A stretch of DNA of 64,000 bases, taken from a virus. The stretch spans positions 32,001 to 96,000 of IMG/VR virus record IMGVR_UViG_3300028591_000123; one strand, written 5' to 3'. The translations under genes were made by a program, and so were the position numbers. Of this stretch, positions 1 through 64,000 are shown in pieces; the stretch's first letter is position 1, and each line of letters starts with the position of its first letter. The notes under the pieces were generated by a model. That model ran no database searches. It was given only the letters and a program-made list of their open reading frames with translations, and had not been told where the DNA came from.

Positions 1-2940
1 ATAATCATAGCTTCCATTTGTTAGGCTTGTGACATTTATTAGGTCATAATCACCCAAGCTAATTACAATATTCACATCCTTATTAGGTTTGCTTTTGTTT
101 TTAATCTGAACTGTTAAAATATTTAAATTATTCTGTTGAACAATTTTCTGAGATAAATAACCATTTATTTCAAGATTAGTCGGAGTATTGTAGAAAATTC
201 TTTTAGTCTTAACAAGATTAATGAAGTCATCATTAGGGATTGTTGAGATGCTTGTTTTAAATGTTTGATTGTTTTTAATCGCCTTATATCTTACATCGAC
301 ATATGTTTTTTGATTTGCTTTTAGAGTGTCATCTCCTGAGGCGTTCGTTACATATAACTCATCTCCAGAGAAATACAATTTGCCATCTTCAATATATCCA
401 TTATCGGAACTGACTTCTATCATTTCAGGAGAATTCTGAATTTGCACCCATAACTTGTCTTTCGGGATATCGTATGTTGTGTCTAAATTTTTAATTGTGT
501 ATCTAAGATTGATGTAACATTCTTCACCGATATAATCTTTAGATACATCTTCATTATTTTCATTTAAAACTGATATGATGTTTCCTTCCCGATCTCTCGT
601 TATAGTGTACTCTCCATCTGTAATCTTCACATTGCATCCATCATATTCCATTCCCGCATCAATATCTATATAATCATCTTCACAGATAATTTTCAAATCA
701 TCATCTGGGATTGGACATATGTTTGTTTCGACAATAATCAAATCATTTACAATAAATTTCGCAGCATTATGAAGATAATCATACATTACATTATCGACTT
801 CATTTTCATTATAACTATAAGTAGTAATTGGAGTTCCATTGATTTTTAAGTTTAAGAAAACTTCTCGTTTCTCATCATCTGAAAATGGAAGTTTCATGGT
901 GATTTCTTCATTTGCATATAAAGTGTTTAAGGCAATACAGACATTTGTTGTGTCGTCATCTATTATCTTAATAAATGTGAGATTTGGATTTAATTCGTAG
1001 AAATATGTTTTAAAATTATTGAATATTCCATCGCTGCCCCATTCATTACTGTAAACATATTCATTGTTTTCATCATCATAAACAAATGGGTTTAACTCTA
1101 TATAAACATTTTTTAAATCTTCATCGCTTTTGTTTTTTATTGTTAATAATCCATGTCTTAATTCAAATAAAGGAGCTTTTCCTCCGTTTATTTTGCAGAA
1201 TATCTTATCATAGTAATCATCATATTCATCAACATAAGCATAGATTGGGTAGGTTATGTTATCTCCTTCTCTTATTACTAATGAATCATAAGAGAATTCT
1301 CCTCGGCTTCTTATGTATAGTTTATCAGCATATTTTTGATGTTGACGAGTGATTTGTATTGTTTCTGTTTCTGTTATATCTTTACATTTGTTATTATAAG
1401 AAAATCCGATTTCAAATTGACCTGCGAAGTATTTTCCAATTTCTGTTCTGATATTACCATTTCCATCGATTGTATACCTTGGGTTTGTTTTGTTTTCATC
1501 GAATGTTGGATTTATTACATAAATCTCCGGAGTTTCAACAGGTTCTGTGTCGATTCTTTTAATTATATAATAATATTTTGTTGGATCTTCTTTATAACTT
1601 TGAAAAGTTTTTTTATTAAACTTATTTCCTGATTCATCAATGATTTCTGTCTTGAATTGAAAATTCGGACCCCTTATGATAATATCCTGATTCTGATCAG
1701 GGGTTGTATGATTATCAAAATATACTCTTACATTATATATTCCACATGCTAATTTTGATAATTCATTATATAATCCTTGATTAAGATCGGGTTCAGGAGA
1801 TACCTCGGTTTCCTGGTTGCTGTTGTAATCATATATCTTCAATGATATATTATTATAACATGTTTCTTTACTATCAATAACATTAAAATAATTGGTTTTG
1901 CTATCATATGGGTATCCAAGGGTAAATTTATTGATAATACTTACTGATGGTGTTTTTGTCATAACAACATTGACATTATATTTCCCAGATGTTTTCTTGA
2001 TTGAATTGGATGTGCTTTGATAATATATTGCATAAGTTTTCGCTACCGCTTTCTCCGTAGCTTTATATATGTATGTTTTTGTAAGAGAATTTTCATTTGA
2101 GATGGTTTGAATTAGTTTAATGTTGTTGTTCTCATAAACGGGCTTTAATGTTTGATAAGCTTCTTTGTTATTCATTTTCACAGTATGTGTGATTGTCTTA
2201 TAACATTTGTTGTTGTCAAGCCCGTCCTGGTTTTTATATAAAGTATTTCCTTGGGTTGTGATTGTGAATTTAGGACCGTCCAAAGGAACATAGTCAATGG
2301 ATATGTTAAAATCCTTCAAATAAATTATGCAAGGATTTGTTCTGATGTTTTTATCATATGATAATGTTATTTCAAACTCATCCTTTGATGTGTCTACTTC
2401 AAAATCTTCATTGAATGTGAGTGAGATTGCATTGTATTCACCAATTTTTGGTCCATTCGCTGATTTTTTATTTTTTGGCGTCTTTATATAACAATGTTCA
2501 AAGAATCCTCCCCAATTATTGTATTGTTTCCCATTAGACACATCTATGCCGCAATTTTTATGTTTAAGTGACACAACGATCTTTTTTATCTTTATTCTTC
2601 CTTTTACATTATGTTCTTCAAAATTGAAATTTGAAAATCTTATAGGAGATGGCTGAACATAATCACCACATGCCCCAGCGATTGGACAAACATTCCTGAA
2701 TCCTTTTATTCCATAATATTCAGCGTGGCTGCATGAATGATTATTTTTATGTCCGCATTGAGCTACTTTTCCATTTTTTAGGTTGTTGAGATTATCCCAG
2801 TCGTGATAATACTGATTATCTCCAGCCCATGGACATGTCTTCCATCCTTGACCATCATTATAATAATGTTTTTTTCCAATCTTCTTGTGTTCATCAATGG
2901 CTTTAATTGTTTTTGGTTTTAGTTGTTTAATTGTTGCCAT
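1..2940 (-). CDS. Large virion structural protein (baseplate/tail region), 3'-truncated by window edge, >=980 aa
   Basis: Missing from the ORF track because no stop falls in the window. ATG at 2940 overlaps the upstream stop (TAATG); translation begins MATIKQLKPKTIKAIDEHKK and the same frame is open at base 1 (...SLGDYDLINVTSLTNGSYDY). The middle was only partly translated. Function from synteny only. Confidence 0.7.
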   Translation of the reverse strand, partial: MATIKQLKPKTIKAIDEHKKIGKKHYYNDGQGWKTCPWAGDNQYYHDWDNLNNLKNGKVAQCGHKNNHSCSHAEYYGIKGFRNVCPIAGACGDYVQPSPIRFSNFNFEEHNVKGRIKIKKIVVSLKHKNCGIDVSNGKQYNNWGGFFEHCYIKTPKNKKSANGPKIGEYNAISLTFNEDFEVDTSKDEFEITLSYDKNIRTNPCIIYLKDFNISIDYVPLDGPKFTITTQGNTLYKNQDGLDNNKCYKTITHTVKMNNKEAYQTLKPVYENNNIKLIQTISNENSLTKTYIYKATEKAVAKTYAIYYQSTSNSIKKTSGKYNVNVVMTKTPSVSIINKFTLGYPYDSKTNYFNVIDSKETCYNNISLKIYDYNSNQETEVSPEPDLNQGLYNELSKLACGIYNVRVYFDNHTTPDQNQDIIIRGPNFQFKTEIIDESGNKFNKKTFQSYKEDPTKYYYIIKRIDTEPVETPEIYVINPTFDENKTNPRYTIDGNGNIRTEIGKYFAGQFEIGFSYNNKCKDITETETIQITRQHQKYADKLYIRSRGEFSYDSLVIREGDNITYPIYAYVDEYDDYYDKIFCKINGGKAPLFELRHGLLTIKNKSDEDLKNVYIELNPFVYDDENNEYVYSNEWGSDGIFNNFKTYFYELNPNLTFIKIIDDDTTNVCIALNTLYANEEITMKLPFSDDEKREVFLNLKINGTPITTYSYNENEVDNVMYDYLHNAAKFIVNDLIIVETNICPIPDDDLKIICEDDYIDIDAGMEYDGCNVKITDGEYTITRDREGNIISVLNENNEDVSKDYIGEECYINLRYTIKNLDTTYDIPKDKLWVQIQNSPEMIEVSSDNGYIEDGKLYFSGDELYVTNASGDDTLKANQKTYVDVRYKAIKNNQTFKTSISTIPNDDFINLVKTKRIFYNTPTNLEINGYLSQKIVQQNNLNILTVQIKNKSKPNKDVNIVISLGDYDLINVTSLTNGSYDY

Positions 2941-3785
2941 TATTCTTCAACCTCGTCTGTGTCTTGATATGCTGATAATGGAATCTCATTCTCTTCTTTC
3001 CATTTTGTGAACGTGCCGGTTTGAGGGTAACAATTCAATTGTCTATCAGTATAATATTCAGTATGTGTATCTACAAACAAATCTTCGGAGATATACTTTA
3101 ATGTGGATACGTATTTTTCATTCTCTAATAATGTTTCTGGAAATCCATTTCTCATATTGCGTTCTGAAAATACATAATTGTTATCAATATTGAATTCGTA
3201 GTCTTCATCATCATCTTCTTTTTTTGCATTCTGTAGGATATTCTTTTGAGTGTTTAATTTGCTAAGCATCAAGGATGTGGAATCCCATTCAGTATTTGTT
3301 GAATCCAATAATCCAATCACATTTATTCTGCTTAACTCCCCAACAATATCAATCTGTATGTTTTTCATTAATGGATCGACATCTCTTAATGGACTTATGT
3401 ATTCATGAAGAGATTCATCATCATTATGAATTCCCTCTTCATCTGTATCTTCATCATTATGAAGGATCAAATAATCCATATTATGCACCTCTTTTGGAAG
3501 AACATGCATAATTAATCCATTTGTTAAGTAATCACATCTTATATAAAACCAGCCTTTATAATATTCATACTTGAATATGTGATTGTCATTGTCGGTAAAC
3601 GCGATGTTTGAATAATCATCATTATATATGTTCGCAGATAAAACAGGTAAGCTATCTAAGCTAATTTTCAGATTCACAACAGATTGTATTTCCTCTGGAT
3701 CATGATTCTCATCCGTTTCAATTTTTATCACGAATTTTTGATGATATCTTTTTAAGTATTCAGTCACACTCGTCATTAATAACAC
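2940..3785 (-). CDS. Hypothetical acidic protein of baseplate module
   Basis: 281-aa ORF overlapping both neighbours; no recognisable motif. Confidence 0.6.
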   Translation of the reverse strand: MLLMTSVTEYLKRYHQKFVIKIETDENHDPEEIQSVVNLKISLDSLPVLSANIYNDDYSNIAFTDNDNHIFKYEYYKGWFYIRCDYLTNGLIMHVLPKEVHNMDYLILHNDEDTDEEGIHNDDESLHEYISPLRDVDPLMKNIQIDIVGELSRINVIGLLDSTNTEWDSTSLMLSKLNTQKNILQNAKKEDDDEDYEFNIDNNYVFSERNMRNGFPETLLENEKYVSTLKYISEDLFVDTHTEYYTDRQLNCYPQTGTFTKWKEENEIPLSAYQDTDEVEE

Positions 3786-6477
3786 CTGTTGTATGTCTTA
3801 TTGTTTTTGTTATTATCTCCTTGTCGCAAATCAAGGATATATCATAAACTCCGGTTTGTGAATATCGTATTGGAACATGGATGGATAAGTTTTCACCCTT
3901 ATTGAATGTTTTCGGTAATTGAATGATGATAGGACCGTCTGAATGCATCCACATGTTAGTTGAATTATCATAATATTCTATTTCAGGAGGCAGAACCAGG
4001 AACAATCTTTTATTGTTGATATTGACATCCCCATTGTTTTTCACATAAATATCAACTATCTTTTGGCTTTCTCCATTCCACCATCTCTCCCATGAGTATG
4101 GATAGAATTTTGAAGGAGGGATATACATGATCTCCGCATGACCCTCATTGAGGAGTGACTTATTCAGGTTCATATATCCATCCCTGTATGGGTAATAGAC
4201 AACCGCAAGAGTTCTTCCATAAGTTGTTCTTACATTGCCATCATCATCTGTATCCTTATCAATGTATAAGTATTTCTGATAACATTTTTCATATGTGAAA
4301 TCCATCGCGAGGCGTCCGCGTTCATATTCCTCTCTGACCTTTTCATCAGTTTCGGCTTCGACCTCATCGGCCAGGGTATGCGGAATCTCAGGACAGTTCA
4401 CTCCAACAAGCCTTACTCTATAAGTCTTGTTTTCTGAATCCCTCACATCGATCGTATCTCCATCTACAATATTATAACAATATACTTTTTCAGCTTCATC
4501 AAGATTTGGTTCATCGACGGATGGAGTGTTGCTGATGTACATTGATGCCTTATATTTTTCTTCGACAAATTTATAATATACTGTGAGAGTTATCTTATTT
4601 ATCTTAAATTTAGCCTTGTTTATCGGGTCAAGGTTTTGGAAACCAAGATGCAGGTATATTATCTGCTGAAGCTGGTTGTTTGAGATTTTTTCATTTGGGT
4701 AGTTGAACACATGGTTTTTGTCTCCAATCGTGTATGTTGATTTCCCTCTTTCCCATTCAACATATTCATCTCCGATGTTGAGTTGAACATATTCTATATC
4801 AGAGTCCTGATGAACATACATTTCACTATATTTGTTCGCTATATTAACATATGAATCTTCTGTCAAAGTCAAGTGATTGGAATATATGTCATGCTTGCCA
4901 TGGAATTTGATTTCCATTCCCGTTATTTCCGTGTTCTGCGGGATTCTTGGAACTTGGAACGGAAGAATTATCGTTTCCGTTTCAAATGATCTTTCAGCGA
5001 TATAATCTTCTTTATATGGGTTCAGTTCTATCTCCGCATAACTGTCATCCGCTTGTGATGTTAATGCGTTGATGTTCTTCCATTCCTTTTGTGATAATGT
5101 CTTGTTTGTTTTTATATTGATTTTATTTGTTGGCTTGACCGGTCCTGTTGAGGTTGTGAGATTCTCGGTGGACGGCACGGTTTCGGTGTATAAGTAAAGG
5201 TCTTCAATATAAGGATCCGTAACTTCCACATATGCCAGGTTATTGCCGTCGGTATCTGATATGAAACATCCATTGATAGCGTCATAGTTCTCTTTATACT
5301 CGTTTAACAGTCTTTTTTCGTACCAATAGTCCTGTTCTATATCATACCTGTAGTACCTTGGGTATGTGTATCTCTCTTCTTCGGCGGTTATATCTGTTCT
5401 GTAATATCGTCGAGGCATGTTGAAGATTTTTCCCCAATGATCAAGAACCTTGTTTGTGTCAAATGTGACATCAATTAATTCATTATTGTAGTTGGTGTTT
5501 AATACTGAATACTCTTCCTGAGGGAATCCTATGGCGATTGGATATTCGATTCCGTAGTATTCGATTATTGCGTAGAATATTTCACAATCGAATTCTGTTG
5601 TTATCATATCATATGTGACTCGCTCAAGGCTTGAATATGTCTTAACATATAATTCACTCCACCCTTCATTAGAGTTAAATTCATGACAGAAGTACCCAAA
5701 TAATCTTACCCGTCTTAAAGGAAAAGCACTTGGAGTCCATAATCTTACATTTTGTTCCGTTACATATACAGGACGAAGCAATTCCACATTCAAATCACAT
5801 ACACAATCAGCATTATCCTTGAAATATTCAATATCAATCTGAAGCTCTGTCTTCTTATTCTCATCCAAAACATTATCGGTTTCCTCATCTCTCTGGACAG
5901 GCTTGATTTTTTTAAGATTGCCTTCAACCCGATCGACATATCGTCCATCCACATAGCTTCTTTGTCCTATAGCATCTTCATCATTAATAAGGACCTTTTC
6001 TTCCTTGGTGTCGATTACAATATGAGATTTGGTATCTATATCATGAATTAAGAGCTCCTGATTCGCATTTGTGATTCTCAATGTCTTTATCTTATATATA
6101 TTGATGTCAAAACTCTTCAAGCCATCAGCATCCCTATGATAAGGATGCAATTCCAGATCAATAATGACATCGCAGTCGCGCTTGGTATTAGGAAAACCCA
6201 CTACTATGGGGTTGTCTTTCTGCAAAGTCAATCCCTTGTTTTGTTTTATCCAATCATCCTTATATGGAACATACTCATGCTTCCAATTCACTTCCTCAGG
6301 CAAGTATTTCCATAACATCCATGGTTGCATGACAGCCATGTATGGAAGAAACTCCTTAAGCACGTCTCTAATGACAACTGAAGAATAATGATTAACAACA
6401 GTTAAGAATAAATCATCTTTCCACCATTCAGGCAGTCTTGTCCATATTTCATAATTTTCAACATCAAAAGCTCCCAT
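3760..6477 (-). CDS. Baseplate wedge-region protein with embedded thermonuclease (SNase-like) domain
   Basis: 905 aa, just downstream of gp25-like and baseplate J genes. aa ~663-800 read VDGDTIDV...RVRLVGVNCPE...TYGRTLAVVY...LNKSLLNEGHA, the SNase signature. Confidence 0.75.
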   Translation of the reverse strand: MGAFDVENYEIWTRLPEWWKDDLFLTVVNHYSSVVIRDVLKEFLPYMAVMQPWMLWKYLPEEVNWKHEYVPYKDDWIKQNKGLTLQKDNPIVVGFPNTKRDCDVIIDLELHPYHRDADGLKSFDINIYKIKTLRITNANQELLIHDIDTKSHIVIDTKEEKVLINDEDAIGQRSYVDGRYVDRVEGNLKKIKPVQRDEETDNVLDENKKTELQIDIEYFKDNADCVCDLNVELLRPVYVTEQNVRLWTPSAFPLRRVRLFGYFCHEFNSNEGWSELYVKTYSSLERVTYDMITTEFDCEIFYAIIEYYGIEYPIAIGFPQEEYSVLNTNYNNELIDVTFDTNKVLDHWGKIFNMPRRYYRTDITAEEERYTYPRYYRYDIEQDYWYEKRLLNEYKENYDAINGCFISDTDGNNLAYVEVTDPYIEDLYLYTETVPSTENLTTSTGPVKPTNKINIKTNKTLSQKEWKNINALTSQADDSYAEIELNPYKEDYIAERSFETETIILPFQVPRIPQNTEITGMEIKFHGKHDIYSNHLTLTEDSYVNIANKYSEMYVHQDSDIEYVQLNIGDEYVEWERGKSTYTIGDKNHVFNYPNEKISNNQLQQIIYLHLGFQNLDPINKAKFKINKITLTVYYKFVEEKYKASMYISNTPSVDEPNLDEAEKVYCYNIVDGDTIDVRDSENKTYRVRLVGVNCPEIPHTLADEVEAETDEKVREEYERGRLAMDFTYEKCYQKYLYIDKDTDDDGNVRTTYGRTLAVVYYPYRDGYMNLNKSLLNEGHAEIMYIPPSKFYPYSWERWWNGESQKIVDIYVKNNGDVNINNKRLFLVLPPEIEYYDNSTNMWMHSDGPIIIQLPKTFNKGENLSIHVPIRYSQTGVYDISLICDKEIITKTIRHTTGVINDECD

Positions 6478-6486
6478 TTTCTAACC

Positions 6487-6927
6487 TCATAAATATAATC
6501 TTCGTGAAAAAACACCATATACTGAATCAACCGTAAGATCTATTCTCATTGTGAAACGACCATACTTATCATATCGTTGATTAGGGGATGGTTTGACAAT
6601 ATCGATTTTAGGAAAATCATTAACCTTGTTTTGAAATTGAGGAATGGTATCTTTTATATAAACTTTAGCTAGCTCAATTGTATGATATGTTAAATTCATT
6701 CCTCTTAATTCTAACAGCCTGCTTCCATAATTTTCAAGCCCAACCCCATCAATTATTCCTAATGGAGTATGCAGGCATCCAACAATGCCTTGCCAAAGAG
6801 CTTCCTGATTCTCAAGTATTATAATGTCATCCTTTTCAATAACAGTAGTTTCATCAAAATCAATCGCTCCGGGCCAGAAATTATTTCCTTTATCTGTTAA
6901 TAAGTCCTGAATCTCACCACGTGCCAT
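6487..6927 (-). CDS. Baseplate wedge gp25/W-like protein
   Basis: ~146 aa from MARGEIQDLL (track start 6975 is probably too far upstream). YGSRLLEL...LAKVYIKDTI...IDLTVDSVYG pattern, adjacent to baseplate J. Confidence 0.6.
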   Translation of the reverse strand: MARGEIQDLLTDKGNNFWPGAIDFDETTVIEKDDIIILENQEALWQGIVGCLHTPLGIIDGVGLENYGSRLLELRGMNLTYHTIELAKVYIKDTIPQFQNKVNDFPKIDIVKPSPNQRYDKYGRFTMRIDLTVDSVYGVFSRRLYL

Positions 6928-8080
6928 AAGCATCATCCTCTGTATAATCATAATCGGTATCGATAGTGATATCATTAGCCAGGATTCTTTGATAAGGCTG
7001 GATTATTAATCTTTGAGTCTCTTCATCAATCTCAATCTCGCCCTTAGGTTTTGGTATAACCTCTAATGCGTAAATATCATAACTGCTGATGATGTAATTT
7101 AATATGAAAGCTTCTAATTTTTTAATGTTAACATTAAATCCAACGTAAATGTTTTGATTGAAAAATATATTCACAGCTGTTTTAATTGAGTCTTCTAAAT
7201 CATTAACGGTGTAGCTGTCATATGTTTGTTTTCCCAGGATTTTAACATTGACTTGGAAATCAACATTGACACGCATAACTCTCATGTAGTGGTACTTGAC
7301 TCCTACGACTTTTTTTCTTTCAAGCTGAGCGACAGCATCGTAAAATTCATCATCGGAGTTGCAATCTAATGCGATTAATACGCTTCCGAGTCCATCCCAG
7401 TATTCCTTGATATTATAGTCAGATCCAAAGTATCCCAGTTCGCCAATCGCATCTTCTATTTGCTGTTTGCTTCCGTCTCGTATATATCGATAATTGGCGA
7501 GTCTGTTCCTTGTATCAAAAGCTGTTTCTTCATCGACGCCTCCGAATGCAGGAAACTCATTCGTCACATCGACTTCCTGAAACAGATCCCCTTCAAAATA
7601 TCTTAATGTGTTTTCGGCGACGTTGCCAATTGTTCCAAAATCAACACAATATGCGGGAATCCTTACCTGATACGCATCCTTCCAGAATATTTTTGATTCC
7701 GCTGTCCTGAAAACAATGGGGTTCATTTCTTCTGTTTCGACTTCCAATCCTCTTGGGATGAATATGTCTTCGGTGTTTTCCCCAAAATTTCTTCTTGTGA
7801 ATGTTAATATTGTCTTCGCAACTCTTGATGTTCTTTTTTCAATAAAAGGTTTAAGTAGGATTTCCAAAACAGCCTCATCTGTACAATCATCTATTTGTAT
7901 GTTGCTTATATACGAAGCTATGGTTTGCAGGATTGTTCCGAAAACCCTTGCAAAAACAGCGTAATAAATATTTATTCTTGATGTTTCAAAAACCTCATTG
8001 ATCAATCCTTTTTCCTGAGCGATTCGTTGTAGGTCGGCAAGGATTTCATATTCATCAAGAACTGTCACCTCTATTGCCAT
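6914..8080 (-). CDS. Baseplate J-like protein
   Basis: 388 aa; LTFTR...IFIPRG...VFRT...GTIGNVAENTL...VTNEFPAFGGVDEET..R.RL pattern typical of baseplate J. Confidence 0.85.
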   Translation of the reverse strand: MAIEVTVLDEYEILADLQRIAQEKGLINEVFETSRINIYYAVFARVFGTILQTIASYISNIQIDDCTDEAVLEILLKPFIEKRTSRVAKTILTFTRRNFGENTEDIFIPRGLEVETEEMNPIVFRTAESKIFWKDAYQVRIPAYCVDFGTIGNVAENTLRYFEGDLFQEVDVTNEFPAFGGVDEETAFDTRNRLANYRYIRDGSKQQIEDAIGELGYFGSDYNIKEYWDGLGSVLIALDCNSDDEFYDAVAQLERKKVVGVKYHYMRVMRVNVDFQVNVKILGKQTYDSYTVNDLEDSIKTAVNIFFNQNIYVGFNVNIKKLEAFILNYIISSYDIYALEVIPKPKGEIEIDEETQRLIIQPYQRILANDITIDTDYDYTEDDAYGTW

Positions 8081-8091
8081 TTAAGGCCTCC

Positions 8092-9153
8092 TTAATTTGT
8101 TTTTGTTAATACTATATTTAAGCTGGTGTCTCCTGTAACAACAAGATTCTCTGCGGCGGTGTAGGCATTATATCCTTCCGCTGTTGCGGTTACCACGTAT
8201 GTTCCAGGGTCAACATCTCTTAACGTGCATCCTCCGGCGCTTCCGGTTGTTCCTGTTTTAGAACTTTCTCGACCGGTGCTTGTCAGGGTTACGGTGGCTG
8301 ATTCAACAGGTTTTTCTCCATCGGTGACTGTAACTGAAATGTTAGCGAATTTTGAAGGAGGAGCGACAGGGTCTCGTGGGGTTGATATGTCTTCTTTCAA
8401 GTATATATCTTTAATGCTTGTCAAACCTCCACCCCAGTTCCATAAACCAATCGTGTTCCTTTCGACATTCTCCACTACTCCAATCATTTTACCATCAACA
8501 AAGAATCCTGCCTTGTCCCCGTCTCTAATGATTTTGATTTCATAAACACCAGGTCCAAACATGATTTCATCATATTGCTGATAATCTGTACGTTCATCAT
8601 CAACAAAAGTTTCTATACCGAATCCTTTTGAAGGTATATCTATTCCCAATCTGTATCCTGTTGATAAATCTTCATCATAACCAAAGAAAATCACATTCCT
8701 GTATACATTTTTAGGGATATTACATTCATACGTAAATGATAATTCATACTGGGTGTCTGTCGTAAATTCATCACTTATGAACATGCTGACGAATCTTGCC
8801 GTGACACTTCCCTTTTCAATATTGATTTCAGGACTGCCCTTTTGGGAATGATATTTCTCATCATTAAGGAAGTTGTCCAAGTATGCGAAATCATCATTCT
8901 GATAAGCGTACCCGAGGAAGACATCATTCTCATCATACATGGGAGTGTATAATCCATCATCAAAGGCGTTTTTATTATATAATCCGTTTTCAATATCAAT
9001 AGGATTGATTAATGACATTGTGTCGGGATCGAAGGTAAAAGAAGATTCATTATCATCTTGATATGAAAAAGTATCCTGTTCAAAAAACGGAACAACCGTC
9101 AATCCTAATAATTCCTGCCATCTTTTTCCAGGGTTTTTGTTCATTTTTCCCAT
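8092..9153 (-). CDS. Putative structural protein with lectin-like middle and C-terminal carboxypeptidase-regulatory/PEGA-like domain
   Basis: C-terminus ISVTVTDGEKPVESATVTL...GTTGSAGGCTLRDVDPGTYVVTATAEGY. Confidence 0.55.
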   Translation of the reverse strand: MGKMNKNPGKRWQELLGLTVVPFFEQDTFSYQDDNESSFTFDPDTMSLINPIDIENGLYNKNAFDDGLYTPMYDENDVFLGYAYQNDDFAYLDNFLNDEKYHSQKGSPEINIEKGSVTARFVSMFISDEFTTDTQYELSFTYECNIPKNVYRNVIFFGYDEDLSTGYRLGIDIPSKGFGIETFVDDERTDYQQYDEIMFGPGVYEIKIIRDGDKAGFFVDGKMIGVVENVERNTIGLWNWGGGLTSIKDIYLKEDISTPRDPVAPPSKFANISVTVTDGEKPVESATVTLTSTGRESSKTGTTGSAGGCTLRDVDPGTYVVTATAEGYNAYTAAENLVVTGDTSLNIVLTKTN

Positions 9154-9155
9154 GT

Positions 9156-9476
9156 TCAGGCCCCCTCGTCAATATCTTTTTCTTTCTCTTCCATGTCATT
9201 CGCAACTCTTGTGCCCGCTGATATTGTAGCATCAAGGATTTGAGGGGCTGTGTAAGCGGTTAAGAAAGCCACAAATGGTGAGGCGAACAATTCAGGATTT
9301 GTTTCTCCCAAGGTCAAAGCCGCGACAACACCAATGACAACAGTTCCGATTGATCCCAGATTAAATCTTCTCTCTCCATTCAATTCATAAAATTGAGGGA
9401 AGACAAAATATCCTCTCATTATTATAATTCTAAAAACCAAAGCGATAATTATCGCAATACATATTTCCATTTTCAT
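9156..9476 (-). CDS. Holin-like membrane protein
   Basis: 106 aa, about 3 hydrophobic segments, acidic C-terminal tail, within the lysis cluster. Confidence 0.55.
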   Translation of the reverse strand: MKMEICIAIIIALVFRIIIMRGYFVFPQFYELNGERRFNLGSIGTVVIGVVAALTLGETNPELFASPFVAFLTAYTAPQILDATISAGTRVANDMEEKEKDIDEGA

Positions 9477-9477
9477 G

Positions 9478-9831
9478 TTATCCCTTTATCATTTCTTGTA
9501 AAACTTCTCGAATTTCATCATGCAAGTCTTCTCTGCTTAATTGATTATTCATAATTTGTTGTTGATTCTGTTCTAAATTCTTATAATTTTGGTATTTATA
9601 AACAGCGATTTCCTCATGGAATTTATCAATCATAAAAACAGTCAGTATGGCTAATAAAAAAGCTACAATTCCTAACAGAATTTGAATATAATCCATTGGA
9701 TGTGCCTTCGCTCCCATAAATATAAAGTCAAAAGCCAAAGCGATCAGGGTTGTGCTTACGGTTGTTTTGACAAAGTGACTGACCCAAAAGTCTTGTTTAA
9801 AAGAAAAACGAGGCTCGTTCTCACTATCCAT
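9478..9831 (-). CDS. Two-TM membrane protein with C-terminal coiled coil (lysis accessory?)
   Basis: Start taken at MDSENEPR (alternative start 9864); two hydrophobic helices then a Q/E-rich helix. Confidence 0.55.
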   Translation of the reverse strand: MDSENEPRFSFKQDFWVSHFVKTTVSTTLIALAFDFIFMGAKAHPMDYIQILLGIVAFLLAILTVFMIDKFHEEIAVYKYQNYKNLEQNQQQIMNNQLSREDLHDEIREVLQEMIKG

Positions 9832-9885
9832 TATCATCACTTTTAATATATAACATATTTTCAAAATTTCTTATTTAAAGATTAA

Positions 9886-10047
9886 TTATTGTGAAAAACC
9901 ATTATCCAATATATCATCCTTATCCGGAGAGTTCTTGGCGTTGCGTTTGCTATTGATAAACCATTGCATCTCCATAACATGATTCCTGGCGCCGAAATGG
10001 TTGAACATAAAATTATTGTATCTTTGTAGAATATCTAAATAACTCAT
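9886..10047 (-). CDS. Small hypothetical protein (53 aa)
   Basis: Read manually: MSYLDILQRYNNFMFNHFGARNHVMEMQWFINSKRNAKNSPDKDDILDNGFSQ; AGGTGA RBS upstream. Confidence 0.55.
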   Translation of the reverse strand: MSYLDILQRYNNFMFNHFGARNHVMEMQWFINSKRNAKNSPDKDDILDNGFSQ

Positions 10048-10057
10048 GTAACATCAC

Positions 10058-11128
10058 CTATTTTTCTCTCGTTATTATACATAGGGCTTTTTGATTTCCC
10101 GGGGTATGTTTTGCATAATAATCCTGAGCAGCGTACTTTCGATCCTGCAGGTGGCCGAAATAACCACCATCAGATTTCCTATTACCTAATGAATTAAGAA
10201 CCCTTACGAATTTTGTGTTTATATTAATCTTATCTAACATTTCATAATGGCCGAAGATTGAATAATTGCTTCCGTAGTTCACACCACTATCTTGATAACC
10301 AATGTGCCATATTATAGCCGTATTTGGCTTGTCAATAAGTTTTCCAATGTTTTTCAGTTTCTCTTCCGTTGTCTTTCCCATATCGCTATAATATTTCCAT
10401 TGTATCTTAAAAACAGCGCCATATGTCTTTCCGCACCACATTATTCCGGATTCGATTCCAGGATGTCCCGTGCCCGCAGATGTCGTACCCATTTTGCTTG
10501 CTAAGAGAGATTCCTTGATTGTTATATTCAAAAGCTTTTTCATAGCCTGTTGAACAGCATTTGGACCGCAATTATAACTGGTGTTCTGTCCTAATCCTGC
10601 TTCTGAAGTGGTGAGATGAGGTTTTGATACATATATTCCATTAAATGTTTCCGCTTTTTTTGTGCTTGCGGAAGCTTTCTTTTTCAAATCATTTGAATTA
10701 AACATACAATAATTCGGCAAAACATTGTTTGTCAGATAAAAATTCCCAATCTTAGCGACACAATAACTGAATAATTCATAATCAATCTTATACCCTTTAT
10801 GAGATATATAAGCCGGAACTCTTGAGTTTGTCTCGCAATAATCAATAAATCGCTTGATCATATCAAGATAATCGTTTTTCATGATTTTCAGATTACTGGT
10901 TGAAGAGGAAAAGCTTATATTATATCTGTTCATGTTCTTCAAGGTCACATCATTTTGTTTTATATTATATATGACTTTTGATATTAGGTATGTTATTGTG
11001 TAATTATTATATTGTTTGCTGTTGATTGTGGAAAAATTTGGCAAAGTTTTGTTTTTTTCAATAAACACCTTAATCTCTTGTGATTCCTTTAATAAGTCTT
11101 TTTTTAAAATTTTAACCAAAAATCGCAT
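10058..11128 (-). CDS. Pseudomurein endoisopeptidase-type lysin (pseudomurein-binding repeats + C39-like peptidase, PeiR-like)
   Basis: N-terminal repeats (KNDYLDMIKRFIDYCETNSRVPAYI; FIEKNKTLPNF); catalytic motifs QNTSYNCGPNA (Cys), GHYEM (His), VLNSLG. Confidence 0.85.
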   Translation of the reverse strand: MRFLVKILKKDLLKESQEIKVFIEKNKTLPNFSTINSKQYNNYTITYLISKVIYNIKQNDVTLKNMNRYNISFSSSTSNLKIMKNDYLDMIKRFIDYCETNSRVPAYISHKGYKIDYELFSYCVAKIGNFYLTNNVLPNYCMFNSNDLKKKASASTKKAETFNGIYVSKPHLTTSEAGLGQNTSYNCGPNAVQQAMKKLLNITIKESLLASKMGTTSAGTGHPGIESGIMWCGKTYGAVFKIQWKYYSDMGKTTEEKLKNIGKLIDKPNTAIIWHIGYQDSGVNYGSNYSIFGHYEMLDKININTKFVRVLNSLGNRKSDGGYFGHLQDRKYAAQDYYAKHTPGNQKALCIITREK

Positions 11129-11232
11129 CCTCCAAAAAAATTGTAATATTTCACTTATTTAAATTTTTTTCTGAAGAATTTTTTAAATGTTAATTCAAGT
11201 TATTTTTTATAAAAAAAAGAAAGGATAATATA

Positions 11233-11455
11233 TTATTTTCTTATCCTTATAATGAAGATAAACAAGATAGATGTTAATAGGAGAACGATTGGATATCCAG
11301 TTTTTTTATTTGTTTCTAATGAAACAATAGGGTTTTTTATTGTTTGCTCATTAGGTTTGTCTGTAATTGTGTTGTTTGTTATTGTATCATTCTCATATGA
11401 AGTATTGTTTTCTTCATGATGCGTATTGTTTTCTGTTATATTGTTATTATATGCG
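11233..11455 (-). pseudogene. Start-less fragment resembling the C-terminus of a methanogen adhesin-like protein
   Basis: Open frame WHAYNNNITENNTHHEENN...KKTGYPIVLLLTSILFIFIIRIRK* with N/T-rich linker, TGxP motif, TM helix and basic tail; a stop precedes it and no ATG is in frame. Confidence 0.45.
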
Positions 11456-11659
11456 TGCCATTAATCCTAATAATCCTGCGATGATAAAGTAGAATACTAT
11501 CACAAAACTCCACCAGACCCATCCGGTCAATCCTAATGCGGTTGCCAGGTAAGTTCCCAGGATAATCGTACAGATAAATGGCAGTACTGCCAGTACGAGA
11601 ATGAATAATATTATTCCCATGACTCCAATTCCAATTAATAATTCTTCAATCATAAGCAT
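11447..11659 (-). CDS. Small hydrophobic membrane protein
   Basis: 70 aa, almost entirely hydrophobic; GGAGG RBS. Confidence 0.65.
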   Translation of the reverse strand: MLMIEELLIGIGVMGIILFILVLAVLPFICTIILGTYLATALGLTGWVWWSFVIVFYFIIAGLLGLMARI

Positions 11660-11707
11660 CCTCCTTTTATTTCATATTTATTTTTTTAATATTTATTTTC
11701 ATATCCT

Positions 11708-12955
11708 TTATCCTACTCGCTCCCACATATAAACCGCTAAATATGGTGGCATGTTGTTATGCGCTTCTGACGCATTTTGCGCGGTATTGTCGTTTGATGT
11801 TTTGGTTGTGTTGTTTGCAGTTGCAGTTATGCTTGTACCATACGCAACAGCAGTTGAAGTTCCTGGCTTTCGGTTTGTAGTGTTGAGCTTGTAGGTTGTG
11901 TCTGAATGTGCATATGTATGATTGTGAGCAGGCACTCCACTTTGACTAGCGGTTAATTTTACTTCCGCACTACCACCAGTCGCACCATTCTCATATGTTG
12001 TTCCACTCGCCAACAGGAATGTGTCTCGTATTCTTTCCCATTCGCCATCGAAGTAATTGGAAGGGTTTACACTATTAGTTGTGATATGTACAGAGCCGAT
12101 AGGGTATATCTTGTCGAAGAAAGTGGCTTCATGGTACCATTGCTTATTGCTTAATGTTAATTCCACATTACTCGTTGTGTCGTTTCTAAGTACCAATTTT
12201 CCATCAAAATCATCGTCAATAGTGGTATTATCAATTATTAGTTTGTCTTCTGTTACTTTGACATTGTGAGTTCCAACTGATAATGAATGTTTATACTGAA
12301 ATTCGAATGCATCACTATATAATGAAAGTGCATCTGTTGCTACTACGACATTGAATTGATAATATTCATTTGTATTGCAAGAGAATGTGAATTTGATTCC
12401 GTCATTTTCTGCGAAACTTATTGAGTTTCCTTTATTTGTTATTGTCGCTGTGTATTGTAGATCATTTGTGATAAGTTTTGCTGGTGTGAAGCTTGTTGTT
12501 ATGAGGTTTTTATTTGTTGGAGTGATTGTTCCTTTGTCTATTTCAGGTTTTGTGTAGAACCATTGATTCCCAAGTGTGCGAAGTTTATAGTACAAATTCG
12601 TTTTTTCATAATGAACATTCCAAGTTTTCAATAATGTAGCTTCTGAAAGAGGAGTGGTAAATCTTGCTGAACTAGTACCTGTTTGAATATAGAATAATGA
12701 TATTGTTTTTATATCCGTATCTAATAGTTTTTGTGTGATTTGAATAGTCCCGTTGGTGCTTGTTGATGTCGCAGTTGCTAACCTTTTATCATCATTGAAT
12801 GAATTGCTATATGTTTTGTTTCCATCTGTTTCTTCGTTGTAATTAATCCACCATATCGCCAGTTTATATTCAGGCTCGGAAGAAGCATCATATGTCAAAG
12901 TGATTTCATCGCCAAGAATTCCATTCAAAGGTGTCAGGTCATAAGTTACTGTCAT
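11708..12955 (-). CDS. Tail fibre/receptor-binding protein with gp10-like/collar-type C-terminus
   Basis: IYPIGSVHITTNSVNPSNYFDGEWERI...GATGGSAEVKLT...PAHNH...HNNMPPYLAVYMWER, a common phage fibre-tip module. Confidence 0.75.
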   Translation of the reverse strand: MTVTYDLTPLNGILGDEITLTYDASSEPEYKLAIWWINYNEETDGNKTYSNSFNDDKRLATATSTSTNGTIQITQKLLDTDIKTISLFYIQTGTSSARFTTPLSEATLLKTWNVHYEKTNLYYKLRTLGNQWFYTKPEIDKGTITPTNKNLITTSFTPAKLITNDLQYTATITNKGNSISFAENDGIKFTFSCNTNEYYQFNVVVATDALSLYSDAFEFQYKHSLSVGTHNVKVTEDKLIIDNTTIDDDFDGKLVLRNDTTSNVELTLSNKQWYHEATFFDKIYPIGSVHITTNSVNPSNYFDGEWERIRDTFLLASGTTYENGATGGSAEVKLTASQSGVPAHNHTYAHSDTTYKLNTTNRKPGTSTAVAYGTSITATANNTTKTSNDNTAQNASEAHNNMPPYLAVYMWERVG

Positions 12956-13872
12956 AATCGTTCCTCCCCATATTTTATAAGTTCATCTATTGTCGCTTCG
13001 GTTATGATTCGTGTGCAAGTTTTCACTCTGAAACTTGATATTGTTCCAACACTTGTTCTTATTTCTATTATATTTTTAGTAATTTCAGAATTGTCTGTGC
13101 TAATAAATTCATGATTGTTAACTGTAATTGTTAAATCATTAGTTAACTTGTCTTGCTTTATCTTGACAGTATTTTCAGAGGTCATATTCAATGCTGTATT
13201 GAATTCATCACCACTTTGTGTTTGAATTTGAATTTCTTGATTTAAATATTGTACGAAAACACCGCCAACAGCGGGGTCTCCTATCTCTATACTTCCTTGA
13301 CAATCATTATCCTCTATGTTAGGATTGATTGTGAATATTATGTCAAAATCATAATCTTCAAAAGAAATGTCGAATATGTTTTTATTTTCATCGACGAGGG
13401 GAATCAGAGTCTTATAATCACAGAAGCTGTCATTATTAATTATACCATTGCTGGTGATGAAGCCACTATCATTATTCAAATCACTCGTATTTGAAGGAAT
13501 GCTTGGCTTATTAGTCAAGTTATTATAATCCCCATCAAAAAATGTTGGGAAGTCTGTTATTTGTGACTTGGTATGAGTGTGACTTGCTTCTGCATACAAA
13601 CTGCTCTTGGGGTGTCTGTGGTCGCTTCTCGCCCAGGTCGTGCCGGTGCCGACACTACCATTGGTTGTATCGGCGGATGGAGTTGCTGAAGAAGCGCTTG
13701 GAACACTTGAGCTTGTGATGAATCCACTATTATTGTTTAATTCACTTGTAGCGGATGGAATGCTTTCTCTTATATCCTGATGAGCATTACTGTTGCTGTT
13801 ATGGGAAGAGATGAGATTGTTTATTTTATTGATTATCGCATTTGCCACATTGGTTACACCTTGGCTGGGCAT
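12952..13872 (-). CDS. Tail fibre-like protein
   Basis: TSELNNNSGFIT/TSDLNNDSGFIT repeats, ARSDHRHP, HTHTKSQITDFP and FDGDYNNLTNKP fibre motifs. Confidence 0.7.
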   Translation of the reverse strand: MPSQGVTNVANAIINKINNLISSHNSNSNAHQDIRESIPSATSELNNNSGFITSSSVPSASSATPSADTTNGSVGTGTTWARSDHRHPKSSLYAEASHTHTKSQITDFPTFFDGDYNNLTNKPSIPSNTSDLNNDSGFITSNGIINNDSFCDYKTLIPLVDENKNIFDISFEDYDFDIIFTINPNIEDNDCQGSIEIGDPAVGGVFVQYLNQEIQIQTQSGDEFNTALNMTSENTVKIKQDKLTNDLTITVNNHEFISTDNSEITKNIIEIRTSVGTISSFRVKTCTRIITEATIDELIKYGEERL

Positions 13873-13890
13873 GTTTCTTCACCATCCTGT

Positions 13891-15072
13891 TTAATTTGTT
13901 AATGCGGTTGTTATCGCATCAAGATAATCTTCTATCTCGTCATCAACATCGCTGATTGCAAGGTCGGATTTATTATTCCAGGAACTGATATTCGCGCTTG
14001 TTATTCCCTTGGCGGCGCTGCTGTTCCAGTTATCCGCATAACCAAGGCTGGTTTGAACCCCGGAGACAAGCATTGACTTTGAGATAGCTCCGCTTGAAAT
14101 ACTGAACTGGTTGCCGGTTAATGTTAATCCTGATCCGGCCGTATAAGTATCTATCAAATCACTTACTAATACGTATAAGTGTTCGTCCGTGCCGCTTGAG
14201 TCCTTTGTATTGATTACGAAATCAAGGTACTTGTCTCCGACCTCATAACCGGTTACGGGAGTGTCTGCCGTGGATACTGTTCCCACGGTCGCGGATTTGA
14301 CCAAGTAATCCTTTGGAATGTTGATGGATGCTCCGACTTTTGCTCCGTTCTGTTTCACATGATAGGTTGCGATGTATCCGGATTCGGCGGTGGCTTGTTT
14401 TTCAACGGTCACGGTTTTGCTGTCAAGACTCTGATGAGTGGTCAGGAAACCGCTGTCATTGGTCAGTTCGCTGGTCTTCGTTGGGATATCATCTGTATCG
14501 GCTTTAGCATCCAGAGCTTCCTTGATAACCTTGTTCTGAACCGGATTAGTTGAGATTCCGGAGAGAGCCGTGTCTATGGTTACCTGATTGGCATTGGCGC
14601 TGATGCTGTCCAGTTTAGATTTATCGGTTGGACTCATTAAACCGGCTGCCGTAGCAGACGCGGTAGTGGATGGGATTGTGATTGTCCTGTCGGTCATTCC
14701 TGTTACATGACCCTGATTATCATTTATAATTTGTGAAACAGTTACGCTGTCTCCAAACGTGGGAGTCTGATTCGCGGCAGGCTTCCCGGTTCTTGCGGTC
14801 TGTGAGGGGTGAACATACTTGTTCGCCTCGGCTTCGATATTATCCAGTTTCGTCTTGTCAGAAGAACTCATCAAACCGGCGGCGGTGGTTGTGGCGGTGG
14901 TCCATAATCCGCTGATGTAATCCTTGACCGCCTTGACGGTTGGATAGCTGGTGGTGTCGCTGCTGAAGTCACCGGATATGTCGGTCTTCTTATTGCTTTG
15001 CTTGTTTTCAAATTTACTGTTCAATGCATTCACGAACGCATTGATCTTACTAGTATCAACCATAAGTATCAA
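13891..15072 (-). CDS. Tail fibre-like protein
   Basis: Repeated TAAGLMSxxDKxKLDxI, KTSELTNDSGFLT and YTAGSGL fibre motifs. Confidence 0.7.
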   Translation of the reverse strand: MILMVDTSKINAFVNALNSKFENKQSNKKTDISGDFSSDTTSYPTVKAVKDYISGLWTTATTTAAGLMSSSDKTKLDNIEAEANKYVHPSQTARTGKPAANQTPTFGDSVTVSQIINDNQGHVTGMTDRTITIPSTTASATAAGLMSPTDKSKLDSISANANQVTIDTALSGISTNPVQNKVIKEALDAKADTDDIPTKTSELTNDSGFLTTHQSLDSKTVTVEKQATAESGYIATYHVKQNGAKVGASINIPKDYLVKSATVGTVSTADTPVTGYEVGDKYLDFVINTKDSSGTDEHLYVLVSDLIDTYTAGSGLTLTGNQFSISSGAISKSMLVSGVQTSLGYADNWNSSAAKGITSANISSWNNKSDLAISDVDDEIEDYLDAITTALTN

Positions 15073-15098
15073 AATCTCCTATTATATAAAAATTATCA

Positions 15099-16394
15099 TC
15101 ATAAACTGTTAATCTCCGTGGCTAGGTTGTAAAGCATCATATCTATATCTGAATCTATCAAGTTGGCCACGGCCTTGTTGGATGGGTACATTATATCGCT
15201 TGTGACATCAAAGGAAGTGTCGCTTGTCTGCTTGTTTTCCAGTAATTCGGCTCCGGCCGGAGTAGTCCCTGATCCGCTCCCGGAGTGGGTCGCGACATAA
15301 TTGACGACAGCCTGGCTTGTCGGAATCTTATTCGGCGTGTTTGTGACGGTGTTGGTCACAACCGGATCAGCCATCCATGATCCTATCGTATTTGATGATA
15401 CATTCAAGTACCTCGTGTATGCCTTATCACCTATTATGATTCTCTGCATCACATATGAAACCCCATTCAAGATGGTTGAGTGAACGTCCATAGGGGCTTT
15501 TGTGATGTTTTCAATCGTGGATGAGGCTCCGTTTTCAGATGTCTTATATGTGATTGAGAAGCCGTTTCCGTTCTGGTTCACTACATTATAATAATCTGGA
15601 TTTATAGTTGTGTCCATGTCAAGGTAGTCAATCTCAACCCGTTCCTTGTTTTGTGATGTATCCTCCAGTAAATCTATTCTGCTGTCGCCTGTTGTAGTGT
15701 TGGATCCCCAGATTTCTCTTTTCAAAGTTGTCATGTCGGCTTCGACATCGCTTAAATCGTTTTGGATGGAAAGGTTCTCATCAGTAAGGGTTTGAATGCT
15801 GTTTGTGATTTCTGATGTATCTATGCCGCCTGATGATATTCTATTGCTTAACTCATCATAGGATTGTTTCAAATCGGCTCTGAGCTGCAGGAACTCGCTG
15901 AGATCCACAAAGTTGCTGTTATCGAAGGCTATGCCGGTATCCCCTATCTTGACCAGTTCCTTGTCATCTCCGGATCCGGCCAGGATATATTCATCATACT
16001 TGTTCTCATTCTGGATGAGATAGACTATGTTTGTCTCAAGGTTGTCGATATCGTTTTCCAATGACCCGAAGGTTGAGTAGTTTGTGTTGGTTGTGAATCC
16101 TGTGAGGTATTGAAGCTTGTTGTAGTTTTCCTTTGATAATATGACGGCATATGTTTTTCTTATCTCCCCATTTGGGATATTGATGTTGTTGATCTTATTG
16201 TCCAGGACATCATCATCTGATATGTACTGATTGACTTCCGTGATTTCAAGCACGAAATCTCCAATCTGAAGATCTTCCTGAATGTTCTCTTCAAGGCTTT
16301 CGTATAATGCTGAGGTGACGGTTGTTGTTTTTATATCAACTACTCGCCAGATGTTTTCATCGCTGATTCTTGTTCGTCCATTGTAGATTGGCAT
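15099..16394 (-). CDS. Tail fibre-associated coiled-coil protein
   Basis: 431 aa within the fibre cluster; heptad segment aa ~165-230; YPSNKAV motif shared with 16417..18381 (YPSNKIL). Confidence 0.55.
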   Translation of the reverse strand: MPIYNGRTRISDENIWRVVDIKTTTVTSALYESLEENIQEDLQIGDFVLEITEVNQYISDDDVLDNKINNINIPNGEIRKTYAVILSKENYNKLQYLTGFTTNTNYSTFGSLENDIDNLETNIVYLIQNENKYDEYILAGSGDDKELVKIGDTGIAFDNSNFVDLSEFLQLRADLKQSYDELSNRISSGGIDTSEITNSIQTLTDENLSIQNDLSDVEADMTTLKREIWGSNTTTGDSRIDLLEDTSQNKERVEIDYLDMDTTINPDYYNVVNQNGNGFSITYKTSENGASSTIENITKAPMDVHSTILNGVSYVMQRIIIGDKAYTRYLNVSSNTIGSWMADPVVTNTVTNTPNKIPTSQAVVNYVATHSGSGSGTTPAGAELLENKQTSDTSFDVTSDIMYPSNKAVANLIDSDIDMMLYNLATEINSL

Positions 16395-16416
16395 TTATTG
16401 ATTCCTCCTGTTTCCC

Positions 16417-18381
16417 TTATCCTATCCATAACCAATAACCGCTGATGTTCACGGCGGAGTTTGTGTCGTTTATGCAACAAATTCGAAAGCTGCCTGCTTT
16501 ATTGTCATCTAAACGAGCTGTTCTGTGTATGGTATTATTATTGCAGGTAATATAAACATGACCCTTTCTGTCCTTGGGGATTCCGCTTTTAACATCATAA
16601 TATTTAGAATCTTTCGCACCAACCTTCTGTGAGAAGGATCCCATATATATGGAGAAGTTTCTCACATTTCCTAATCCAATCTGTGATTTAGTGACTGTAT
16701 GTGGATTGCTCTTGTTGTTAATATGGTTATTGACTTTGGTATTTAATGATGAATTAGAACTGCTTAAACTGTTTGTGGTGCTTGTTAAATTATCTATCGC
16801 ACTTTGTATCTCACCGAGGCTCTCGTTAATGCTTGAGATTTGGGAGTTAATACTGGTTATATTATACTCATCATCAGAGATTTGTCTGATGATTTGTTCT
16901 ATCGTCATTGAAGTTGCGTGGGTTACCGTTTGACCACCATTCAGCTTCTTTATCTTTGAATTGACATCATCTATCAATGTCTGCAATTCATCAAGTGACT
17001 CGGTCAGGATCTTATTTGATGGATATTTGTCGATGCTGTTGTTGTTTTCGTTGAATGATGCCAATGTTGTTTCCTTATTGGTTTTCTCTTCAAAAGTGGT
17101 TTGGAGATTGTTATATGGGATTAATCCAGTATCATTTTTTCCCTTGATGTAGTATAGGTTTGTGAATTCCTGCCATTCTCTATCATTGACGGCGAATTGT
17201 AATTTTGGATTGTCGCTTTCCTGTGTTTCCGGATCGACTCTGAATTTAAATCTTAACCCTGATGTTGTATATATCTTTGTCGGGTCGGCGTAATCATCAA
17301 ACGTGTTTATATCATCTCTTATTATGTAAACATAATGCCAGTTGTCTTTTAATTCGGCATCCAGGTTATCATATTCCTCTTGTGTTATAAGTATGAATTG
17401 AAGCCCGTTCACCATATCGGCGGAGAAGAATGTATTAGTATTGTATTGTGACTCTGAAACCCTTGATTCTAGGATGTATTTTCTATGATAACTTGTCTCC
17501 TCATCTTCCTCAATCTTCTTATATACTTCTATGTAGTCTTCGTTTGGAGTGCCGTCATCATTGACAGGTTGGGCATCCAGGAGATAATCCTCATCGATAT
17601 AGCGTGAGTTGAGAGTGAACAGGCAATATTCTGATGTTTCGTTGGTTTCCTCATCCAATAGTTCACATGAGATGTCGGGAACATTCGCAACAAACAAGCA
17701 TGTTCCATTATAATCCTGATACAATTCTACAACTTCTCCTTCTTCATCCGTGATGTTGGGATCATATATGACAGGAATCTTGTTGTAATAATGCACAAGG
17801 TTATTATTGACATCAACAGCCTCCACGGAATGATTGTTCAGGATTCTTTGAAGCTCGAGGGCATCCTCTGGATCTAATGCATTTGCCCATCTTGATTCTT
17901 CCTTGTTCACAAACACTTCATACTCATTCATGAATTCCCCAAAATTATACTCGCTCTCCTCGGCATGTCTTCCAAGAAGCTCCAATGCGTAATGAACATC
18001 ATTGATGTTTGTCAGGACGCTGTCGTTTGATATGGAATCATCCTTATACACATCGAATATGGAGCATTCCATATCAGACAATTTAACATCCACATCCCTG
18101 AGGAACTGACTGTTGATTGTCTTGTAATTGTTGATCTGAGTGCTTCCGATATACATTCCTGACTGCAGCACATTGAGATAGTAATCATCTTTTGTGATGA
18201 AATCGCTGGCATGATGTCCGTCCAGCATGTCGGCATCTATCTTTGAACCTTCCCCACCATATGCTATGATGAGGTCTAGGACGTACTGATACTGTTTTGT
18301 CAGGTTCTCCCTTGACAAGGCTTCGCCTATGTAATATTTCTGATTATCATTGTTCATGATGTTTATTTCTTCATTGCTCAT
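16417..18381 (-). CDS. Tail fibre protein
   Basis: IDADMLDGHHASDF, coiled coil, and NHINNKSNPHTVTKSQIGLGNV fibre motif. Confidence 0.7.
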   Translation of the reverse strand: MSNEEINIMNNDNQKYYIGEALSRENLTKQYQYVLDLIIAYGGEGSKIDADMLDGHHASDFITKDDYYLNVLQSGMYIGSTQINNYKTINSQFLRDVDVKLSDMECSIFDVYKDDSISNDSVLTNINDVHYALELLGRHAEESEYNFGEFMNEYEVFVNKEESRWANALDPEDALELQRILNNHSVEAVDVNNNLVHYYNKIPVIYDPNITDEEGEVVELYQDYNGTCLFVANVPDISCELLDEETNETSEYCLFTLNSRYIDEDYLLDAQPVNDDGTPNEDYIEVYKKIEEDEETSYHRKYILESRVSESQYNTNTFFSADMVNGLQFILITQEEYDNLDAELKDNWHYVYIIRDDINTFDDYADPTKIYTTSGLRFKFRVDPETQESDNPKLQFAVNDREWQEFTNLYYIKGKNDTGLIPYNNLQTTFEEKTNKETTLASFNENNNSIDKYPSNKILTESLDELQTLIDDVNSKIKKLNGGQTVTHATSMTIEQIIRQISDDEYNITSINSQISSINESLGEIQSAIDNLTSTTNSLSSSNSSLNTKVNNHINNKSNPHTVTKSQIGLGNVRNFSIYMGSFSQKVGAKDSKYYDVKSGIPKDRKGHVYITCNNNTIHRTARLDDNKAGSFRICCINDTNSAVNISGYWLWIG

Positions 18382-18974
18382 TCTTCACCCTCTATTTTGG
18401 CTTTGAGTTTCATGTTTTCATCCTGTAGATCATTGATTTGAGTTTGAAGTCCGTCGATTGTTTCGTTGATGTTGTTTCCGTTGATGTTGACATTGGCAGA
18501 GTTCAGGTTGATGCTTTCCTCTGTTAATGATACATTTGTGCTTTCGTTTTTTAGGATGATGTTTTTGTAATCATTTGATGATAGATTGTTCTGGATTGTG
18601 ATGGTCCCTTCTTTTACTGATGTCGGGCTTTGTTTCAGGTTCTCGATCCTTTGGATGTCGTATTTTTTCTCCTTCTTGTTTACCGCGACATCGCATGTCA
18701 GTTTTTGCTTTGGATATAGAAACTTGTCCGTCTCCTTTCCCTCAGGCAGGACTCCATCGTATCCGCTGTATGTGCATGGATGAACCTGTCCATTGATCTC
18801 AACATACCATCCTTTTCCAAACAGCTTGCTCTTGTCTATCTTCTTCAATGTTCCCGTTTTTTCCTTTGTATCCTCATCCTGGTCGAAATGTCCTTTCTTA
18901 GTTTTTGTTCCGGCGAATTCCTGAAACCTGTCTCGGAATCTCTTATTTGTAGGACGATATGAACTTCTTACCAT
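18378..18974 (-). CDS. Baseplate spike-like (gpV/gp45) protein
   Basis: 198 aa after the hub genes; OB-like N-terminus followed by short beta-repeat-like and coiled C-terminus. Mainly synteny. Confidence 0.45.
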   Translation of the reverse strand: MVRSSYRPTNKRFRDRFQEFAGTKTKKGHFDQDEDTKEKTGTLKKIDKSKLFGKGWYVEINGQVHPCTYSGYDGVLPEGKETDKFLYPKQKLTCDVAVNKKEKKYDIQRIENLKQSPTSVKEGTITIQNNLSSNDYKNIILKNESTNVSLTEESINLNSANVNINGNNINETIDGLQTQINDLQDENMKLKAKIEGEE

Positions 18975-19028
18975 TTAAACAACCTCTTATGTTTTAATTT
19001 TTCCCTAAATTTTTTATTTAAATATTAA

Positions 19029-20663
19029 TTATGAGTGGTTTCCATACCAAGGGTTCTGATAACCAGGGTATGAACTAGGGTTGTTCATGTCTGACGGAGG
19101 AGCTCTTGATACATGGTAGTGTCCCGCTTTCATCGCTGATGTCGGGGTCAAGCCGCTCGGCATTTCGCTCTGTTCGGGTGGGAATATCCATTCTCCCCCC
19201 TGTTTCACTTGTATGACATGGTGAGTTCCACTCACACCGCTTCCGGCTCCGACAACATCCCTTGCCGGGACGTTGCATTTGAAGTTAAGAACATAATACA
19301 GCCATGCCGTAGATGAGTAGCAATCCCATTGTTTCCTGGACGTGTTTTCTCCGAAAACCTTATAAGCTTCGGCGGGATCATGGGGGTTGCTCATTGAATA
19401 ATTATGGGACCATACTGAGTTTTTCGCGATATCCCAATACTTGTTCCAGCAATCGCTGCCGACATTCCCTGAGCTGCTTTCAGGGGAGTATCCGCCTGTC
19501 CCAGTCTCCGGGACCTCCGGGTTGTCAGGGCTTTCCGGGGAGAACTCAAGCTCCAGGTCAACCTGTATGGGGCCTTCATCCCATTCAACTCCGACTCCTT
19601 TAACGAAATAGAATTCCTGATTCTTTCCGGTGTTATGAAGCATGTGAGGATTGTCCAAGGTTACTATGTCTCCCACATCTATGTCTCCATCATGAAGAAG
19701 AGACACTCCCATTGTCATTGAAAATTCTCTGACATGGGCGGCGAGGTATGTCTTGGCTTTCCTTATGGCCTGTGTCTTGCTGAGCTTTGGCTCTTTATAT
19801 GTGATGGGGTGTTCTCCATATACGGCGACAAGGTCATTGTATTGCTCCTTGACAACCCCGTTTGAGTATTTGACATATACTGTGTTATAGAATCCAAACT
19901 GGTTCACATCAACCTCGTATGAGCCGTCTTCTATCTGCCATAGTTTAATGTCTTCGCTTGATGAAACCTTTTTCTTGTCTCTTATCTCCTGGGCTTCATT
20001 ATAGATTGATTCAAAATCGGTAACAACGACCATGTTTCTCTTGCATAAGAAGAGAATATCCAATCCGTTGCAGATATCTCCTATTATGTCCTGAAAGGTT
20101 CTTTCACCACTCAGCATTGGATTCATCAGGGCGGAATCGCCTTGCTGGGTTTCGTAATCGGATGATGAACCATTGGTCTGTCCACCCAGTACAGAGAGAA
20201 GGTTCTGAGCTAATTCGTCAAATGATGATCCGCAGGCATAGTCGCATTCGGGGTATTTCTGCATGACCTCGGCTGTTGTCATTCCGATGAGTTCGGCTAC
20301 GTATGAACGAGGAGCCACACCATCCGCAACCCAGTTGAGCTTCGCCGTTGTCGCTCCGCTGCATGTGCATGTGTTTGTTTCTATCCATCCTTGAAGGGCG
20401 AAGTAACAATGTGAGACATGGTAGTATCCTTTGCTGATTCCATCATGGAAATCCTTATATGTTTGCAGGTCAGCACCGTTCACTAGCATCACAGCTACTT
20501 TTCCTGAAGTGCTTGATGACAGGCAGGTATTCTGCAAGGGACTTGGTCCAACCGGTACTGTTTTAACCGTGTGTCCGGCATCTCTTAAAACCTTGGCCAT
20601 TTTCTGCAATGTAACCCTGTCTTCGGATATGTTGTTGCTGTCGCACCCCATTATGATATCCAT
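19029..20663 (-). CDS. Baseplate hub C-half paralogue 3 with C-terminal Cys/His hydrolase-like domain
   Basis: Central region paralogous to 20664..21983 and 23248..24678 (DGSYEVDVNQFGFYNTVYVKY...LSKTQAIRKAKTYL); C-terminal DCYSSTAWL...HHVI. Confidence 0.6.
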   Translation of the reverse strand: MDIIMGCDSNNISEDRVTLQKMAKVLRDAGHTVKTVPVGPSPLQNTCLSSSTSGKVAVMLVNGADLQTYKDFHDGISKGYYHVSHCYFALQGWIETNTCTCSGATTAKLNWVADGVAPRSYVAELIGMTTAEVMQKYPECDYACGSSFDELAQNLLSVLGGQTNGSSSDYETQQGDSALMNPMLSGERTFQDIIGDICNGLDILFLCKRNMVVVTDFESIYNEAQEIRDKKKVSSSEDIKLWQIEDGSYEVDVNQFGFYNTVYVKYSNGVVKEQYNDLVAVYGEHPITYKEPKLSKTQAIRKAKTYLAAHVREFSMTMGVSLLHDGDIDVGDIVTLDNPHMLHNTGKNQEFYFVKGVGVEWDEGPIQVDLELEFSPESPDNPEVPETGTGGYSPESSSGNVGSDCWNKYWDIAKNSVWSHNYSMSNPHDPAEAYKVFGENTSRKQWDCYSSTAWLYYVLNFKCNVPARDVVGAGSGVSGTHHVIQVKQGGEWIFPPEQSEMPSGLTPTSAMKAGHYHVSRAPPSDMNNPSSYPGYQNPWYGNHS

Positions 20664-21983
20664 CTATAAGCACCCCTTGGCTTTTCTTATCGCATTTATG
20701 ACCGCGTTCTGGTTTTTGTAATGTGTTATCGGACCGAGGGTGTTGACTACAAGGGCAATGTTTCTGTATGCGCATGGGGTTTTCATCAGGGTCCCGACGA
20801 TCCTGGCTTTTTCTGTTGTCCGGTTTCTCGGGTAAGCGTTTTGAATGACTTTTGATATCTCGGTCCAGACCTTGCTGTTGCCTGTGTCCTCGGTTGTCTC
20901 TGTTGTTGGAACATCTTCTGCCTCACCGGTTGTTCCGGAATCATCTGAAGAGCCTGAAGACCCATTACCGCCTCCACTACCCCCTGATGATGAAGAAGTA
21001 GTGTTTGATGATGTTCCTGATTCATCCCGCTCAGGAGCTTCCGGGCTGTAGGATAATTCCAAATCACATGTGATCGGGCCTTCATCCCATTCGATGTTTA
21101 ATCCTTTGACAAAATAAAACTCGGGAAGCTCGCCTTCCTGTTTCTTTATCTCATTCTTCAATGTCAATGGGTTCTCCAATGTGACAATATCCCCTATGTC
21201 TATGCCTCCATCATGAAGGATGCTTGCCTTGATTCCCATTCCGAAATCTCTCATATGGGCGGCGAGGTACATCTTGGCTTTTTTCTGAGCCTGGGTTTTA
21301 CTCAGCTTCTTTTCCTTGTATGTCTTCGGAACCTCGCCATACACTCTGACAAGATCGGGGAAGGATTCCTTGACAACCCCGTTCCTGTATTGAACATAAA
21401 CCGTGTTGAAGAATCCGTATTCATTGACATCAAGGTCGTAAGTTCCGTCCTGAAGCTGCCATAATGCTATGTCTTCGGCGCTGTTTTTTTGTTTCTCCCT
21501 CAGGTATGCGGCTTCCGCATATAATGTTTCCACATCGGTCACGACAATCATGTTTCTCTTGCATAGAAATTGCACGTCGATCCCGTTGCAGATTTCACCA
21601 ATAAGATCCTTGAATGTTTTCTCACCACTTAAAACAGGGTTGTAGGCGGCTTCTGATGATGAAGATGATGAAGATGAAGAACCACCGGCGCTTACCGGGT
21701 TCATCTCATTGGATGCTGGGGTCAGTGTTCCTCTTGACGGGGTCCACTTATCCTCTCCGTTCACACAATCATAATCGGCATCGCAAGCACTGCATGTCAA
21801 TTCTCCCTCGGCGGTTTTCTTGGGATTGAATAATAATGTTCCTTCCTTTCCACATAATGGGCATTTGTTTTTCCAGTAATGTTCTGTTAATTCGTATGAA
21901 TATCCATCCCTGCCGGGGTATGACCATGTGTGGATGATTTTCTTATCCTGTGAGTATTCGGCTTTAACTCCGTCCAATGCCAT
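20664..21983 (-). CDS. Baseplate hub C-half paralogue 2 with N-terminal Zn-ribbon
   Basis: Start MALDGVK; CPLC...CSAC; hub-like region DGTYDLDVNEYGFFNTVYVQY...LSKTQAQKKAKMYL. Confidence 0.6.
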   Translation of the reverse strand: MALDGVKAEYSQDKKIIHTWSYPGRDGYSYELTEHYWKNKCPLCGKEGTLLFNPKKTAEGELTCSACDADYDCVNGEDKWTPSRGTLTPASNEMNPVSAGGSSSSSSSSSEAAYNPVLSGEKTFKDLIGEICNGIDVQFLCKRNMIVVTDVETLYAEAAYLREKQKNSAEDIALWQLQDGTYDLDVNEYGFFNTVYVQYRNGVVKESFPDLVRVYGEVPKTYKEKKLSKTQAQKKAKMYLAAHMRDFGMGIKASILHDGGIDIGDIVTLENPLTLKNEIKKQEGELPEFYFVKGLNIEWDEGPITCDLELSYSPEAPERDESGTSSNTTSSSSGGSGGGNGSSGSSDDSGTTGEAEDVPTTETTEDTGNSKVWTEISKVIQNAYPRNRTTEKARIVGTLMKTPCAYRNIALVVNTLGPITHYKNQNAVINAIRKAKGCL

Positions 21984-21987
21984 GATA

Positions 21988-23235
21988 TCACCCGAAGAGA
22001 TTTGATAATGCATTCAATAAACCATTTCCGCCACTTGATGATGAGCTTGTTGGTTCTGCTCCCAATGATTTCGGCCACCAGGATTTATTTGTTTTCGCTC
22101 CTTGTTTAAAAGTTTTCAAGTCCTTTAACAATAGATTTTTATCAGTACGTCCTTTATATATTCGATTTAGATAATATGTTGGAGATGGTCTGCCAACAGC
22201 CTTTGATGGTGAAACCCCAGAATACCATATTCTGTAGATTGTGGCGACAGAATTCAAGGCTGTAGGATTCTTAGCCCAGTACCTTGCATTGTAAGCACTC
22301 TTCAACCATTTCTTCACATTCTCCTGACCAGCATTTCCACCAGTTGGTTGACCATTTGCTGATGGAGAATAAGTGCTCGTGTTCTGTGTTGACTCCTGAG
22401 CTCCTGATTGGGCGGCTCCTCCGTATGTTGTGCCGTAGACTGACGCTCCGCTTCCGCTGTAAGTGTTTCCTTTTGCGATCTTGCTCATTGTGGGGGTGAC
22501 TTTACTATATTTCAAGGTGTAATTTATATGATAAAGGTTATTCAGTTTATCTTCGTCCAGTTTGTTCTGCAAGGTATACTTGTTTATAGTGTCGCTTGGG
22601 TTGGTCTTTTTGATCCTGTCAATGAGGTCAGGGATTTCAGTAATCTCCTCTCCATTCATTGTCACATTGCCGTTCTCATCAAAACCAATCTCTTTTAATC
22701 TTTTTTTCGCATTAGGGGATATGACGTACTTGTCAATCTTCAAGGCTTCAAATATCAACTTCATGACAGTATACCCATCCTTGTTCACCACATTGTCATT
22801 GACAAAAGCTGATGATGCGTTCTGCTCGAATTTCCATCCATAATTCTGCAATGAAACAACAAGCTCGTATCCATCTTGTCTGACTTCACGGCATCTTCCT
22901 ACAAATAATATCTTTGGAGCTCCCTTGTTTGCCCCATATATTACACATGTAGCTCTTAAAGGTTCCCAGTACTCCATCAGGTCGGAGTCGAAAGGACATC
23001 TCAGCTCCGCCGTTCCCATGAATTCAGACACCTGCACGTCAATGCTTAATGAATGAAAGTAGGTATGTGTCTGCTTATCAGTATTCGTCCATACATTGAC
23101 TTGGGTTTTGAAGTTCGGACTCTTATATGATGTATTATCATCAATCCCAAGCTTTCTGTTGTTGTTGGGTTTTAGGAAACCCGCTTTCTTTAATTTAATG
23201 TAAGCTTCAGCTGTATTCTGATCTTTTTCTGACAT
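21988..23235 (-). CDS. Baseplate hub N-half paralogue 2
   Basis: DLMEYWEP...YG...ILFVGRCREV...GYELVVSLQNYGWKF, paralogous to 24675..25829. Confidence 0.55.
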   Translation of the reverse strand: MSEKDQNTAEAYIKLKKAGFLKPNNNRKLGIDDNTSYKSPNFKTQVNVWTNTDKQTHTYFHSLSIDVQVSEFMGTAELRCPFDSDLMEYWEPLRATCVIYGANKGAPKILFVGRCREVRQDGYELVVSLQNYGWKFEQNASSAFVNDNVVNKDGYTVMKLIFEALKIDKYVISPNAKKRLKEIGFDENGNVTMNGEEITEIPDLIDRIKKTNPSDTINKYTLQNKLDEDKLNNLYHINYTLKYSKVTPTMSKIAKGNTYSGSGASVYGTTYGGAAQSGAQESTQNTSTYSPSANGQPTGGNAGQENVKKWLKSAYNARYWAKNPTALNSVATIYRIWYSGVSPSKAVGRPSPTYYLNRIYKGRTDKNLLLKDLKTFKQGAKTNKSWWPKSLGAEPTSSSSSGGNGLLNALSNLFG

Positions 23236-23247
23236 CTCTTATCACCT

Positions 23248-24678
23248 CTAGCAAACTTCCGAAACACTTGAAAGTTCTTTGCAATTTGATTTTGAAACCA
23301 TGTTCTTTCCGCCCCATCCGGCATAACGGCTTACGCCATCTACAATTACCCATCCGTTCCCATATTTGGCTTCTGGGTAATAGTGTCCCGCGGTATGTCC
23401 TGTTGTGAATGTAACTGAGAAACAATGATGGAGTTTGTTTGGAACTCCAACCGCTGTGAATAAATCACATAATGCCTTGGCTGTATCTGTACAATTAGCG
23501 GATTTGCTGCTAAGAACTTGTTCTGTACTTTGTCTACTACATTCATAATGTCCATAATGCATATTTGATTTCCACCAGGCCCATATTTTCTGGACTTTTT
23601 CATCATTAGTGGTGGCGTTGCCTACTATCTTTTTGGCGAAATCAGCCACGGTGCCTGATGGGTTTCCCGCCATCTGGCCACCACCACCGCTGCTTCCGCT
23701 GCTGTTATTAGTATAATATCCGCCACCGGTTTCCGGGACTTCCGGATTGTCGGGGTTTTCGGGGCCGTATCTCAGGTCGAGGTCCGCTACGAATGTTTTT
23801 TCACTAGCGTTCCAGTTTACTGACAAGCCGTATATGTAGTAAAGGTTTTCCGTCATTGTGAGGGGGTTTCTTAATTTTATGTATTGTCCGACCGCAAGCT
23901 TGCCACTATAGAGTGCGGATACTTGAACGGTCATGTTAAAATCTCTAATGTTCGCACTCAAGTATGCTTCTGCTTTCACCCTCGCTTGAGTATATGAAAG
24001 GGTCTTGTCGGAATAGGTTGCAGAAACCTCGCCATATATATTAACAAGGTCTTCATTGCATACTTTGACAGTTCCATTCCTGTAATGCAGGATGACAGTA
24101 TTTATCATTCCCGCCTGATTGACATCAACATCAAGGCTTCCATCTTCCTGCATCCAATAATCAATCACTATCGGCTTGTCAGGAAAGCCGGTTTCCTTGT
24201 ACCCTCCGGCGAATAATGTGTTAAAGGATACAAAATATACTGTATCATTAACTATGTAATAATGCGCATCAATGGCGGATGCTATGCTGTGAAGAACATC
24301 ATCAAAGGTTAAATCTTCATTATCAGCCTTGTCCGCTGAGGAATCATCGGAATCGGATGAGCCGCTTCCGGAAGAACCACCTCCTGATGATTCTGAGTCA
24401 CCGCTTAACAATGAATCTTCATCAGTAGCGTCAGGTTCTTCAAGGTCATCGGAGGCGGATGTTTCGCATCCTTTTATCCTCATGATATCCCTTATCAGAG
24501 CATTCTGGTTCTTATAATGGGAGAAAGGACCGCCCATCTCATTAGTTATGAGGGCTATGTTTCTCCATGCGCACCGTGCTCCTGCCAGTCTTTTTGAGAA
24601 GCTGTATAATTGTTTCTTGCTGTATGTTGGATAGGCCCATCTTAAATGGGTGTAGATTGAGTCGAAAACCTGTGTCAT
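23248..24678 (-). CDS. Baseplate hub C-half paralogue 1 with transglutaminase-like (Cys-His-Asp) domain; putative virion pseudomurein hydrolase
   Basis: ANCTDTAKALCDLF...GHYY...WVIVDGV triad; hub-like DGSLDVDVNQAGMINTVILHY...LSYTQARVKAEAYL. Confidence 0.7.
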   Translation of the reverse strand: MTQVFDSIYTHLRWAYPTYSKKQLYSFSKRLAGARCAWRNIALITNEMGGPFSHYKNQNALIRDIMRIKGCETSASDDLEEPDATDEDSLLSGDSESSGGGSSGSGSSDSDDSSADKADNEDLTFDDVLHSIASAIDAHYYIVNDTVYFVSFNTLFAGGYKETGFPDKPIVIDYWMQEDGSLDVDVNQAGMINTVILHYRNGTVKVCNEDLVNIYGEVSATYSDKTLSYTQARVKAEAYLSANIRDFNMTVQVSALYSGKLAVGQYIKLRNPLTMTENLYYIYGLSVNWNASEKTFVADLDLRYGPENPDNPEVPETGGGYYTNNSSGSSGGGGQMAGNPSGTVADFAKKIVGNATTNDEKVQKIWAWWKSNMHYGHYECSRQSTEQVLSSKSANCTDTAKALCDLFTAVGVPNKLHHCFSVTFTTGHTAGHYYPEAKYGNGWVIVDGVSRYAGWGGKNMVSKSNCKELSSVSEVC

Positions 24679-25829
24679 ATGTGAACCCCGCTTACGTATC
24701 TTTGACTTTCAATTGTTCTTTGAATCTTTCTCCTGTTCTGGGCGGGAGTGCCGTAATATGTTTGTTTCTTATAAGCCTTGTCTATCCATGCCTGCTTGCC
24801 CGTACCACTATGGGATGTCGCATTGCCGTACCAGGCTTCCCATATCTGTTTGTAGTAGGCTTTGCTGTACGCCTTTGGTTTCGGGGCCGGTGTTGTCTCG
24901 GAGGATGTTGAATCAGATGACGGTACATCAGATGATGAATCTCCTGATGATTCTGATTCCTGTGAAGCCTTCGCGGCGGCTTTCGCCTTCGCCTTGGCTT
25001 CGGATTTCATCTTCTTCTGAAGGCTCTTGTAGGCGCTTGATTTCTTGTCTATCCCGGTCACATAATATTCCGACAGATTCTCCAAGTCATTCTTTGATGT
25101 TATCCTTGAAGCCGTTTTCAAATTAACATTGTTATTGATCGTCCATGAGTTGCGGATTGATGAAGGATAATAATAATTGCTTGACCCCACAACCTGAGTC
25201 AGCTTGTAGAGTTCTCTGTTATTGAATTCCCTGCTGACTTCCGTGTTTTCCTTTGTATATTTCGCATCAGCCACAGCCTGGTCTATATCGCTTCCTTTCA
25301 TGTTTTTGATTACCTGATTAAGATCGGGAATTGACTCGACCGTTGTGCCTCCTATGGCGACAGAGCCTCCGCTTTCATATACATACTTGTTCAGGTCGGT
25401 TATTCCATCCAGATTCACATGGTATTTGACATTAGCCATTCCTAATAATGTGTATACAACATCCTTGACGGGTTTGCCATCAAGATAATCCAGGACGGAA
25501 GCTGGACACAACTGCTTGAGCTTCCATCCGATATTCTCACATGTGACCTGTATCTCATACCCCGTGTGCATGATTTCCCTGACTCTCCCGGAGAACAGTT
25601 TCTCCCGGTCATATGTTCCGCCATAAATGGCGCATGACATCCGACCTGGCTCCCAATAAGCCATCAAGTCCGGATCATAAGGCATGTGCAGGACCGCTGT
25701 TGTCACGATATCGTTCTTGTCGCAATCAAGGTCGAAAGCCGTGATGTAATCATGGATCTTGCCGTCAGGGTATGTTTCAACTCTCAACACTTCTGAGAGT
25801 CCATTGTAATCATATCTTTTAGTTGACAT
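24675..25829 (-). CDS. Baseplate hub N-half paralogue 1
   Basis: DLMAYWEP...IYGG...KLFSGRVREI...GYEIQVTCENIGWKL; canonical position two genes after the TMP. Confidence 0.6.
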   Translation of the reverse strand: MSTKRYDYNGLSEVLRVETYPDGKIHDYITAFDLDCDKNDIVTTAVLHMPYDPDLMAYWEPGRMSCAIYGGTYDREKLFSGRVREIMHTGYEIQVTCENIGWKLKQLCPASVLDYLDGKPVKDVVYTLLGMANVKYHVNLDGITDLNKYVYESGGSVAIGGTTVESIPDLNQVIKNMKGSDIDQAVADAKYTKENTEVSREFNNRELYKLTQVVGSSNYYYPSSIRNSWTINNNVNLKTASRITSKNDLENLSEYYVTGIDKKSSAYKSLQKKMKSEAKAKAKAAAKASQESESSGDSSSDVPSSDSTSSETTPAPKPKAYSKAYYKQIWEAWYGNATSHSGTGKQAWIDKAYKKQTYYGTPAQNRRKIQRTIESQRYVSGVHI

Positions 25830-25830
25830 T

Positions 25831-26523
25831 TTAGAATCCCCAGTTGTTTACTTCCCTGATGGTGATGCTCCATGCGGATTCCTCTTCTCCCTCTCCTATG
25901 CTGTAATCGCATTCGGTCATGTATCCTACAACGATTGTAGGGAATAATGGAGAGATGACTGTCAATGGCCTGCCCTGCAGGTTGTCGAAGAATGATTTTC
26001 TCAACTCCACAAACTTGTCATCATAATCCTCTGGATAAACCCATAGGAATGAGAACTCCTCATCAGTATTGTAATGGAAGTCCTCGACGTGTATGTCAAC
26101 ATCCTGATTGTTGTTCTCATATGATAACTTTCCCGTCACAGAGCTGAGCCTTTGATGGACAAGAACTTCGAGCTGAACCTCGGCGAACCTGTCACAAGCC
26201 TTTTCAACAAGTATCATTCCCTGAGCGGAATCAAATTCCTCATAATCCTTCCCATGCGGCGTGAATTCAACATTCCGGACATTGAAATACATCGCATGAG
26301 GAGGTTCTACCTTCTTGTACTTATCCTTGGTCACATCATCCTTTGACACTATGCTGTTTGTTGTGTTTCCCGTGGTCTTGTCGGTGTATGAAGACCCCAG
26401 GTCCTCTGAAGATGAGGTCTTCTTGTTGTTGTTCTTCTGATTGTAATAGTTCTGCAGGTTCTCCGCGTCAGTATATCCGGGGATTATCAAGACAGAACCT
26501 TTTGTTAATGAAAACTCTGTCAT
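25831..26523 (-). CDS. Putative tail tube initiator/baseplate protein
   Basis: Directly follows the TMP; C-terminal VGYMTECDYSIGEGEEESAWSITIREV pattern. Confidence 0.5.
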   Translation of the reverse strand: MTEFSLTKGSVLIIPGYTDAENLQNYYNQKNNNKKTSSSEDLGSSYTDKTTGNTTNSIVSKDDVTKDKYKKVEPPHAMYFNVRNVEFTPHGKDYEEFDSAQGMILVEKACDRFAEVQLEVLVHQRLSSVTGKLSYENNNQDVDIHVEDFHYNTDEEFSFLWVYPEDYDDKFVELRKSFFDNLQGRPLTVISPLFPTIVVGYMTECDYSIGEGEEESAWSITIREVNNWGF

Positions 26524-26539
26524 AATATCTTATACCTCA

Positions 26540-29500
26540 TTAGTTGTTGTTTGTCTGGGTTGTTCCGGTAGGGAGGTTGTCCCCGTCGGTAGCTCCGACT
26601 GGGTCGTACTCCGCCTCCTCATCCTGTATGATCTTAGGATCGGATCTTTCCTGAACATCAATGATGGCGTTCTTAACCGCACTCTCAATATTCTTTGCCT
26701 TGTCGGCCGTGTTGATTTTGATGTCACGGAGCTTGAAGTTCTTATTCATGACCGTGAAGCTCGGAGCCTTTTTGAACAGGTTCACATTGAGTTTTGGTAT
26801 GGCTTTCTTGTTACAGATAGCCAATTGAACATAACGCTGCCTGTTGTTGTTATCATAATCTTTGCCACCACCGCCTTTTCCGGAGCCACCTGTCTCATCA
26901 TCAGCAGCATCTTCGGCATCCATATTGCTTTCATTGATTGTGTTTGTTAAGTTCATCAAGTATTTAATAACATCTGGATTATTCTTAACAACTTCATCAT
27001 TAAGTTTCATGATATCTGTTGCGTTATAATCTGAATAACCACTTGATGGAAAACCAGGGATATTTGATGCAAGTCTTTTCATGAAATTTCCAATAGTTGG
27101 ACTCTCATATTCCTTAGCTATGTCAGTATACTTTTGGTGGGTTTTCCAATATGAACCATTTTCTACTCCATATTTTTTCAAATATTCTTCAGAACTTTTT
27201 TGAGCTTTCTTCATAGCTTCAGCTGGAGTATCTCCGGCGTTCAATCTTTCGTAATATTTTGCCTGATACGCTTGAGTTTGATATTTGGTATCCATTGCCT
27301 TTACAGCATTTTTATACTCATCGCTGCTTTTATTTCCGTCTTTAATTATTTTGTTTAATTCTCCAACACTCTCTACTGGAGTATCAGATACGGCATTATA
27401 AGAATCAACGGCTGCTTCATTCGCTGTACTGACAATAACTTGACTTAATTGTTGACTAATAACAGCTAAACCTTGGTTCATTGCCTGCTCAACACTAACA
27501 CTTGATCCAGTATTAGAGTGAATACCGCTGCTGGTAGCTAATTGAGAGTATAATCCTTGTGTTTGATTAATTAATTCAGGTTTAACTTGTGTTTCAGCAA
27601 CTTGATATAAATCGTTTAAAGTATGTAACATTACTAATTGTTGGGCCGCGATTTTACTAATACCTAAACGCTGACCAAGATTAGCGAATTTCTTATCAAT
27701 GTTTTGAATATTTTTTAGAACTAATCGACCATTTTTGAATTCAAATCTAAAGTTCTTACGTTCAAAGCGGTTTAATTGTTTATCATATTGTTTTCCAAGT
27801 TTCGCTAATTGAGTTGCTGAGTATCCTCCATTGTGAGTACCAATATCATTCCAATAACTATTATATTGAGGATATAATCCCTTATTTCCTCCAAAGATTG
27901 TTGATATGTCATTTCCGCCAACATTCCTTTTATCAAATGACGCCGCTAACTTTTCAAAATCTGTTTCCAAATCCTCAGCGTTTTTAATACGAGTAGTAAA
28001 CTGCAATCCATTTTCAGATGATTGAGCAATATCTTCAAGATATTCCTCTCCTTTATCTGTGAGTCCAAATTTTGTTTTCCAAGCATTAATGTCAAGTATA
28101 TCTCCTAAACCATATTCATCTTTAGAATTCTTAATACCGCTACCTTCATACCATTCCGTGAAATCAGCTTGTGTTCCGTAATGTCCTAATTGTCCGGTAT
28201 CATCTTCAACATTAGCTTCATTTCTTAATGCCGCGGTCATTTGCAATTGTGATGTGTACAATAATCGAGTATTTGCTTCAAGAGCGGTTAAATCTTTATT
28301 GAGCTGTTCTGATTCAGTTAACTCGAGATTCTCATCCGTTAAGAGTCTGAGATCCTGCATTGTAACATCTTTATCCCGACCTTCTTTCAAAGCTTCTTCG
28401 ATTGCTGTTTCCTTATCATCTTCACTAACATTGGAGAAGTTTTCATCAGCTCGTTCTTTGCTGGTTAGGAAATTTGATTCAGCTTGTGAATATCTCTCCT
28501 GAGCCTCGGACGTTTCTGTTTGGATTTTTGTGATTCTTTCAGATTCCTTTTCAACGACTGCGGAATAGGCTTGCATAACACCTTGGAAGATAGTCATTGC
28601 GGCCATCATTGGTCCGCCCATAAGATTGGTTACTGATCCAATAGCTCCTCCTAGTTTTCCGAGAGCTCCTGTTGAGTCCTTTATTCTTTCACCGAAGCCT
28701 CTGGTTTGTACTTGACCATCCTTGTCAGTATAAGTGGATGGGGCGATACCAAGACGTGCCTTAAATCTTTGGAAAGGACTTAGTCCTGACATATACTCTT
28801 TCATCAATATATCTTTTCCAGCACTATCAGGTAATGCTCTAAGTTGTTCAAATGATAAACTACCTTTACCTGGTCCATATTTAGCGTTCATTTGTTCTGC
28901 GTGTCTTTTATTATTTTCGGCAATATCATCCTGATATTTTTTAACCTTGTTAGCTTGTTTTTCATTCAGCTTATCTAATCGTACAGCTCTTTCCTCTGCC
29001 GTACTTTCAACACCAAACAACTGATCCAAACCAAGAAGAGGGTCTTCTAAATTCTTACCATCAACTTGTTTTCTTCGCCATTTTGAAACAGCTTCCGGAT
29101 CACGATAAACAGGTCCATAAGGACGTACAAAAGGTGGTAGTTCAAATTCATCCCTAAATGGTGTCAAATCCGCATTCGCAAGATTAGAAAGAAAATCATC
29201 ATTTAAATTATCAAGTAAAACAACATCTCCAGTTCCAAAGAATCTTCCACCCGCATACGTATACTCACCACTTGCATTTTGCAATATTTTCTCACGTTTA
29301 GAAGCTTTATACTCTTCACTATTGAAATACTCATCATTAATTTTATTCATATCATCAGGATTCAAGAATCTGCCTTCACTCAATATTCTTTCCAAAGCTG
29401 ATAATTGCTGAGATTCTATTTGCTTAATCTCTTCCAATTTTTCCTCAAACTTCAACATGTTAGTTATTGTTCCGAATTGCTTCTGACCTTCTTCGGTTAG

Positions 29501-32500
29501 GAAATCATCAAAACCTGGTAAATTTGGAGTATCAGCCTGACGAGCATAAACACCTTGTTTGATATTGCGTCCAAATAATTCCTGTTCTTCTACACTAGCT
29601 TCTTTCCACCATTCTACAAACTTGTCATGATCAAAGAATCCCTTTTGTGCGCTTAACAATTCATTTTCCGCCAGCATCTTGAATGGGTAACCCCTTACAC
29701 TTTCAGGGGTATCTCCACGCCCTTCATGGATTTTCATTCTACGATAAGGATTTCTCGTTTCATCCAATTCATCAATAAGTGCTTTAACGGTATGAACCGG
29801 AGCGATACCCTTCTCTATATTATCATCGAATTGACTTAATAATCTGGCGATATTTAGATTGTCATGAAGAACTCCTTTTTCTGATACAAATTTGTTTATG
29901 ACATCATCTTCAACATGGAACGCTCTGAACCAGTTGATCAATTCATCATAATTCTTTGCATAGAAACGGGAATAGGCTTCCTGTTGTTCTCTTAATGTAC
30001 CATTAACAATCTTGTCCATATAATAAGCATGGGATTTCTCTTGTTGAGCCTTATTACGATCACTTAACCCTTCTATTGTTTTTGCCATGTTTTCAACTTG
30101 ATTTGGTTCTGGAACGGTGAATACTCCTTTTTCAACTTCATCATTAAGGAGTGAACCCTGACTGAATGAAGGAGTAACGTCTCCTATTGTTGTTATTTTT
30201 GGTTCATCAAGTTCAGGCATATTAGGATATCTTTCCTTCATTGCAAGAATTGTTTTTCTTGATTTATCTATATCCCTAAATTGACCATCCCTATTTATTG
30301 TAGGAGTGAGACCAAGATAATTACCATCTTCATCATAACTATGATAATAACCCAATTCACTATTCGCATGAATACGTTTATCCTGATCTTTTATGATTGC
30401 AGCATCTTCTTCCTTAATCTGTTCTCTAAATGCAATCATTCGTTCATAATATCTTCTAATAAACTCTTCCCGTTCTTTAACTCGCTTGTTGAATTCTTCA
30501 ACAATTGCCGGATCAGCCCAGTCTTCATTATCCAAACCAAAGAAACTTCGTCTTCTGCCGTCTATATCAATTTTAAATAACTCGTCAAATTCGTCATTCA
30601 ATCTTTGAAGTTCTTCTGTTTGATATCTTAAATCCGTTCTTCCATCAGTTCGAGCTATAATGCTTGTACTATACAATAAATCTTCCATACGGGCGTGAGT
30701 GACACGATATGTGTCAGCCACAACTTTAGCGGCCATAACTTCATTAGTCAATCCCTCGGTTATATTATAAATAGGGTTGCTGAGGTTACCTTGTGTCTTT
30801 TCAAGACGAGGCATTGGAATAGCTCCCTCAGGCAAGCTGGCGTCAGAATCCTTAAGAGCCTCCATAACCTGCATTATGCCTGCCATTCTAATTGGCACAG
30901 CTCCCATTCCATGGAAGCCCTTCGCTCCAATATTGCTGTGTAATCCACCAACAATTTTTGTCGGATCCGCAACACCATTTCCATCTAATTCCATTCCGAA
31001 TTGTTTGCCAATCCAATTAATAAATTGATGAGCATCATAATCATTGATTGAATTTCTTCTTAATTCCTCAAAAAGATCTTCAACTCCCGCGAAAACCTCG
31101 TCTGGTGCTAAATCTCGAACCCTTGACGCCATTGTTTCGATGCTTTCTTCTTTAAGGATTCCGGCACTATCCCATGCTGACGGACCCCTTTGTGTTCCTT
31201 CTCCTGATAAAATATAATCCATTGTTGACTGAGCCATTTTACCATTATCAACACGTTCCTGAAGACTTTGTCTGATCACAGCCAAATCTTCTTCGTAAAG
31301 AGGATTAGGGTTCAATGTTTCACTAGCAGACCTGTTTAATTCAGCATAACTGAAAGCGGCTTTCCCTTGTCTGATATCTGCGGTTGCAGCGTCAATACCT
31401 TTGATCCGAGATTCCAGTTCTTCCAACTGGATCCTATCGTTTTCATCAATTTGAGCATCGCTTTCAATTTTCGCCGCCAAAGCGTTTTTCTTTTCCATTA
31501 ATAATTGTCTGCGTTTATCCAGATTAGCTAATGCTCCTTGCGTACCATTCATTATTTCATATTGCTTATTAAGTGACTCCGCAGCCAGCATCTGTAATAA
31601 CTGAAGGCTTCTTGCATCCTTAAAAGCGGCTGGTGGAATAGGATTTGATTGCTCTGCAACAACCCTGGCACGTTGTGGATTCTCGCGAGTATCCTTAGCC
31701 AACATCGTATTATACTCGTCCATTTGATTTCTATGAATACCCTTCAGAGTATCTTTATCAATGGACGGTCTAGTATATTCCAAATTGTTATCTTCATATA
31801 GTATTTTCTCAGCTGTATCGGCATTCAATGTTTCTAATAAAGGTGGTGTTTCCTGTCCAATGATAGTGTTTACAGTAGGAGTTGTATGAGCTGTTTCACC
31901 ATGTAAGGAAGCTTGATACATAACTCTCATACTATCCTCGAAAGCCGCTCTCTCCAAAGGATTGTTTCTCTGATGAACAATATCACTAACAGAAACAACT
32001 TTTCCAGAGGCTGTCATCATACTCGTAATAGCTTTAATGATATCATCTGAAATATTAAGACCCAAACTTTGCAAAGTCGCTCTTAATTGAGCAGTTAATA
32101 CCTGTCTGGCTGCTTCAACTCCACGAACATTCTCTACATCTCGAAAATCAGTTGTAATGAAATCGAATGCGTCCTTGAGTAAAAAATCTGCCCCTAAAAG
32201 ACTATCTAAGAAAGCAACATTACTACCTTGAGCAAGAATCTTCCATTCTTCGACACCTTCTTCATTATAATATTTAAAAACATCACTATCCAAATTAATA
32301 GGTTTGATTCCAGTCATACCACTAATTTGAGCTTCACTAATCCAGTTTTTTATTTGATGCTTATCAGTATCATTTGTTGGGTTGAATTTTATTTGATTAT
32401 CAGAAATTGACATTGGAATATTGCCAAAACTACGTTGCAAAGTCTCAAATACCCAATCAGGTTCAAGCCCAAATTCAAGTAATTTATTAGGATCAAGGTC

Positions 32501-35500
32501 TAATGTCCAGTTATCCCGATCAATCGTTCCACTCATAACATCCTTTAAGAAAACAGGATTTAAAAACTGAGCAATGTTCCTAGCCTCTTCCTCAGTATTG
32601 AATTTTCCTTTCATTGATAATAATGTATATGGATTAGAAACTGTTCCTCTAAAAATATCATCAATGATTTGTATTGGGTTCATAGCGGTTCCGAGACGTT
32701 CGTGCTTACCACTATCAATAACTAATTGAGTGATTTGATTCATTGCTAATTGAGCAGCTTCTACACCCGTAATAGGTCCAGCGTTTGGTCTGAAATCTGC
32801 TATTCTCGCATCAATTATATCCTTGCTGAGAACCTGTTCAGGCAATGCGCCTTGTCTGACTTTTTGTACTTCTTCGGGCAGAACCAAAGGCATGTCTTCA
32901 AGACTTCCGAGAACCGTAGCCTTAATTATATCATCTCCAACCGCTCCAAGTGTCATATCATAACCAAGCCCTCGCAAATATTTCCCAATGACATGAATGG
33001 TATCATCAGTTCTCCTGCTGATATCATCAAGATTAAAGATATCGCTTCTTGGATCGAAAGGAGCATTTTCATGGAATGTTGATATTTGATTTGCTTTATC
33101 AATTTTTGCTTCAATGGCAGCCAGTTCTGCTTTTTTAGCTGTTAGTTTTGCCTTTATCCTTTCACTCTTTTCTCTGATTTCTCTTGTTTCCTGTTCGATT
33201 TCGGCGGCGTCTTTTTCAATCTCTATATAACCATTGGAGACTTCAATCTTCTCCTTGTTTCTTGTGTTTATTCTCCAAATATCATTTAAAAGTTTTTTAC
33301 CGCTTCTTGATCCGGGGCCAAAACTCTTGCTTCTTGAATTTGTTAACAGATAATCATCAAGCTCTCCTTTCTCATCAAAGACATTGTAAGCAGGATTATT
33401 ACGAAGATCTGTTAAATATCCAAATTGTTCCGCAAGAACATCTCTTCTGTTTTCATAATTTCTTACTCTTGTTTCATATTTTTCAAGACGTTTTTCATAA
33501 TTCTTACTGCCTGCCCTAGGTTTTCTGAAATTATTCCTACCGGGTTCGTTCATATAATTATCTGGAATAACTTCTGTTGGGAAACGTTCCTGAAACTCCT
33601 TTGTTCCCATAAAAGTAATCGCTTCTTTTTTTGCTGACGCAATAGCTTCGTCAAGTGTGTTTTTAGCGATTTGATTAGCGTCTTCATAACGCCATTTAGT
33701 TCCAGGTTTTGGCTTACGTCTTATTGGATCAACAGGTGTCCCCTCGTTAACCGCTAAATCAGTTTCTAAACGGGAAATCTGATTTAATAGTTCTTTTCTT
33801 TGTCCAACATACTCTAGTCTGCGTTCTTCTGCCTCATCAATATCTAAGAACGGCATTATTTCATATAATTGATTATCAAGTTCCTCCACTTTGGTTCGAA
33901 GCACGGTTGCGGTTTGACCATAAGCTTCGTAAGTTTCAACATCTCCTCGTAATCCAGCCGCATAATGAATATCTCTTACTTCTTCAAATTGTTTCCACAA
34001 TTTTTCACGTTGACTCATTAATTTATTATATTCCTCATGTTTGGGGATGACCGTATTCTGATATGCAATAGCGTCTTCAAGAGCCTGACCCTCTAATTGC
34101 ATAACATCCTTATTAGGTAAGATATTGGAAATGCGTTCATTGTTTTCATCAAACCAACCGGATTCTCCAAATGTCCGATGATATGTATCACCCGTTGGGG
34201 AATGTAAATATTCCGTAGAACCATCAACAACTGTCCTACTCCAACCATCTCCAAATGAAACACGAGAAAATCCTCCAAGAGTTCTTTGAGAATCATTATT
34301 TTCATTGGAAATAAACGTTTCATCTTCAAAGCCTGAAACTGGGTTATTTATCGTGGAAGATTCATCGCCTATTGATGACTGTTGTGAGTCAGAATTTAAT
34401 CTTCGTCTTGTTCCTCCAAATTGTCTCTTTAAAAGATTTTCTATATTAATAATATGTTGCAATGTATCGCGAGGTATGTCGGCATCGATAATGTTTGACA
34501 TCTCAATTAATGACCTTCCGGTGACGTCCGCATCCGCAAGTGCCGTATGTTGTGTTCCATTAAAATCAATGCCAAGGTTTCTCGCGATTGTGCCTAATTT
34601 GTTATCTGAGAAATTAAATCCTCTTGATGCTATTGTCTGAGTGTCTATGAATCTGATATTGTTAAAGTCATTAATACTATATCCCGCGGCTTTCAAGAAT
34701 TCTTCATTCCTAAGCACGGCTTCTCTTAACATGCTCATATCATAAGTGATATTCTGACCGACTAAAGGAGTTGCTCCTGAGAGAACATCTTCCTCTTTGA
34801 ACATATTAAACAAATCAACTAAGGCGTCAAGTTCTGAAACTCCATTTGCGAAAGTGTTATTTGACCTCAGTCCATCAATATTATGCAACATTCTAAGAGC
34901 GGGAGAATCAGGTTCTTGTTCCATAAGTCGGGCGATTTCATCAGGCTGATTTATGTTCTTCTCAAAACCTGTTGTCGCTATTCCGTTTTCAAATTTCTGA
35001 ACACCAACCTGAACCATCCTATGTTTGCTTGGATCGAGACCCGTGTTTTCCGTATCAATCGCCAGGAATTTATCCCTAAACTGGTTTCCAAAAGGTCTTC
35101 CGTTTAGAGCGTATTCAGCATTATCCAATTCTTTTTTAATCCCGATTAATTGACTGTATTCTCTTTGAATGTCTGAATCATTATATGTTTTAAATCTTCC
35201 GCTGCCGGTGGATGGATATGTATTTTCAATATCTCTTAATCTTTTATCAATATTGAGGCGCATTGCTGACATGTTGTCATCATAAACACCTAAGTCCCTA
35301 GCTAACGCTGCCTTACCTGATTCTAATCCAATATTGTTTTTCTGATCTCCATTCAAGGATGTGTATGTGTTTCTGTTAATAAAATTATTCAAGTCATAAT
35401 AGATACTGCTGACTTTACTGCTGATATTGTCTTGATACCCCTTGATATTATTGAGGAGTTTTGTATGGCCTTTGATAGTGCCTAAGTTATCTACGATTGT

Positions 35501-38500
35501 ATTCAATAATCCATTGACCGTGTTATCCCTTGGTGTTTGTTCTTTGTTCTTAGCTAAATACGTATCATACTTATCACTATATCCATAAGGATAATATTTG
35601 TCAATATCAATTCCGTTCACTCCTGTTGATATGGAATCCCTATATTGTTTTGATGGACGTTGAGCTCCCGCAAAAGTATCTCTTTGATTGATTATCGCTT
35701 GTCTCACGGCAACAGGGTTTCTTTCCATATTTGTAACAATATCTTTTGCAACCCCATCAACCATATGCTGCAATACTGTCCTATCTTCTTTTCCATTAAT
35801 CACAGGATGTGACAAGCCAAATGGTGATAATTCTTCATTGCTTAAGCCTTTTCCTCTATCGGCGTACCATTTCCATGTAACCCATTGGAAACCTCTGTCA
35901 TCTTCCATTGCATGAGCTAATCCCAATGCGTTTGTTTCCGGATTGATCTTGGCGACATAATGTCCTTTTTGTCCTGTTGCCTGAGATTGCAGGCGAGTGT
36001 CGGAACCGAGGTTCTTGATCTTATCTTCATCTATATCATTTTCCTGGAAATGAACAAATTCATTTCCAGCATAATCTAATTTATTATATTTAACACTTCT
36101 GCTTGTGTTATAAAGTCTTCTATTAGCTTCCGCTGCATATCTGGCTTGTTCTGAACGAGTATCATTTAAAGTTACAGGATAATAATCATCATTATTGTAA
36201 TCATATCTCAATACTTTATTATATCTGTCTCTAACAATGACAGGTTTTCTTTGTTCAAATGAAGAGTCTTTTGAATAATTAGAATATTCTAAAACTTCGT
36301 ACTCTTCATCTTTCTTACCTCTGAATTGTGCTCCTTTATTAATCCATTTTCCATCATCGGTTTTAATATAAACCTGATTTGTCGCTGGATTAATTTTAAC
36401 ATTGCCGCTCACTCTTTGTCCATTTGCATCATATGAATTTCCTATGAATTCTCGTCGGTTTCTATCTAATCGATTATAATATAAATCATCGCTGCTTAAT
36501 CTTCTTGCCGCTTCGTATAATTTATCAGCCGCACGATTCAGATTGTTAGCCCAATTCGTTGAAATCTTGTCTCCCCAATTACGCTTATAATCAGATGATG
36601 AGTTTGAATTTCCCGTAGCGGCATCAGTCTGAAGCGCTGTATTATTTTGAGGTATACTTTGAGAAAATACATTAGTTGCGGAAACAATAGAATTGTTAAT
36701 ATCATTTAAACCCTGAGTGGTATTACTTAGGTCACGGCTTATCCTATCTAAAACAGTTCTTCTATAATTCATGCCATCATCGGATGATATGAATTTATTT
36801 GGATCCATAAGAGCAACGGCTTTTCCCGGATTCCCCGGTTTATCTTCATATTGTCCATAATTTGATACACCGAAATATCCTGTTGTTGAATCCTTACGAG
36901 TATCTAATGTTCCTGTTTTTGCATTCAAAACACCATATTGACCAAGCCCTTTATCATATGAAAAGATGTTTCCGGAAAAGTCTCCGCTTTTATATATAGC
37001 TCCTCCAAAAGCATCCGCTATCATATTGCCGATATATCTAACTTTAATGTTGCCGTTCGCATCAGTTTTCCCATATAATGCGGCATTGCGTATTTGTCGA
37101 CCTAACTCGTTTCGGATGTGATATTGAAGTTCTGGACTGTAATCACCACCAAACATTTTCATTGTGTTAGGGAGATTCTCATCTATTACACTTGCATCAA
37201 TATAACCTGAGAAATCACTTTTATCTCCTCCCATCGCTAGGAATGGAGCAACTTCTTGCTGATAATAGCTTTGAACAACACTCTTAAACTCATCCTTGAT
37301 GGCGGCATTTGTATTCCCAACTTCTTTAAGAGCTTGTAATTCATTTAATAATAATCCATTTTGAGTTCTTTGGTTAGGAGTTAATGCGTTAACCGCATCT
37401 GGATGCATATATAAAGTTTTTCCAAAACCGTTTCCTCCGGTTTGGTATCTCATATGTGTTTCATCAACATTGGAGAAAGTGGCGATTTGTTTTTTAGCCG
37501 CAGCTTGCTGTTGTAATTCATTTGTTAATGCCTTATTCTGAACCAATAAATCTTCTGTTGTTACAGCTTCTTGTTTGGTTAATCCAACCTGTTCTCGAGT
37601 TTTGGAAACCAGTTCCCAAACAAATTTCAACACTTCCTTGATAGAACCAAGAGCCCTACCTAAAAGAGAGTTAACCACAGCAACAAGACCCCAGATAGCA
37701 AACTTACTACCATATGAATCATTTGCAAGGAAATCAACAATTGGCTTCATTATCTCAAGTATTGGAGATAAGACATCAGCTATGGTCTTACCATAATTTC
37801 TCCAAATGGTTTCCAATGATTTCATTATCTCTTCTTGTTGTGAAGCGAAATTCTGCATGCTCCTATTAGCCAAAGTCTCCGCGCTTGCCTTCTCACGGAT
37901 TTTCGCGGTGCTTTCTTGAATCGTATTTTCATCAAGCTTCATCATCTGCTGGCCCATCTTTGTACCAACAAGCTTACCCCATATTTCAAGCTGATCCATT
38001 GTGGATTTGTTATTATCCTTCATTGCCTGACGAATGATACGAATCTGTTCTGAAATTGGTTTCATTTCCTGCTGACCATCTTCCCAGAGACTATACGGTT
38101 CCAAGCCTATTTCCTTCAACGCTTCCCATACTGAACTATCCTGTGTAGCTGGTTTGGACAGGAAAGCTCTTAATGCGGTACCGGCCATTGAACCAACTAC
38201 ACCTTTTTGAGCGAAAGCTGATGTAGTACCCATAAGGTCGTATAATAGGTCTTCATTGCTTAAGTTCGCTCCTGCGGCCGCCGCGGTACCTCCAACATAT
38301 TTCAGGGTCTGAACAACATCATTCACATCCAAAGGGCCACTTAAGGATGTTCCAACAAGCATATTGGTGACTTTTTCAGTATCCATACCAAAATCGCTAC
38401 TTTGAATGTCACCACCTAATAATGAAGTGGTTTGAACAATCTCTTCCAAAGCCGTGGCTAAGTTCATACCCTCAATCTTAGCCAGGGAAAATCCTTGCCT

Positions 38501-38902
38501 TAATGTTTCTATCTGATTGTTCACATCCGTCAAACCGGCTCTGCCTAATGTGGTCAGTCCTTCGTTCACATCATCTATTCCCATCCTGAATTCTGATGAG
38601 AATTGCTGAGCTGTATGACCGAGTATCTGCATTTCCGCATTAGTTGAACCTGAAACAGTTTGTACAATAGCCTGTCCTCTTTCAAACTCTCCATATGCCC
38701 TTGCGGCTTGTGTTGATAAAATACCGAGGCTAACCCCTGCTGTCGCTACGGCAGCATCTATCGCCCCAACATTCCTAGCGATTCCCTCACCAACATTGGA
38801 GAATACTCCAACCAGTTGGTTGAGGTTTGTCTGAGCCGCTACAATACCGCTCATATCCTTTGCCACAAAGGACATGTTAATATTCATATCTTCTTGAACC
38901 AT
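26540..38902 (-). CDS. Giant tape measure protein (4120 aa) with ~2800-aa cargo insertion
   Basis: Follows tube and chaperone genes; N-terminal aa ~60-330 match the phage minor-tail/TMP pattern (FERGQAIVQTVSG...LGRAGL...MAGTALRAFL); hydrophobic helices near aa ~400 and ~3350. Confidence 0.9.
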   Translation of the reverse strand: MVQEDMNINMSFVAKDMSGIVAAQTNLNQLVGVFSNVGEGIARNVGAIDAAVATAGVSLGILSTQAARAYGEFERGQAIVQTVSGSTNAEMQILGHTAQQFSSEFRMGIDDVNEGLTTLGRAGLTDVNNQIETLRQGFSLAKIEGMNLATALEEIVQTTSLLGGDIQSSDFGMDTEKVTNMLVGTSLSGPLDVNDVVQTLKYVGGTAAAAGANLSNEDLLYDLMGTTSAFAQKGVVGSMAGTALRAFLSKPATQDSSVWEALKEIGLEPYSLWEDGQQEMKPISEQIRIIRQAMKDNNKSTMDQLEIWGKLVGTKMGQQMMKLDENTIQESTAKIREKASAETLANRSMQNFASQQEEIMKSLETIWRNYGKTIADVLSPILEIMKPIVDFLANDSYGSKFAIWGLVAVVNSLLGRALGSIKEVLKFVWELVSKTREQVGLTKQEAVTTEDLLVQNKALTNELQQQAAAKKQIATFSNVDETHMRYQTGGNGFGKTLYMHPDAVNALTPNQRTQNGLLLNELQALKEVGNTNAAIKDEFKSVVQSYYQQEVAPFLAMGGDKSDFSGYIDASVIDENLPNTMKMFGGDYSPELQYHIRNELGRQIRNAALYGKTDANGNIKVRYIGNMIADAFGGAIYKSGDFSGNIFSYDKGLGQYGVLNAKTGTLDTRKDSTTGYFGVSNYGQYEDKPGNPGKAVALMDPNKFISSDDGMNYRRTVLDRISRDLSNTTQGLNDINNSIVSATNVFSQSIPQNNTALQTDAATGNSNSSSDYKRNWGDKISTNWANNLNRAADKLYEAARRLSSDDLYYNRLDRNRREFIGNSYDANGQRVSGNVKINPATNQVYIKTDDGKWINKGAQFRGKKDEEYEVLEYSNYSKDSSFEQRKPVIVRDRYNKVLRYDYNNDDYYPVTLNDTRSEQARYAAEANRRLYNTSRSVKYNKLDYAGNEFVHFQENDIDEDKIKNLGSDTRLQSQATGQKGHYVAKINPETNALGLAHAMEDDRGFQWVTWKWYADRGKGLSNEELSPFGLSHPVINGKEDRTVLQHMVDGVAKDIVTNMERNPVAVRQAIINQRDTFAGAQRPSKQYRDSISTGVNGIDIDKYYPYGYSDKYDTYLAKNKEQTPRDNTVNGLLNTIVDNLGTIKGHTKLLNNIKGYQDNISSKVSSIYYDLNNFINRNTYTSLNGDQKNNIGLESGKAALARDLGVYDDNMSAMRLNIDKRLRDIENTYPSTGSGRFKTYNDSDIQREYSQLIGIKKELDNAEYALNGRPFGNQFRDKFLAIDTENTGLDPSKHRMVQVGVQKFENGIATTGFEKNINQPDEIARLMEQEPDSPALRMLHNIDGLRSNNTFANGVSELDALVDLFNMFKEEDVLSGATPLVGQNITYDMSMLREAVLRNEEFLKAAGYSINDFNNIRFIDTQTIASRGFNFSDNKLGTIARNLGIDFNGTQHTALADADVTGRSLIEMSNIIDADIPRDTLQHIINIENLLKRQFGGTRRRLNSDSQQSSIGDESSTINNPVSGFEDETFISNENNDSQRTLGGFSRVSFGDGWSRTVVDGSTEYLHSPTGDTYHRTFGESGWFDENNERISNILPNKDVMQLEGQALEDAIAYQNTVIPKHEEYNKLMSQREKLWKQFEEVRDIHYAAGLRGDVETYEAYGQTATVLRTKVEELDNQLYEIMPFLDIDEAEERRLEYVGQRKELLNQISRLETDLAVNEGTPVDPIRRKPKPGTKWRYEDANQIAKNTLDEAIASAKKEAITFMGTKEFQERFPTEVIPDNYMNEPGRNNFRKPRAGSKNYEKRLEKYETRVRNYENRRDVLAEQFGYLTDLRNNPAYNVFDEKGELDDYLLTNSRSKSFGPGSRSGKKLLNDIWRINTRNKEKIEVSNGYIEIEKDAAEIEQETREIREKSERIKAKLTAKKAELAAIEAKIDKANQISTFHENAPFDPRSDIFNLDDISRRTDDTIHVIGKYLRGLGYDMTLGAVGDDIIKATVLGSLEDMPLVLPEEVQKVRQGALPEQVLSKDIIDARIADFRPNAGPITGVEAAQLAMNQITQLVIDSGKHERLGTAMNPIQIIDDIFRGTVSNPYTLLSMKGKFNTEEEARNIAQFLNPVFLKDVMSGTIDRDNWTLDLDPNKLLEFGLEPDWVFETLQRSFGNIPMSISDNQIKFNPTNDTDKHQIKNWISEAQISGMTGIKPINLDSDVFKYYNEEGVEEWKILAQGSNVAFLDSLLGADFLLKDAFDFITTDFRDVENVRGVEAARQVLTAQLRATLQSLGLNISDDIIKAITSMMTASGKVVSVSDIVHQRNNPLERAAFEDSMRVMYQASLHGETAHTTPTVNTIIGQETPPLLETLNADTAEKILYEDNNLEYTRPSIDKDTLKGIHRNQMDEYNTMLAKDTRENPQRARVVAEQSNPIPPAAFKDARSLQLLQMLAAESLNKQYEIMNGTQGALANLDKRRQLLMEKKNALAAKIESDAQIDENDRIQLEELESRIKGIDAATADIRQGKAAFSYAELNRSASETLNPNPLYEEDLAVIRQSLQERVDNGKMAQSTMDYILSGEGTQRGPSAWDSAGILKEESIETMASRVRDLAPDEVFAGVEDLFEELRRNSINDYDAHQFINWIGKQFGMELDGNGVADPTKIVGGLHSNIGAKGFHGMGAVPIRMAGIMQVMEALKDSDASLPEGAIPMPRLEKTQGNLSNPIYNITEGLTNEVMAAKVVADTYRVTHARMEDLLYSTSIIARTDGRTDLRYQTEELQRLNDEFDELFKIDIDGRRRSFFGLDNEDWADPAIVEEFNKRVKEREEFIRRYYERMIAFREQIKEEDAAIIKDQDKRIHANSELGYYHSYDEDGNYLGLTPTINRDGQFRDIDKSRKTILAMKERYPNMPELDEPKITTIGDVTPSFSQGSLLNDEVEKGVFTVPEPNQVENMAKTIEGLSDRNKAQQEKSHAYYMDKIVNGTLREQQEAYSRFYAKNYDELINWFRAFHVEDDVINKFVSEKGVLHDNLNIARLLSQFDDNIEKGIAPVHTVKALIDELDETRNPYRRMKIHEGRGDTPESVRGYPFKMLAENELLSAQKGFFDHDKFVEWWKEASVEEQELFGRNIKQGVYARQADTPNLPGFDDFLTEEGQKQFGTITNMLKFEEKLEEIKQIESQQLSALERILSEGRFLNPDDMNKINDEYFNSEEYKASKREKILQNASGEYTYAGGRFFGTGDVVLLDNLNDDFLSNLANADLTPFRDEFELPPFVRPYGPVYRDPEAVSKWRRKQVDGKNLEDPLLGLDQLFGVESTAEERAVRLDKLNEKQANKVKKYQDDIAENNKRHAEQMNAKYGPGKGSLSFEQLRALPDSAGKDILMKEYMSGLSPFQRFKARLGIAPSTYTDKDGQVQTRGFGERIKDSTGALGKLGGAIGSVTNLMGGPMMAAMTIFQGVMQAYSAVVEKESERITKIQTETSEAQERYSQAESNFLTSKERADENFSNVSEDDKETAIEEALKEGRDKDVTMQDLRLLTDENLELTESEQLNKDLTALEANTRLLYTSQLQMTAALRNEANVEDDTGQLGHYGTQADFTEWYEGSGIKNSKDEYGLGDILDINAWKTKFGLTDKGEEYLEDIAQSSENGLQFTTRIKNAEDLETDFEKLAASFDKRNVGGNDISTIFGGNKGLYPQYNSYWNDIGTHNGGYSATQLAKLGKQYDKQLNRFERKNFRFEFKNGRLVLKNIQNIDKKFANLGQRLGISKIAAQQLVMLHTLNDLYQVAETQVKPELINQTQGLYSQLATSSGIHSNTGSSVSVEQAMNQGLAVISQQLSQVIVSTANEAAVDSYNAVSDTPVESVGELNKIIKDGNKSSDEYKNAVKAMDTKYQTQAYQAKYYERLNAGDTPAEAMKKAQKSSEEYLKKYGVENGSYWKTHQKYTDIAKEYESPTIGNFMKRLASNIPGFPSSGYSDYNATDIMKLNDEVVKNNPDVIKYLMNLTNTINESNMDAEDAADDETGGSGKGGGGKDYDNNNRQRYVQLAICNKKAIPKLNVNLFKKAPSFTVMNKNFKLRDIKINTADKAKNIESAVKNAIIDVQERSDPKIIQDEEAEYDPVGATDGDNLPTGTTQTNNN
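31850..32850 (-). other. RNA polymerase subunit A'' (Rpo1C)-like domain inside TMP
   Basis: GVEAAQ...TQ; VSNP; EEWKILAQGSN; TTDFRDVENVRGVEAARQVL..QL..TL..LGL; MMTASGKV; LERAAFED...ASLHGE; NTIIGQ, all colinear with Rpo1C conserved blocks. Confidence 0.85.
34490..35075 (-). other. DEDDh (DnaQ-like) 3'-5' exonuclease domain inside TMP
   Basis: ExoI AIDTENTG (D1283,E1285), ExoII GQNITYD (D1388), FIDT, ExoIII HTALADAD (H1452,D1457). Confidence 0.9.
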
Positions 38903-38933
38903 TATTTTACGACCTTTTTATTGAAATTTTTCT

Positions 38934-38966
38934 AAAAAAAAAGCATAACCATTAAACGGTTATGCT
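38934..38966 (-). terminator. Hairpin + T-run between chaperone and TMP genes
   Basis: Minus strand AGCATAACC-GTTTAAT-GGTTATGCT followed by a long T-run. Confidence 0.6.
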
Positions 38967-39168
38967 AAAATAAACTAACATGATATTCTAATTGAAATTC
39001 CTGCCTCCATTGCAGGAAAGCGTATAAAAACATTTTCTCCTCATATGAAAGAAATCCTTTTCTTTCAAGTTCACCTATTTCCGATGGTGTCTTCCTTAAC
39101 ATTAGGCATAATTCACCATCAAGCTGCAATTGTCTTGAATCCTTGATCTGCTCATAATATTTATTGAA
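38965..39168 (-). CDS. +1-frame C-terminal extension of tail assembly chaperone (GT-like product)
   Basis: 67-codon frame FNKYYEQIKDSRQLQLDGELCLMLRKTPSEIGELERKGFLSYEEKMFLYAFLQWRQEFQLEYHVSLF, entered at TCA TTT CAA TAA. Confidence 0.65.
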   Translation of the reverse strand, partial: FNKYYEQIKDSRQLQLDGELCLMLRKTPSEIGELERKGFLSYEEKMFLYAFLQWRQEFQLEYHVSLF

Positions 39169-39838
39169 ATGAGTCTACATCGGAAATATCCGTTAATACT
39201 TTTTGAACCTCATCAAAGAGTGCTACAATAATACCATTTTCAACATTATCCGCCCATTCCTGTTCAGTTAATCTTGGTTGAATGACAGTTGAAGCCAGAG
39301 TTCTTCTTCTGAACGCCATGGATTCCTCATATTCCGCCATGGTTAATTCATTGAGTTTCTTTCCGATTAATCTGTGATTCAACAGGTGATTGTTTTCTGT
39401 CTCGGATAATTTCCTAACCATGAATGACATTTTCACCGGTTCATGTGTTGCCGGATCTTCTCCAACATCGATGTATACTTTTACAGGCTTTTTTAATCTG
39501 TTGAAAAGCATGTCTCTTGTAGCGGTGATTTCCTTGAATTCTTTGATTTTTTTATCTTCATACTCTACTTTAGCTTTGACAGCTCCTTCTGGCATAGATT
39601 CCGCTCTCATTGCAGCGATAACTTCCTCTGGGGAAGCGCCTTCTCCTCCAAGATTTTCAGTTCCTTCGAGACCTTCTTCTTTTGCGGCTTCTTGAATGTC
39701 TTCTAAAGCCTTTTCGGTGTAGGTTTTGTCTTCTATGATTTCTAATCCTTCTGGAAGATCTGCGTTTTTCATTCTGACGGTTTCTTTTTTTTCTTGACTG
39801 TCCCAGTCTTCATTTGGTATGATATAATCGTTATTCAT
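39161..39838 (-). CDS. Tail assembly chaperone
   Basis: Acidic 225-aa ORF between tube and TMP genes. Confidence 0.75.
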   Translation of the reverse strand: MNNDYIIPNEDWDSQEKKETVRMKNADLPEGLEIIEDKTYTEKALEDIQEAAKEEGLEGTENLGGEGASPEEVIAAMRAESMPEGAVKAKVEYEDKKIKEFKEITATRDMLFNRLKKPVKVYIDVGEDPATHEPVKMSFMVRKLSETENNHLLNHRLIGKKLNELTMAEYEESMAFRRRTLASTVIQPRLTEQEWADNVENGIIVALFDEVQKVLTDISDVDSFQ

Positions 39839-40054
39839 TTCATTACCTCATATTATTTATAATTTAAATATGAGATATATGAATATTTAAAGATTAATTA
39901 AAAAAAATAGTGTGTTGTTAATCTGATTGAAAAAGTGTAAAATCAAAGAACCCATAGAGCACCTAATTCGCCGCTCGTCACGACAAGACTAAATGGGAAT
40001 GCTTTTATCTTTGAAATCTTACACTTATTATAATGTATATTAATATGAAAAATA

Positions 40055-40087
40055 GAAAAAATGACAATCCTATGATAGGATCATCAT
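40055..40087 (-). terminator. Terminator after tail tube gene
   Basis: ATGATGATCCTATCATAGGATTGTCAT hairpin followed by TTTTTTCTATTTTT. Confidence 0.6.
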
Positions 40088-40098
40088 TAAAAACGCTC

Positions 40099-40554
40099 TT
40101 ATAAGTTGTTACAGGTAGGGTTTACAAAGGATGCGATTTCGGTGATGTTAAAGGTGATATCTAAAGCTTTACCACTTACATCTTCTTCAACCGGATCCCC
40201 TTTACCTAAAGTTCCTAAACTGTTCTTTTCTAATAAGCAACCGGTTAAAGCACAAACCTGTTGTCCGGTAGCGTTGTTTCCCGGGTCAGCGGTGTTGTTG
40301 AAAAGAACCATGTTGAACTGACATCTTTTCAGGTAAATGTTCATCAAGGTGATGTTGGAAAAGATTCTTTTGATTTTAAAATCAATCTTTTCATTTCCTG
40401 GTATAAGAGCTGCTGCTTTTGGACTTCCTGAATTGTAATATTCTTTTAAATCACGACTTAAATCGATAGATACTTCTTCTACTGGGATTCTGGTTGAAGC
40501 TCCGAGAACAATATAACCATTAGTCCAGATTTGAGTTGAGTTTTCGTCTGCCAT
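40099..40554 (-). CDS. Tail tube protein
   Basis: 151 aa directly after the sheath; XkdM-like pattern. Confidence 0.8.
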   Translation of the reverse strand: MADENSTQIWTNGYIVLGASTRIPVEEVSIDLSRDLKEYYNSGSPKAAALIPGNEKIDFKIKRIFSNITLMNIYLKRCQFNMVLFNNTADPGNNATGQQVCALTGCLLEKNSLGTLGKGDPVEEDVSGKALDITFNITEIASFVNPTCNNL

Positions 40555-40567
40555 TAATTATTCCTCC

Positions 40568-42457
40568 TTATATTACAATTACACCTAAATCAATATCTCT
40601 TAAAGCTCCAACAGGCACAATCTTGGTTCTGATAACAATCTTGGATTCTCTGATAAGAGTACCTTTGTCATCGAATCTTACCATTGCTGCTGAGGATACA
40701 TCTACATCCCATGGGGTGAGGCCGTATTCTTCGATAGAGATTAATGATTTATCGGTTTCGGTGATGTTTCTTAATTCATTTGATAATGCGGTTCTGAGGG
40801 TAGCTTTTAAGTCCTCAGTTAAGTTCTGACCTTGGTAAGGCTTGCAGATTGTAATGAGTCTTTTCTCTACGTGAGCCACGATTGACATGATGGACTCGTG
40901 GGATAAGACATCGGAACTGGAGGTGGTTACTCCTTCTACAAAGGTTACTTTACCATATTCTTTCTTGAAGATGATACATCCAGCTTGGTTCATTTCAATC
41001 ATGGTGTTTCTGAGAGCGTTCATGTCCATGTTGTAATCGAATGGAATGATGTCTTTTACACCATTGAGAACTTTCTTGTCTTCTCCACCAAAGATTGCGT
41101 ACTGGTATGCGAGGTGAGAACGGATACCGGTGTATAATTGTACACATTGCCATGGTTCGAGGTAGGTTGCTTGGGAGTATTCGTCTTCTTTGAATACTAC
41201 ACCTTGACCGATGTAGATGATGTATGGGTCGTTGTATGCTTCTGCTTCGCTCATTGCCTGAATGTATGCTCCGGCAGAGCCGTATGGGGTTTGTTTGTTT
41301 TTAACACCCGTGTTGAAGTCTTTTCCAGAACTTTCTGGGATGAATCCGGTGATACCGAATCTGATTCTTGCAACATCTTCTTCGTTCATACTGTTGACGT
41401 GGGTTACCATTACATCGTGTGGTATTGGAGATCTGGATAATACTGATACTCCGAGAACATCTTCTCCCTCTAATTCTCTGAATGCTTTTTCAAATACTTT
41501 CTTCTGACCTGCTGCGGCTGCTGCTTTAGCGTCGTCATCGATGTCGGTTGCTTGGGATGGAACGAGAGTTCCGTCAGCTCCTACATCCATGTAGGTTGCC
41601 TCAGCGGTTTCGGTATGGGATTTTTGTTCAAATACTTCGGTGTAATCGTCTTCGGTTTTTCCATCTTCAAAGGTGGTTACTGCATCGCTGTTGGAAGTTT
41701 TGGTTGTTCCGTTTGCATCGACAAAGAATGAGTTTGAACCGGAACTGTCTTCAAGGATGCTGGTTGTGAGCACATATTTTTTAGGAGTGTATGATTCATA
41801 AGTGTAGGTGACAGTAGGTTCTCCTGCTTCGGAAGTTTGCACTTTACCATTAGAACCTCCAGTTAACACACCGTCTCCTGGTTCTGAGGTGATTTCAAAG
41901 TAACCTTTGAGCTTGTTGTCGGTAGCGGTTACTAAATAATCCTGACCATCATTCTTTTCGGCGGTTAAACCATCGTCAACGATTTCAAGGTAATCTCCAG
42001 CCATGGTTTGGATACGGTCGAATACGTTTCCTAATGAACTGATACCTTTATAGGTTTTTTCTCCTAATTCAGGGACTTTGAGGATTAATCTGTATCCATC
42101 ATAATCTGGATCTTTCTTGATTAATACTTTGGTGTCTTCTATTGGTTTTCCTTTACTGGTTCTTCTTATGGTGTAACTTCCTGCTTCTTCAAATGTGTAT
42201 TGGATAGAGTTGTACTCCATACCATCATATTGTACTCTGACAATAAGCAGTCCTTTTGGATTTTGGTCGAAATGAGGTCCAAAATCTACTCCGAAGATAT
42301 CTTTTGCTTCACCATTGGAACGAACGAAAGTAGGGGTGAGAATAGGTCCCTTGGTCGCTTCAATGACATATGCGAAAAGATATTCGGAGTTTCTAACAAC
42401 ATCTAAATTTCCAGCAGTTACGTCTAATAATCTAAATGTAGGTATTTTAACAACCAT
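40568..42457 (-). CDS. Tail sheath protein
   Basis: 629 aa; C-terminal EMNQAGCIIFKKEYGKVTFVEGVTT...IMSIVAHVEKRL...KIVPVGALRDIDLGVIV sheath motif. Confidence 0.85.
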   Translation of the reverse strand: MVVKIPTFRLLDVTAGNLDVVRNSEYLFAYVIEATKGPILTPTFVRSNGEAKDIFGVDFGPHFDQNPKGLLIVRVQYDGMEYNSIQYTFEEAGSYTIRRTSKGKPIEDTKVLIKKDPDYDGYRLILKVPELGEKTYKGISSLGNVFDRIQTMAGDYLEIVDDGLTAEKNDGQDYLVTATDNKLKGYFEITSEPGDGVLTGGSNGKVQTSEAGEPTVTYTYESYTPKKYVLTTSILEDSSGSNSFFVDANGTTKTSNSDAVTTFEDGKTEDDYTEVFEQKSHTETAEATYMDVGADGTLVPSQATDIDDDAKAAAAAGQKKVFEKAFRELEGEDVLGVSVLSRSPIPHDVMVTHVNSMNEEDVARIRFGITGFIPESSGKDFNTGVKNKQTPYGSAGAYIQAMSEAEAYNDPYIIYIGQGVVFKEDEYSQATYLEPWQCVQLYTGIRSHLAYQYAIFGGEDKKVLNGVKDIIPFDYNMDMNALRNTMIEMNQAGCIIFKKEYGKVTFVEGVTTSSSDVLSHESIMSIVAHVEKRLITICKPYQGQNLTEDLKATLRTALSNELRNITETDKSLISIEEYGLTPWDVDVSSAAMVRFDDKGTLIRESKIVIRTKIVPVGALRDIDLGVIVI

Positions 42458-42469
42458 TATTTTTTCTCC

Positions 42470-42655
42470 TTATTTTAGTTTTTCGAACTCTTCTTTAGAG
42501 AGCTTGTCATTAATATCAATATTATTTATTATATATTTTAATTTTAATTCCGCAAATGTATATCCATACATTTCCTTGATATCACCAAAAGTGTATCTTT
42601 TTGGCTCAATCTTTTTTGCTTTTGCTTTTGTTTTTGTTTTTCTAGTTCTCGCCAT
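42470..42655 (-). CDS. Small basic hypothetical protein
   Basis: 61 aa, GGAGA RBS, in operon. Confidence 0.6.
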   Translation of the reverse strand: MARTRKTKTKAKAKKIEPKRYTFGDIKEMYGYTFAELKLKYIINNIDINDKLSKEEFEKLK

Positions 42656-43403
42656 TGAGCATCACTTTGTTTAGTTTTGGAATCTTGCTTCTTTGATTTT
42701 TCAATCCAAACAAGACTTCTATATCAAATGACAACCTTTCAACCTCGTTGTTTTGCAATTCGCTGAGATTCTTGGCTGAGGATATTTCATAATAAACTAT
42801 TCCCCTGTTTAATAATGAATCATGATTGCTTAACAATCTGCCTTGGGTTATCACTGCTATCTTGATCTTTGTTAAATCCAAATCGGTTTTCACATATAAG
42901 GCTTCATCATTGACAAAAAAGCTGTCATCTGTCAAATCATCTAAAGACTGGGTTCTTGTGAGCTGTTTCTCATCAACAGTTATGTAGTATATGTCATTAA
43001 AGAGATCTCCGATCCCATAGCTTATGTTCTTGTAATGGTCATCTTCTACTTCAAAGTATTCATTATAATCAAACGTGTATATTTCGAGATTGAAGAACTC
43101 GTACATTCTGATTCTCAATACTTCATATATCTTATTGACAAGGCTCAGTTCCCTGGCATATATATCGATCTGGAATTTCCCGACACGATAATCCACGTAT
43201 TCCCTTAAACAATGATTGGTCCATCTATTCACATGATATTCATCCTGTTGGATGAATGGTGAAACGCGAATCTCGGGATAAACTGTTGTATCATCCTTGT
43301 TTAGAAAGATTGGAATTGACAGGGTTGGTGAAAAAGGCAATGCGTATCCTTGTTCTGTTTCATCCCCGAGAACCTCCAATATTGTTTTTATGGCGATATT
43401 CAT
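42642..43403 (-). CDS. Putative tail terminator/completion protein
   Basis: Position before sheath; YPEIRV...FQIDIYA pattern. Confidence 0.6.
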   Translation of the reverse strand: MNIAIKTILEVLGDETEQGYALPFSPTLSIPIFLNKDDTTVYPEIRVSPFIQQDEYHVNRWTNHCLREYVDYRVGKFQIDIYARELSLVNKIYEVLRIRMYEFFNLEIYTFDYNEYFEVEDDHYKNISYGIGDLFNDIYYITVDEKQLTRTQSLDDLTDDSFFVNDEALYVKTDLDLTKIKIAVITQGRLLSNHDSLLNRGIVYYEISSAKNLSELQNNEVERLSFDIEVLFGLKNQRSKIPKLNKVMLNGEN

Positions 43404-43406
43404 TCA

Positions 43407-43907
43407 TTATCCCCTTTTATGGTATTTCACGTGACCTTGGTAGTTTCTTGTTTTTGTTCTTGTTGATAAGTTACTTTTTGATGGTGTTGAAATGTTGTTC
43501 TTCAATGTCGTCCTGCCTTTTGTGAAAGCGTTAAGCTTTTCTTCCATAGCTTTCTGGGCGGCTATTGGTCCCATTTCGGATAACATTGGACGCATGAATG
43601 GTTTGGCTGTTGATTTGATTGTTCCATATTCGACATATGGAGCATAATTGTCTCCTTTTGAATTATGAGCCGTCGCGTTCCATGTGATTCTTTCATTATT
43701 GCGGGATGAATATGTTTTAAATGAAATGCCCTTCAATAATTGCTGAGTCTTCACGCTTCCATTCTGACGAAGATGATTCTGAGCCTTCTGAACCCCTGTC
43801 TGACCTATGTCATTAAGGGTGGCGGCGGAGATTTCCTGTTCCTCCATTAATTGGATTCTTCTCATGACATCTTGCAATTCAGAATCATCTATAACTAATT
43901 CAAACAT
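43407..43907 (-). CDS. HK97 gp10-like neck/tail component
   Basis: VKTQQLLKGI...YAPYVEYGT...AKPFMRP. Confidence 0.8.
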   Translation of the reverse strand: MFELVIDDSELQDVMRRIQLMEEQEISAATLNDIGQTGVQKAQNHLRQNGSVKTQQLLKGISFKTYSSRNNERITWNATAHNSKGDNYAPYVEYGTIKSTAKPFMRPMLSEMGPIAAQKAMEEKLNAFTKGRTTLKNNISTPSKSNLSTRTKTRNYQGHVKYHKRG

Positions 43908-44280
43908 TTTTCTTTTCCAGTATTAATCTTAATTGAATATGGTCTCTTGAGTGCTCAAGAAACAGGTTTGGATTATATTCTCTGATTTTCAAAATCAGAG
44001 TCTCGTGCGGTCTTTCATATTTTATTCTGTAATCATTCACATTCGCCGTGTTGATTATGAAATCAGGTATGAAATAACCTGTATATAAGGGTTCGGATTC
44101 TGTTCCTTTCTCGGCGATTTCGGTATCTTGGTCTCTTTGAATTACCCCTTGAAGTTCCTGGATTTCTCCAAAAATCTTCTTTGAGAAACCAAATTCATCC
44201 TTCTCCCCATAAGTTTGCCCCATAAGAGTTATACGCTCATCTGGGCGATTCACATAAGTCATTATATGTTTAAAAGACAT
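43900..44280 (-). CDS. Putative head closure protein
   Basis: Start MSFKHIM; synteny between adaptor and gp10-like gene. Confidence 0.55.
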   Translation of the reverse strand: MSFKHIMTYVNRPDERITLMGQTYGEKDEFGFSKKIFGEIQELQGVIQRDQDTEIAEKGTESEPLYTGYFIPDFIINTANVNDYRIKYERPHETLILKIREYNPNLFLEHSRDHIQLRLILEKKNV

Positions 44281-44698
44281 GATGCTTCCAACCTGGATGT
44301 GCTGATAAACCACGTCTTCTAAATACAAGGACATTATTAACATCAGCAAAACTATTTGTTAAATTCTCTAAAGCATTATCGTATCTACTGCACCAACTTG
44401 GGACTCCTCTTTTTTCAATATCGTTAATATCATCAAATTCCTCGCTCGTATCACCGACTTTATAAGCGGTAAGCCCTGAGAAAATCTTGGGGTCAAGTTG
44501 AATGAGATGACACGCAATCTTGCTTAACAAGGCTTCATCGAACAATGGTGAATTAAGCAATTCCTCATCATTCGGATCCTTCCCTATTTTCGCGGCAATC
44601 TGAAGAGTGAACAGGTTTATGTATCTTTCAAGCTCATCATCTGAGCATTCCTCCACAGACAACCTCAACAATCCTCGAATGTCATCTACTGTAAACAT
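44270..44698 (-). CDS. Putative head-tail adaptor
   Basis: MFTVDDIRGLL...SDDELERYI helical pattern typical of gp6/gp15 connectors. Confidence 0.65.
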   Translation of the reverse strand: MFTVDDIRGLLRLSVEECSDDELERYINLFTLQIAAKIGKDPNDEELLNSPLFDEALLSKIACHLIQLDPKIFSGLTAYKVGDTSEEFDDINDIEKRGVPSWCSRYDNALENLTNSFADVNNVLVFRRRGLSAHPGWKHHVF

Positions 44699-44699
44699 C

Positions 44700-45146
44700 T
44701 TAATCAACTACTATTAATTTATCATTATATAATGATGAGACCTGTCTCGGTCTTATATTATTATCAATATTGTTATCTAACATGTCATATGTCATGCGTT
44801 CAGGATGTTGTTTCGGAAGATTTCTTTCAAGCTCCTGTCTTCTCTGAACCTGTTCCTGTGATTCTATGAAACCAAGGGCGTCAAGCTCGTTGAATTGTTC
44901 AGGAGTCACTTCCAGTATCTCTCCCGCATGAACCGTTAATAATGTTGGCAATCCTTCAATCATTGGTACATTAACAACAACCTCTGTTCCATGTTCAACC
45001 TTGACGGTCTTCTTTGTCAAGAAAGCCGTATAGGTTCTGCTTGCAGACCATAATGGTCTGAAGGTTAATTTTATGTTTTCTGATTTCTTTTTGGATGTTG
45101 TCTTTTTAGTGGTTGTTGTTTTTTTACTTGTTGCTTTACGTGCCAT
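44700..45146 (-). CDS. Hypothetical head-associated protein
   Basis: 148 aa, K/T-rich N-terminus, downstream of capsid gene. Confidence 0.55.
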   Translation of the reverse strand: MARKATSKKTTTTKKTTSKKKSENIKLTFRPLWSASRTYTAFLTKKTVKVEHGTEVVVNVPMIEGLPTLLTVHAGEILEVTPEQFNELDALGFIESQEQVQRRQELERNLPKQHPERMTYDMLDNNIDNNIRPRQVSSLYNDKLIVVD

Positions 45147-45197
45147 TTTTTCTCACCTCATCATCTTAGAAAGTAAAAAATTATATATCCTTAGGGA

Positions 45198-46088
45198 TTA
45201 GTTTTTAGTAATCTTGTAAAGACATTCCGGACGTACACATACAGGTTGTTCATCATGTCTGATATCTACAATGTCAGAGATGTGTTCGTAATCCCTGTAA
45301 GCGGTAATGGTAGGTTCTTGGTCTTCGTTTAACCAGAGAGCTTCCTTAGTGGTGTCCATTAAAATAATGTCATCTTCTAACTCGTTAACGAGGAAGATTG
45401 GTAATCCGTTGATGGTTTGTCCTGTTGGGCCGTTGAGTGGGCTTCTGGTTGAGGAAGGACTGATTTTGCCTTCTAACAGGATTCTTTCAAATATTTCTGG
45501 AACATATTTGAAGTTAGGGTCGTTTTGCAAGTCAACGAATGAGGAATAGGACATGAAAATCATGCTTGGTTGAATGTCATCAGTACCGTATCCGGTGGTG
45601 GTGAGTATCATTGTTTTGGTTGCTGCTCTGATGGTGTCTACGGTTAAGGAACCAGTATAACTCATGGAGTTCTGAGGAGCTGCTTTGAAAACTTGAACCA
45701 TGTCGAGTCTTTCTTTTTTGAGCATCCTTTCCATTGCTCTGGTCATTTTTCTGGATTCGTAGCCTGGGTCGTCAGCGTTGATTTTCCTATCGTCATCATC
45801 GATCTTGTAACCGGTTGCGTTTCTGTGCAGGAATACGGTGAACATTTTTTCTACGTCCTCTGCACGAGGAACCTCTGCATTACCTGCGATTTGTACAGCT
45901 ACACCTTCATCTTTTTGGATTCTATAGGATTTGGATAATACTCCTCTCATTGGTTTAGAGACGAAGAATTGTCTTAAATCGGATTCATCTTCTAAGTATT
46001 TGATGATTTCCGGAGCAACTGTGGTGTTGTTTCTGTATCTTCCGCCTGATGTTTGCGGACTGTGAGTGAAGTGTTCTAAATCTTTCAT
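45198..46088 (-). CDS. Major capsid protein (HK97 fold)
   Basis: 296 aa; VAVQIAGNAEVP, ATGYKIDDDD, MERMLKKERLD, INGLPIFLVNEL, DEQPVCVRPECL follow HK97 MCP layout. Confidence 0.8.
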   Translation of the reverse strand: MKDLEHFTHSPQTSGGRYRNNTTVAPEIIKYLEDESDLRQFFVSKPMRGVLSKSYRIQKDEGVAVQIAGNAEVPRAEDVEKMFTVFLHRNATGYKIDDDDRKINADDPGYESRKMTRAMERMLKKERLDMVQVFKAAPQNSMSYTGSLTVDTIRAATKTMILTTTGYGTDDIQPSMIFMSYSSFVDLQNDPNFKYVPEIFERILLEGKISPSSTRSPLNGPTGQTINGLPIFLVNELEDDIILMDTTKEALWLNEDQEPTITAYRDYEHISDIVDIRHDEQPVCVRPECLYKITKN

Positions 46089-46102
46089 CTTTAACTCTCT
46101 CC

Positions 46103-46597
46103 TTATAATGCTTTAATGAATGCTCTAAAGACTTCTCCATCTTGGGCGTTTTCGTAAGAACGTCCTACAGCATTAGCGATGTTCGTGGTTTTCTTGAAAG
46201 TTCCGTCATCACCGAGGCAGATGAGATCTCCCTCTTTGATAGCGCCTTCTGCGATTACAGGAATGATTCCGTTTCTTTCCACGGTCATAACATCTCCTTG
46301 TTTGAAGTTGTGGGATTGATACCATTCGAGAACAGGACTGCCTGAGTCCAGTTTAATGTTTGCGTGTGGTGAGGTGTCGTCTCCAACTACTCCAAGGAAT
46401 TTAGCTTCATTACCGGTTTGGCTGATAACTGCCCAAGTACCTTTGGTTCTTGAGTCTTCTTCAGGAAAAGTATCAGCTAACATTAATCCCTTATATTTTG
46501 TTCTGTGGAAGCCGTCTGCTCCCGCGTTTACTTCGATTACTGCCGCAAGGTCAGTTGCTGCTCTTGCGGTAAGAATTTGTCCTGAACTTTCTATCAT
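46103..46597 (-). CDS. Capsid decoration/cement protein
   Basis: FLGVV...GIIPVIAEGAIKEGDLI...AVGRSYENAQDGEVF; located between protease and MCP. Confidence 0.65.
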   Translation of the reverse strand: MIESSGQILTARAATDLAAVIEVNAGADGFHRTKYKGLMLADTFPEEDSRTKGTWAVISQTGNEAKFLGVVGDDTSPHANIKLDSGSPVLEWYQSHNFKQGDVMTVERNGIIPVIAEGAIKEGDLICLGDDGTFKKTTNIANAVGRSYENAQDGEVFRAFIKAL

Positions 46598-46609
46598 ATT
46601 CTTCTCTCC

Positions 46610-47701
46610 TTATTTGTTAAGTCTCATAGAGAGTTTTTCAAGAGGACTAGCTTCTTCAAACTCTTTATTATCTTCATAATGTGCGTGAGCTTCTTTAACA
46701 TTTTTGATATTTGCTGGTTGGTTTTGTTTTGCGATATTACCAAAGATTTCTAAATATCTGTTTAAAGTAGCTTCGCTAAATTCTTTAATTTCCTCTTCGG
46801 ATAATCCGGCACCGACTTGTTCGGATAATTCGGTTACCTTGTCTCTGAGCTCGGATAATTCAGCTTCCTTAATTTCGCTCATTTTGGATTGTAATTCATC
46901 ATAAGAAGAGGATAATTCATCATACTTCTCTTGAAGTTCTTTCAAGTCGTTTTTAACTTTAAGCATTTCTTCTACTTTATCAGAAAACTTAGCATCATGC
47001 TCTTCTTTTAACTCACTTAATTGAGTCTCATATGAATCTTTGACAGATTGAAGTTCTGCTTTGTGAGCTTCGGCAGCATCCGCTAATTTTTCGGATAACG
47101 CAGCGTATTTTTCTTCCAAATTAGTCATATTTTTATTCTCCTTCTTAAATTCGATTGATTTAACTAAATCATCACTAAATAATTCCTCTGAAAAACCAGT
47201 TACTGTGGCGTTTGCGTCAGCAGGAATAGATACAATAGATAACTCATGCACTTTAACATTCTGAGCGTCTATAAAGAAACCATCATCCCATACCCAATGA
47301 GGACATTCCTTGACGTTTTCACCACAAATTCCACATACAGGGTCGTAACTGAAACCAATTGATGTGGAATCCACGATTCCTTTGTCAATCTTCCTGATGA
47401 GATCGGTTTCCTCTGCATCAATGCTTGCTTCATAATAAGTGCCGTACTTGTTGATTTCTGGGTCCATCTTGGTTTCTGTGTAATGAACCCTGCCAACTGC
47501 TGAATCGACAGAATTATTATGATCTTTTAAAAGAATAGCTCCTTTAAGTGAGTTTGTTGCATTAGTTATTTCATCATCATTAATCCTAATATATTCATGA
47601 TATTGTCCCGGATGAATAGCGAAACCACGAATCATCCTGTCTCCTTTATCATTGACAGAATAGGATAAATTGTTTTCATTCAAGGTTATTTTTTCTGTCA
47701 T
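46610..47701 (-). CDS. Prohead protease with C-terminal scaffold
   Basis: IRGFAIH...LKDHNNSVDSAVG...STSIGF...HELSIVSIPADANA, followed by a long coiled coil. Confidence 0.9.
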   Translation of the reverse strand: MTEKITLNENNLSYSVNDKGDRMIRGFAIHPGQYHEYIRINDDEITNATNSLKGAILLKDHNNSVDSAVGRVHYTETKMDPEINKYGTYYEASIDAEETDLIRKIDKGIVDSTSIGFSYDPVCGICGENVKECPHWVWDDGFFIDAQNVKVHELSIVSIPADANATVTGFSEELFSDDLVKSIEFKKENKNMTNLEEKYAALSEKLADAAEAHKAELQSVKDSYETQLSELKEEHDAKFSDKVEEMLKVKNDLKELQEKYDELSSSYDELQSKMSEIKEAELSELRDKVTELSEQVGAGLSEEEIKEFSEATLNRYLEIFGNIAKQNQPANIKNVKEAHAHYEDNKEFEEASPLEKLSMRLNK

Positions 47702-47772
47702 ACAGTCAACCTCATAAAAATAAAATTTTTATTATAATTATTCTTTAATTTTGGCTTTTATATAAATATTAG

Positions 47773-48441
47773 TTATATCATCTTGTATTTCATAAATCCG
47801 GAGTGTTTTTGCTTTATTATATTCTTATACCCCGTAAATGATTTTGCGATTTTGTGTGGAGTGATTCTCAAACGTTTTGATATCTGATAATGATTATTCA
47901 GTCGGTCAAATATCTGCGCTGAACTTAACCATCCTTTATTTAAAAATAAGACGTATTGTGCATAAGAGTAAACCTCTTCGTATGAAGATAACAGAGGCTT
48001 CTTTTGATTTAATAAACCATATGTCTTTAATTTATAATTTAAAACATTATTAGATATATCAAACTCTTTTAAAGTGGAAGTTTTTCCATTTTTTAAATAA
48101 TGAAAGAATATGTCTTCATTATAAAGAAGCGGATTGAAAAACCTTGACTTCAATCCAGATCCGTCCGTAAAAAGATTATACCCATTAGCGGCCATGTATG
48201 TCTTATTTTCATTGATAAGATTAATGCATTTCAGAGTGATTTCTTCCGGATCATCAGATTCAGTTATGATTTCAAAAACAGGATCATATTTATAATCATT
48301 ATAAACACATTGAAGAAGCTTGTTGAAATGTATATTTTTTTTTAAAAATTCATCATGGAGCGAGAGCTGGTTATGAAAATCTCGCGTTCTGCCATAATAT
48401 ATTCTGCCATCCTTATTTGTGATTGAATATAATGTATACAT
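47773..48441 (-). CDS. GIY-YIG-like protein, probably catalytically degenerate
   Basis: LYSITNKDGRIYYGRT...H...GYN; expected catalytic Arg and Glu positions read Q and C. Confidence 0.6.
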   Translation of the reverse strand: MYTLYSITNKDGRIYYGRTRDFHNQLSLHDEFLKKNIHFNKLLQCVYNDYKYDPVFEIITESDDPEEITLKCINLINENKTYMAANGYNLFTDGSGLKSRFFNPLLYNEDIFFHYLKNGKTSTLKEFDISNNVLNYKLKTYGLLNQKKPLLSSYEEVYSYAQYVLFLNKGWLSSAQIFDRLNNHYQISKRLRITPHKIAKSFTGYKNIIKQKHSGFMKYKMI

Positions 48442-48520
48442 TTAAATTATTCCTGAAAATCTCTTTTTGAATCCCATTTTCATTTTTCTTATTTTACATT
48501 CCTTGCATTTACAATCGCAT

Positions 48521-49786
48521 TCATCCTTTTGTTCCGTCCGGATCTCGTCCGTCTTTGTTTTTTGGGGTTGTTTTGTTGTATGGGTCATTTGAGTTATCTC
48601 CTGTGTCTATTTTCAATGTTTGGGCTATGTAATAATTTTCCAGCTCCTCTGTGACTCCTGGGGCTTGTCCTCTGAATCCGAGTGTCGCTCTGACTTCGCT
48701 TAATGTTATAGCTCCAAGTTCGAATGCGGTTTTCAACCATAAGATTGAATCTGATTGAAGCTCCGCTGAGGCTACTCCGAAATTAAGGTAAATATTATGG
48801 AAATCTTCTCCCTGAATGTATCCGTTTCTTTCAAGATATGGTATGTATATTTCTCTAACTATGAAATCGTTGAGTATGGCCTTGTATCCGTTTATCTCTT
48901 CATAATAGATTCCAACCTGAACCTTGATCGCGCTTAAGTTGTCAGCCGGACCACCAAGAAGAGCTTGTGGAATTGTAAGCATTCCGAGATCGGTTCTTGC
49001 TTCCTTGAGTATGTCAACAAGATGAGCTGCTGTTTCGGAAAACTCGACAAGTGTTGGAGTAACTCTTGCGTCAGTTACGATATCGTCTCCGACATCCAAT
49101 TGTTTCCATAATTCGTTCTTGATCTTCTCAATGAACGCGTCCTCATCTGTCATCTGAAGCTCTGACACATCAACCAGCCATAAAAGGATTGGGTCTGAAT
49201 ATTGATCAAGAATTTGAGCAAGAGCCAGGTTATCATTCAAGTACTGATGTATGGTGTCAAGGGTGTGGTTCATTATTGAATTTCCAAATATCTCACCCAT
49301 TGGGGGATCATTCGCCAAGATCGCCAAATCTTCCAATGGCAGAAACACAATTTCTCCCTTATATGTGTAATCAAATCCAAGAAGCTCCCCAAGATGCTCG
49401 TGGTCTGTGCTTATCTTCGGACTCAGCAGTCTCATATCTATCAGGAAGATTTCCTCTTCAATGTTGCCTTTGTAAACTATGGTTGTACCATAAAGAAAAT
49501 AATATTTCATTATTTCAGTCAGCAATGTTCTATCTATAAGCCTGTCGAGATTCTTCAAAACCTTCTCGATTTCAATTATTCGATCTCCATCTTCATCTTC
49601 GACTCTTATATTATAAAATGGTGGCACAATAGATGATACATATTTTCTGATAATCTTATTCATTATTGTTCTTTCGTATAATCCATCAAGGATTTGATAA
49701 GTTAAATCACTATAATGAGCGTATTTGTCGTATACCCTGAATCCTCTCGTGTATACTTTTTTTATATTTTCTACTTTCTTTGCCAT
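48521..49786 (-). CDS. Portal protein
   Basis: 421 aa after terminase; YYFLYGTTIVY, FGNSIMN, LGMLTIPQALLGG, ITLSEVRATLG. Confidence 0.85.
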   Translation of the reverse strand: MAKKVENIKKVYTRGFRVYDKYAHYSDLTYQILDGLYERTIMNKIIRKYVSSIVPPFYNIRVEDEDGDRIIEIEKVLKNLDRLIDRTLLTEIMKYYFLYGTTIVYKGNIEEEIFLIDMRLLSPKISTDHEHLGELLGFDYTYKGEIVFLPLEDLAILANDPPMGEIFGNSIMNHTLDTIHQYLNDNLALAQILDQYSDPILLWLVDVSELQMTDEDAFIEKIKNELWKQLDVGDDIVTDARVTPTLVEFSETAAHLVDILKEARTDLGMLTIPQALLGGPADNLSAIKVQVGIYYEEINGYKAILNDFIVREIYIPYLERNGYIQGEDFHNIYLNFGVASAELQSDSILWLKTAFELGAITLSEVRATLGFRGQAPGVTEELENYYIAQTLKIDTGDNSNDPYNKTTPKNKDGRDPDGTKG

Positions 49787-51393
49787 GAATATCGGCCTCT
49801 ATTCTGTCTTGAGTTTTTCATTGTGTATGGGGTATCCCTTGTCTGGGTCCGGTTGCTTCCAAATGTTTTTCTGCCGAGTGATGATACAATATTCTTATTT
49901 GTTCCGAACAGCATTCTTTGATTAAGCACTTGGTTTATTGAATAGTTGCAAAGATTAAAACTATCTATGAAATCATCAGATATTCCTTTTTCATAAACAA
50001 TTCTTCCTTGTTCTGTCTCGGTTCTGTTGTATCCATCCATTTCTCTTAAAAGAACCTTATGTGGGTAGAAACGCAGCAGCCCGCTTTCCAAGTTAGCCAC
50101 GGCACCCTCGGCTAATGTGATTTTTGACGGCTGTGAGAATATGACTCCATCGACCACGTATTTCTTGAAACCCTCCATATCCTCGTAAATCGCATTTCCT
50201 ACCCCTGTCTTGTCAATGCTGAGGTATTTAAAGTTTGGAAATTTTGTAGGTAGAACATTTTTCAAATAATGAAGTATATCCTTGTATCTTGTTCCTAATT
50301 CCCAGCTTTTGTAGTGTTGGATATTCCATAGGTCGGGTTTTTCCATAAGAGCTATTGTCAAGACCGTATTGTTTCTCTGTTTTCCTATATCTATGCCTCC
50401 AACAGCTATTTGTCGGCTGAAGAATGTTTTTGGAGGGTCGAGTATACCTTGTTTCTCAATAAGGCCCTGATAATATACTATTGTGCTTGCATCAAGGAAT
50501 TCAAGTTCGAATTCCCTTTGGAATTTCTGAAGACCTATTGATTCCTTAATTGTTTCCAAGTCTTCAATGGATACCCTGGGGCTTCTTGATAATAATACAT
50601 TGCCGTCTTCATCTGTTTCGGTGATTTTGAACTGATGAAGAGAGAATCTGCCTGATGGATTTTGAACCTGCATAAATTTATCATTATACCATTCTGTAAT
50701 ATATTTGGCATTTGACACAGCTTCATAGAATGTTCCTGATCTTTGTCTTGGAGTTCCCGCATATATTATCTGCATCTGTTTTCTCTGTCCAACAGCTGCC
50801 GGCAGGATTGTTCCGAGGGTTTCATCCCCAATGGATTGCAATTCGTCCGCATAAAGGACATCAGGTGAAGATCCTACTACTGATGAGTCTTCTTTTTTTC
50901 CTGATGAGCCGCCAGCGGTGAAGAAGCTAACTCTTGATCTGTTCGCGAGTTTCTTCTCCATCTTGTTGTCAACTGTTACTGATGATCTTATCATTGGAGA
51001 CCTGTCTATCAAATCTCCGAATACATTTGCAAACTCTTTTGACTGTTTAAGAGACGGGGCTAATACGATGATATTGAAGTCTGTATTGAAAAATAATTTA
51101 TGCAGAATATCAACACTTAACGCCACACTCTTCCCGCTTCTTCTTGATGCAAAAAACACTCTGAATGGTGTCTTATCATCTACGAAATATCTCTGTTGTG
51201 GCTCAAGATTAAGTGGTCTTCCATCTTTGCCTATCAGAAAACTTTTAGCAAAAAAACTAGGATACTCCTTTGATTTCTTAAGTATCTGCTTAATTTTACC
51301 TGATTCTGGTTGATTTCTCATAATTATCCTTTTCGCAAGTTTTAAACAATTAATAATCGTTTCTTTTGTTATATAAAACTTCCTATTAATCAT
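49771..51393 (-). CDS. terL: Terminase large subunit
   Basis: Walker A ASRRSGKS, Walker B LYADE, YAGTP coupling motif, nuclease GIDIG and DDFIDS. Confidence 0.92.
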   Translation of the reverse strand: MINRKFYITKETIINCLKLAKRIIMRNQPESGKIKQILKKSKEYPSFFAKSFLIGKDGRPLNLEPQQRYFVDDKTPFRVFFASRRSGKSVALSVDILHKLFFNTDFNIIVLAPSLKQSKEFANVFGDLIDRSPMIRSSVTVDNKMEKKLANRSRVSFFTAGGSSGKKEDSSVVGSSPDVLYADELQSIGDETLGTILPAAVGQRKQMQIIYAGTPRQRSGTFYEAVSNAKYITEWYNDKFMQVQNPSGRFSLHQFKITETDEDGNVLLSRSPRVSIEDLETIKESIGLQKFQREFELEFLDASTIVYYQGLIEKQGILDPPKTFFSRQIAVGGIDIGKQRNNTVLTIALMEKPDLWNIQHYKSWELGTRYKDILHYLKNVLPTKFPNFKYLSIDKTGVGNAIYEDMEGFKKYVVDGVIFSQPSKITLAEGAVANLESGLLRFYPHKVLLREMDGYNRTETEQGRIVYEKGISDDFIDSFNLCNYSINQVLNQRMLFGTNKNIVSSLGRKTFGSNRTQTRDTPYTMKNSRQNRGRYSWQRK

Positions 51394-51428
51394 TAATTAT
51401 AAATATTTAAACAATATAAATATTAATT

Positions 51429-51869
51429 ATGAAAAACCGTGGAAAAATATACATGATGATGAACATCATCAATGGTAAAATATACATCGGACAAACAGTT
51501 CAGGATGTGGATACAAGATTCAAGCAACACTTGCTTGACGCTTATAATGAAAACAAGAGGGCTTACAACAACTGCCTGTCAAGAGGTGTCAGAAAATACG
51601 GGAAGGACGCGTTCAAAGTGGCTACAATTGCGGATGATGTTCCGGAGGAGGCTCTGGATCTTGTTGAAGAACATTATATCGATATGTATGGGAGCAATAA
51701 TAGTGAAATAGGATATAATGTCAGCCCTGGACATAATGATAATTCCGATTACTTGAAAAAAAGAGAGGAAGCTCCCGATTATGATTATTCTGAAAACGAA
51801 CAGGTTATAACCGATGACATACCTGATGACGAGGTGAACAAATGGATGAAAAGGATAAGCTTGAAATGA
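51429..51869 (+). CDS. GIY-YIG endonuclease (free-standing homing-type)
   Basis: IYMMMNIINGKIYIGQT...TRFKQH...EEHYI...GYN with catalytic R, E and N intact. Confidence 0.85.
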   Translation: MKNRGKIYMMMNIINGKIYIGQTVQDVDTRFKQHLLDAYNENKRAYNNCLSRGVRKYGKDAFKVATIADDVPEEALDLVEEHYIDMYGSNNSEIGYNVSPGHNDNSDYLKKREEAPDYDYSENEQVITDDIPDDEVNKWMKRISLK

Positions 51870-52009
51870 ATCTCAAGTATGTATTGAAGATGAAAAAAGT
51901 AGGAAACAGGGAAAAAGCCGTGAAGAACATAGCGAAGGCTCTGAACCGGTGCGACAAGACAGATGACGACTTAAAGGTCGCGATAACAATGATGGAGATG
52001 CTGTTATAA
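51866..52009 (+). CDS. Small hypothetical protein (47 aa)
   Basis: MNLKYVLKMKKVGNREKAVKNIAKALNRCDKTDDDLKVAITMMEMLL; ATGA and TAATG overlaps with both neighbours. Confidence 0.6.
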   Translation: MNLKYVLKMKKVGNREKAVKNIAKALNRCDKTDDDLKVAITMMEMLL

Positions 52010-53001
52010 TGGTGGACGCGGATAATGAGATGGTGAGCAAACGAAATTACGGATTGAAGAAAGAGAACAAGTTCATGCAGGAGGAAGAATCCGTTCATAG
52101 GTTCTGGGAAAGGACATATGGAAAAAGAAACACTCTGGCGCCGAGCCTTGACGTGGATGGATGGAAGCTGTGGTTCTGCAATTATCTCTTTGTGAGATGG
52201 GATGAGACCCCGTGCAAGGATATCCCATTTAAGGAGTCAAAGGTTGTTCAGGGGCAGGATTTCGTGGACAAGGTGCTGGAGCTGAACAAGTTCTTCATGT
52301 TCAACCCGATGGATTTCATCAAGGTCTACGAGTATCAGCATGACCTTGAAGCTATTCTCAGGCAATGCATTCAGAAACAGTTCAGGAGGAACAAGACGGG
52401 CAGGTTCTGCAAGATTGTCCCGGACAGGGAGGTTGTGATTCCGGCTCCGAAGACCAGCCTCATGTGCAGAAGCCTTAGTTTTCCATTGGTGGTGACAGAA
52501 GCCCTGGGTGAGCCCATGGTGGAGAGGATTGATGTCGACGCATTCGGCGACGGCGATTTCATCACAATCAATGGTGAGGTTGTGGATTGTGTCAGGATCA
52601 ATGACTTCTGGCTTGTTGACGAGCCTTTCAGCTTAAGGAAGAAGTTCCTCGGCAGGGCGAAGAGGGAATCAGGAACATATTATGTGTGCTGGAACTTCAA
52701 GCAGATGAGGGAGGCTGTCTTGATGATCGGCAGGGCGGACGTGTTCTGTTTCGAAGTCAGCCAGACCCCGAAGAATTATAACTGGTTCAGGCTCTGCGGG
52801 TCCTCATGGTACCTGGGCAACAGCAGGAACACTTTCCCCAAGGCGTATAATGTTCAAAGGAGCAATATAAAACTATATAAATATAATCTTGACGGTCAAA
52901 GACTCACTAAGAACCCATTGACTGGTGGACATAGGAGCTTTGATTATCATTCAATGAATGGGCTTCGGTACGTGATCGGGAAGCCACCATTAGGTGATTA
53001 A
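52009..53001 (+). CDS. Hypothetical protein
   Basis: 330-aa ORF, no recognised motif. Confidence 0.7.
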   Translation: MVDADNEMVSKRNYGLKKENKFMQEEESVHRFWERTYGKRNTLAPSLDVDGWKLWFCNYLFVRWDETPCKDIPFKESKVVQGQDFVDKVLELNKFFMFNPMDFIKVYEYQHDLEAILRQCIQKQFRRNKTGRFCKIVPDREVVIPAPKTSLMCRSLSFPLVVTEALGEPMVERIDVDAFGDGDFITINGEVVDCVRINDFWLVDEPFSLRKKFLGRAKRESGTYYVCWNFKQMREAVLMIGRADVFCFEVSQTPKNYNWFRLCGSSWYLGNSRNTFPKAYNVQRSNIKLYKYNLDGQRLTKNPLTGGHRSFDYHSMNGLRYVIGKPPLGD

Positions 53002-53039
53002 TAATAAAAACAGTAAAAAAAAGAAGAGATGGAAATCCT

Positions 53040-53076
53040 AGGCGGAGGCCACTTGTGGGCTTCCGCCTTTTTTTTT
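53040..53076 (+). terminator. Likely bidirectional terminator between convergent genes
   Basis: AGGCGGAGGCC...GGGCTTCCGCCT hairpin + T-run; A-runs on the left give T-runs on the minus strand. Confidence 0.7.
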
Positions 53077-53117
53077 CCACAAAAAAACAAAAAAAGGTAG
53101 TAATATGATAAAAATGA

Positions 53118-54590
53118 TTATCCGGGAACAACCCGGTCATAACGGGGGCTCATCAATGTCTCAACAAGGACATCATACGGGTCGAGCTTGTCGCTCATGA
53201 CCATTTTGAGCGTGTTCTGGGAGTAGCCGCTGACCAATGCGACTCCCATGTCATTGGTGCGGACGGGGATTGTCCCGGTTCGGCTGCTGACATTCCAGAA
53301 GACCAGGCGGGGCATCACATACCCATGCCTCTCGTATTTGGATTTGATCTCATCAAAGAGTGTCTTGTCAGGGCCGCCTGAGACCGCCTGGTTGAACTCC
53401 ATGTCGGAGATGACCAGTACGGATCCGGGCATGTCATCCTGTGTCATCTCATTATTGACGGCGGCGTCAAGGACGAGATCGAACACGGCCTCGATATTGG
53501 TGGATGAGCATTCCATGTACCTGGACATGATTCTCAATTTCTCATAGAGAGTGGCGTCCTCGGGGATTTTAATGAGCCGTGGGTGGGAGCTGAATGTGAT
53601 GAAATGATTCCTGAACTCACCACTATTATGCTCCGCCGTGTACAAGGCGAGACTGTTCGCGACAGTCAAAGGCAGAACCCCGGATAAGGCCCATGTCATG
53701 CTTCCGCTGCCGTCCGCGACAACCAGGACATCATCCACGAACACATCGGACAGGTTCTTCCACGCCAGCTCGAGAACATCATCCCGCTCATCAGGACTTC
53801 TGTGGCGGCCGACATACCTGTGAACCACATCCACCGGGGAAGCTACGGACATGTTGAAGTCCGCATCGCCATTGGAGACCTCGGAGAGGTAGCGGGCTCT
53901 TCGGGCAGGGTCGTGGCGCATAAAGGCATCACCATATTTGAGATTGGCCATTGAAGGCACTCGTTCATAATCGATCCCGGACCAGTCGCCGCTGCACATC
54001 CTTGATTCCACAACATCAATATAACCCCTTAAAGATGACAGGGTCTTCCGGTACTCCTTGAATGACAAGTCCAAAGCCTTAGCCAGCTTCCTCGCCAAAC
54101 GCTTAGACTCCATTGACGAAGCGTTCTCGCTCGGCATCCACTTCGCCAACAAGGAAACAGAACCACCACGCTCCATGCTGAGCAGGTCCAAGTCAAGCTG
54201 AGCGCCAATAATCCGCACCACAGCCTCATCAACAACAGAACCCATCACCCCAAACAAGGAAACCAGGTCATCCCACCTGCCATAAAAAGGAATATTAGTC
54301 AAGTTCGCCACGGCCGCCGGGACCGGCAAAGCCTTATAGCATTCACGGAAAAGCCTGCGTTCCCCCATGCCCATCCTGATGTCACGGGCATAAAAAAGCC
54401 ACCTCAACGCCAAGAGCGGATCATCATAGTACACCTCAAGGAAATAGTCCCTGATTTCATCGCCGGACCAGGCCCTCATCGAAGAAGCCATGAAGTTGAA
54501 ATCCACTATCAAAGACCCGGAAGTCGCGTGGCCTCGGGCCCCGTTCTCGGTTACTGATACGTCCAATTCTTTTTTTAATTCATCTAACAT
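53118..54590 (-). CDS. DUF2828 + vWA protein (TROVE/Ro60-like)
   Basis: Start MLDELKK with GGAGG RBS. VTENGA, LALRWLFYARDIRMGMGER, YGRWDDL, SLLAKWMPSE, VDYERVPS-like IDYERVPSMA, MIDAS DGSGS, STN, ISDMEF, LVFWNV, LVSGYS. Confidence 0.85.
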   Translation of the reverse strand: MLDELKKELDVSVTENGARGHATSGSLIVDFNFMASSMRAWSGDEIRDYFLEVYYDDPLLALRWLFYARDIRMGMGERRLFRECYKALPVPAAVANLTNIPFYGRWDDLVSLFGVMGSVVDEAVVRIIGAQLDLDLLSMERGGSVSLLAKWMPSENASSMESKRLARKLAKALDLSFKEYRKTLSSLRGYIDVVESRMCSGDWSGIDYERVPSMANLKYGDAFMRHDPARRARYLSEVSNGDADFNMSVASPVDVVHRYVGRHRSPDERDDVLELAWKNLSDVFVDDVLVVADGSGSMTWALSGVLPLTVANSLALYTAEHNSGEFRNHFITFSSHPRLIKIPEDATLYEKLRIMSRYMECSSTNIEAVFDLVLDAAVNNEMTQDDMPGSVLVISDMEFNQAVSGGPDKTLFDEIKSKYERHGYVMPRLVFWNVSSRTGTIPVRTNDMGVALVSGYSQNTLKMVMSDKLDPYDVLVETLMSPRYDRVVPG

Positions 54591-54605
54591 AATAATGAAA
54601 CCTCC

Positions 54606-54741
54606 AAGATGGCTCTGAAAAGTTTCCTGCTTTTTCATTAATGTTTGCTGTAGCCATCTTTGGTTCTGTGCTATGTCGCCAAGATTCATTCAATCAAAAT
54701 CTTTCAGTTATTTTAGTGTGTTTTTTTGCTGTATGAATCTT
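54606..54741 (-). ncRNA. Two tandem hairpins with conserved ACAGCAA in the DUF2828 leader
   Basis: AAGATTCAT-ACAGCAA...ATGAATCTT (54741-54681) and AAGATGGCT-ACAGCAA...AGCCATCTT (54660-54606): perfect 9-bp stems with compensatory differences. Confidence 0.7.
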
Positions 54742-54768
54742 TTGACACACATACTCTGTTTTTTATGC

Positions 54769-54776
54769 TATTTAAA
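54769..54776 (-). promoter_or_regulatory. TATA box for DUF2828 transcript
   Basis: TTTAAATA about 28 nt upstream of the first hairpin. Confidence 0.55.
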
Positions 54777-54964
54777 TGTTTCGTTTTTTCGTATGGGAAA
54801 AACGGAATGAAATTGTGAGAACACCACATTCATTGAAAGAAAGAGAAAGCCGATGTCCTTATTTTCACCCCCCTTATGGCTGGGTTGCGGTTCTTTTTTT
54901 GTTTTCGTTTATTGATTTTTTGGGGAAATTTTGTTGAATGTATGATACTTTTTCTGGCTCGTGT

Positions 54965-55052
54965 AATCTTTGTAGTTGTTGTTGGATTTAAAAACAGCAG
55001 CAGTTACAAGAGATTTAGATGTGATTGTTGCTGTTCGTATGGTAACAATTAC
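54965..55052 (+). ncRNA. Two long G-U-rich hairpins upstream of first early ORF
   Basis: TTGTAGTTGTTGTTG/CAGCAGCAGTTACAA and GTGATTGTTGCTGT-TCGT-ATGGTAACAATTAC pair fully only when G-U pairs are allowed on the + strand. Confidence 0.45.
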
Positions 55053-55076
55053 AATAAATTTTTAAATGGTGATAAT

Positions 55077-55262
55077 ATGTTTGAAGTAAATATGGAAGCC
55101 GTGAAAGCGGCAAATCAAGCACGCAAAATACTTGAAAAAGGTAGAAAAAACATGTCATACCACACAAGTATGGCGTTTGAAAATGAGATTGATGAGTGTG
55201 AAAAGACTGGTCAGACCAGCTGGATCAAGGTACTGATCAAGGAAATGAAGAAGTATTTATAA
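55077..55262 (+). CDS. Small early protein, family X copy 1 (61 aa)
   Basis: MFEVNMEAVK; GGTGA RBS. The track start at 54876 is unlikely. Confidence 0.75.
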   Translation: MFEVNMEAVKAANQARKILEKGRKNMSYHTSMAFENEIDECEKTGQTSWIKVLIKEMKKYL

Positions 55263-55328
55263 TACTCCTCATTGTTGAAATGACATGGTGAGTCTTAAAA
55301 ATCCAAAACAATTATTAATGGTGATAAT

Positions 55329-55514
55329 ATGTTTGAAGTAAATATGGAAGCTGTGAAAGCAGCAAATCAAGCACGCAAAATACTTGAAAAAGGTAGAAAA
55401 AACATGTCATACAACACAAGTATGGCGTTTGAAAATGAGATTGATGAGTGTGAAAAGACTGGTCAGACCAGTTGGATCAAGGTACTGATCAAGGAAATGA
55501 AGGAGTATTTATAA
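55329..55514 (+). CDS. Small early protein, family X copy 2
   Basis: Near-identical tandem duplicate with 252-bp period. Confidence 0.75.
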   Translation: MFEVNMEAVKAANQARKILEKGRKNMSYNTSMAFENEIDECEKTGQTSWIKVLIKEMKEYL

Positions 55515-55603
55515 TACTCCTCATTGTTGAAATGACATGGTGAGTCTTGAAAATCTGACATGGTGAGTCTTAAAAATCCAAAACAATTATTAATGGTGAT
55601 AAG

Positions 55604-55738
55604 ATGGATAAGAAGAAAGCTACAAAAACCTGGCAAAAAAATCAGGAAATCCTCTCTCTTAGAAGAGAAGAAGAGGATTATAAAAAGTCTTTTAAACTTA
55701 CCGCAGAAGCACGCAAACGCTTCTGTAGAGGCTTTTAA
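55604..55738 (+). CDS. Small basic protein, family Y copy 1 (44 aa)
   Basis: MDKKKATKTWQKNQEILSLRREEEDYKKSFKLTAEARKRFCRGF; GGTGA RBS; paralogue at 57222. Confidence 0.7.
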   Translation: MDKKKATKTWQKNQEILSLRREEEDYKKSFKLTAEARKRFCRGF

Positions 55739-56047
55739 AAGACAAATGGGTTCTTTGCCCTGGTTTCTTCCCAAGCGAGAATAGAAACCTTGAAGCTGTG
55801 AATTGTCTGTTCTGGTGATCCGTCATGGTTCGATTCCATGATACAGGCTTTAGGGGGTCTCAGCAAAACCCCCATAGCACATCAACCAAAAGGGGGAATC
55901 TCAAATTCCCCCTTCCTCCTTTCACCCATCAATGGTTTGATAATGGTGGTTCAATTCCATCAGATGGGTTTTATTGCATAAATGTCCATTAAAACAAGGA
56001 TTCGACATGGTGAGTCTTAAAAATCCAATGATAACAATGGTGATAAA

Positions 56048-56428
56048 ATGGAGTATAAAATAATATTCAACTCTGTTTACACACCTAATATGTGTGAACA
56101 GATTTGTGGAAATCATACCGATGACTTTGCAACTACTTGGGAAAACATTGATGAGTGTGTAAAAATGATTGAATCTTCCGTAAACCGATTCTATATAATC
56201 GGTTTTGGTTTTGTTGAAATCATAGGCAGTTTCGGCCATAAGGCCACTGCCGATTTTATCCTCTCAGAATATGGGATAAAAATCCCATTCGAGAGGATTA
56301 CAGTAAAAATGCAAAAAGGTTGGGTGATAGTCCCAGCGTATAGTGGAAAAAGACTCGAAGAAGGAGCGATTGAGTTACCAAAAGGGGCTAAATTAGTTCC
56401 AATGGTGACAATGGTGAATATGAAATAG
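56048..56428 (+). CDS. Hypothetical early protein
   Basis: 126 aa, GGTGA RBS, preceded by motif A. Confidence 0.7.
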   Translation: MEYKIIFNSVYTPNMCEQICGNHTDDFATTWENIDECVKMIESSVNRFYIIGFGFVEIIGSFGHKATADFILSEYGIKIPFERITVKMQKGWVIVPAYSGKRLEEGAIELPKGAKLVPMVTMVNMK

Positions 56429-56597
56429 GTGTTGAACTATCGACCTGGAGGATGTCAGTAAAAGCCTCATGTGATTAGATAGTCGAAAGAAGGATTTAAC
56501 GCCTTCCTTAAAAAGGCGTTAATGAATTGATGATGTTATGTCCTCATGACATCGTATGGAGGGGAATAATGAAATGAATTAACGAATTATAGATAGT

Positions 56598-56661
56598 TCC
56601 CTTGATGTCACAAAAAATTGTGACATCAGGGGTGAGCGGTTGAATGGGAGACGCGAAAAAA
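56598..56661 (+). repeat. 64-bp direct repeat copy 1 containing 15-bp inverted repeat
   Basis: CCCTTGATGTCACAA-AAAA-TTGTGACATCAGGGG + TGAG(C/T)GGTTGAATGGGAGACGCGAAAAAA; one mismatch versus 59855-59918. Confidence 0.85.
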
Positions 56662-56817
56662 AAGCATAAGATGTGTTGTTGAGTAAATGAACATTCGTGG
56701 TAAGTTTAAATAACAGATCATGGTTGTTCGTATGTAAAAAGATTGTTGAATTTTTTTGCGCTGATGATTCGGCATGAGATGTGCCTGATGAAGCGTGATC
56801 ATGTAGGAGGTGAAAAC

Positions 56818-57054
56818 ATGATCAGTAAAGAGAAAGTTAGGTTCATATCATTCACAAATATGGAAGATATAGAACTCATTTCTGAACTTCTCTATCGTTC
56901 ATTTAAATATCAGAACGAGAAAAAGTTCAGAAAGAATGAGCCAAAAATGAATCAGAAATCCTCTAACAAACTGGTATCTCAAAAATACCAGAATGTTAGC
57001 ATGAAAAAGGGAATTAATAAATCCGCATTATATTGCGGAAAAGTTAAATATTAA
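56818..57054 (+). CDS. Hypothetical protein (78 aa)
   Basis: AGGAGGTGA RBS before MISKEKV. Confidence 0.55.
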   Translation: MISKEKVRFISFTNMEDIELISELLYRSFKYQNEKKFRKNEPKMNQKSSNKLVSQKYQNVSMKKGINKSALYCGKVKY

Positions 57055-57221
57055 TCCTTTGATAATAGGTGTCTTTGTCCTGGTTTCCACCTATAAGCAA
57101 GAACAAGAAACCTTGAGATTGTAGATGCCTGTTCTGGTGACCCGTCATGGTTCGATTCCATGATACAGGCTTTGACATGGTGAGTCTTAAAAATCCAATA
57201 AAAACAAAAAAAGGTGATAAC

Positions 57222-57359
57222 ATGAAAATTACAGCAAATCAAAAAGATCAGCAAAATTGGAGAAAAACAAAAGAAATTCTCGATTTAAGGAAAAATCAAG
57301 AAGACTACAAGAAATCCTTCAGACTTACTGCGGAAGCCCGCAGACGTTTCTGCAGATGA
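57222..57359 (+). CDS. Small basic protein, family Y copy 2 (45 aa)
   Basis: MKITANQKDQQNWRKTKEILDLRKNQEDYKKSFRLTAEARRRFCR; AGGTGA RBS. Confidence 0.7.
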   Translation: MKITANQKDQQNWRKTKEILDLRKNQEDYKKSFRLTAEARRRFCR

Positions 57360-57521
57360 ACTGAATAATATGGGTTGTTTGACCTGGTTTCTCCCCAAGT
57401 GAGAATAGAAACCTTGAGTTGTTAACCGCCTGTTCTGGTGATTCAGTTATGGTTCGATTCCATGATACAGGCTTTGACATGGTGAGTCTTAAAAATCCGA
57501 AAAAACAAACAAGGTGAAACT

Positions 57522-57899
57522 ATGGACGAAAAAATCATGATAAAGGGTACCTATGGCACCATGTATGAAGATATAGAAACTGTAACCGAAGAAGTAACAA
57601 ACCAGTTTGGGGAAGAGTATCAAGTCTCTGCCCCTGGTCTGGCAGTATTGAACATCGCATCAAAGGACGAACCAAAACTCGGAGATGTCATTATGACATC
57701 AAGCAGTGAATTTGACGTTGATGCGTTAGAGTATGATTATTGTAATCTCAAAAGAGATTATTTTGAAAGCACAGTAATCGCAAAACTTCTTGATTTTGAC
57801 GGTACACATTATGTGCCGGAAAAATCCAGAAATGGTGGAAGGTATTTACACATATTTTGGGAAGTACTGGAGGTGAAAGCCTCTAATTACATTGAATAA
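57522..57899 (+). CDS. Early protein, family Z copy 1
   Basis: Paralogous to 58080..58481; identical 3' end. Confidence 0.75.
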   Translation: MDEKIMIKGTYGTMYEDIETVTEEVTNQFGEEYQVSAPGLAVLNIASKDEPKLGDVIMTSSSEFDVDALEYDYCNLKRDYFESTVIAKLLDFDGTHYVPEKSRNGGRYLHIFWEVLEVKASNYIE

Positions 57900-58079
57900 G
57901 TAGTCGAATTGAGTTCAAAACAGTAACTCATCCATGGTTGGCGTTGTAATGGTTCGATTCCATTAATGAGTTATCAAGTCCTATGAATTTTGTCATTATC
58001 ATAGGCTGGTGAGTCATGCATGCCAATAAACAAGGACAATCCCTGTCCAGCATGACAATAAAAAAAGGAGGGATTCTGA

Positions 58080-58481
58080 ATGACATATGAAGGTTTATCA
58101 ACCGGCAAAAAAATCACCTACAAAGGTAGGTACGGAACTGTGACCGAATCACAAGAGACTGTTGGGAAAGAAGTCTACAACGACTTCACAGAAGAGTGGT
58201 ATTTAGCTGAGGCAGTAAATGTCGATGAAATAGTCATAAGGTCTCAAGACCAAGTGGCTAAAGGAGATATTGTGATGACATCATCAGGGGAGTTCGATGT
58301 GGACGCCCTTAGAGGACATTATTCCCAGATGAACCATGACTGCTGGGAGAGCAGAGTTGTAGTGAGATTTAAGGAATTCAACGGGGATAATTACATTCCC
58401 GAGAAGTCCCACAATGGTGGAGCATATCTCCACACATTTTGGGAAGTACTGGAGGTGAAAGCCTCTAATTACATTGAATAA
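58080..58481 (+). CDS. Early protein, family Z copy 2
   Basis: GD(V/I)(I/V)MTSS.EFDVDAL...PEKS.NGG.YLH.FWEVLEVKASNYIE shared with copy 1. Confidence 0.75.
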   Translation: MTYEGLSTGKKITYKGRYGTVTESQETVGKEVYNDFTEEWYLAEAVNVDEIVIRSQDQVAKGDIVMTSSGEFDVDALRGHYSQMNHDCWESRVVVRFKEFNGDNYIPEKSHNGGAYLHTFWEVLEVKASNYIE

Positions 58482-58539
58482 GTAGTCGAATTGACATGGT
58501 GAGTCTTAAAAATCCGAAAACGAAACATTAGGTGAAAGT

Positions 58540-58770
58540 ATGAACGAGAGAAAAGAAATGGAAGAAACTTTGCAGGAAGCTGCAAGTTTCATCCAAAGTC
58601 TTAATAAAGATTTCCTCTTAGAGGAGATTGAATTAATCGGTCTCCTTATAGAGGAAATGAAAAAAGCATTGAATACAGGAAATACAAAAGGTGTCAAGAA
58701 AATAATGAGAAACATTCGCATCATCGGTGAGAACCAAGATTGGGCTCTCATCGAAGCCTACGAATGCTAG
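58540..58770 (+). CDS. Hypothetical early protein
   Basis: 76 aa, AGGTGA RBS, motif A upstream. Confidence 0.7.
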   Translation: MNERKEMEETLQEAASFIQSLNKDFLLEEIELIGLLIEEMKKALNTGNTKGVKKIMRNIRIIGENQDWALIEAYEC

Positions 58771-59048
58771 GTGTCTTTGCCCTGGTTTCCACCTAAACAA
58801 GAAAAAGAAACCTTGAAGCTGTGAATTGCCTGTTCTGGTGATTCAGTCATGGTTCGATTCCATGATACAGGCTTTAGGGGGTCTCAACAAACCCCCAATG
58901 GCACATCCAAATCCATTAACATATCTACGTCCTATGGTTAGGAATAAGATTGGTTCGATTCCAACACGTAGATATCGGGTGTATCATATTCGCCTATAAA
59001 TAAGTTTCTTATGCACCGGAAACATATGATAAAATTAAAAGGAGGTGC

Positions 59049-59759
59049 ATGTCAATGCTTCATAAAGGCAATAAAAAAACAGGTAGATTTACAAATCTAC
59101 CTATAAATGACAAGCACCTCCAAGAAGAGGTGCAAATAGCAATCAAAGGATATAATTTCGAAGAAGAAGTCATTGATGATTGTTACTCTGAATACCTTTG
59201 GTATTTAGAGAGACAAAATGGTATCATGGGATGTTATAATAAGCATACTTATGATATCATTCAGGAAGTTAGTAGAGATAAGGCTTTAGCAGACATTGAT
59301 TATTGTCATAATGTAGGTCAGAGCATTTATTATAATTCTAATTTCCTAAGTTGGGAGGAAAGATTTGCAAGGTCTGTTCCTGGCTTCGAAGTTGATAAAG
59401 AAGCATTAATGGAAGAGATAACAAATGTTTTCTCTCAAAAAATAATCAATGATTTGTTATTATTAAACCACATTGATTTCAATGTCTATAATGATGACAG
59501 GTACGTTGATTATGAGGACTTGCTTGACCAAGGATGGTCAGGCGGACCTCCTATGAGTATAGGAGTCGACGCGACAATCTATAGAATCAGAGATTATACT
59601 GGTGACGTAGAAATTGATGTCGCAACCACTCCTTATAGTAACAGGAGAAGGATCAGGATATTAATAACTGATGATGATATCCTGGTCACCTTTGACCATT
59701 ATGATACCTTCTATGAATTAGAAGTTATTAATGGAATGGTCAAATTAGTGCCCGTCTAG
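59049..59759 (+). CDS. Hypothetical acidic protein
   Basis: 236 aa, GGAGGTG RBS. Confidence 0.75.
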   Translation: MSMLHKGNKKTGRFTNLPINDKHLQEEVQIAIKGYNFEEEVIDDCYSEYLWYLERQNGIMGCYNKHTYDIIQEVSRDKALADIDYCHNVGQSIYYNSNFLSWEERFARSVPGFEVDKEALMEEITNVFSQKIINDLLLLNHIDFNVYNDDRYVDYEDLLDQGWSGGPPMSIGVDATIYRIRDYTGDVEIDVATTPYSNRRRIRILITDDDILVTFDHYDTFYELEVINGMVKLVPV

Positions 59760-59854
59760 TTGAGATATATCTGATGCCACGATTAGGAAATTGTGACATC
59801 AGGATGTGAAAAAAAGGTGATAATGTGTAGGATAAAACATTTAAAAAAGGATGG

Positions 59855-59918
59855 TCCCTTGATGTCACAAAAAATTGTGACATCAGGGGTGAGTGGTTGA
59901 ATGGGAGACGCGAAAAAA
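59855..59918 (+). repeat. 64-bp direct repeat copy 2
   Basis: Matches 56598-56661; a related partial palindrome lies at 59771-59801. Confidence 0.85.
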
Positions 59919-60024
59919 TGGTGTGTGGTGTGGGTTTGGGCGAACGAATGGTTATGGTGAGTTTGAATGATGCATGATGACTGTTCGTATATGAAAAAAA
60001 GAAAAAAAAGAAAAAGGTGATAAT

Positions 60025-60261
60025 ATGAAAGTTGAGATTAAAATAATTTTAAATGCTGATGAGTATTTGGAATTAAAAAAAGAATGTGATAATGCAAGAG
60101 ATTGCATTGTTGCTAATGGTAGAATTTCCGGAGTTAAAATAGACGGGCTTTTAGAAGCCTGCACTCCGGATAAAATCTTAGAAAGATTCAAAGAGTCATT
60201 TGAATCAGAAATGACTCTTGATGATGCAGTTAAAGAGTTAATTTACGAGTCTCTTGGATAA
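60025..60261 (+). CDS. Hypothetical protein
   Basis: 78 aa, AGGTGA RBS. Confidence 0.7.
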   Translation: MKVEIKIILNADEYLELKKECDNARDCIVANGRISGVKIDGLLEACTPDKILERFKESFESEMTLDDAVKELIYESLG

Positions 60262-60319
60262 ACTGTTGATTTGACATGGTGAGTCTTAAAAATCCAATTA
60301 TTTTATAGAGGTAGGTAAT

Positions 60320-60562
60320 ATGAAAAAAGTAGTGGAGTTAAAGAAACTCGAAGAGTTAGTAGAACTCACCCATAAGAGGGTGGAAATGGCAGAAAGGGTT
60401 TTACAAGACCCTTCTAATGAAAATCTGCTTAAATATAATGAGGTAGCTGAAGTACAGGCATACCTCAGGGCAGACTTAGGCATCTACCCTAAGTTGACAG
60501 CGGCTGAAGAAGCCGCAAGCGCCATTTGGATGGCTAAAAAGAGTGACATAGAAGGATGGTGA
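60320..60562 (+). CDS. Hypothetical protein
   Basis: 80 aa, motif A upstream. Confidence 0.7.
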   Translation: MKKVVELKKLEELVELTHKRVEMAERVLQDPSNENLLKYNEVAEVQAYLRADLGIYPKLTAAEEAASAIWMAKKSDIEGW

Positions 60563-60774
60563 TGCTATTGAATATTGAAGAAAAAATTAAAGAAATTGTA
60601 GATAATGACTATATCAAAGGTCATTATTATAATGGGTTCTGCCACGGAATTGAAATCCGAGGAGAACCTAAAACAATATGTAAAATAATGGCAGAAGTAA
60701 GCGAGTTAGAAGAAGTTAAGAAAATCTCATTCACTCGATTTAAGAGTGTCGCAAGACTCAAAATCGAGTATTAA
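60556..60774 (+). CDS. Hypothetical protein
   Basis: 72 aa, coupled to the upstream ORF. Confidence 0.6.
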   Translation: MVMLLNIEEKIKEIVDNDYIKGHYYNGFCHGIEIRGEPKTICKIMAEVSELEEVKKISFTRFKSVARLKIEY

Positions 60775-60794
60775 GGAAAAAAGAGGTCGATAAT

Positions 60795-60926
60795 ATGGAA
60801 CAAAAAGAAAAATTAATTGAGGTACTTAAAAAAGTACCAGAGTTCAAAGGAATGAAAATAATCATTCCTGATGAAGTATTAGAAAAAATAGATCCTGAAA
60901 TCATTCAGGATTTATTAAATGAATAA
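60795..60926 (+). CDS. Small hypothetical protein (43 aa)
   Basis: MEQKEKLIEVLKKVPEFKGMKIIIPDEVLEKIDPEIIQDLLNE; GAGGT RBS. Confidence 0.6.
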   Translation: MEQKEKLIEVLKKVPEFKGMKIIIPDEVLEKIDPEIIQDLLNE

Positions 60927-60997
60927 ATAACCGTCGAACGCGACCTGGAGGATGTCGTTAAAAGCCTCAAAAAAAACAAAAAAAGAGAAGTGAAATA

Positions 60998-61228
60998 ATG
61001 ACAAGCAGAAAAGTTGCAGTTATTAAATTTAATGGAGTCGAAGAAGCAGTTGAACAGAGAGTCGCAAACAAAGCGGCTAAGAAAGCACGCAAACTACTTG
61101 CAAAAGTCAGAGGAAACATGCCATACTACACCGGTATGGGATTTGAAGCTGAAATTAATGAATTTGAAAAAGCTGGATTAACCGACTGGATCAACTCTTT
61201 GATCAAAGAAATGGGGGAATACTTATGA
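60998..61228 (+). CDS. Small early protein, family X copy 3 (diverged)
   Basis: AAKKARKLL...NMPYYTGMGFEAEINEFEKAGLTDWINSLIKEMGEYL aligns with 55077/55329. Confidence 0.75.
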   Translation: MTSRKVAVIKFNGVEEAVEQRVANKAAKKARKLLAKVRGNMPYYTGMGFEAEINEFEKAGLTDWINSLIKEMGEYL

Positions 61229-61393
61229 TATTCCTCCCAAGACCGGAGACAATGAGTCTGGTTGGTCTTGTCTTCGGAGGATTAATCCTCTTGATCGGAG
61301 ACAATCCAATGCTTTGGACTGGATTGTTCCTATGCACTTTGATGATGGTGTTAGGCTTTTGCCTAATCACCGTCCCTGAAGGAGGCGAATAAG

Positions 61394-61588
61394 ATGGATT
61401 TTGAGACTTTTTCAGAAATCGATAAGATTGTAAAGCACTATGCAGGCACTTACGAGGCTAGAGACGGAACTTTAGTTTGCTATATTGATGATGAAGAAAA
61501 GGAATTCCTCCTTAATGACTTAGATCTTAAAGGAATTCACTTTTCCCACGAATACGAAGAGGACCGTCTTGAAATAACCTTCAAATAA
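61394..61588 (+). CDS. Hypothetical protein
   Basis: 64 aa, GGAGG RBS. Confidence 0.7.
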   Translation: MDFETFSEIDKIVKHYAGTYEARDGTLVCYIDDEEKEFLLNDLDLKGIHFSHEYEEDRLEITFK

Positions 61589-61654
61589 ATAACCGTCGAA
61601 TGCGACCTGGAGGATGTCGTTAAAAGCCTCAAAAAAATTAAAGAGGTAGATGAA

Positions 61655-62029
61655 ATGATTACAGAGTACGATGAAAGAGTTTATGTTGAAAGTGAATGTA
61701 TGGACGAGTTCAAGAGGTGCATACACCCAGCACTCACCTATATTCAACATCATAAAGAAGAGTATAAGGAATATGATTATGGAATAAAGAGAATGCAAAC
61801 AAAGATGGTTGCAAATGCATTTGATAAATTCATCCAAGATTACGGCTTCGAGTTAGATGGCAGAAGTTTAAAACACGCATACGGGATTGGAAACAATAAC
61901 AACTGGGATATTGTTGACAAAAATCTAGTAAAAGTAGGTGACTTCTTCTGTACTAATGACATGTATGGAGGAGTAATCGTTGGTGTAAAAATCAAAGGAG
62001 AGATTGTCGAAAGTCACAAAGTCAGATAA
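61655..62029 (+). CDS. Hypothetical protein
   Basis: 124 aa, motif B upstream. Confidence 0.7.
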   Translation: MITEYDERVYVESECMDEFKRCIHPALTYIQHHKEEYKEYDYGIKRMQTKMVANAFDKFIQDYGFELDGRSLKHAYGIGNNNNWDIVDKNLVKVGDFFCTNDMYGGVIVGVKIKGEIVESHKVR

Positions 62030-62106
62030 GTTTTTATACGAATTGTTTCGACCTGGAGGATGTCGTTAAAAGCCTCAAAAAAAACAAAACGTATGAGGTA
62101 GATACT

Positions 62107-62628
62107 ATGATAAAAAAATATCTTAAAAAAATAGAAAAAGGTGAACTAAATGCCAAAGACGTTGTCTTTGAGCCAAAATATATCAAAATTAACAACATCT
62201 GTGTAAAAGCGGATGCGATTAATTTAGATACATATCAAGGAAAAATCACAGGGGAAATTCATCCCGTGAACGATTCCAATGAAAAATGTGGAGGACATAT
62301 TAGTATCCGCAATGTAGCAAATGTTGAGGAAATGAAGGTAAAGACAGTTTACGAAAAAACAAATCTAAACATCACACAGGATGTGATGGAGAACGATATT
62401 GTTCTTTTGAGAGCAGGCAGACACAACAATGTCATTGTAAACGATGGTTGTGATGACAGAGTATTTATGCCTGATGTCAGGAAAATCAGCAGAATTACAA
62501 AAAATGTATTCATCTTTATGCAACATGATTATCCAAATCGTGCCGCATCAGAAACAATCCTCACAAATGTGAGAGATGTGAAAGTTGACTCAGTATATTG
62601 GAAACCAGCTGGTTTCGACTGGGAATAA
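62107..62628 (+). CDS. Hypothetical protein
   Basis: 173 aa, motif B upstream, GAGGT RBS. Confidence 0.7.
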   Translation: MIKKYLKKIEKGELNAKDVVFEPKYIKINNICVKADAINLDTYQGKITGEIHPVNDSNEKCGGHISIRNVANVEEMKVKTVYEKTNLNITQDVMENDIVLLRAGRHNNVIVNDGCDDRVFMPDVRKISRITKNVFIFMQHDYPNRAASETILTNVRDVKVDSVYWKPAGFDWE

Positions 62629-62689
62629 GATTGTTGAATGCGACCTGGAGGATGTCGTTAAAAGCCTCAAAAAAAATATGGTGATAAAA

Positions 62690-63055
62690 ATGAGTATGTA
62701 TATATGTAATATAGAGAGTATCCAATTAGTGGCTACTCTAATTAATAGATTTACATTGGGGGATTATAATGTATTGTTTATGAACCTCCTAAACCTGAAT
62801 ATTGAAGTTTGGAATAAAAGATATGATGATTGTTACACAATCACAGAATATCTCCAAGGGAATCAAATCCCTCCGAAAAAGGAGGACATCCCTCTCAGAC
62901 CAAAGCCTGAGGATGTTCCAGAAATCTATGTAAAAGCGTTGAAGGAATACGCTTATCAGATTAATGAAAGCGTGACTGATGAAATATGTAATCAGGATCC
63001 TTATATGGATTCAATTAGAAATTCAGTCATGCTTTTGAAAAATGAATTTGAATAA
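62690..63055 (+). CDS. Hypothetical protein (121 aa)
   Basis: Start MSMYICN with GGTGA RBS and motif B. Confidence 0.65.
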   Translation: MSMYICNIESIQLVATLINRFTLGDYNVLFMNLLNLNIEVWNKRYDDCYTITEYLQGNQIPPKKEDIPLRPKPEDVPEIYVKALKEYAYQINESVTDEICNQDPYMDSIRNSVMLLKNEFE

Positions 63056-63129
63056 GACTGTCGAACGATTGGGAGTTAGCATTCTCCCTTATCAAAAATG
63101 CAAAACAAAAAACAAAAAAGGTAAGAAGA

Positions 63130-63372
63130 ATGAAATTTGAAACATTAGAAAAATTTGTAGAAAATCTCAAACCATCTGACGTTGAGATCTTTGTAAGTGA
63201 ATTGGTTTCCGAAGATGTGAAAAACATCATCTTAATGAATATTAGGAGATGTCATACATCTAAAGGTAAAACAGCAAGAGCCTCATTGATTAATGAAGTA
63301 CGTGGTCATTTAGGTGACTACTATGGAATTGAAATAAATGAAGAAATTGAATTAGATGGAGAAAAATATTAA
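63130..63372 (+). CDS. Hypothetical protein
   Basis: 80 aa, AGGT RBS. Confidence 0.65.
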   Translation: MKFETLEKFVENLKPSDVEIFVSELVSEDVKNIILMNIRRCHTSKGKTARASLINEVRGHLGDYYGIEINEEIELDGEKY

Positions 63373-63526
63373 AGGTGATACACCGAATAAGATACTATTT
63401 AATAGAAAAATCTCCATGAACAAATAACCGTATTCGGTTGTTTGTTCGTTTGTTGATTTTAGAGATGAATTTCTCTCGACCTGGAGGATGTCGCTAAAAG
63501 CCTCAAAACAAAGATTAGGTGATAAT

Positions 63527-64000
63527 ATGAAAATGCAAGAATTTATAGAAAAAGCAGATGAAGTAAAAGAAATAAACATTAACGACCCATTTGAAAATGG
63601 CATGATATATCATATATATGCAAAAAGCCAACACGAGAATGTCGAAAATCATGCGCAAAGCATAATCGACAAAATTGCGCCTACAATTGAAGACTACTAC
63701 CATATCGAATGTGGTCCCCTATTTATGGTTAACAAGGAAGTAGTGGATAATGTTGTACAAATTATTAAAAATTCAACAGACTATGCAGAAATGCAAGAAA
63801 ATCTTTTGGATTTCAAGGACATGTTAAAATGTGGTGTCTTTACAACCGAGAGAAACAACAAAATAGATAATGTTTATCTCTGGTGGAGCAACTGGCGTCC
63901 AGCATGGGCCTTGCGCAATGTATTAAAACGAGAGTGTGAAAAATATGACATAAAGATATTGGGTTCATATAAATTTCTTCTTTATATAAAATCAGAAGAT
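63527..64000 (+). CDS. Hypothetical protein, truncated by window edge
   Basis: MKMQEFIEKADEV..., open to base 64000; AGGTGA RBS; motif B upstream. Confidence 0.7.
   Translation, partial: MKMQEFIEKADEVKEININDPFENGMIYHIYAKSQHENVENHAQSIIDKIAPTIEDYYHIECGPLFMVNKEVVDNVVQIIKNSTDYAEMQENLLDFKDMLKCGVFTTERNNKIDNVYLWWSNWRPAWALRNVLKRECEKYDIKILGSYKFLLYIKSED

Follow-up and report, generated by a model that had tools for sequence, protein, structure and literature searches.

A strongly diverged archaeal Rpo1C (RNA polymerase subunit A'') homologue within the tape measure protein of a rumen methanogen virus with a contractile tail

To our knowledge, almost nothing is known about the way in which tailed viruses of archaea gain control of transcription. 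Other systems have small viral regulators directed at the host RNA polymerase, such as ORF145/RIP of ATV (Sulfolobus) and Gp2 of T7, which targets the β' jaw; both bind as newly made proteins that have no relation to polymerase subunits. Bacterial tape measure proteins (TMPs) with cargo are also known, one of them bearing a working polymerase. In Thermus phage P23-45, the 5002-aa TMP gp96 includes an active virion RNA polymerase of the two-barrel type, which illustrates that a domain attached to a TMP can work inside the cell on phage DNA as it arrives (PMC10770324). The polyvalent-protein survey by Iyer et al. 2017 reports a paucity of such proteins in archaea, nearly all of those longer than 1000 aa being bacterial (PMC5512222).

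The tape measure protein and the virus that encodes it

The viral record is 114 kb long and estimated to be 76% complete, and "the window" below denotes the whole stretch of it that we analysed (64,000 nucleotides). The features discussed in this section are as follows.

10058-11128, minus strand: protein with two pseudomurein-binding repeats, a host marker (PF09373, E = 3.5e-14 and 2.9e-8)
39161-42457, minus strand: upstream tail genes, in the order 629-aa gene, tube protein (DUF2001-like), 225-aa gene, then the TMP
26540-38902, minus strand: tail TMP, 4120 aa, translated as a single open reading frame
38003-38614, minus strand: PhageMin_Tail domain of the TMP, aa 97-300 (PF10145, 77 bits against a cut-off of 33)
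34520-35062, minus strand: DEDDh/RNase_T-type 3'-5' exonuclease domain of the TMP, aa 1281-1461 (PF00929, PF16473)
28703-29305, minus strand: variable cassette (aa ~3200-3400), a stretch of the TMP exchanged for other sequence in different variants

The virus is contractile-tailed, infects a pseudomurein-walled rumen methanogen and was found in sheep and cattle gut metagenomes. The archaeal host that the first-pass annotation had assumed is borne out by the pseudomurein-binding repeats, whose protein also gives a weak match to a PHROG for pseudomurein endoisopeptidase, and by two archaeal histone genes. No other RNA polymerase subunit was detected in the 114-kb record (Rpb1_1, Rpb1_2, Rpb2_6 and Rpb5_C unmatched), a PCNA search of the record was negative, no tRNA genes were found within the 64-kb window, and a sigma-70 promoter scan was uninformative on host type.

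The 4120-aa protein matches PF10145 in Pfam (E = 2e-21) and five PHROG tape-measure families (28, 1533, 4704, 1272 and 5493; E = 3e-31 to 2e-9), and its gene is flanked by the tube and 225-aa genes on one side and by baseplate genes on the other. Both the family domain and the position between tube/chaperone and baseplate genes are those of a TMP, as the earlier annotation of this gene had it. The tube gene (40099-40554) matches PF09393 weakly (E = 1e-3), while the 629-aa gene occupies the sheath position, a label given by position and size alone, with no family match. Within the TMP, the exonuclease domain matches PF00929 above its cut-off (E = 2.5e-7) and PF16473 with E = 3e-5.

Related viruses share this arrangement. 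A second virus carries, at a syntenic locus with identical upstream tail-gene order, a 4076-aa TMP of the same architecture that is ~77% identical in the region of the A''-like domain described below; the variable cassette is only 12-33% identical between the two. A third variant, a 10.9-kb contig with ~94.5% identity, spans window positions 29268-38902 unbroken and has 505 different letters where the window has 28621-29268. A bovine contig covers 31589-32558. A metatranscriptome contig among the matches is not proof of transcription, since such a library may contain DNA.

An archaeal A''/Rpo1C homologue in mid-chain

31838-32785, minus strand: Rpo1C/A''-like domain, aa ~2040-2355 of the TMP (TIGR02389, PDB chains, alignment, fold match)
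32645-32767, minus strand: degenerate, shortened trigger-loop region, aa 2046-2086 (alignment with cellular A'')
32180-32644, minus strand: jaw-like middle part, aa 2087-2241, acidic and the best-modelled part (pLDDT 82-91)
31838-32179, minus strand: C-terminal core, aa 2242-2355, with the GxEAAR, QGL, MTxxG, LxRAxFE and GE blocks

TMP residues ~2040-2355 are a full-length, old and highly diverged homologue of archaeal A''/Rpo1C, lying in frame between coiled-coil segments of the TMP. The NCBIfam profile TIGR02389 (rpoA2) matches the TMP with E = 2.1e-27 over profile positions 91-353 of 367, at 96.1 bits, which is below its curated whole-protein cut-off of 420.65 bits. RNA_pol_Rpb1_5 (PF04998) scores 29.3 bits with the whole TMP and 34.2 bits with a 421-aa piece, both above the gathering score of 28.5. 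Thus, the two profiles against which the first-pass annotation had proposed to check the domain both match it. In a PDB search, solved archaeal Rpo1C chains were recovered with E = 6e-13 to 1e-10 and eukaryotic Rpb1 with E = 1e-5, while no bacterial β' chain matched at E ≤ 1. The motifs on which the homology had originally been proposed all occur in the order given, at aa ~2046-2355 of the translation of 26540-38902 (minus strand), and in an alignment with 18 cellular A'' proteins the viral domain covers the entire subunit.

The predicted fold agrees with this assignment. The AlphaFold model of the 421-aa piece, confident only at residues 105-335 (pLDDT 70-90), matches archaeal Rpo1C in Foldseek (E = 3e-16), and VIA-align superimposes model residues 69-369 on residues 63-376 of an Rpo1C chain with Z = 17.6 and an rmsd of 5.0 Å over 275 aligned positions, such that both comparisons recover the whole-subunit Rpo1C fold.

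The divergence is considerable. Identity to any cellular A'' is at most 31%, the viral branch is very long, and two A'' proteins of low-GC gut archaea are 28-31% identical to the viral domain. An exhaustive HMMER search with the domain recovered cellular A'' proteins, which sit in the standard operon (rpoH-B-A, beside A'), whereas the viral copy is embedded in a TMP. No match at E ≤ 1e-3 emerged from a word-indexed search for proteins of 231-737 aa, and pattern scans of IMG/VR and of GTDB genomes that looked for relatives of this domain, as well as a scan with NrdD, returned zero matches.

Block order is that of cellular Rpo1C throughout, from the trigger-loop helix up to IxGQ at the C-terminus. 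The viral domain keeps 33 of 65 columns conserved in cellular A'', changes the other 32, and lacks 8 more conserved columns through deletion. Kept are the GxEAAR, QGL, MTxxG, LxRAxFE and GE blocks, with invariant columns at G282, E284, R287, G302, G321, E343 and G356 (numbering of the 421-aa piece); lost are the trigger loop, DxRH, RYG..GEKxS and the C-terminal GTG. Only G, A, T and Q remain of the GEPxTQMTLxTFHxAG trigger-loop block, with changes at eight conserved residues (S, E, P, M, T, H, A and G), and a gap of ~7 residues has removed the conserved G, L and R of the GLPR helix. The alignment thus reproduces the pattern originally described, a degenerate trigger loop beside retained C-terminal blocks. 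Judged by these residues, the viral A'' copy is catalytically dead.

Between the first and second viruses, the A''-like domain evolves with a dN/dS of 0.20, compared to 0.007-0.08 for the rest of the TMP, and dS is 0.70 in the domain versus ~0.16 in the flanks. The domain is under purifying selection that is looser than elsewhere in the TMP.

Rpo1C and Rpo5 form a textbook pair, solved in archaeal polymerase structures. We modeled the viral domain in complex with Rpo5 of Methanothermobacter, a stand-in for that of the host, and obtained a score of 0.65, compared to 0.00 for the best of three controls; this passes a mark that 58 of 80 solved complexes and 2 of 110 mismatched pairs also reach. 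The runs share at least 55% of their contacts, with partner pLDDT of at least 76. The predicted contacts involve residues 67-71, 277-289 and 315-322 of the 421-aa piece, with the GxEAAR and MTxxG blocks supplying the bulk of them, and agreement with the cellular consensus is 57% at predicted interface residues versus 28% elsewhere. The blocks that are kept also make up the core of the fold, and folding alone might explain their retention. Thus, of the multimer modelling suggested by the first-pass annotation, docking to Rpo5/H through the kept blocks was recovered, but since the archaeal Rpo1C-Rpo5 structures are already solved, passing the model indicates likeness to that pair and not binding. 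The Rpo5-facing surface of A'' is buried within the assembled polymerase, so that only free Rpo5 could be bound, and because the parts of the viral domain that would pack against A' (trigger-loop helices and C-terminal GTG) are degraded, its incorporation into polymerase is doubtful.

Possible roles of the domain

The best reading of the locus, which we hold tentatively, is that the domain is a TMP-borne, ejected, non-catalytic mimic of host Rpo1C. By analogy, the arrangement suggests that the virus delivers a mimic of the transcription machinery into the cell along with its DNA. If this TMP behaves as those of phages do, it would exit the tail before the DNA, and the A''-like and DEDDh exonuclease domains would enter the host cell as cargo of the same chain. 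Once inside, the Rpo5/H-docking face, and possibly the jaw, may bind polymerase subunits of the host in their free state, intermediates of polymerase assembly, or factors by which such a module is recognised. The swap into host polymerase, the shut-off of host transcription and its redirection to viral promoters, which the first-pass annotation envisaged, are speculative. A virion contains only a few TMP copies, so injected TMP is unlikely to shut off the host stoichiometrically or to titrate the cellular subunit pool, and a local action at the entering genome end would be more likely than a global shut-off. With a different timing, newly made protein could also act late in infection. The more specific proposal, that a decoy A'' injected through the contractile tail docks Rpo5/H or joins host subunits and thereby tethers, poisons or redirects transcription at genome entry, is possible but on the doubtful side.

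Alternatively, A'' may have been captured long ago and its fold since put to a use that has nothing to do with RNA polymerase, perhaps as a folded plug or spacer within the tail or baseplate, as the place where a tail chaperone binds, or as a domain that recognises a different host protein. The very long branch and low identity fit such an exaptation, as do the loss of half of the conserved columns with the fold core among those kept, the looser selection, and a record without other polymerase parts. Nevertheless, we consider it rather unlikely, given that conservation at the predicted Rpo5 contacts is about double that of the remainder, that the Rpo5 complex model beats its controls, and that a cytoplasm-type exonuclease in the same chain suits cargo more than a spacer.

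The exonuclease lies ~580 residues upstream of the A''-like domain, and the Rpo1C jaw has been implicated in downstream DNA binding (PMC2675907), so the jaw-containing domain could instead grip the leading end of the viral DNA and work with the exonuclease at entry, the host polymerase not being involved. This is improbable: the viral jaw has a pI of 4.4 and a net charge of -11, which speaks against simple DNA binding, whereas most of the aligned cellular A'' proteins from non-halophiles have a basic jaw.

It is more improbable still that the domain belongs to a viral RNA polymerase, TMP-fused or split, of which nothing else is recognisable. P23-45 gp96 itself escaped sequence searches save for its DFDGD motif (PMC10770324), and there is only a slight chance that catalytic barrels are similarly hidden here, either in other TMP blocks or in the missing ~24% of the genome. 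Room for them exists, with large TMP blocks (aa 490-1270, 1480-2000 and 2400-3300) free of assignment and the record incomplete, and the TMP contains a single D-x-D-x-D string, at aa 956, which has no recognisable context. Against this, the trigger loop is degenerate, and Rpb1_1, Rpb1_2 and Rpb2_6 are unmatched across the record at E ≤ 1, although A' and B should be easier to detect, as they are normally better conserved than A''. Comparisons of other TMP blocks with cellular A'/B' were likewise negative: relaxed Pfam searches of six blocks returned coiled-coil noise only, PDB phmmer searches with aa 480-1280 and 1460-2040 found no matches, and hhalign of the same two blocks against cellular A'/B' gave probabilities below 1%. 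Protein-atlas look-ups for aa 2400-3250 and 450-1270 yielded nothing usable. The AlphaFold model of aa 480-1280 has a mean pLDDT of 35, too poor for fold searching.

Finally, the chance that we are dealing with a chance similarity or an assembly chimera is negligible, the former in view of the TIGR02389 E-value and the latter, which the first-pass annotation had named as a possible undoing, being refuted by independent assemblies: contigs from other runs cross the domain borders, and the second virus, assembled from a different sample, has the same layout. The base composition of the domain also resembles the remainder of the TMP gene.

Host-type methanogens dominate ruminant methane output. 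If the domain does act as an injected decoy on host transcription at genome entry, no earlier case of a polymerase-subunit mimic delivered by a virion would be known, nor of a tailed archaeal virus that influences transcription ahead of its own gene expression. Should it bind host polymerase parts, it would offer a direct handle on early archaeal virus-host conflict and perhaps a naturally occurring inhibitor or adaptor for transcription in methanogens; should it not, it would clearly exemplify the reuse of a polymerase subunit fold in another role. Methanogen RNA polymerases have already been reconstituted from subunits, so either outcome is testable with recombinant proteins.

Comparison with described systems

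The closest cellular relatives are the archaeal A''/Rpo1C subunits solved in the Pyrococcus, Thermococcus and Sulfolobus polymerases, with which the viral copy shares the fold of the whole subunit. It differs from them in not being a free subunit, in lying outside the rpo operon, in reaching 96 bits against a 420-bit cut-off, in its missing trigger loop, DxRH, RYG..GEKxS and GTG, in its acidic jaw and in its very long branch.

Viral regulators such as ATV ORF145/RIP and T7 Gp2 share an aim at the host multisubunit RNA polymerase, which for the present domain is proposed, but here the candidate effector is a subunit homologue built into a virion protein.

With polyvalent proteins, as described by Iyer et al. 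2017, the TMP would have in common one very large delivered polypeptide with several unrelated host-aimed domains (PMC5512222). It has two candidate domains of this kind, the exonuclease and the A''-like domain, with delivery presumed from its tail role. Neither a tape measure carrier nor a polymerase-subunit domain came up in a term search of that survey.

The first-pass annotation knew of no described fusion of a TMP with an RNA polymerase subunit. That view has to be amended, as P23-45 gp96 is a TMP joined to an active virion RNA polymerase, though not to a lone non-catalytic subunit (PMC10770324). A TMP-RNA polymerase fusion was therefore already known, and it differs in kind from the A''-type copy described here. 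Both are giant TMPs with a homologue of cellular RNA polymerase and presumed delivery through the tail, but gp96 carries, at its N-terminus and in a bacterial phage, a complete and active single-chain two-barrel polymerase with DFDGD, whereas the cargo in this archaeal virus is the non-catalytic A'' part only, of archaeal type and in mid-chain: a lone, catalytically dead homologue, to judge from its residues, of a host-type polymerase subunit.

An archaeal A'' homologue inside a tape measure protein

The first-pass annotation reported archaeal RNA polymerase subunit A'' (Rpo1C) motifs within a tape measure protein (TMP), and we found all of them in the translation, in the same order. [quoted passage not shown] The parts of the gene are as follows (window coordinates).

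26540-38902, minus strand: TMP, a single open reading frame of 4120 aa
31838-32785, minus strand: A''-like domain
34520-35062, minus strand: DEDDh/RNase_T-type 3'-5' exonuclease domain, aa 1281-1461 (PF00929, E 2.5e-7; PF16473, E 3e-5)
28703-29305, minus strand: cassette swapped between variants, aa ~3200-3400 (12-33% identity between two viruses)

A 421-aa piece (TMP aa 1980-2400, window 31703-32965) was used for homology searches. It matches the NCBIfam archaeal subunit A'' model TIGR02389, the profile proposed at first pass (E 2.1e-27, profile positions 91-353 of 367), and scores above the gathering score of Pfam RNA_pol_Rpb1_5. Among solved chains, archaeal Rpo1C matched with E values of 6e-13 to 1e-10 and eukaryotic Rpb1 more weakly (E 1e-5), while bacterial beta' chains gave no match at E<=1. 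In an alignment with A'' from 18 cellular sources, the aligned region extends from the helix preceding the trigger loop as far as the IxGQ block at the C terminus, and the insert thus represents a whole A'' (about aa 2040-2355). An AlphaFold model of the piece is confident at residues 105-335; its top Foldseek match is archaeal Rpo1C (E 3e-16), and VIA-align superimposes 275 residues on Rpo1C (Z 17.6, rmsd 5.0 Å). The presence of an A''/Rpo1C homologue embedded in the TMP is therefore confirmed.

The insert is real DNA. A second virus, assembled from another sample as an ENA scaffold, carries at a syntenic locus a TMP of 4076 aa with an identical set of three Pfam domains, and a 10.9-kb contig from a further run (about 94.5% identity) spans window 29268-38902 unbroken, so that both domain borders are bridged. 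Together these rule out the assembly chimera that the first-pass annotation had named as a possible refutation. A bovine contig spans window 31589-32558, and a third to two thirds of the stretch's sampled words occur in sheep and cattle gut metagenomes from many studies. The variable cassette lies close to the C-terminal part of the TMP, which is hydrophobic, and is replaced by 505 other letters in the third variant, the 10.9-kb contig.

Genomic setting and host

The source is a linear IMG/VR virus record of 114,461 bases (window, bases 32001-96000), 76% complete by CheckV. The TMP gene is a member of a tailed-virus structural module ordered large terminase, portal, GIY-YIG endonuclease, prohead protease, capsid, a 629-aa gene in the sheath position, tube protein, a 225-aa gene, TMP and baseplate genes (transglutaminase-like core, Gp10_C, Baseplate_J). 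The GIY-YIG gene (window 47773-48441, minus strand), flanked by those for portal and prohead protease, resembles a homing endonuclease gene within the module. The transglutaminase-like core (E 2e-15) belongs to a baseplate-region protein at 23248-24678 (minus strand), and a 905-aa tail-region protein at 3760-6477 (minus strand) carries a staphylococcal-nuclease domain (E 6e-8). A 523-aa gene lies at 53118-54689 (minus strand); a Pfam scan of 88 small ORFs, pooled and not resolved to the ORF, returned DUF2828 (E 1e-27) and DUF7788 (E 4e-46).

Three further features bear on the host and on replication.

Window 10058-11128, minus strand: 356-aa protein with two pseudomurein-binding repeats and weak endolysin/pseudomurein endoisopeptidase PHROG matches
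G000:C1:110951-111420 (virus coordinates, outside the window; loci L012 and L013): two tandem archaeal histone-fold genes (PF00808, E 1e-9 and 4e-7)
G000:C1:10698-14079 (locus L003): bacterial-type DNA polymerase III alpha encoded by two separate genes, one for the PHP part and one for the core (PF02811, E 4e-36; PF07733, E 7e-63)

The 356-aa protein is probably a lysin, and its repeats mark the wall type of the host. Together with the histone folds, the ERCC4-HhH and STIV_B116-like proteins also encoded and the ruminant source, they point to a virus of Methanobacteriales, the host probably being Methanobrevibacter or a neighbour. Besides the split DnaE, the virus encodes NrdD, without intein domains, and a DEAD_2 helicase; several close relatives of this NrdD (P0184, P0188-P0191; 975-1049 aa) contain the intein domains PF14890 and PF14528. 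A virus-like ENA contig of 208,725 bases and 25% GC (locus L009), encoding an NrdD 54% identical to that of the virus as well as PCNA, a DEAD_2 helicase and dCTP deaminase, could be a jumbo archaeal virus with a related replication module.

Conservation and descent of the A''-like domain

Of the 65 alignment columns with 80% conservation or more among cellular A'', 33 are unchanged in the viral domain and 32 are altered; 8 additional conserved columns are missing by deletion. As the first-pass annotation had noted, the trigger loop is degenerate (its S, E, P, M, T, H, A and G columns are altered) and C-terminal motifs persist. The GLPR block is absent, inside a gap of ~7 residues, as are DxRH, RYG..GEKxS and the terminal GTG; GxEAAR, QGL, MTxxG, LxRAxFE and GE are retained. 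On its sequence, the domain cannot perform catalysis in the manner of cellular A''. The middle, jaw-like part of the domain is acidic (pI 4.4, net charge -11), whereas most non-halophile A'' in the alignment are basic there.

The best cellular matches are Nanohaloarchaea and other DPANN archaea, possibly because the viral jaw is acidic. In a maximum-likelihood tree the two viral sequences share a very long stem and fall within none of the sampled groups, identity to any cellular A'' is at most 31%, and the base composition resembles that of the remainder of the gene. By these comparisons the capture is old or fast-evolving, not recent. Identity between the two full TMPs is 90% overall and about 99% across most of their length, falling to 67-88% in the A''-like region. 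Synonymous divergence of 0.70 there, versus about 0.16 in the flanks, points to an older history of the region, for which recombination among variants is the simplest explanation. With a dN/dS of 0.20 between the two TMPs, the region is under purifying selection, looser than in the remainder of the TMP.

Candidate functions and precedents

TMPs exit the tail ahead of the DNA. By analogy, this TMP may be delivered as cargo ahead of the genome, its A''-like domain then acting in the cell as a non-catalytic Rpo1C mimic that would engage free Rpo5, assembly intermediates or jaw-recognising factors; we tentatively favor this as the best reading. A TMP-fused domain can act within the cell, as in gp96 of Thermus phage P23-45 (PMC10770324), and the coexistence of the A''-like domain with the DEDDh exonuclease in one chain fits the idea of polyvalent delivered proteins, a class reported to be scarce in archaea (PMC5512222).

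The complex model of the A''-like domain with Methanothermobacter Rpo5 scored 0.65, versus 0.00 for the best of 3 controls. It thereby passes a mark that 58 of 80 solved complexes attain, as do 2 of 110 mismatched pairs. At least 55% of contacts are shared between runs, and partner pLDDT is 76 or higher. Predicted contacts fall on the retained GxEAAR and MTxxG blocks and on an N-terminal GVxAA, and predicted interface positions match the cellular consensus at 57%, versus 28% elsewhere. Because Rpo1C-Rpo5 is a solved textbook pair, we read this pass as apparent preservation of the docking face and not as evidence of binding.

An exapted fold with another role is a serious, if less likely, rival to the delivered mimic. 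A simple swap into the host polymerase with host shut-off, raised at first pass, is opposed by the few TMP copies per virion, by the burial of the Rpo5 face in the assembled enzyme and by the degradation of the A'-contacting blocks.

A polymerase around the domain was also sought. Rpb1 domains 1 and 2, Rpb2 domain 6 and Rpb5 gave no match at E<=1 in the 76% complete record. The N-terminal 1200 residues of the 5002-aa gp96 form an active two-barrel virion polymerase, undetectable by sequence searches except for its DFDGD motif (PMC10770324), and we therefore looked for a hidden core in the present TMP. The only D-x-D-x-D string lies at aa 956; relaxed Pfam scans of six TMP blocks found nothing polymerase-like, neither PDB searches of two blocks nor profile comparisons of TMP blocks with cellular A' and B' gave any match, and the quality of an AlphaFold model of aa 480-1280 was too low for use. 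Since A' and B are usually conserved better than A'', a hidden cellular-type catalytic core is unlikely, with the reservation that a quarter of the genome is absent from the record.

A full-text literature search found no description of an A''/Rpo1C homologue in any virus protein or TMP. The first-pass statement that no TMP-RNAP subunit fusion had been described must be amended, as gp96 is a TMP fused to a virion polymerase (PMC10770324), although its cargo is an active two-barrel enzyme and no single non-catalytic subunit. P23-45 gp96 and the polyvalent proteins are the nearest precedents, and the present finding belongs among cargo-bearing tape measure proteins, an already known kind.
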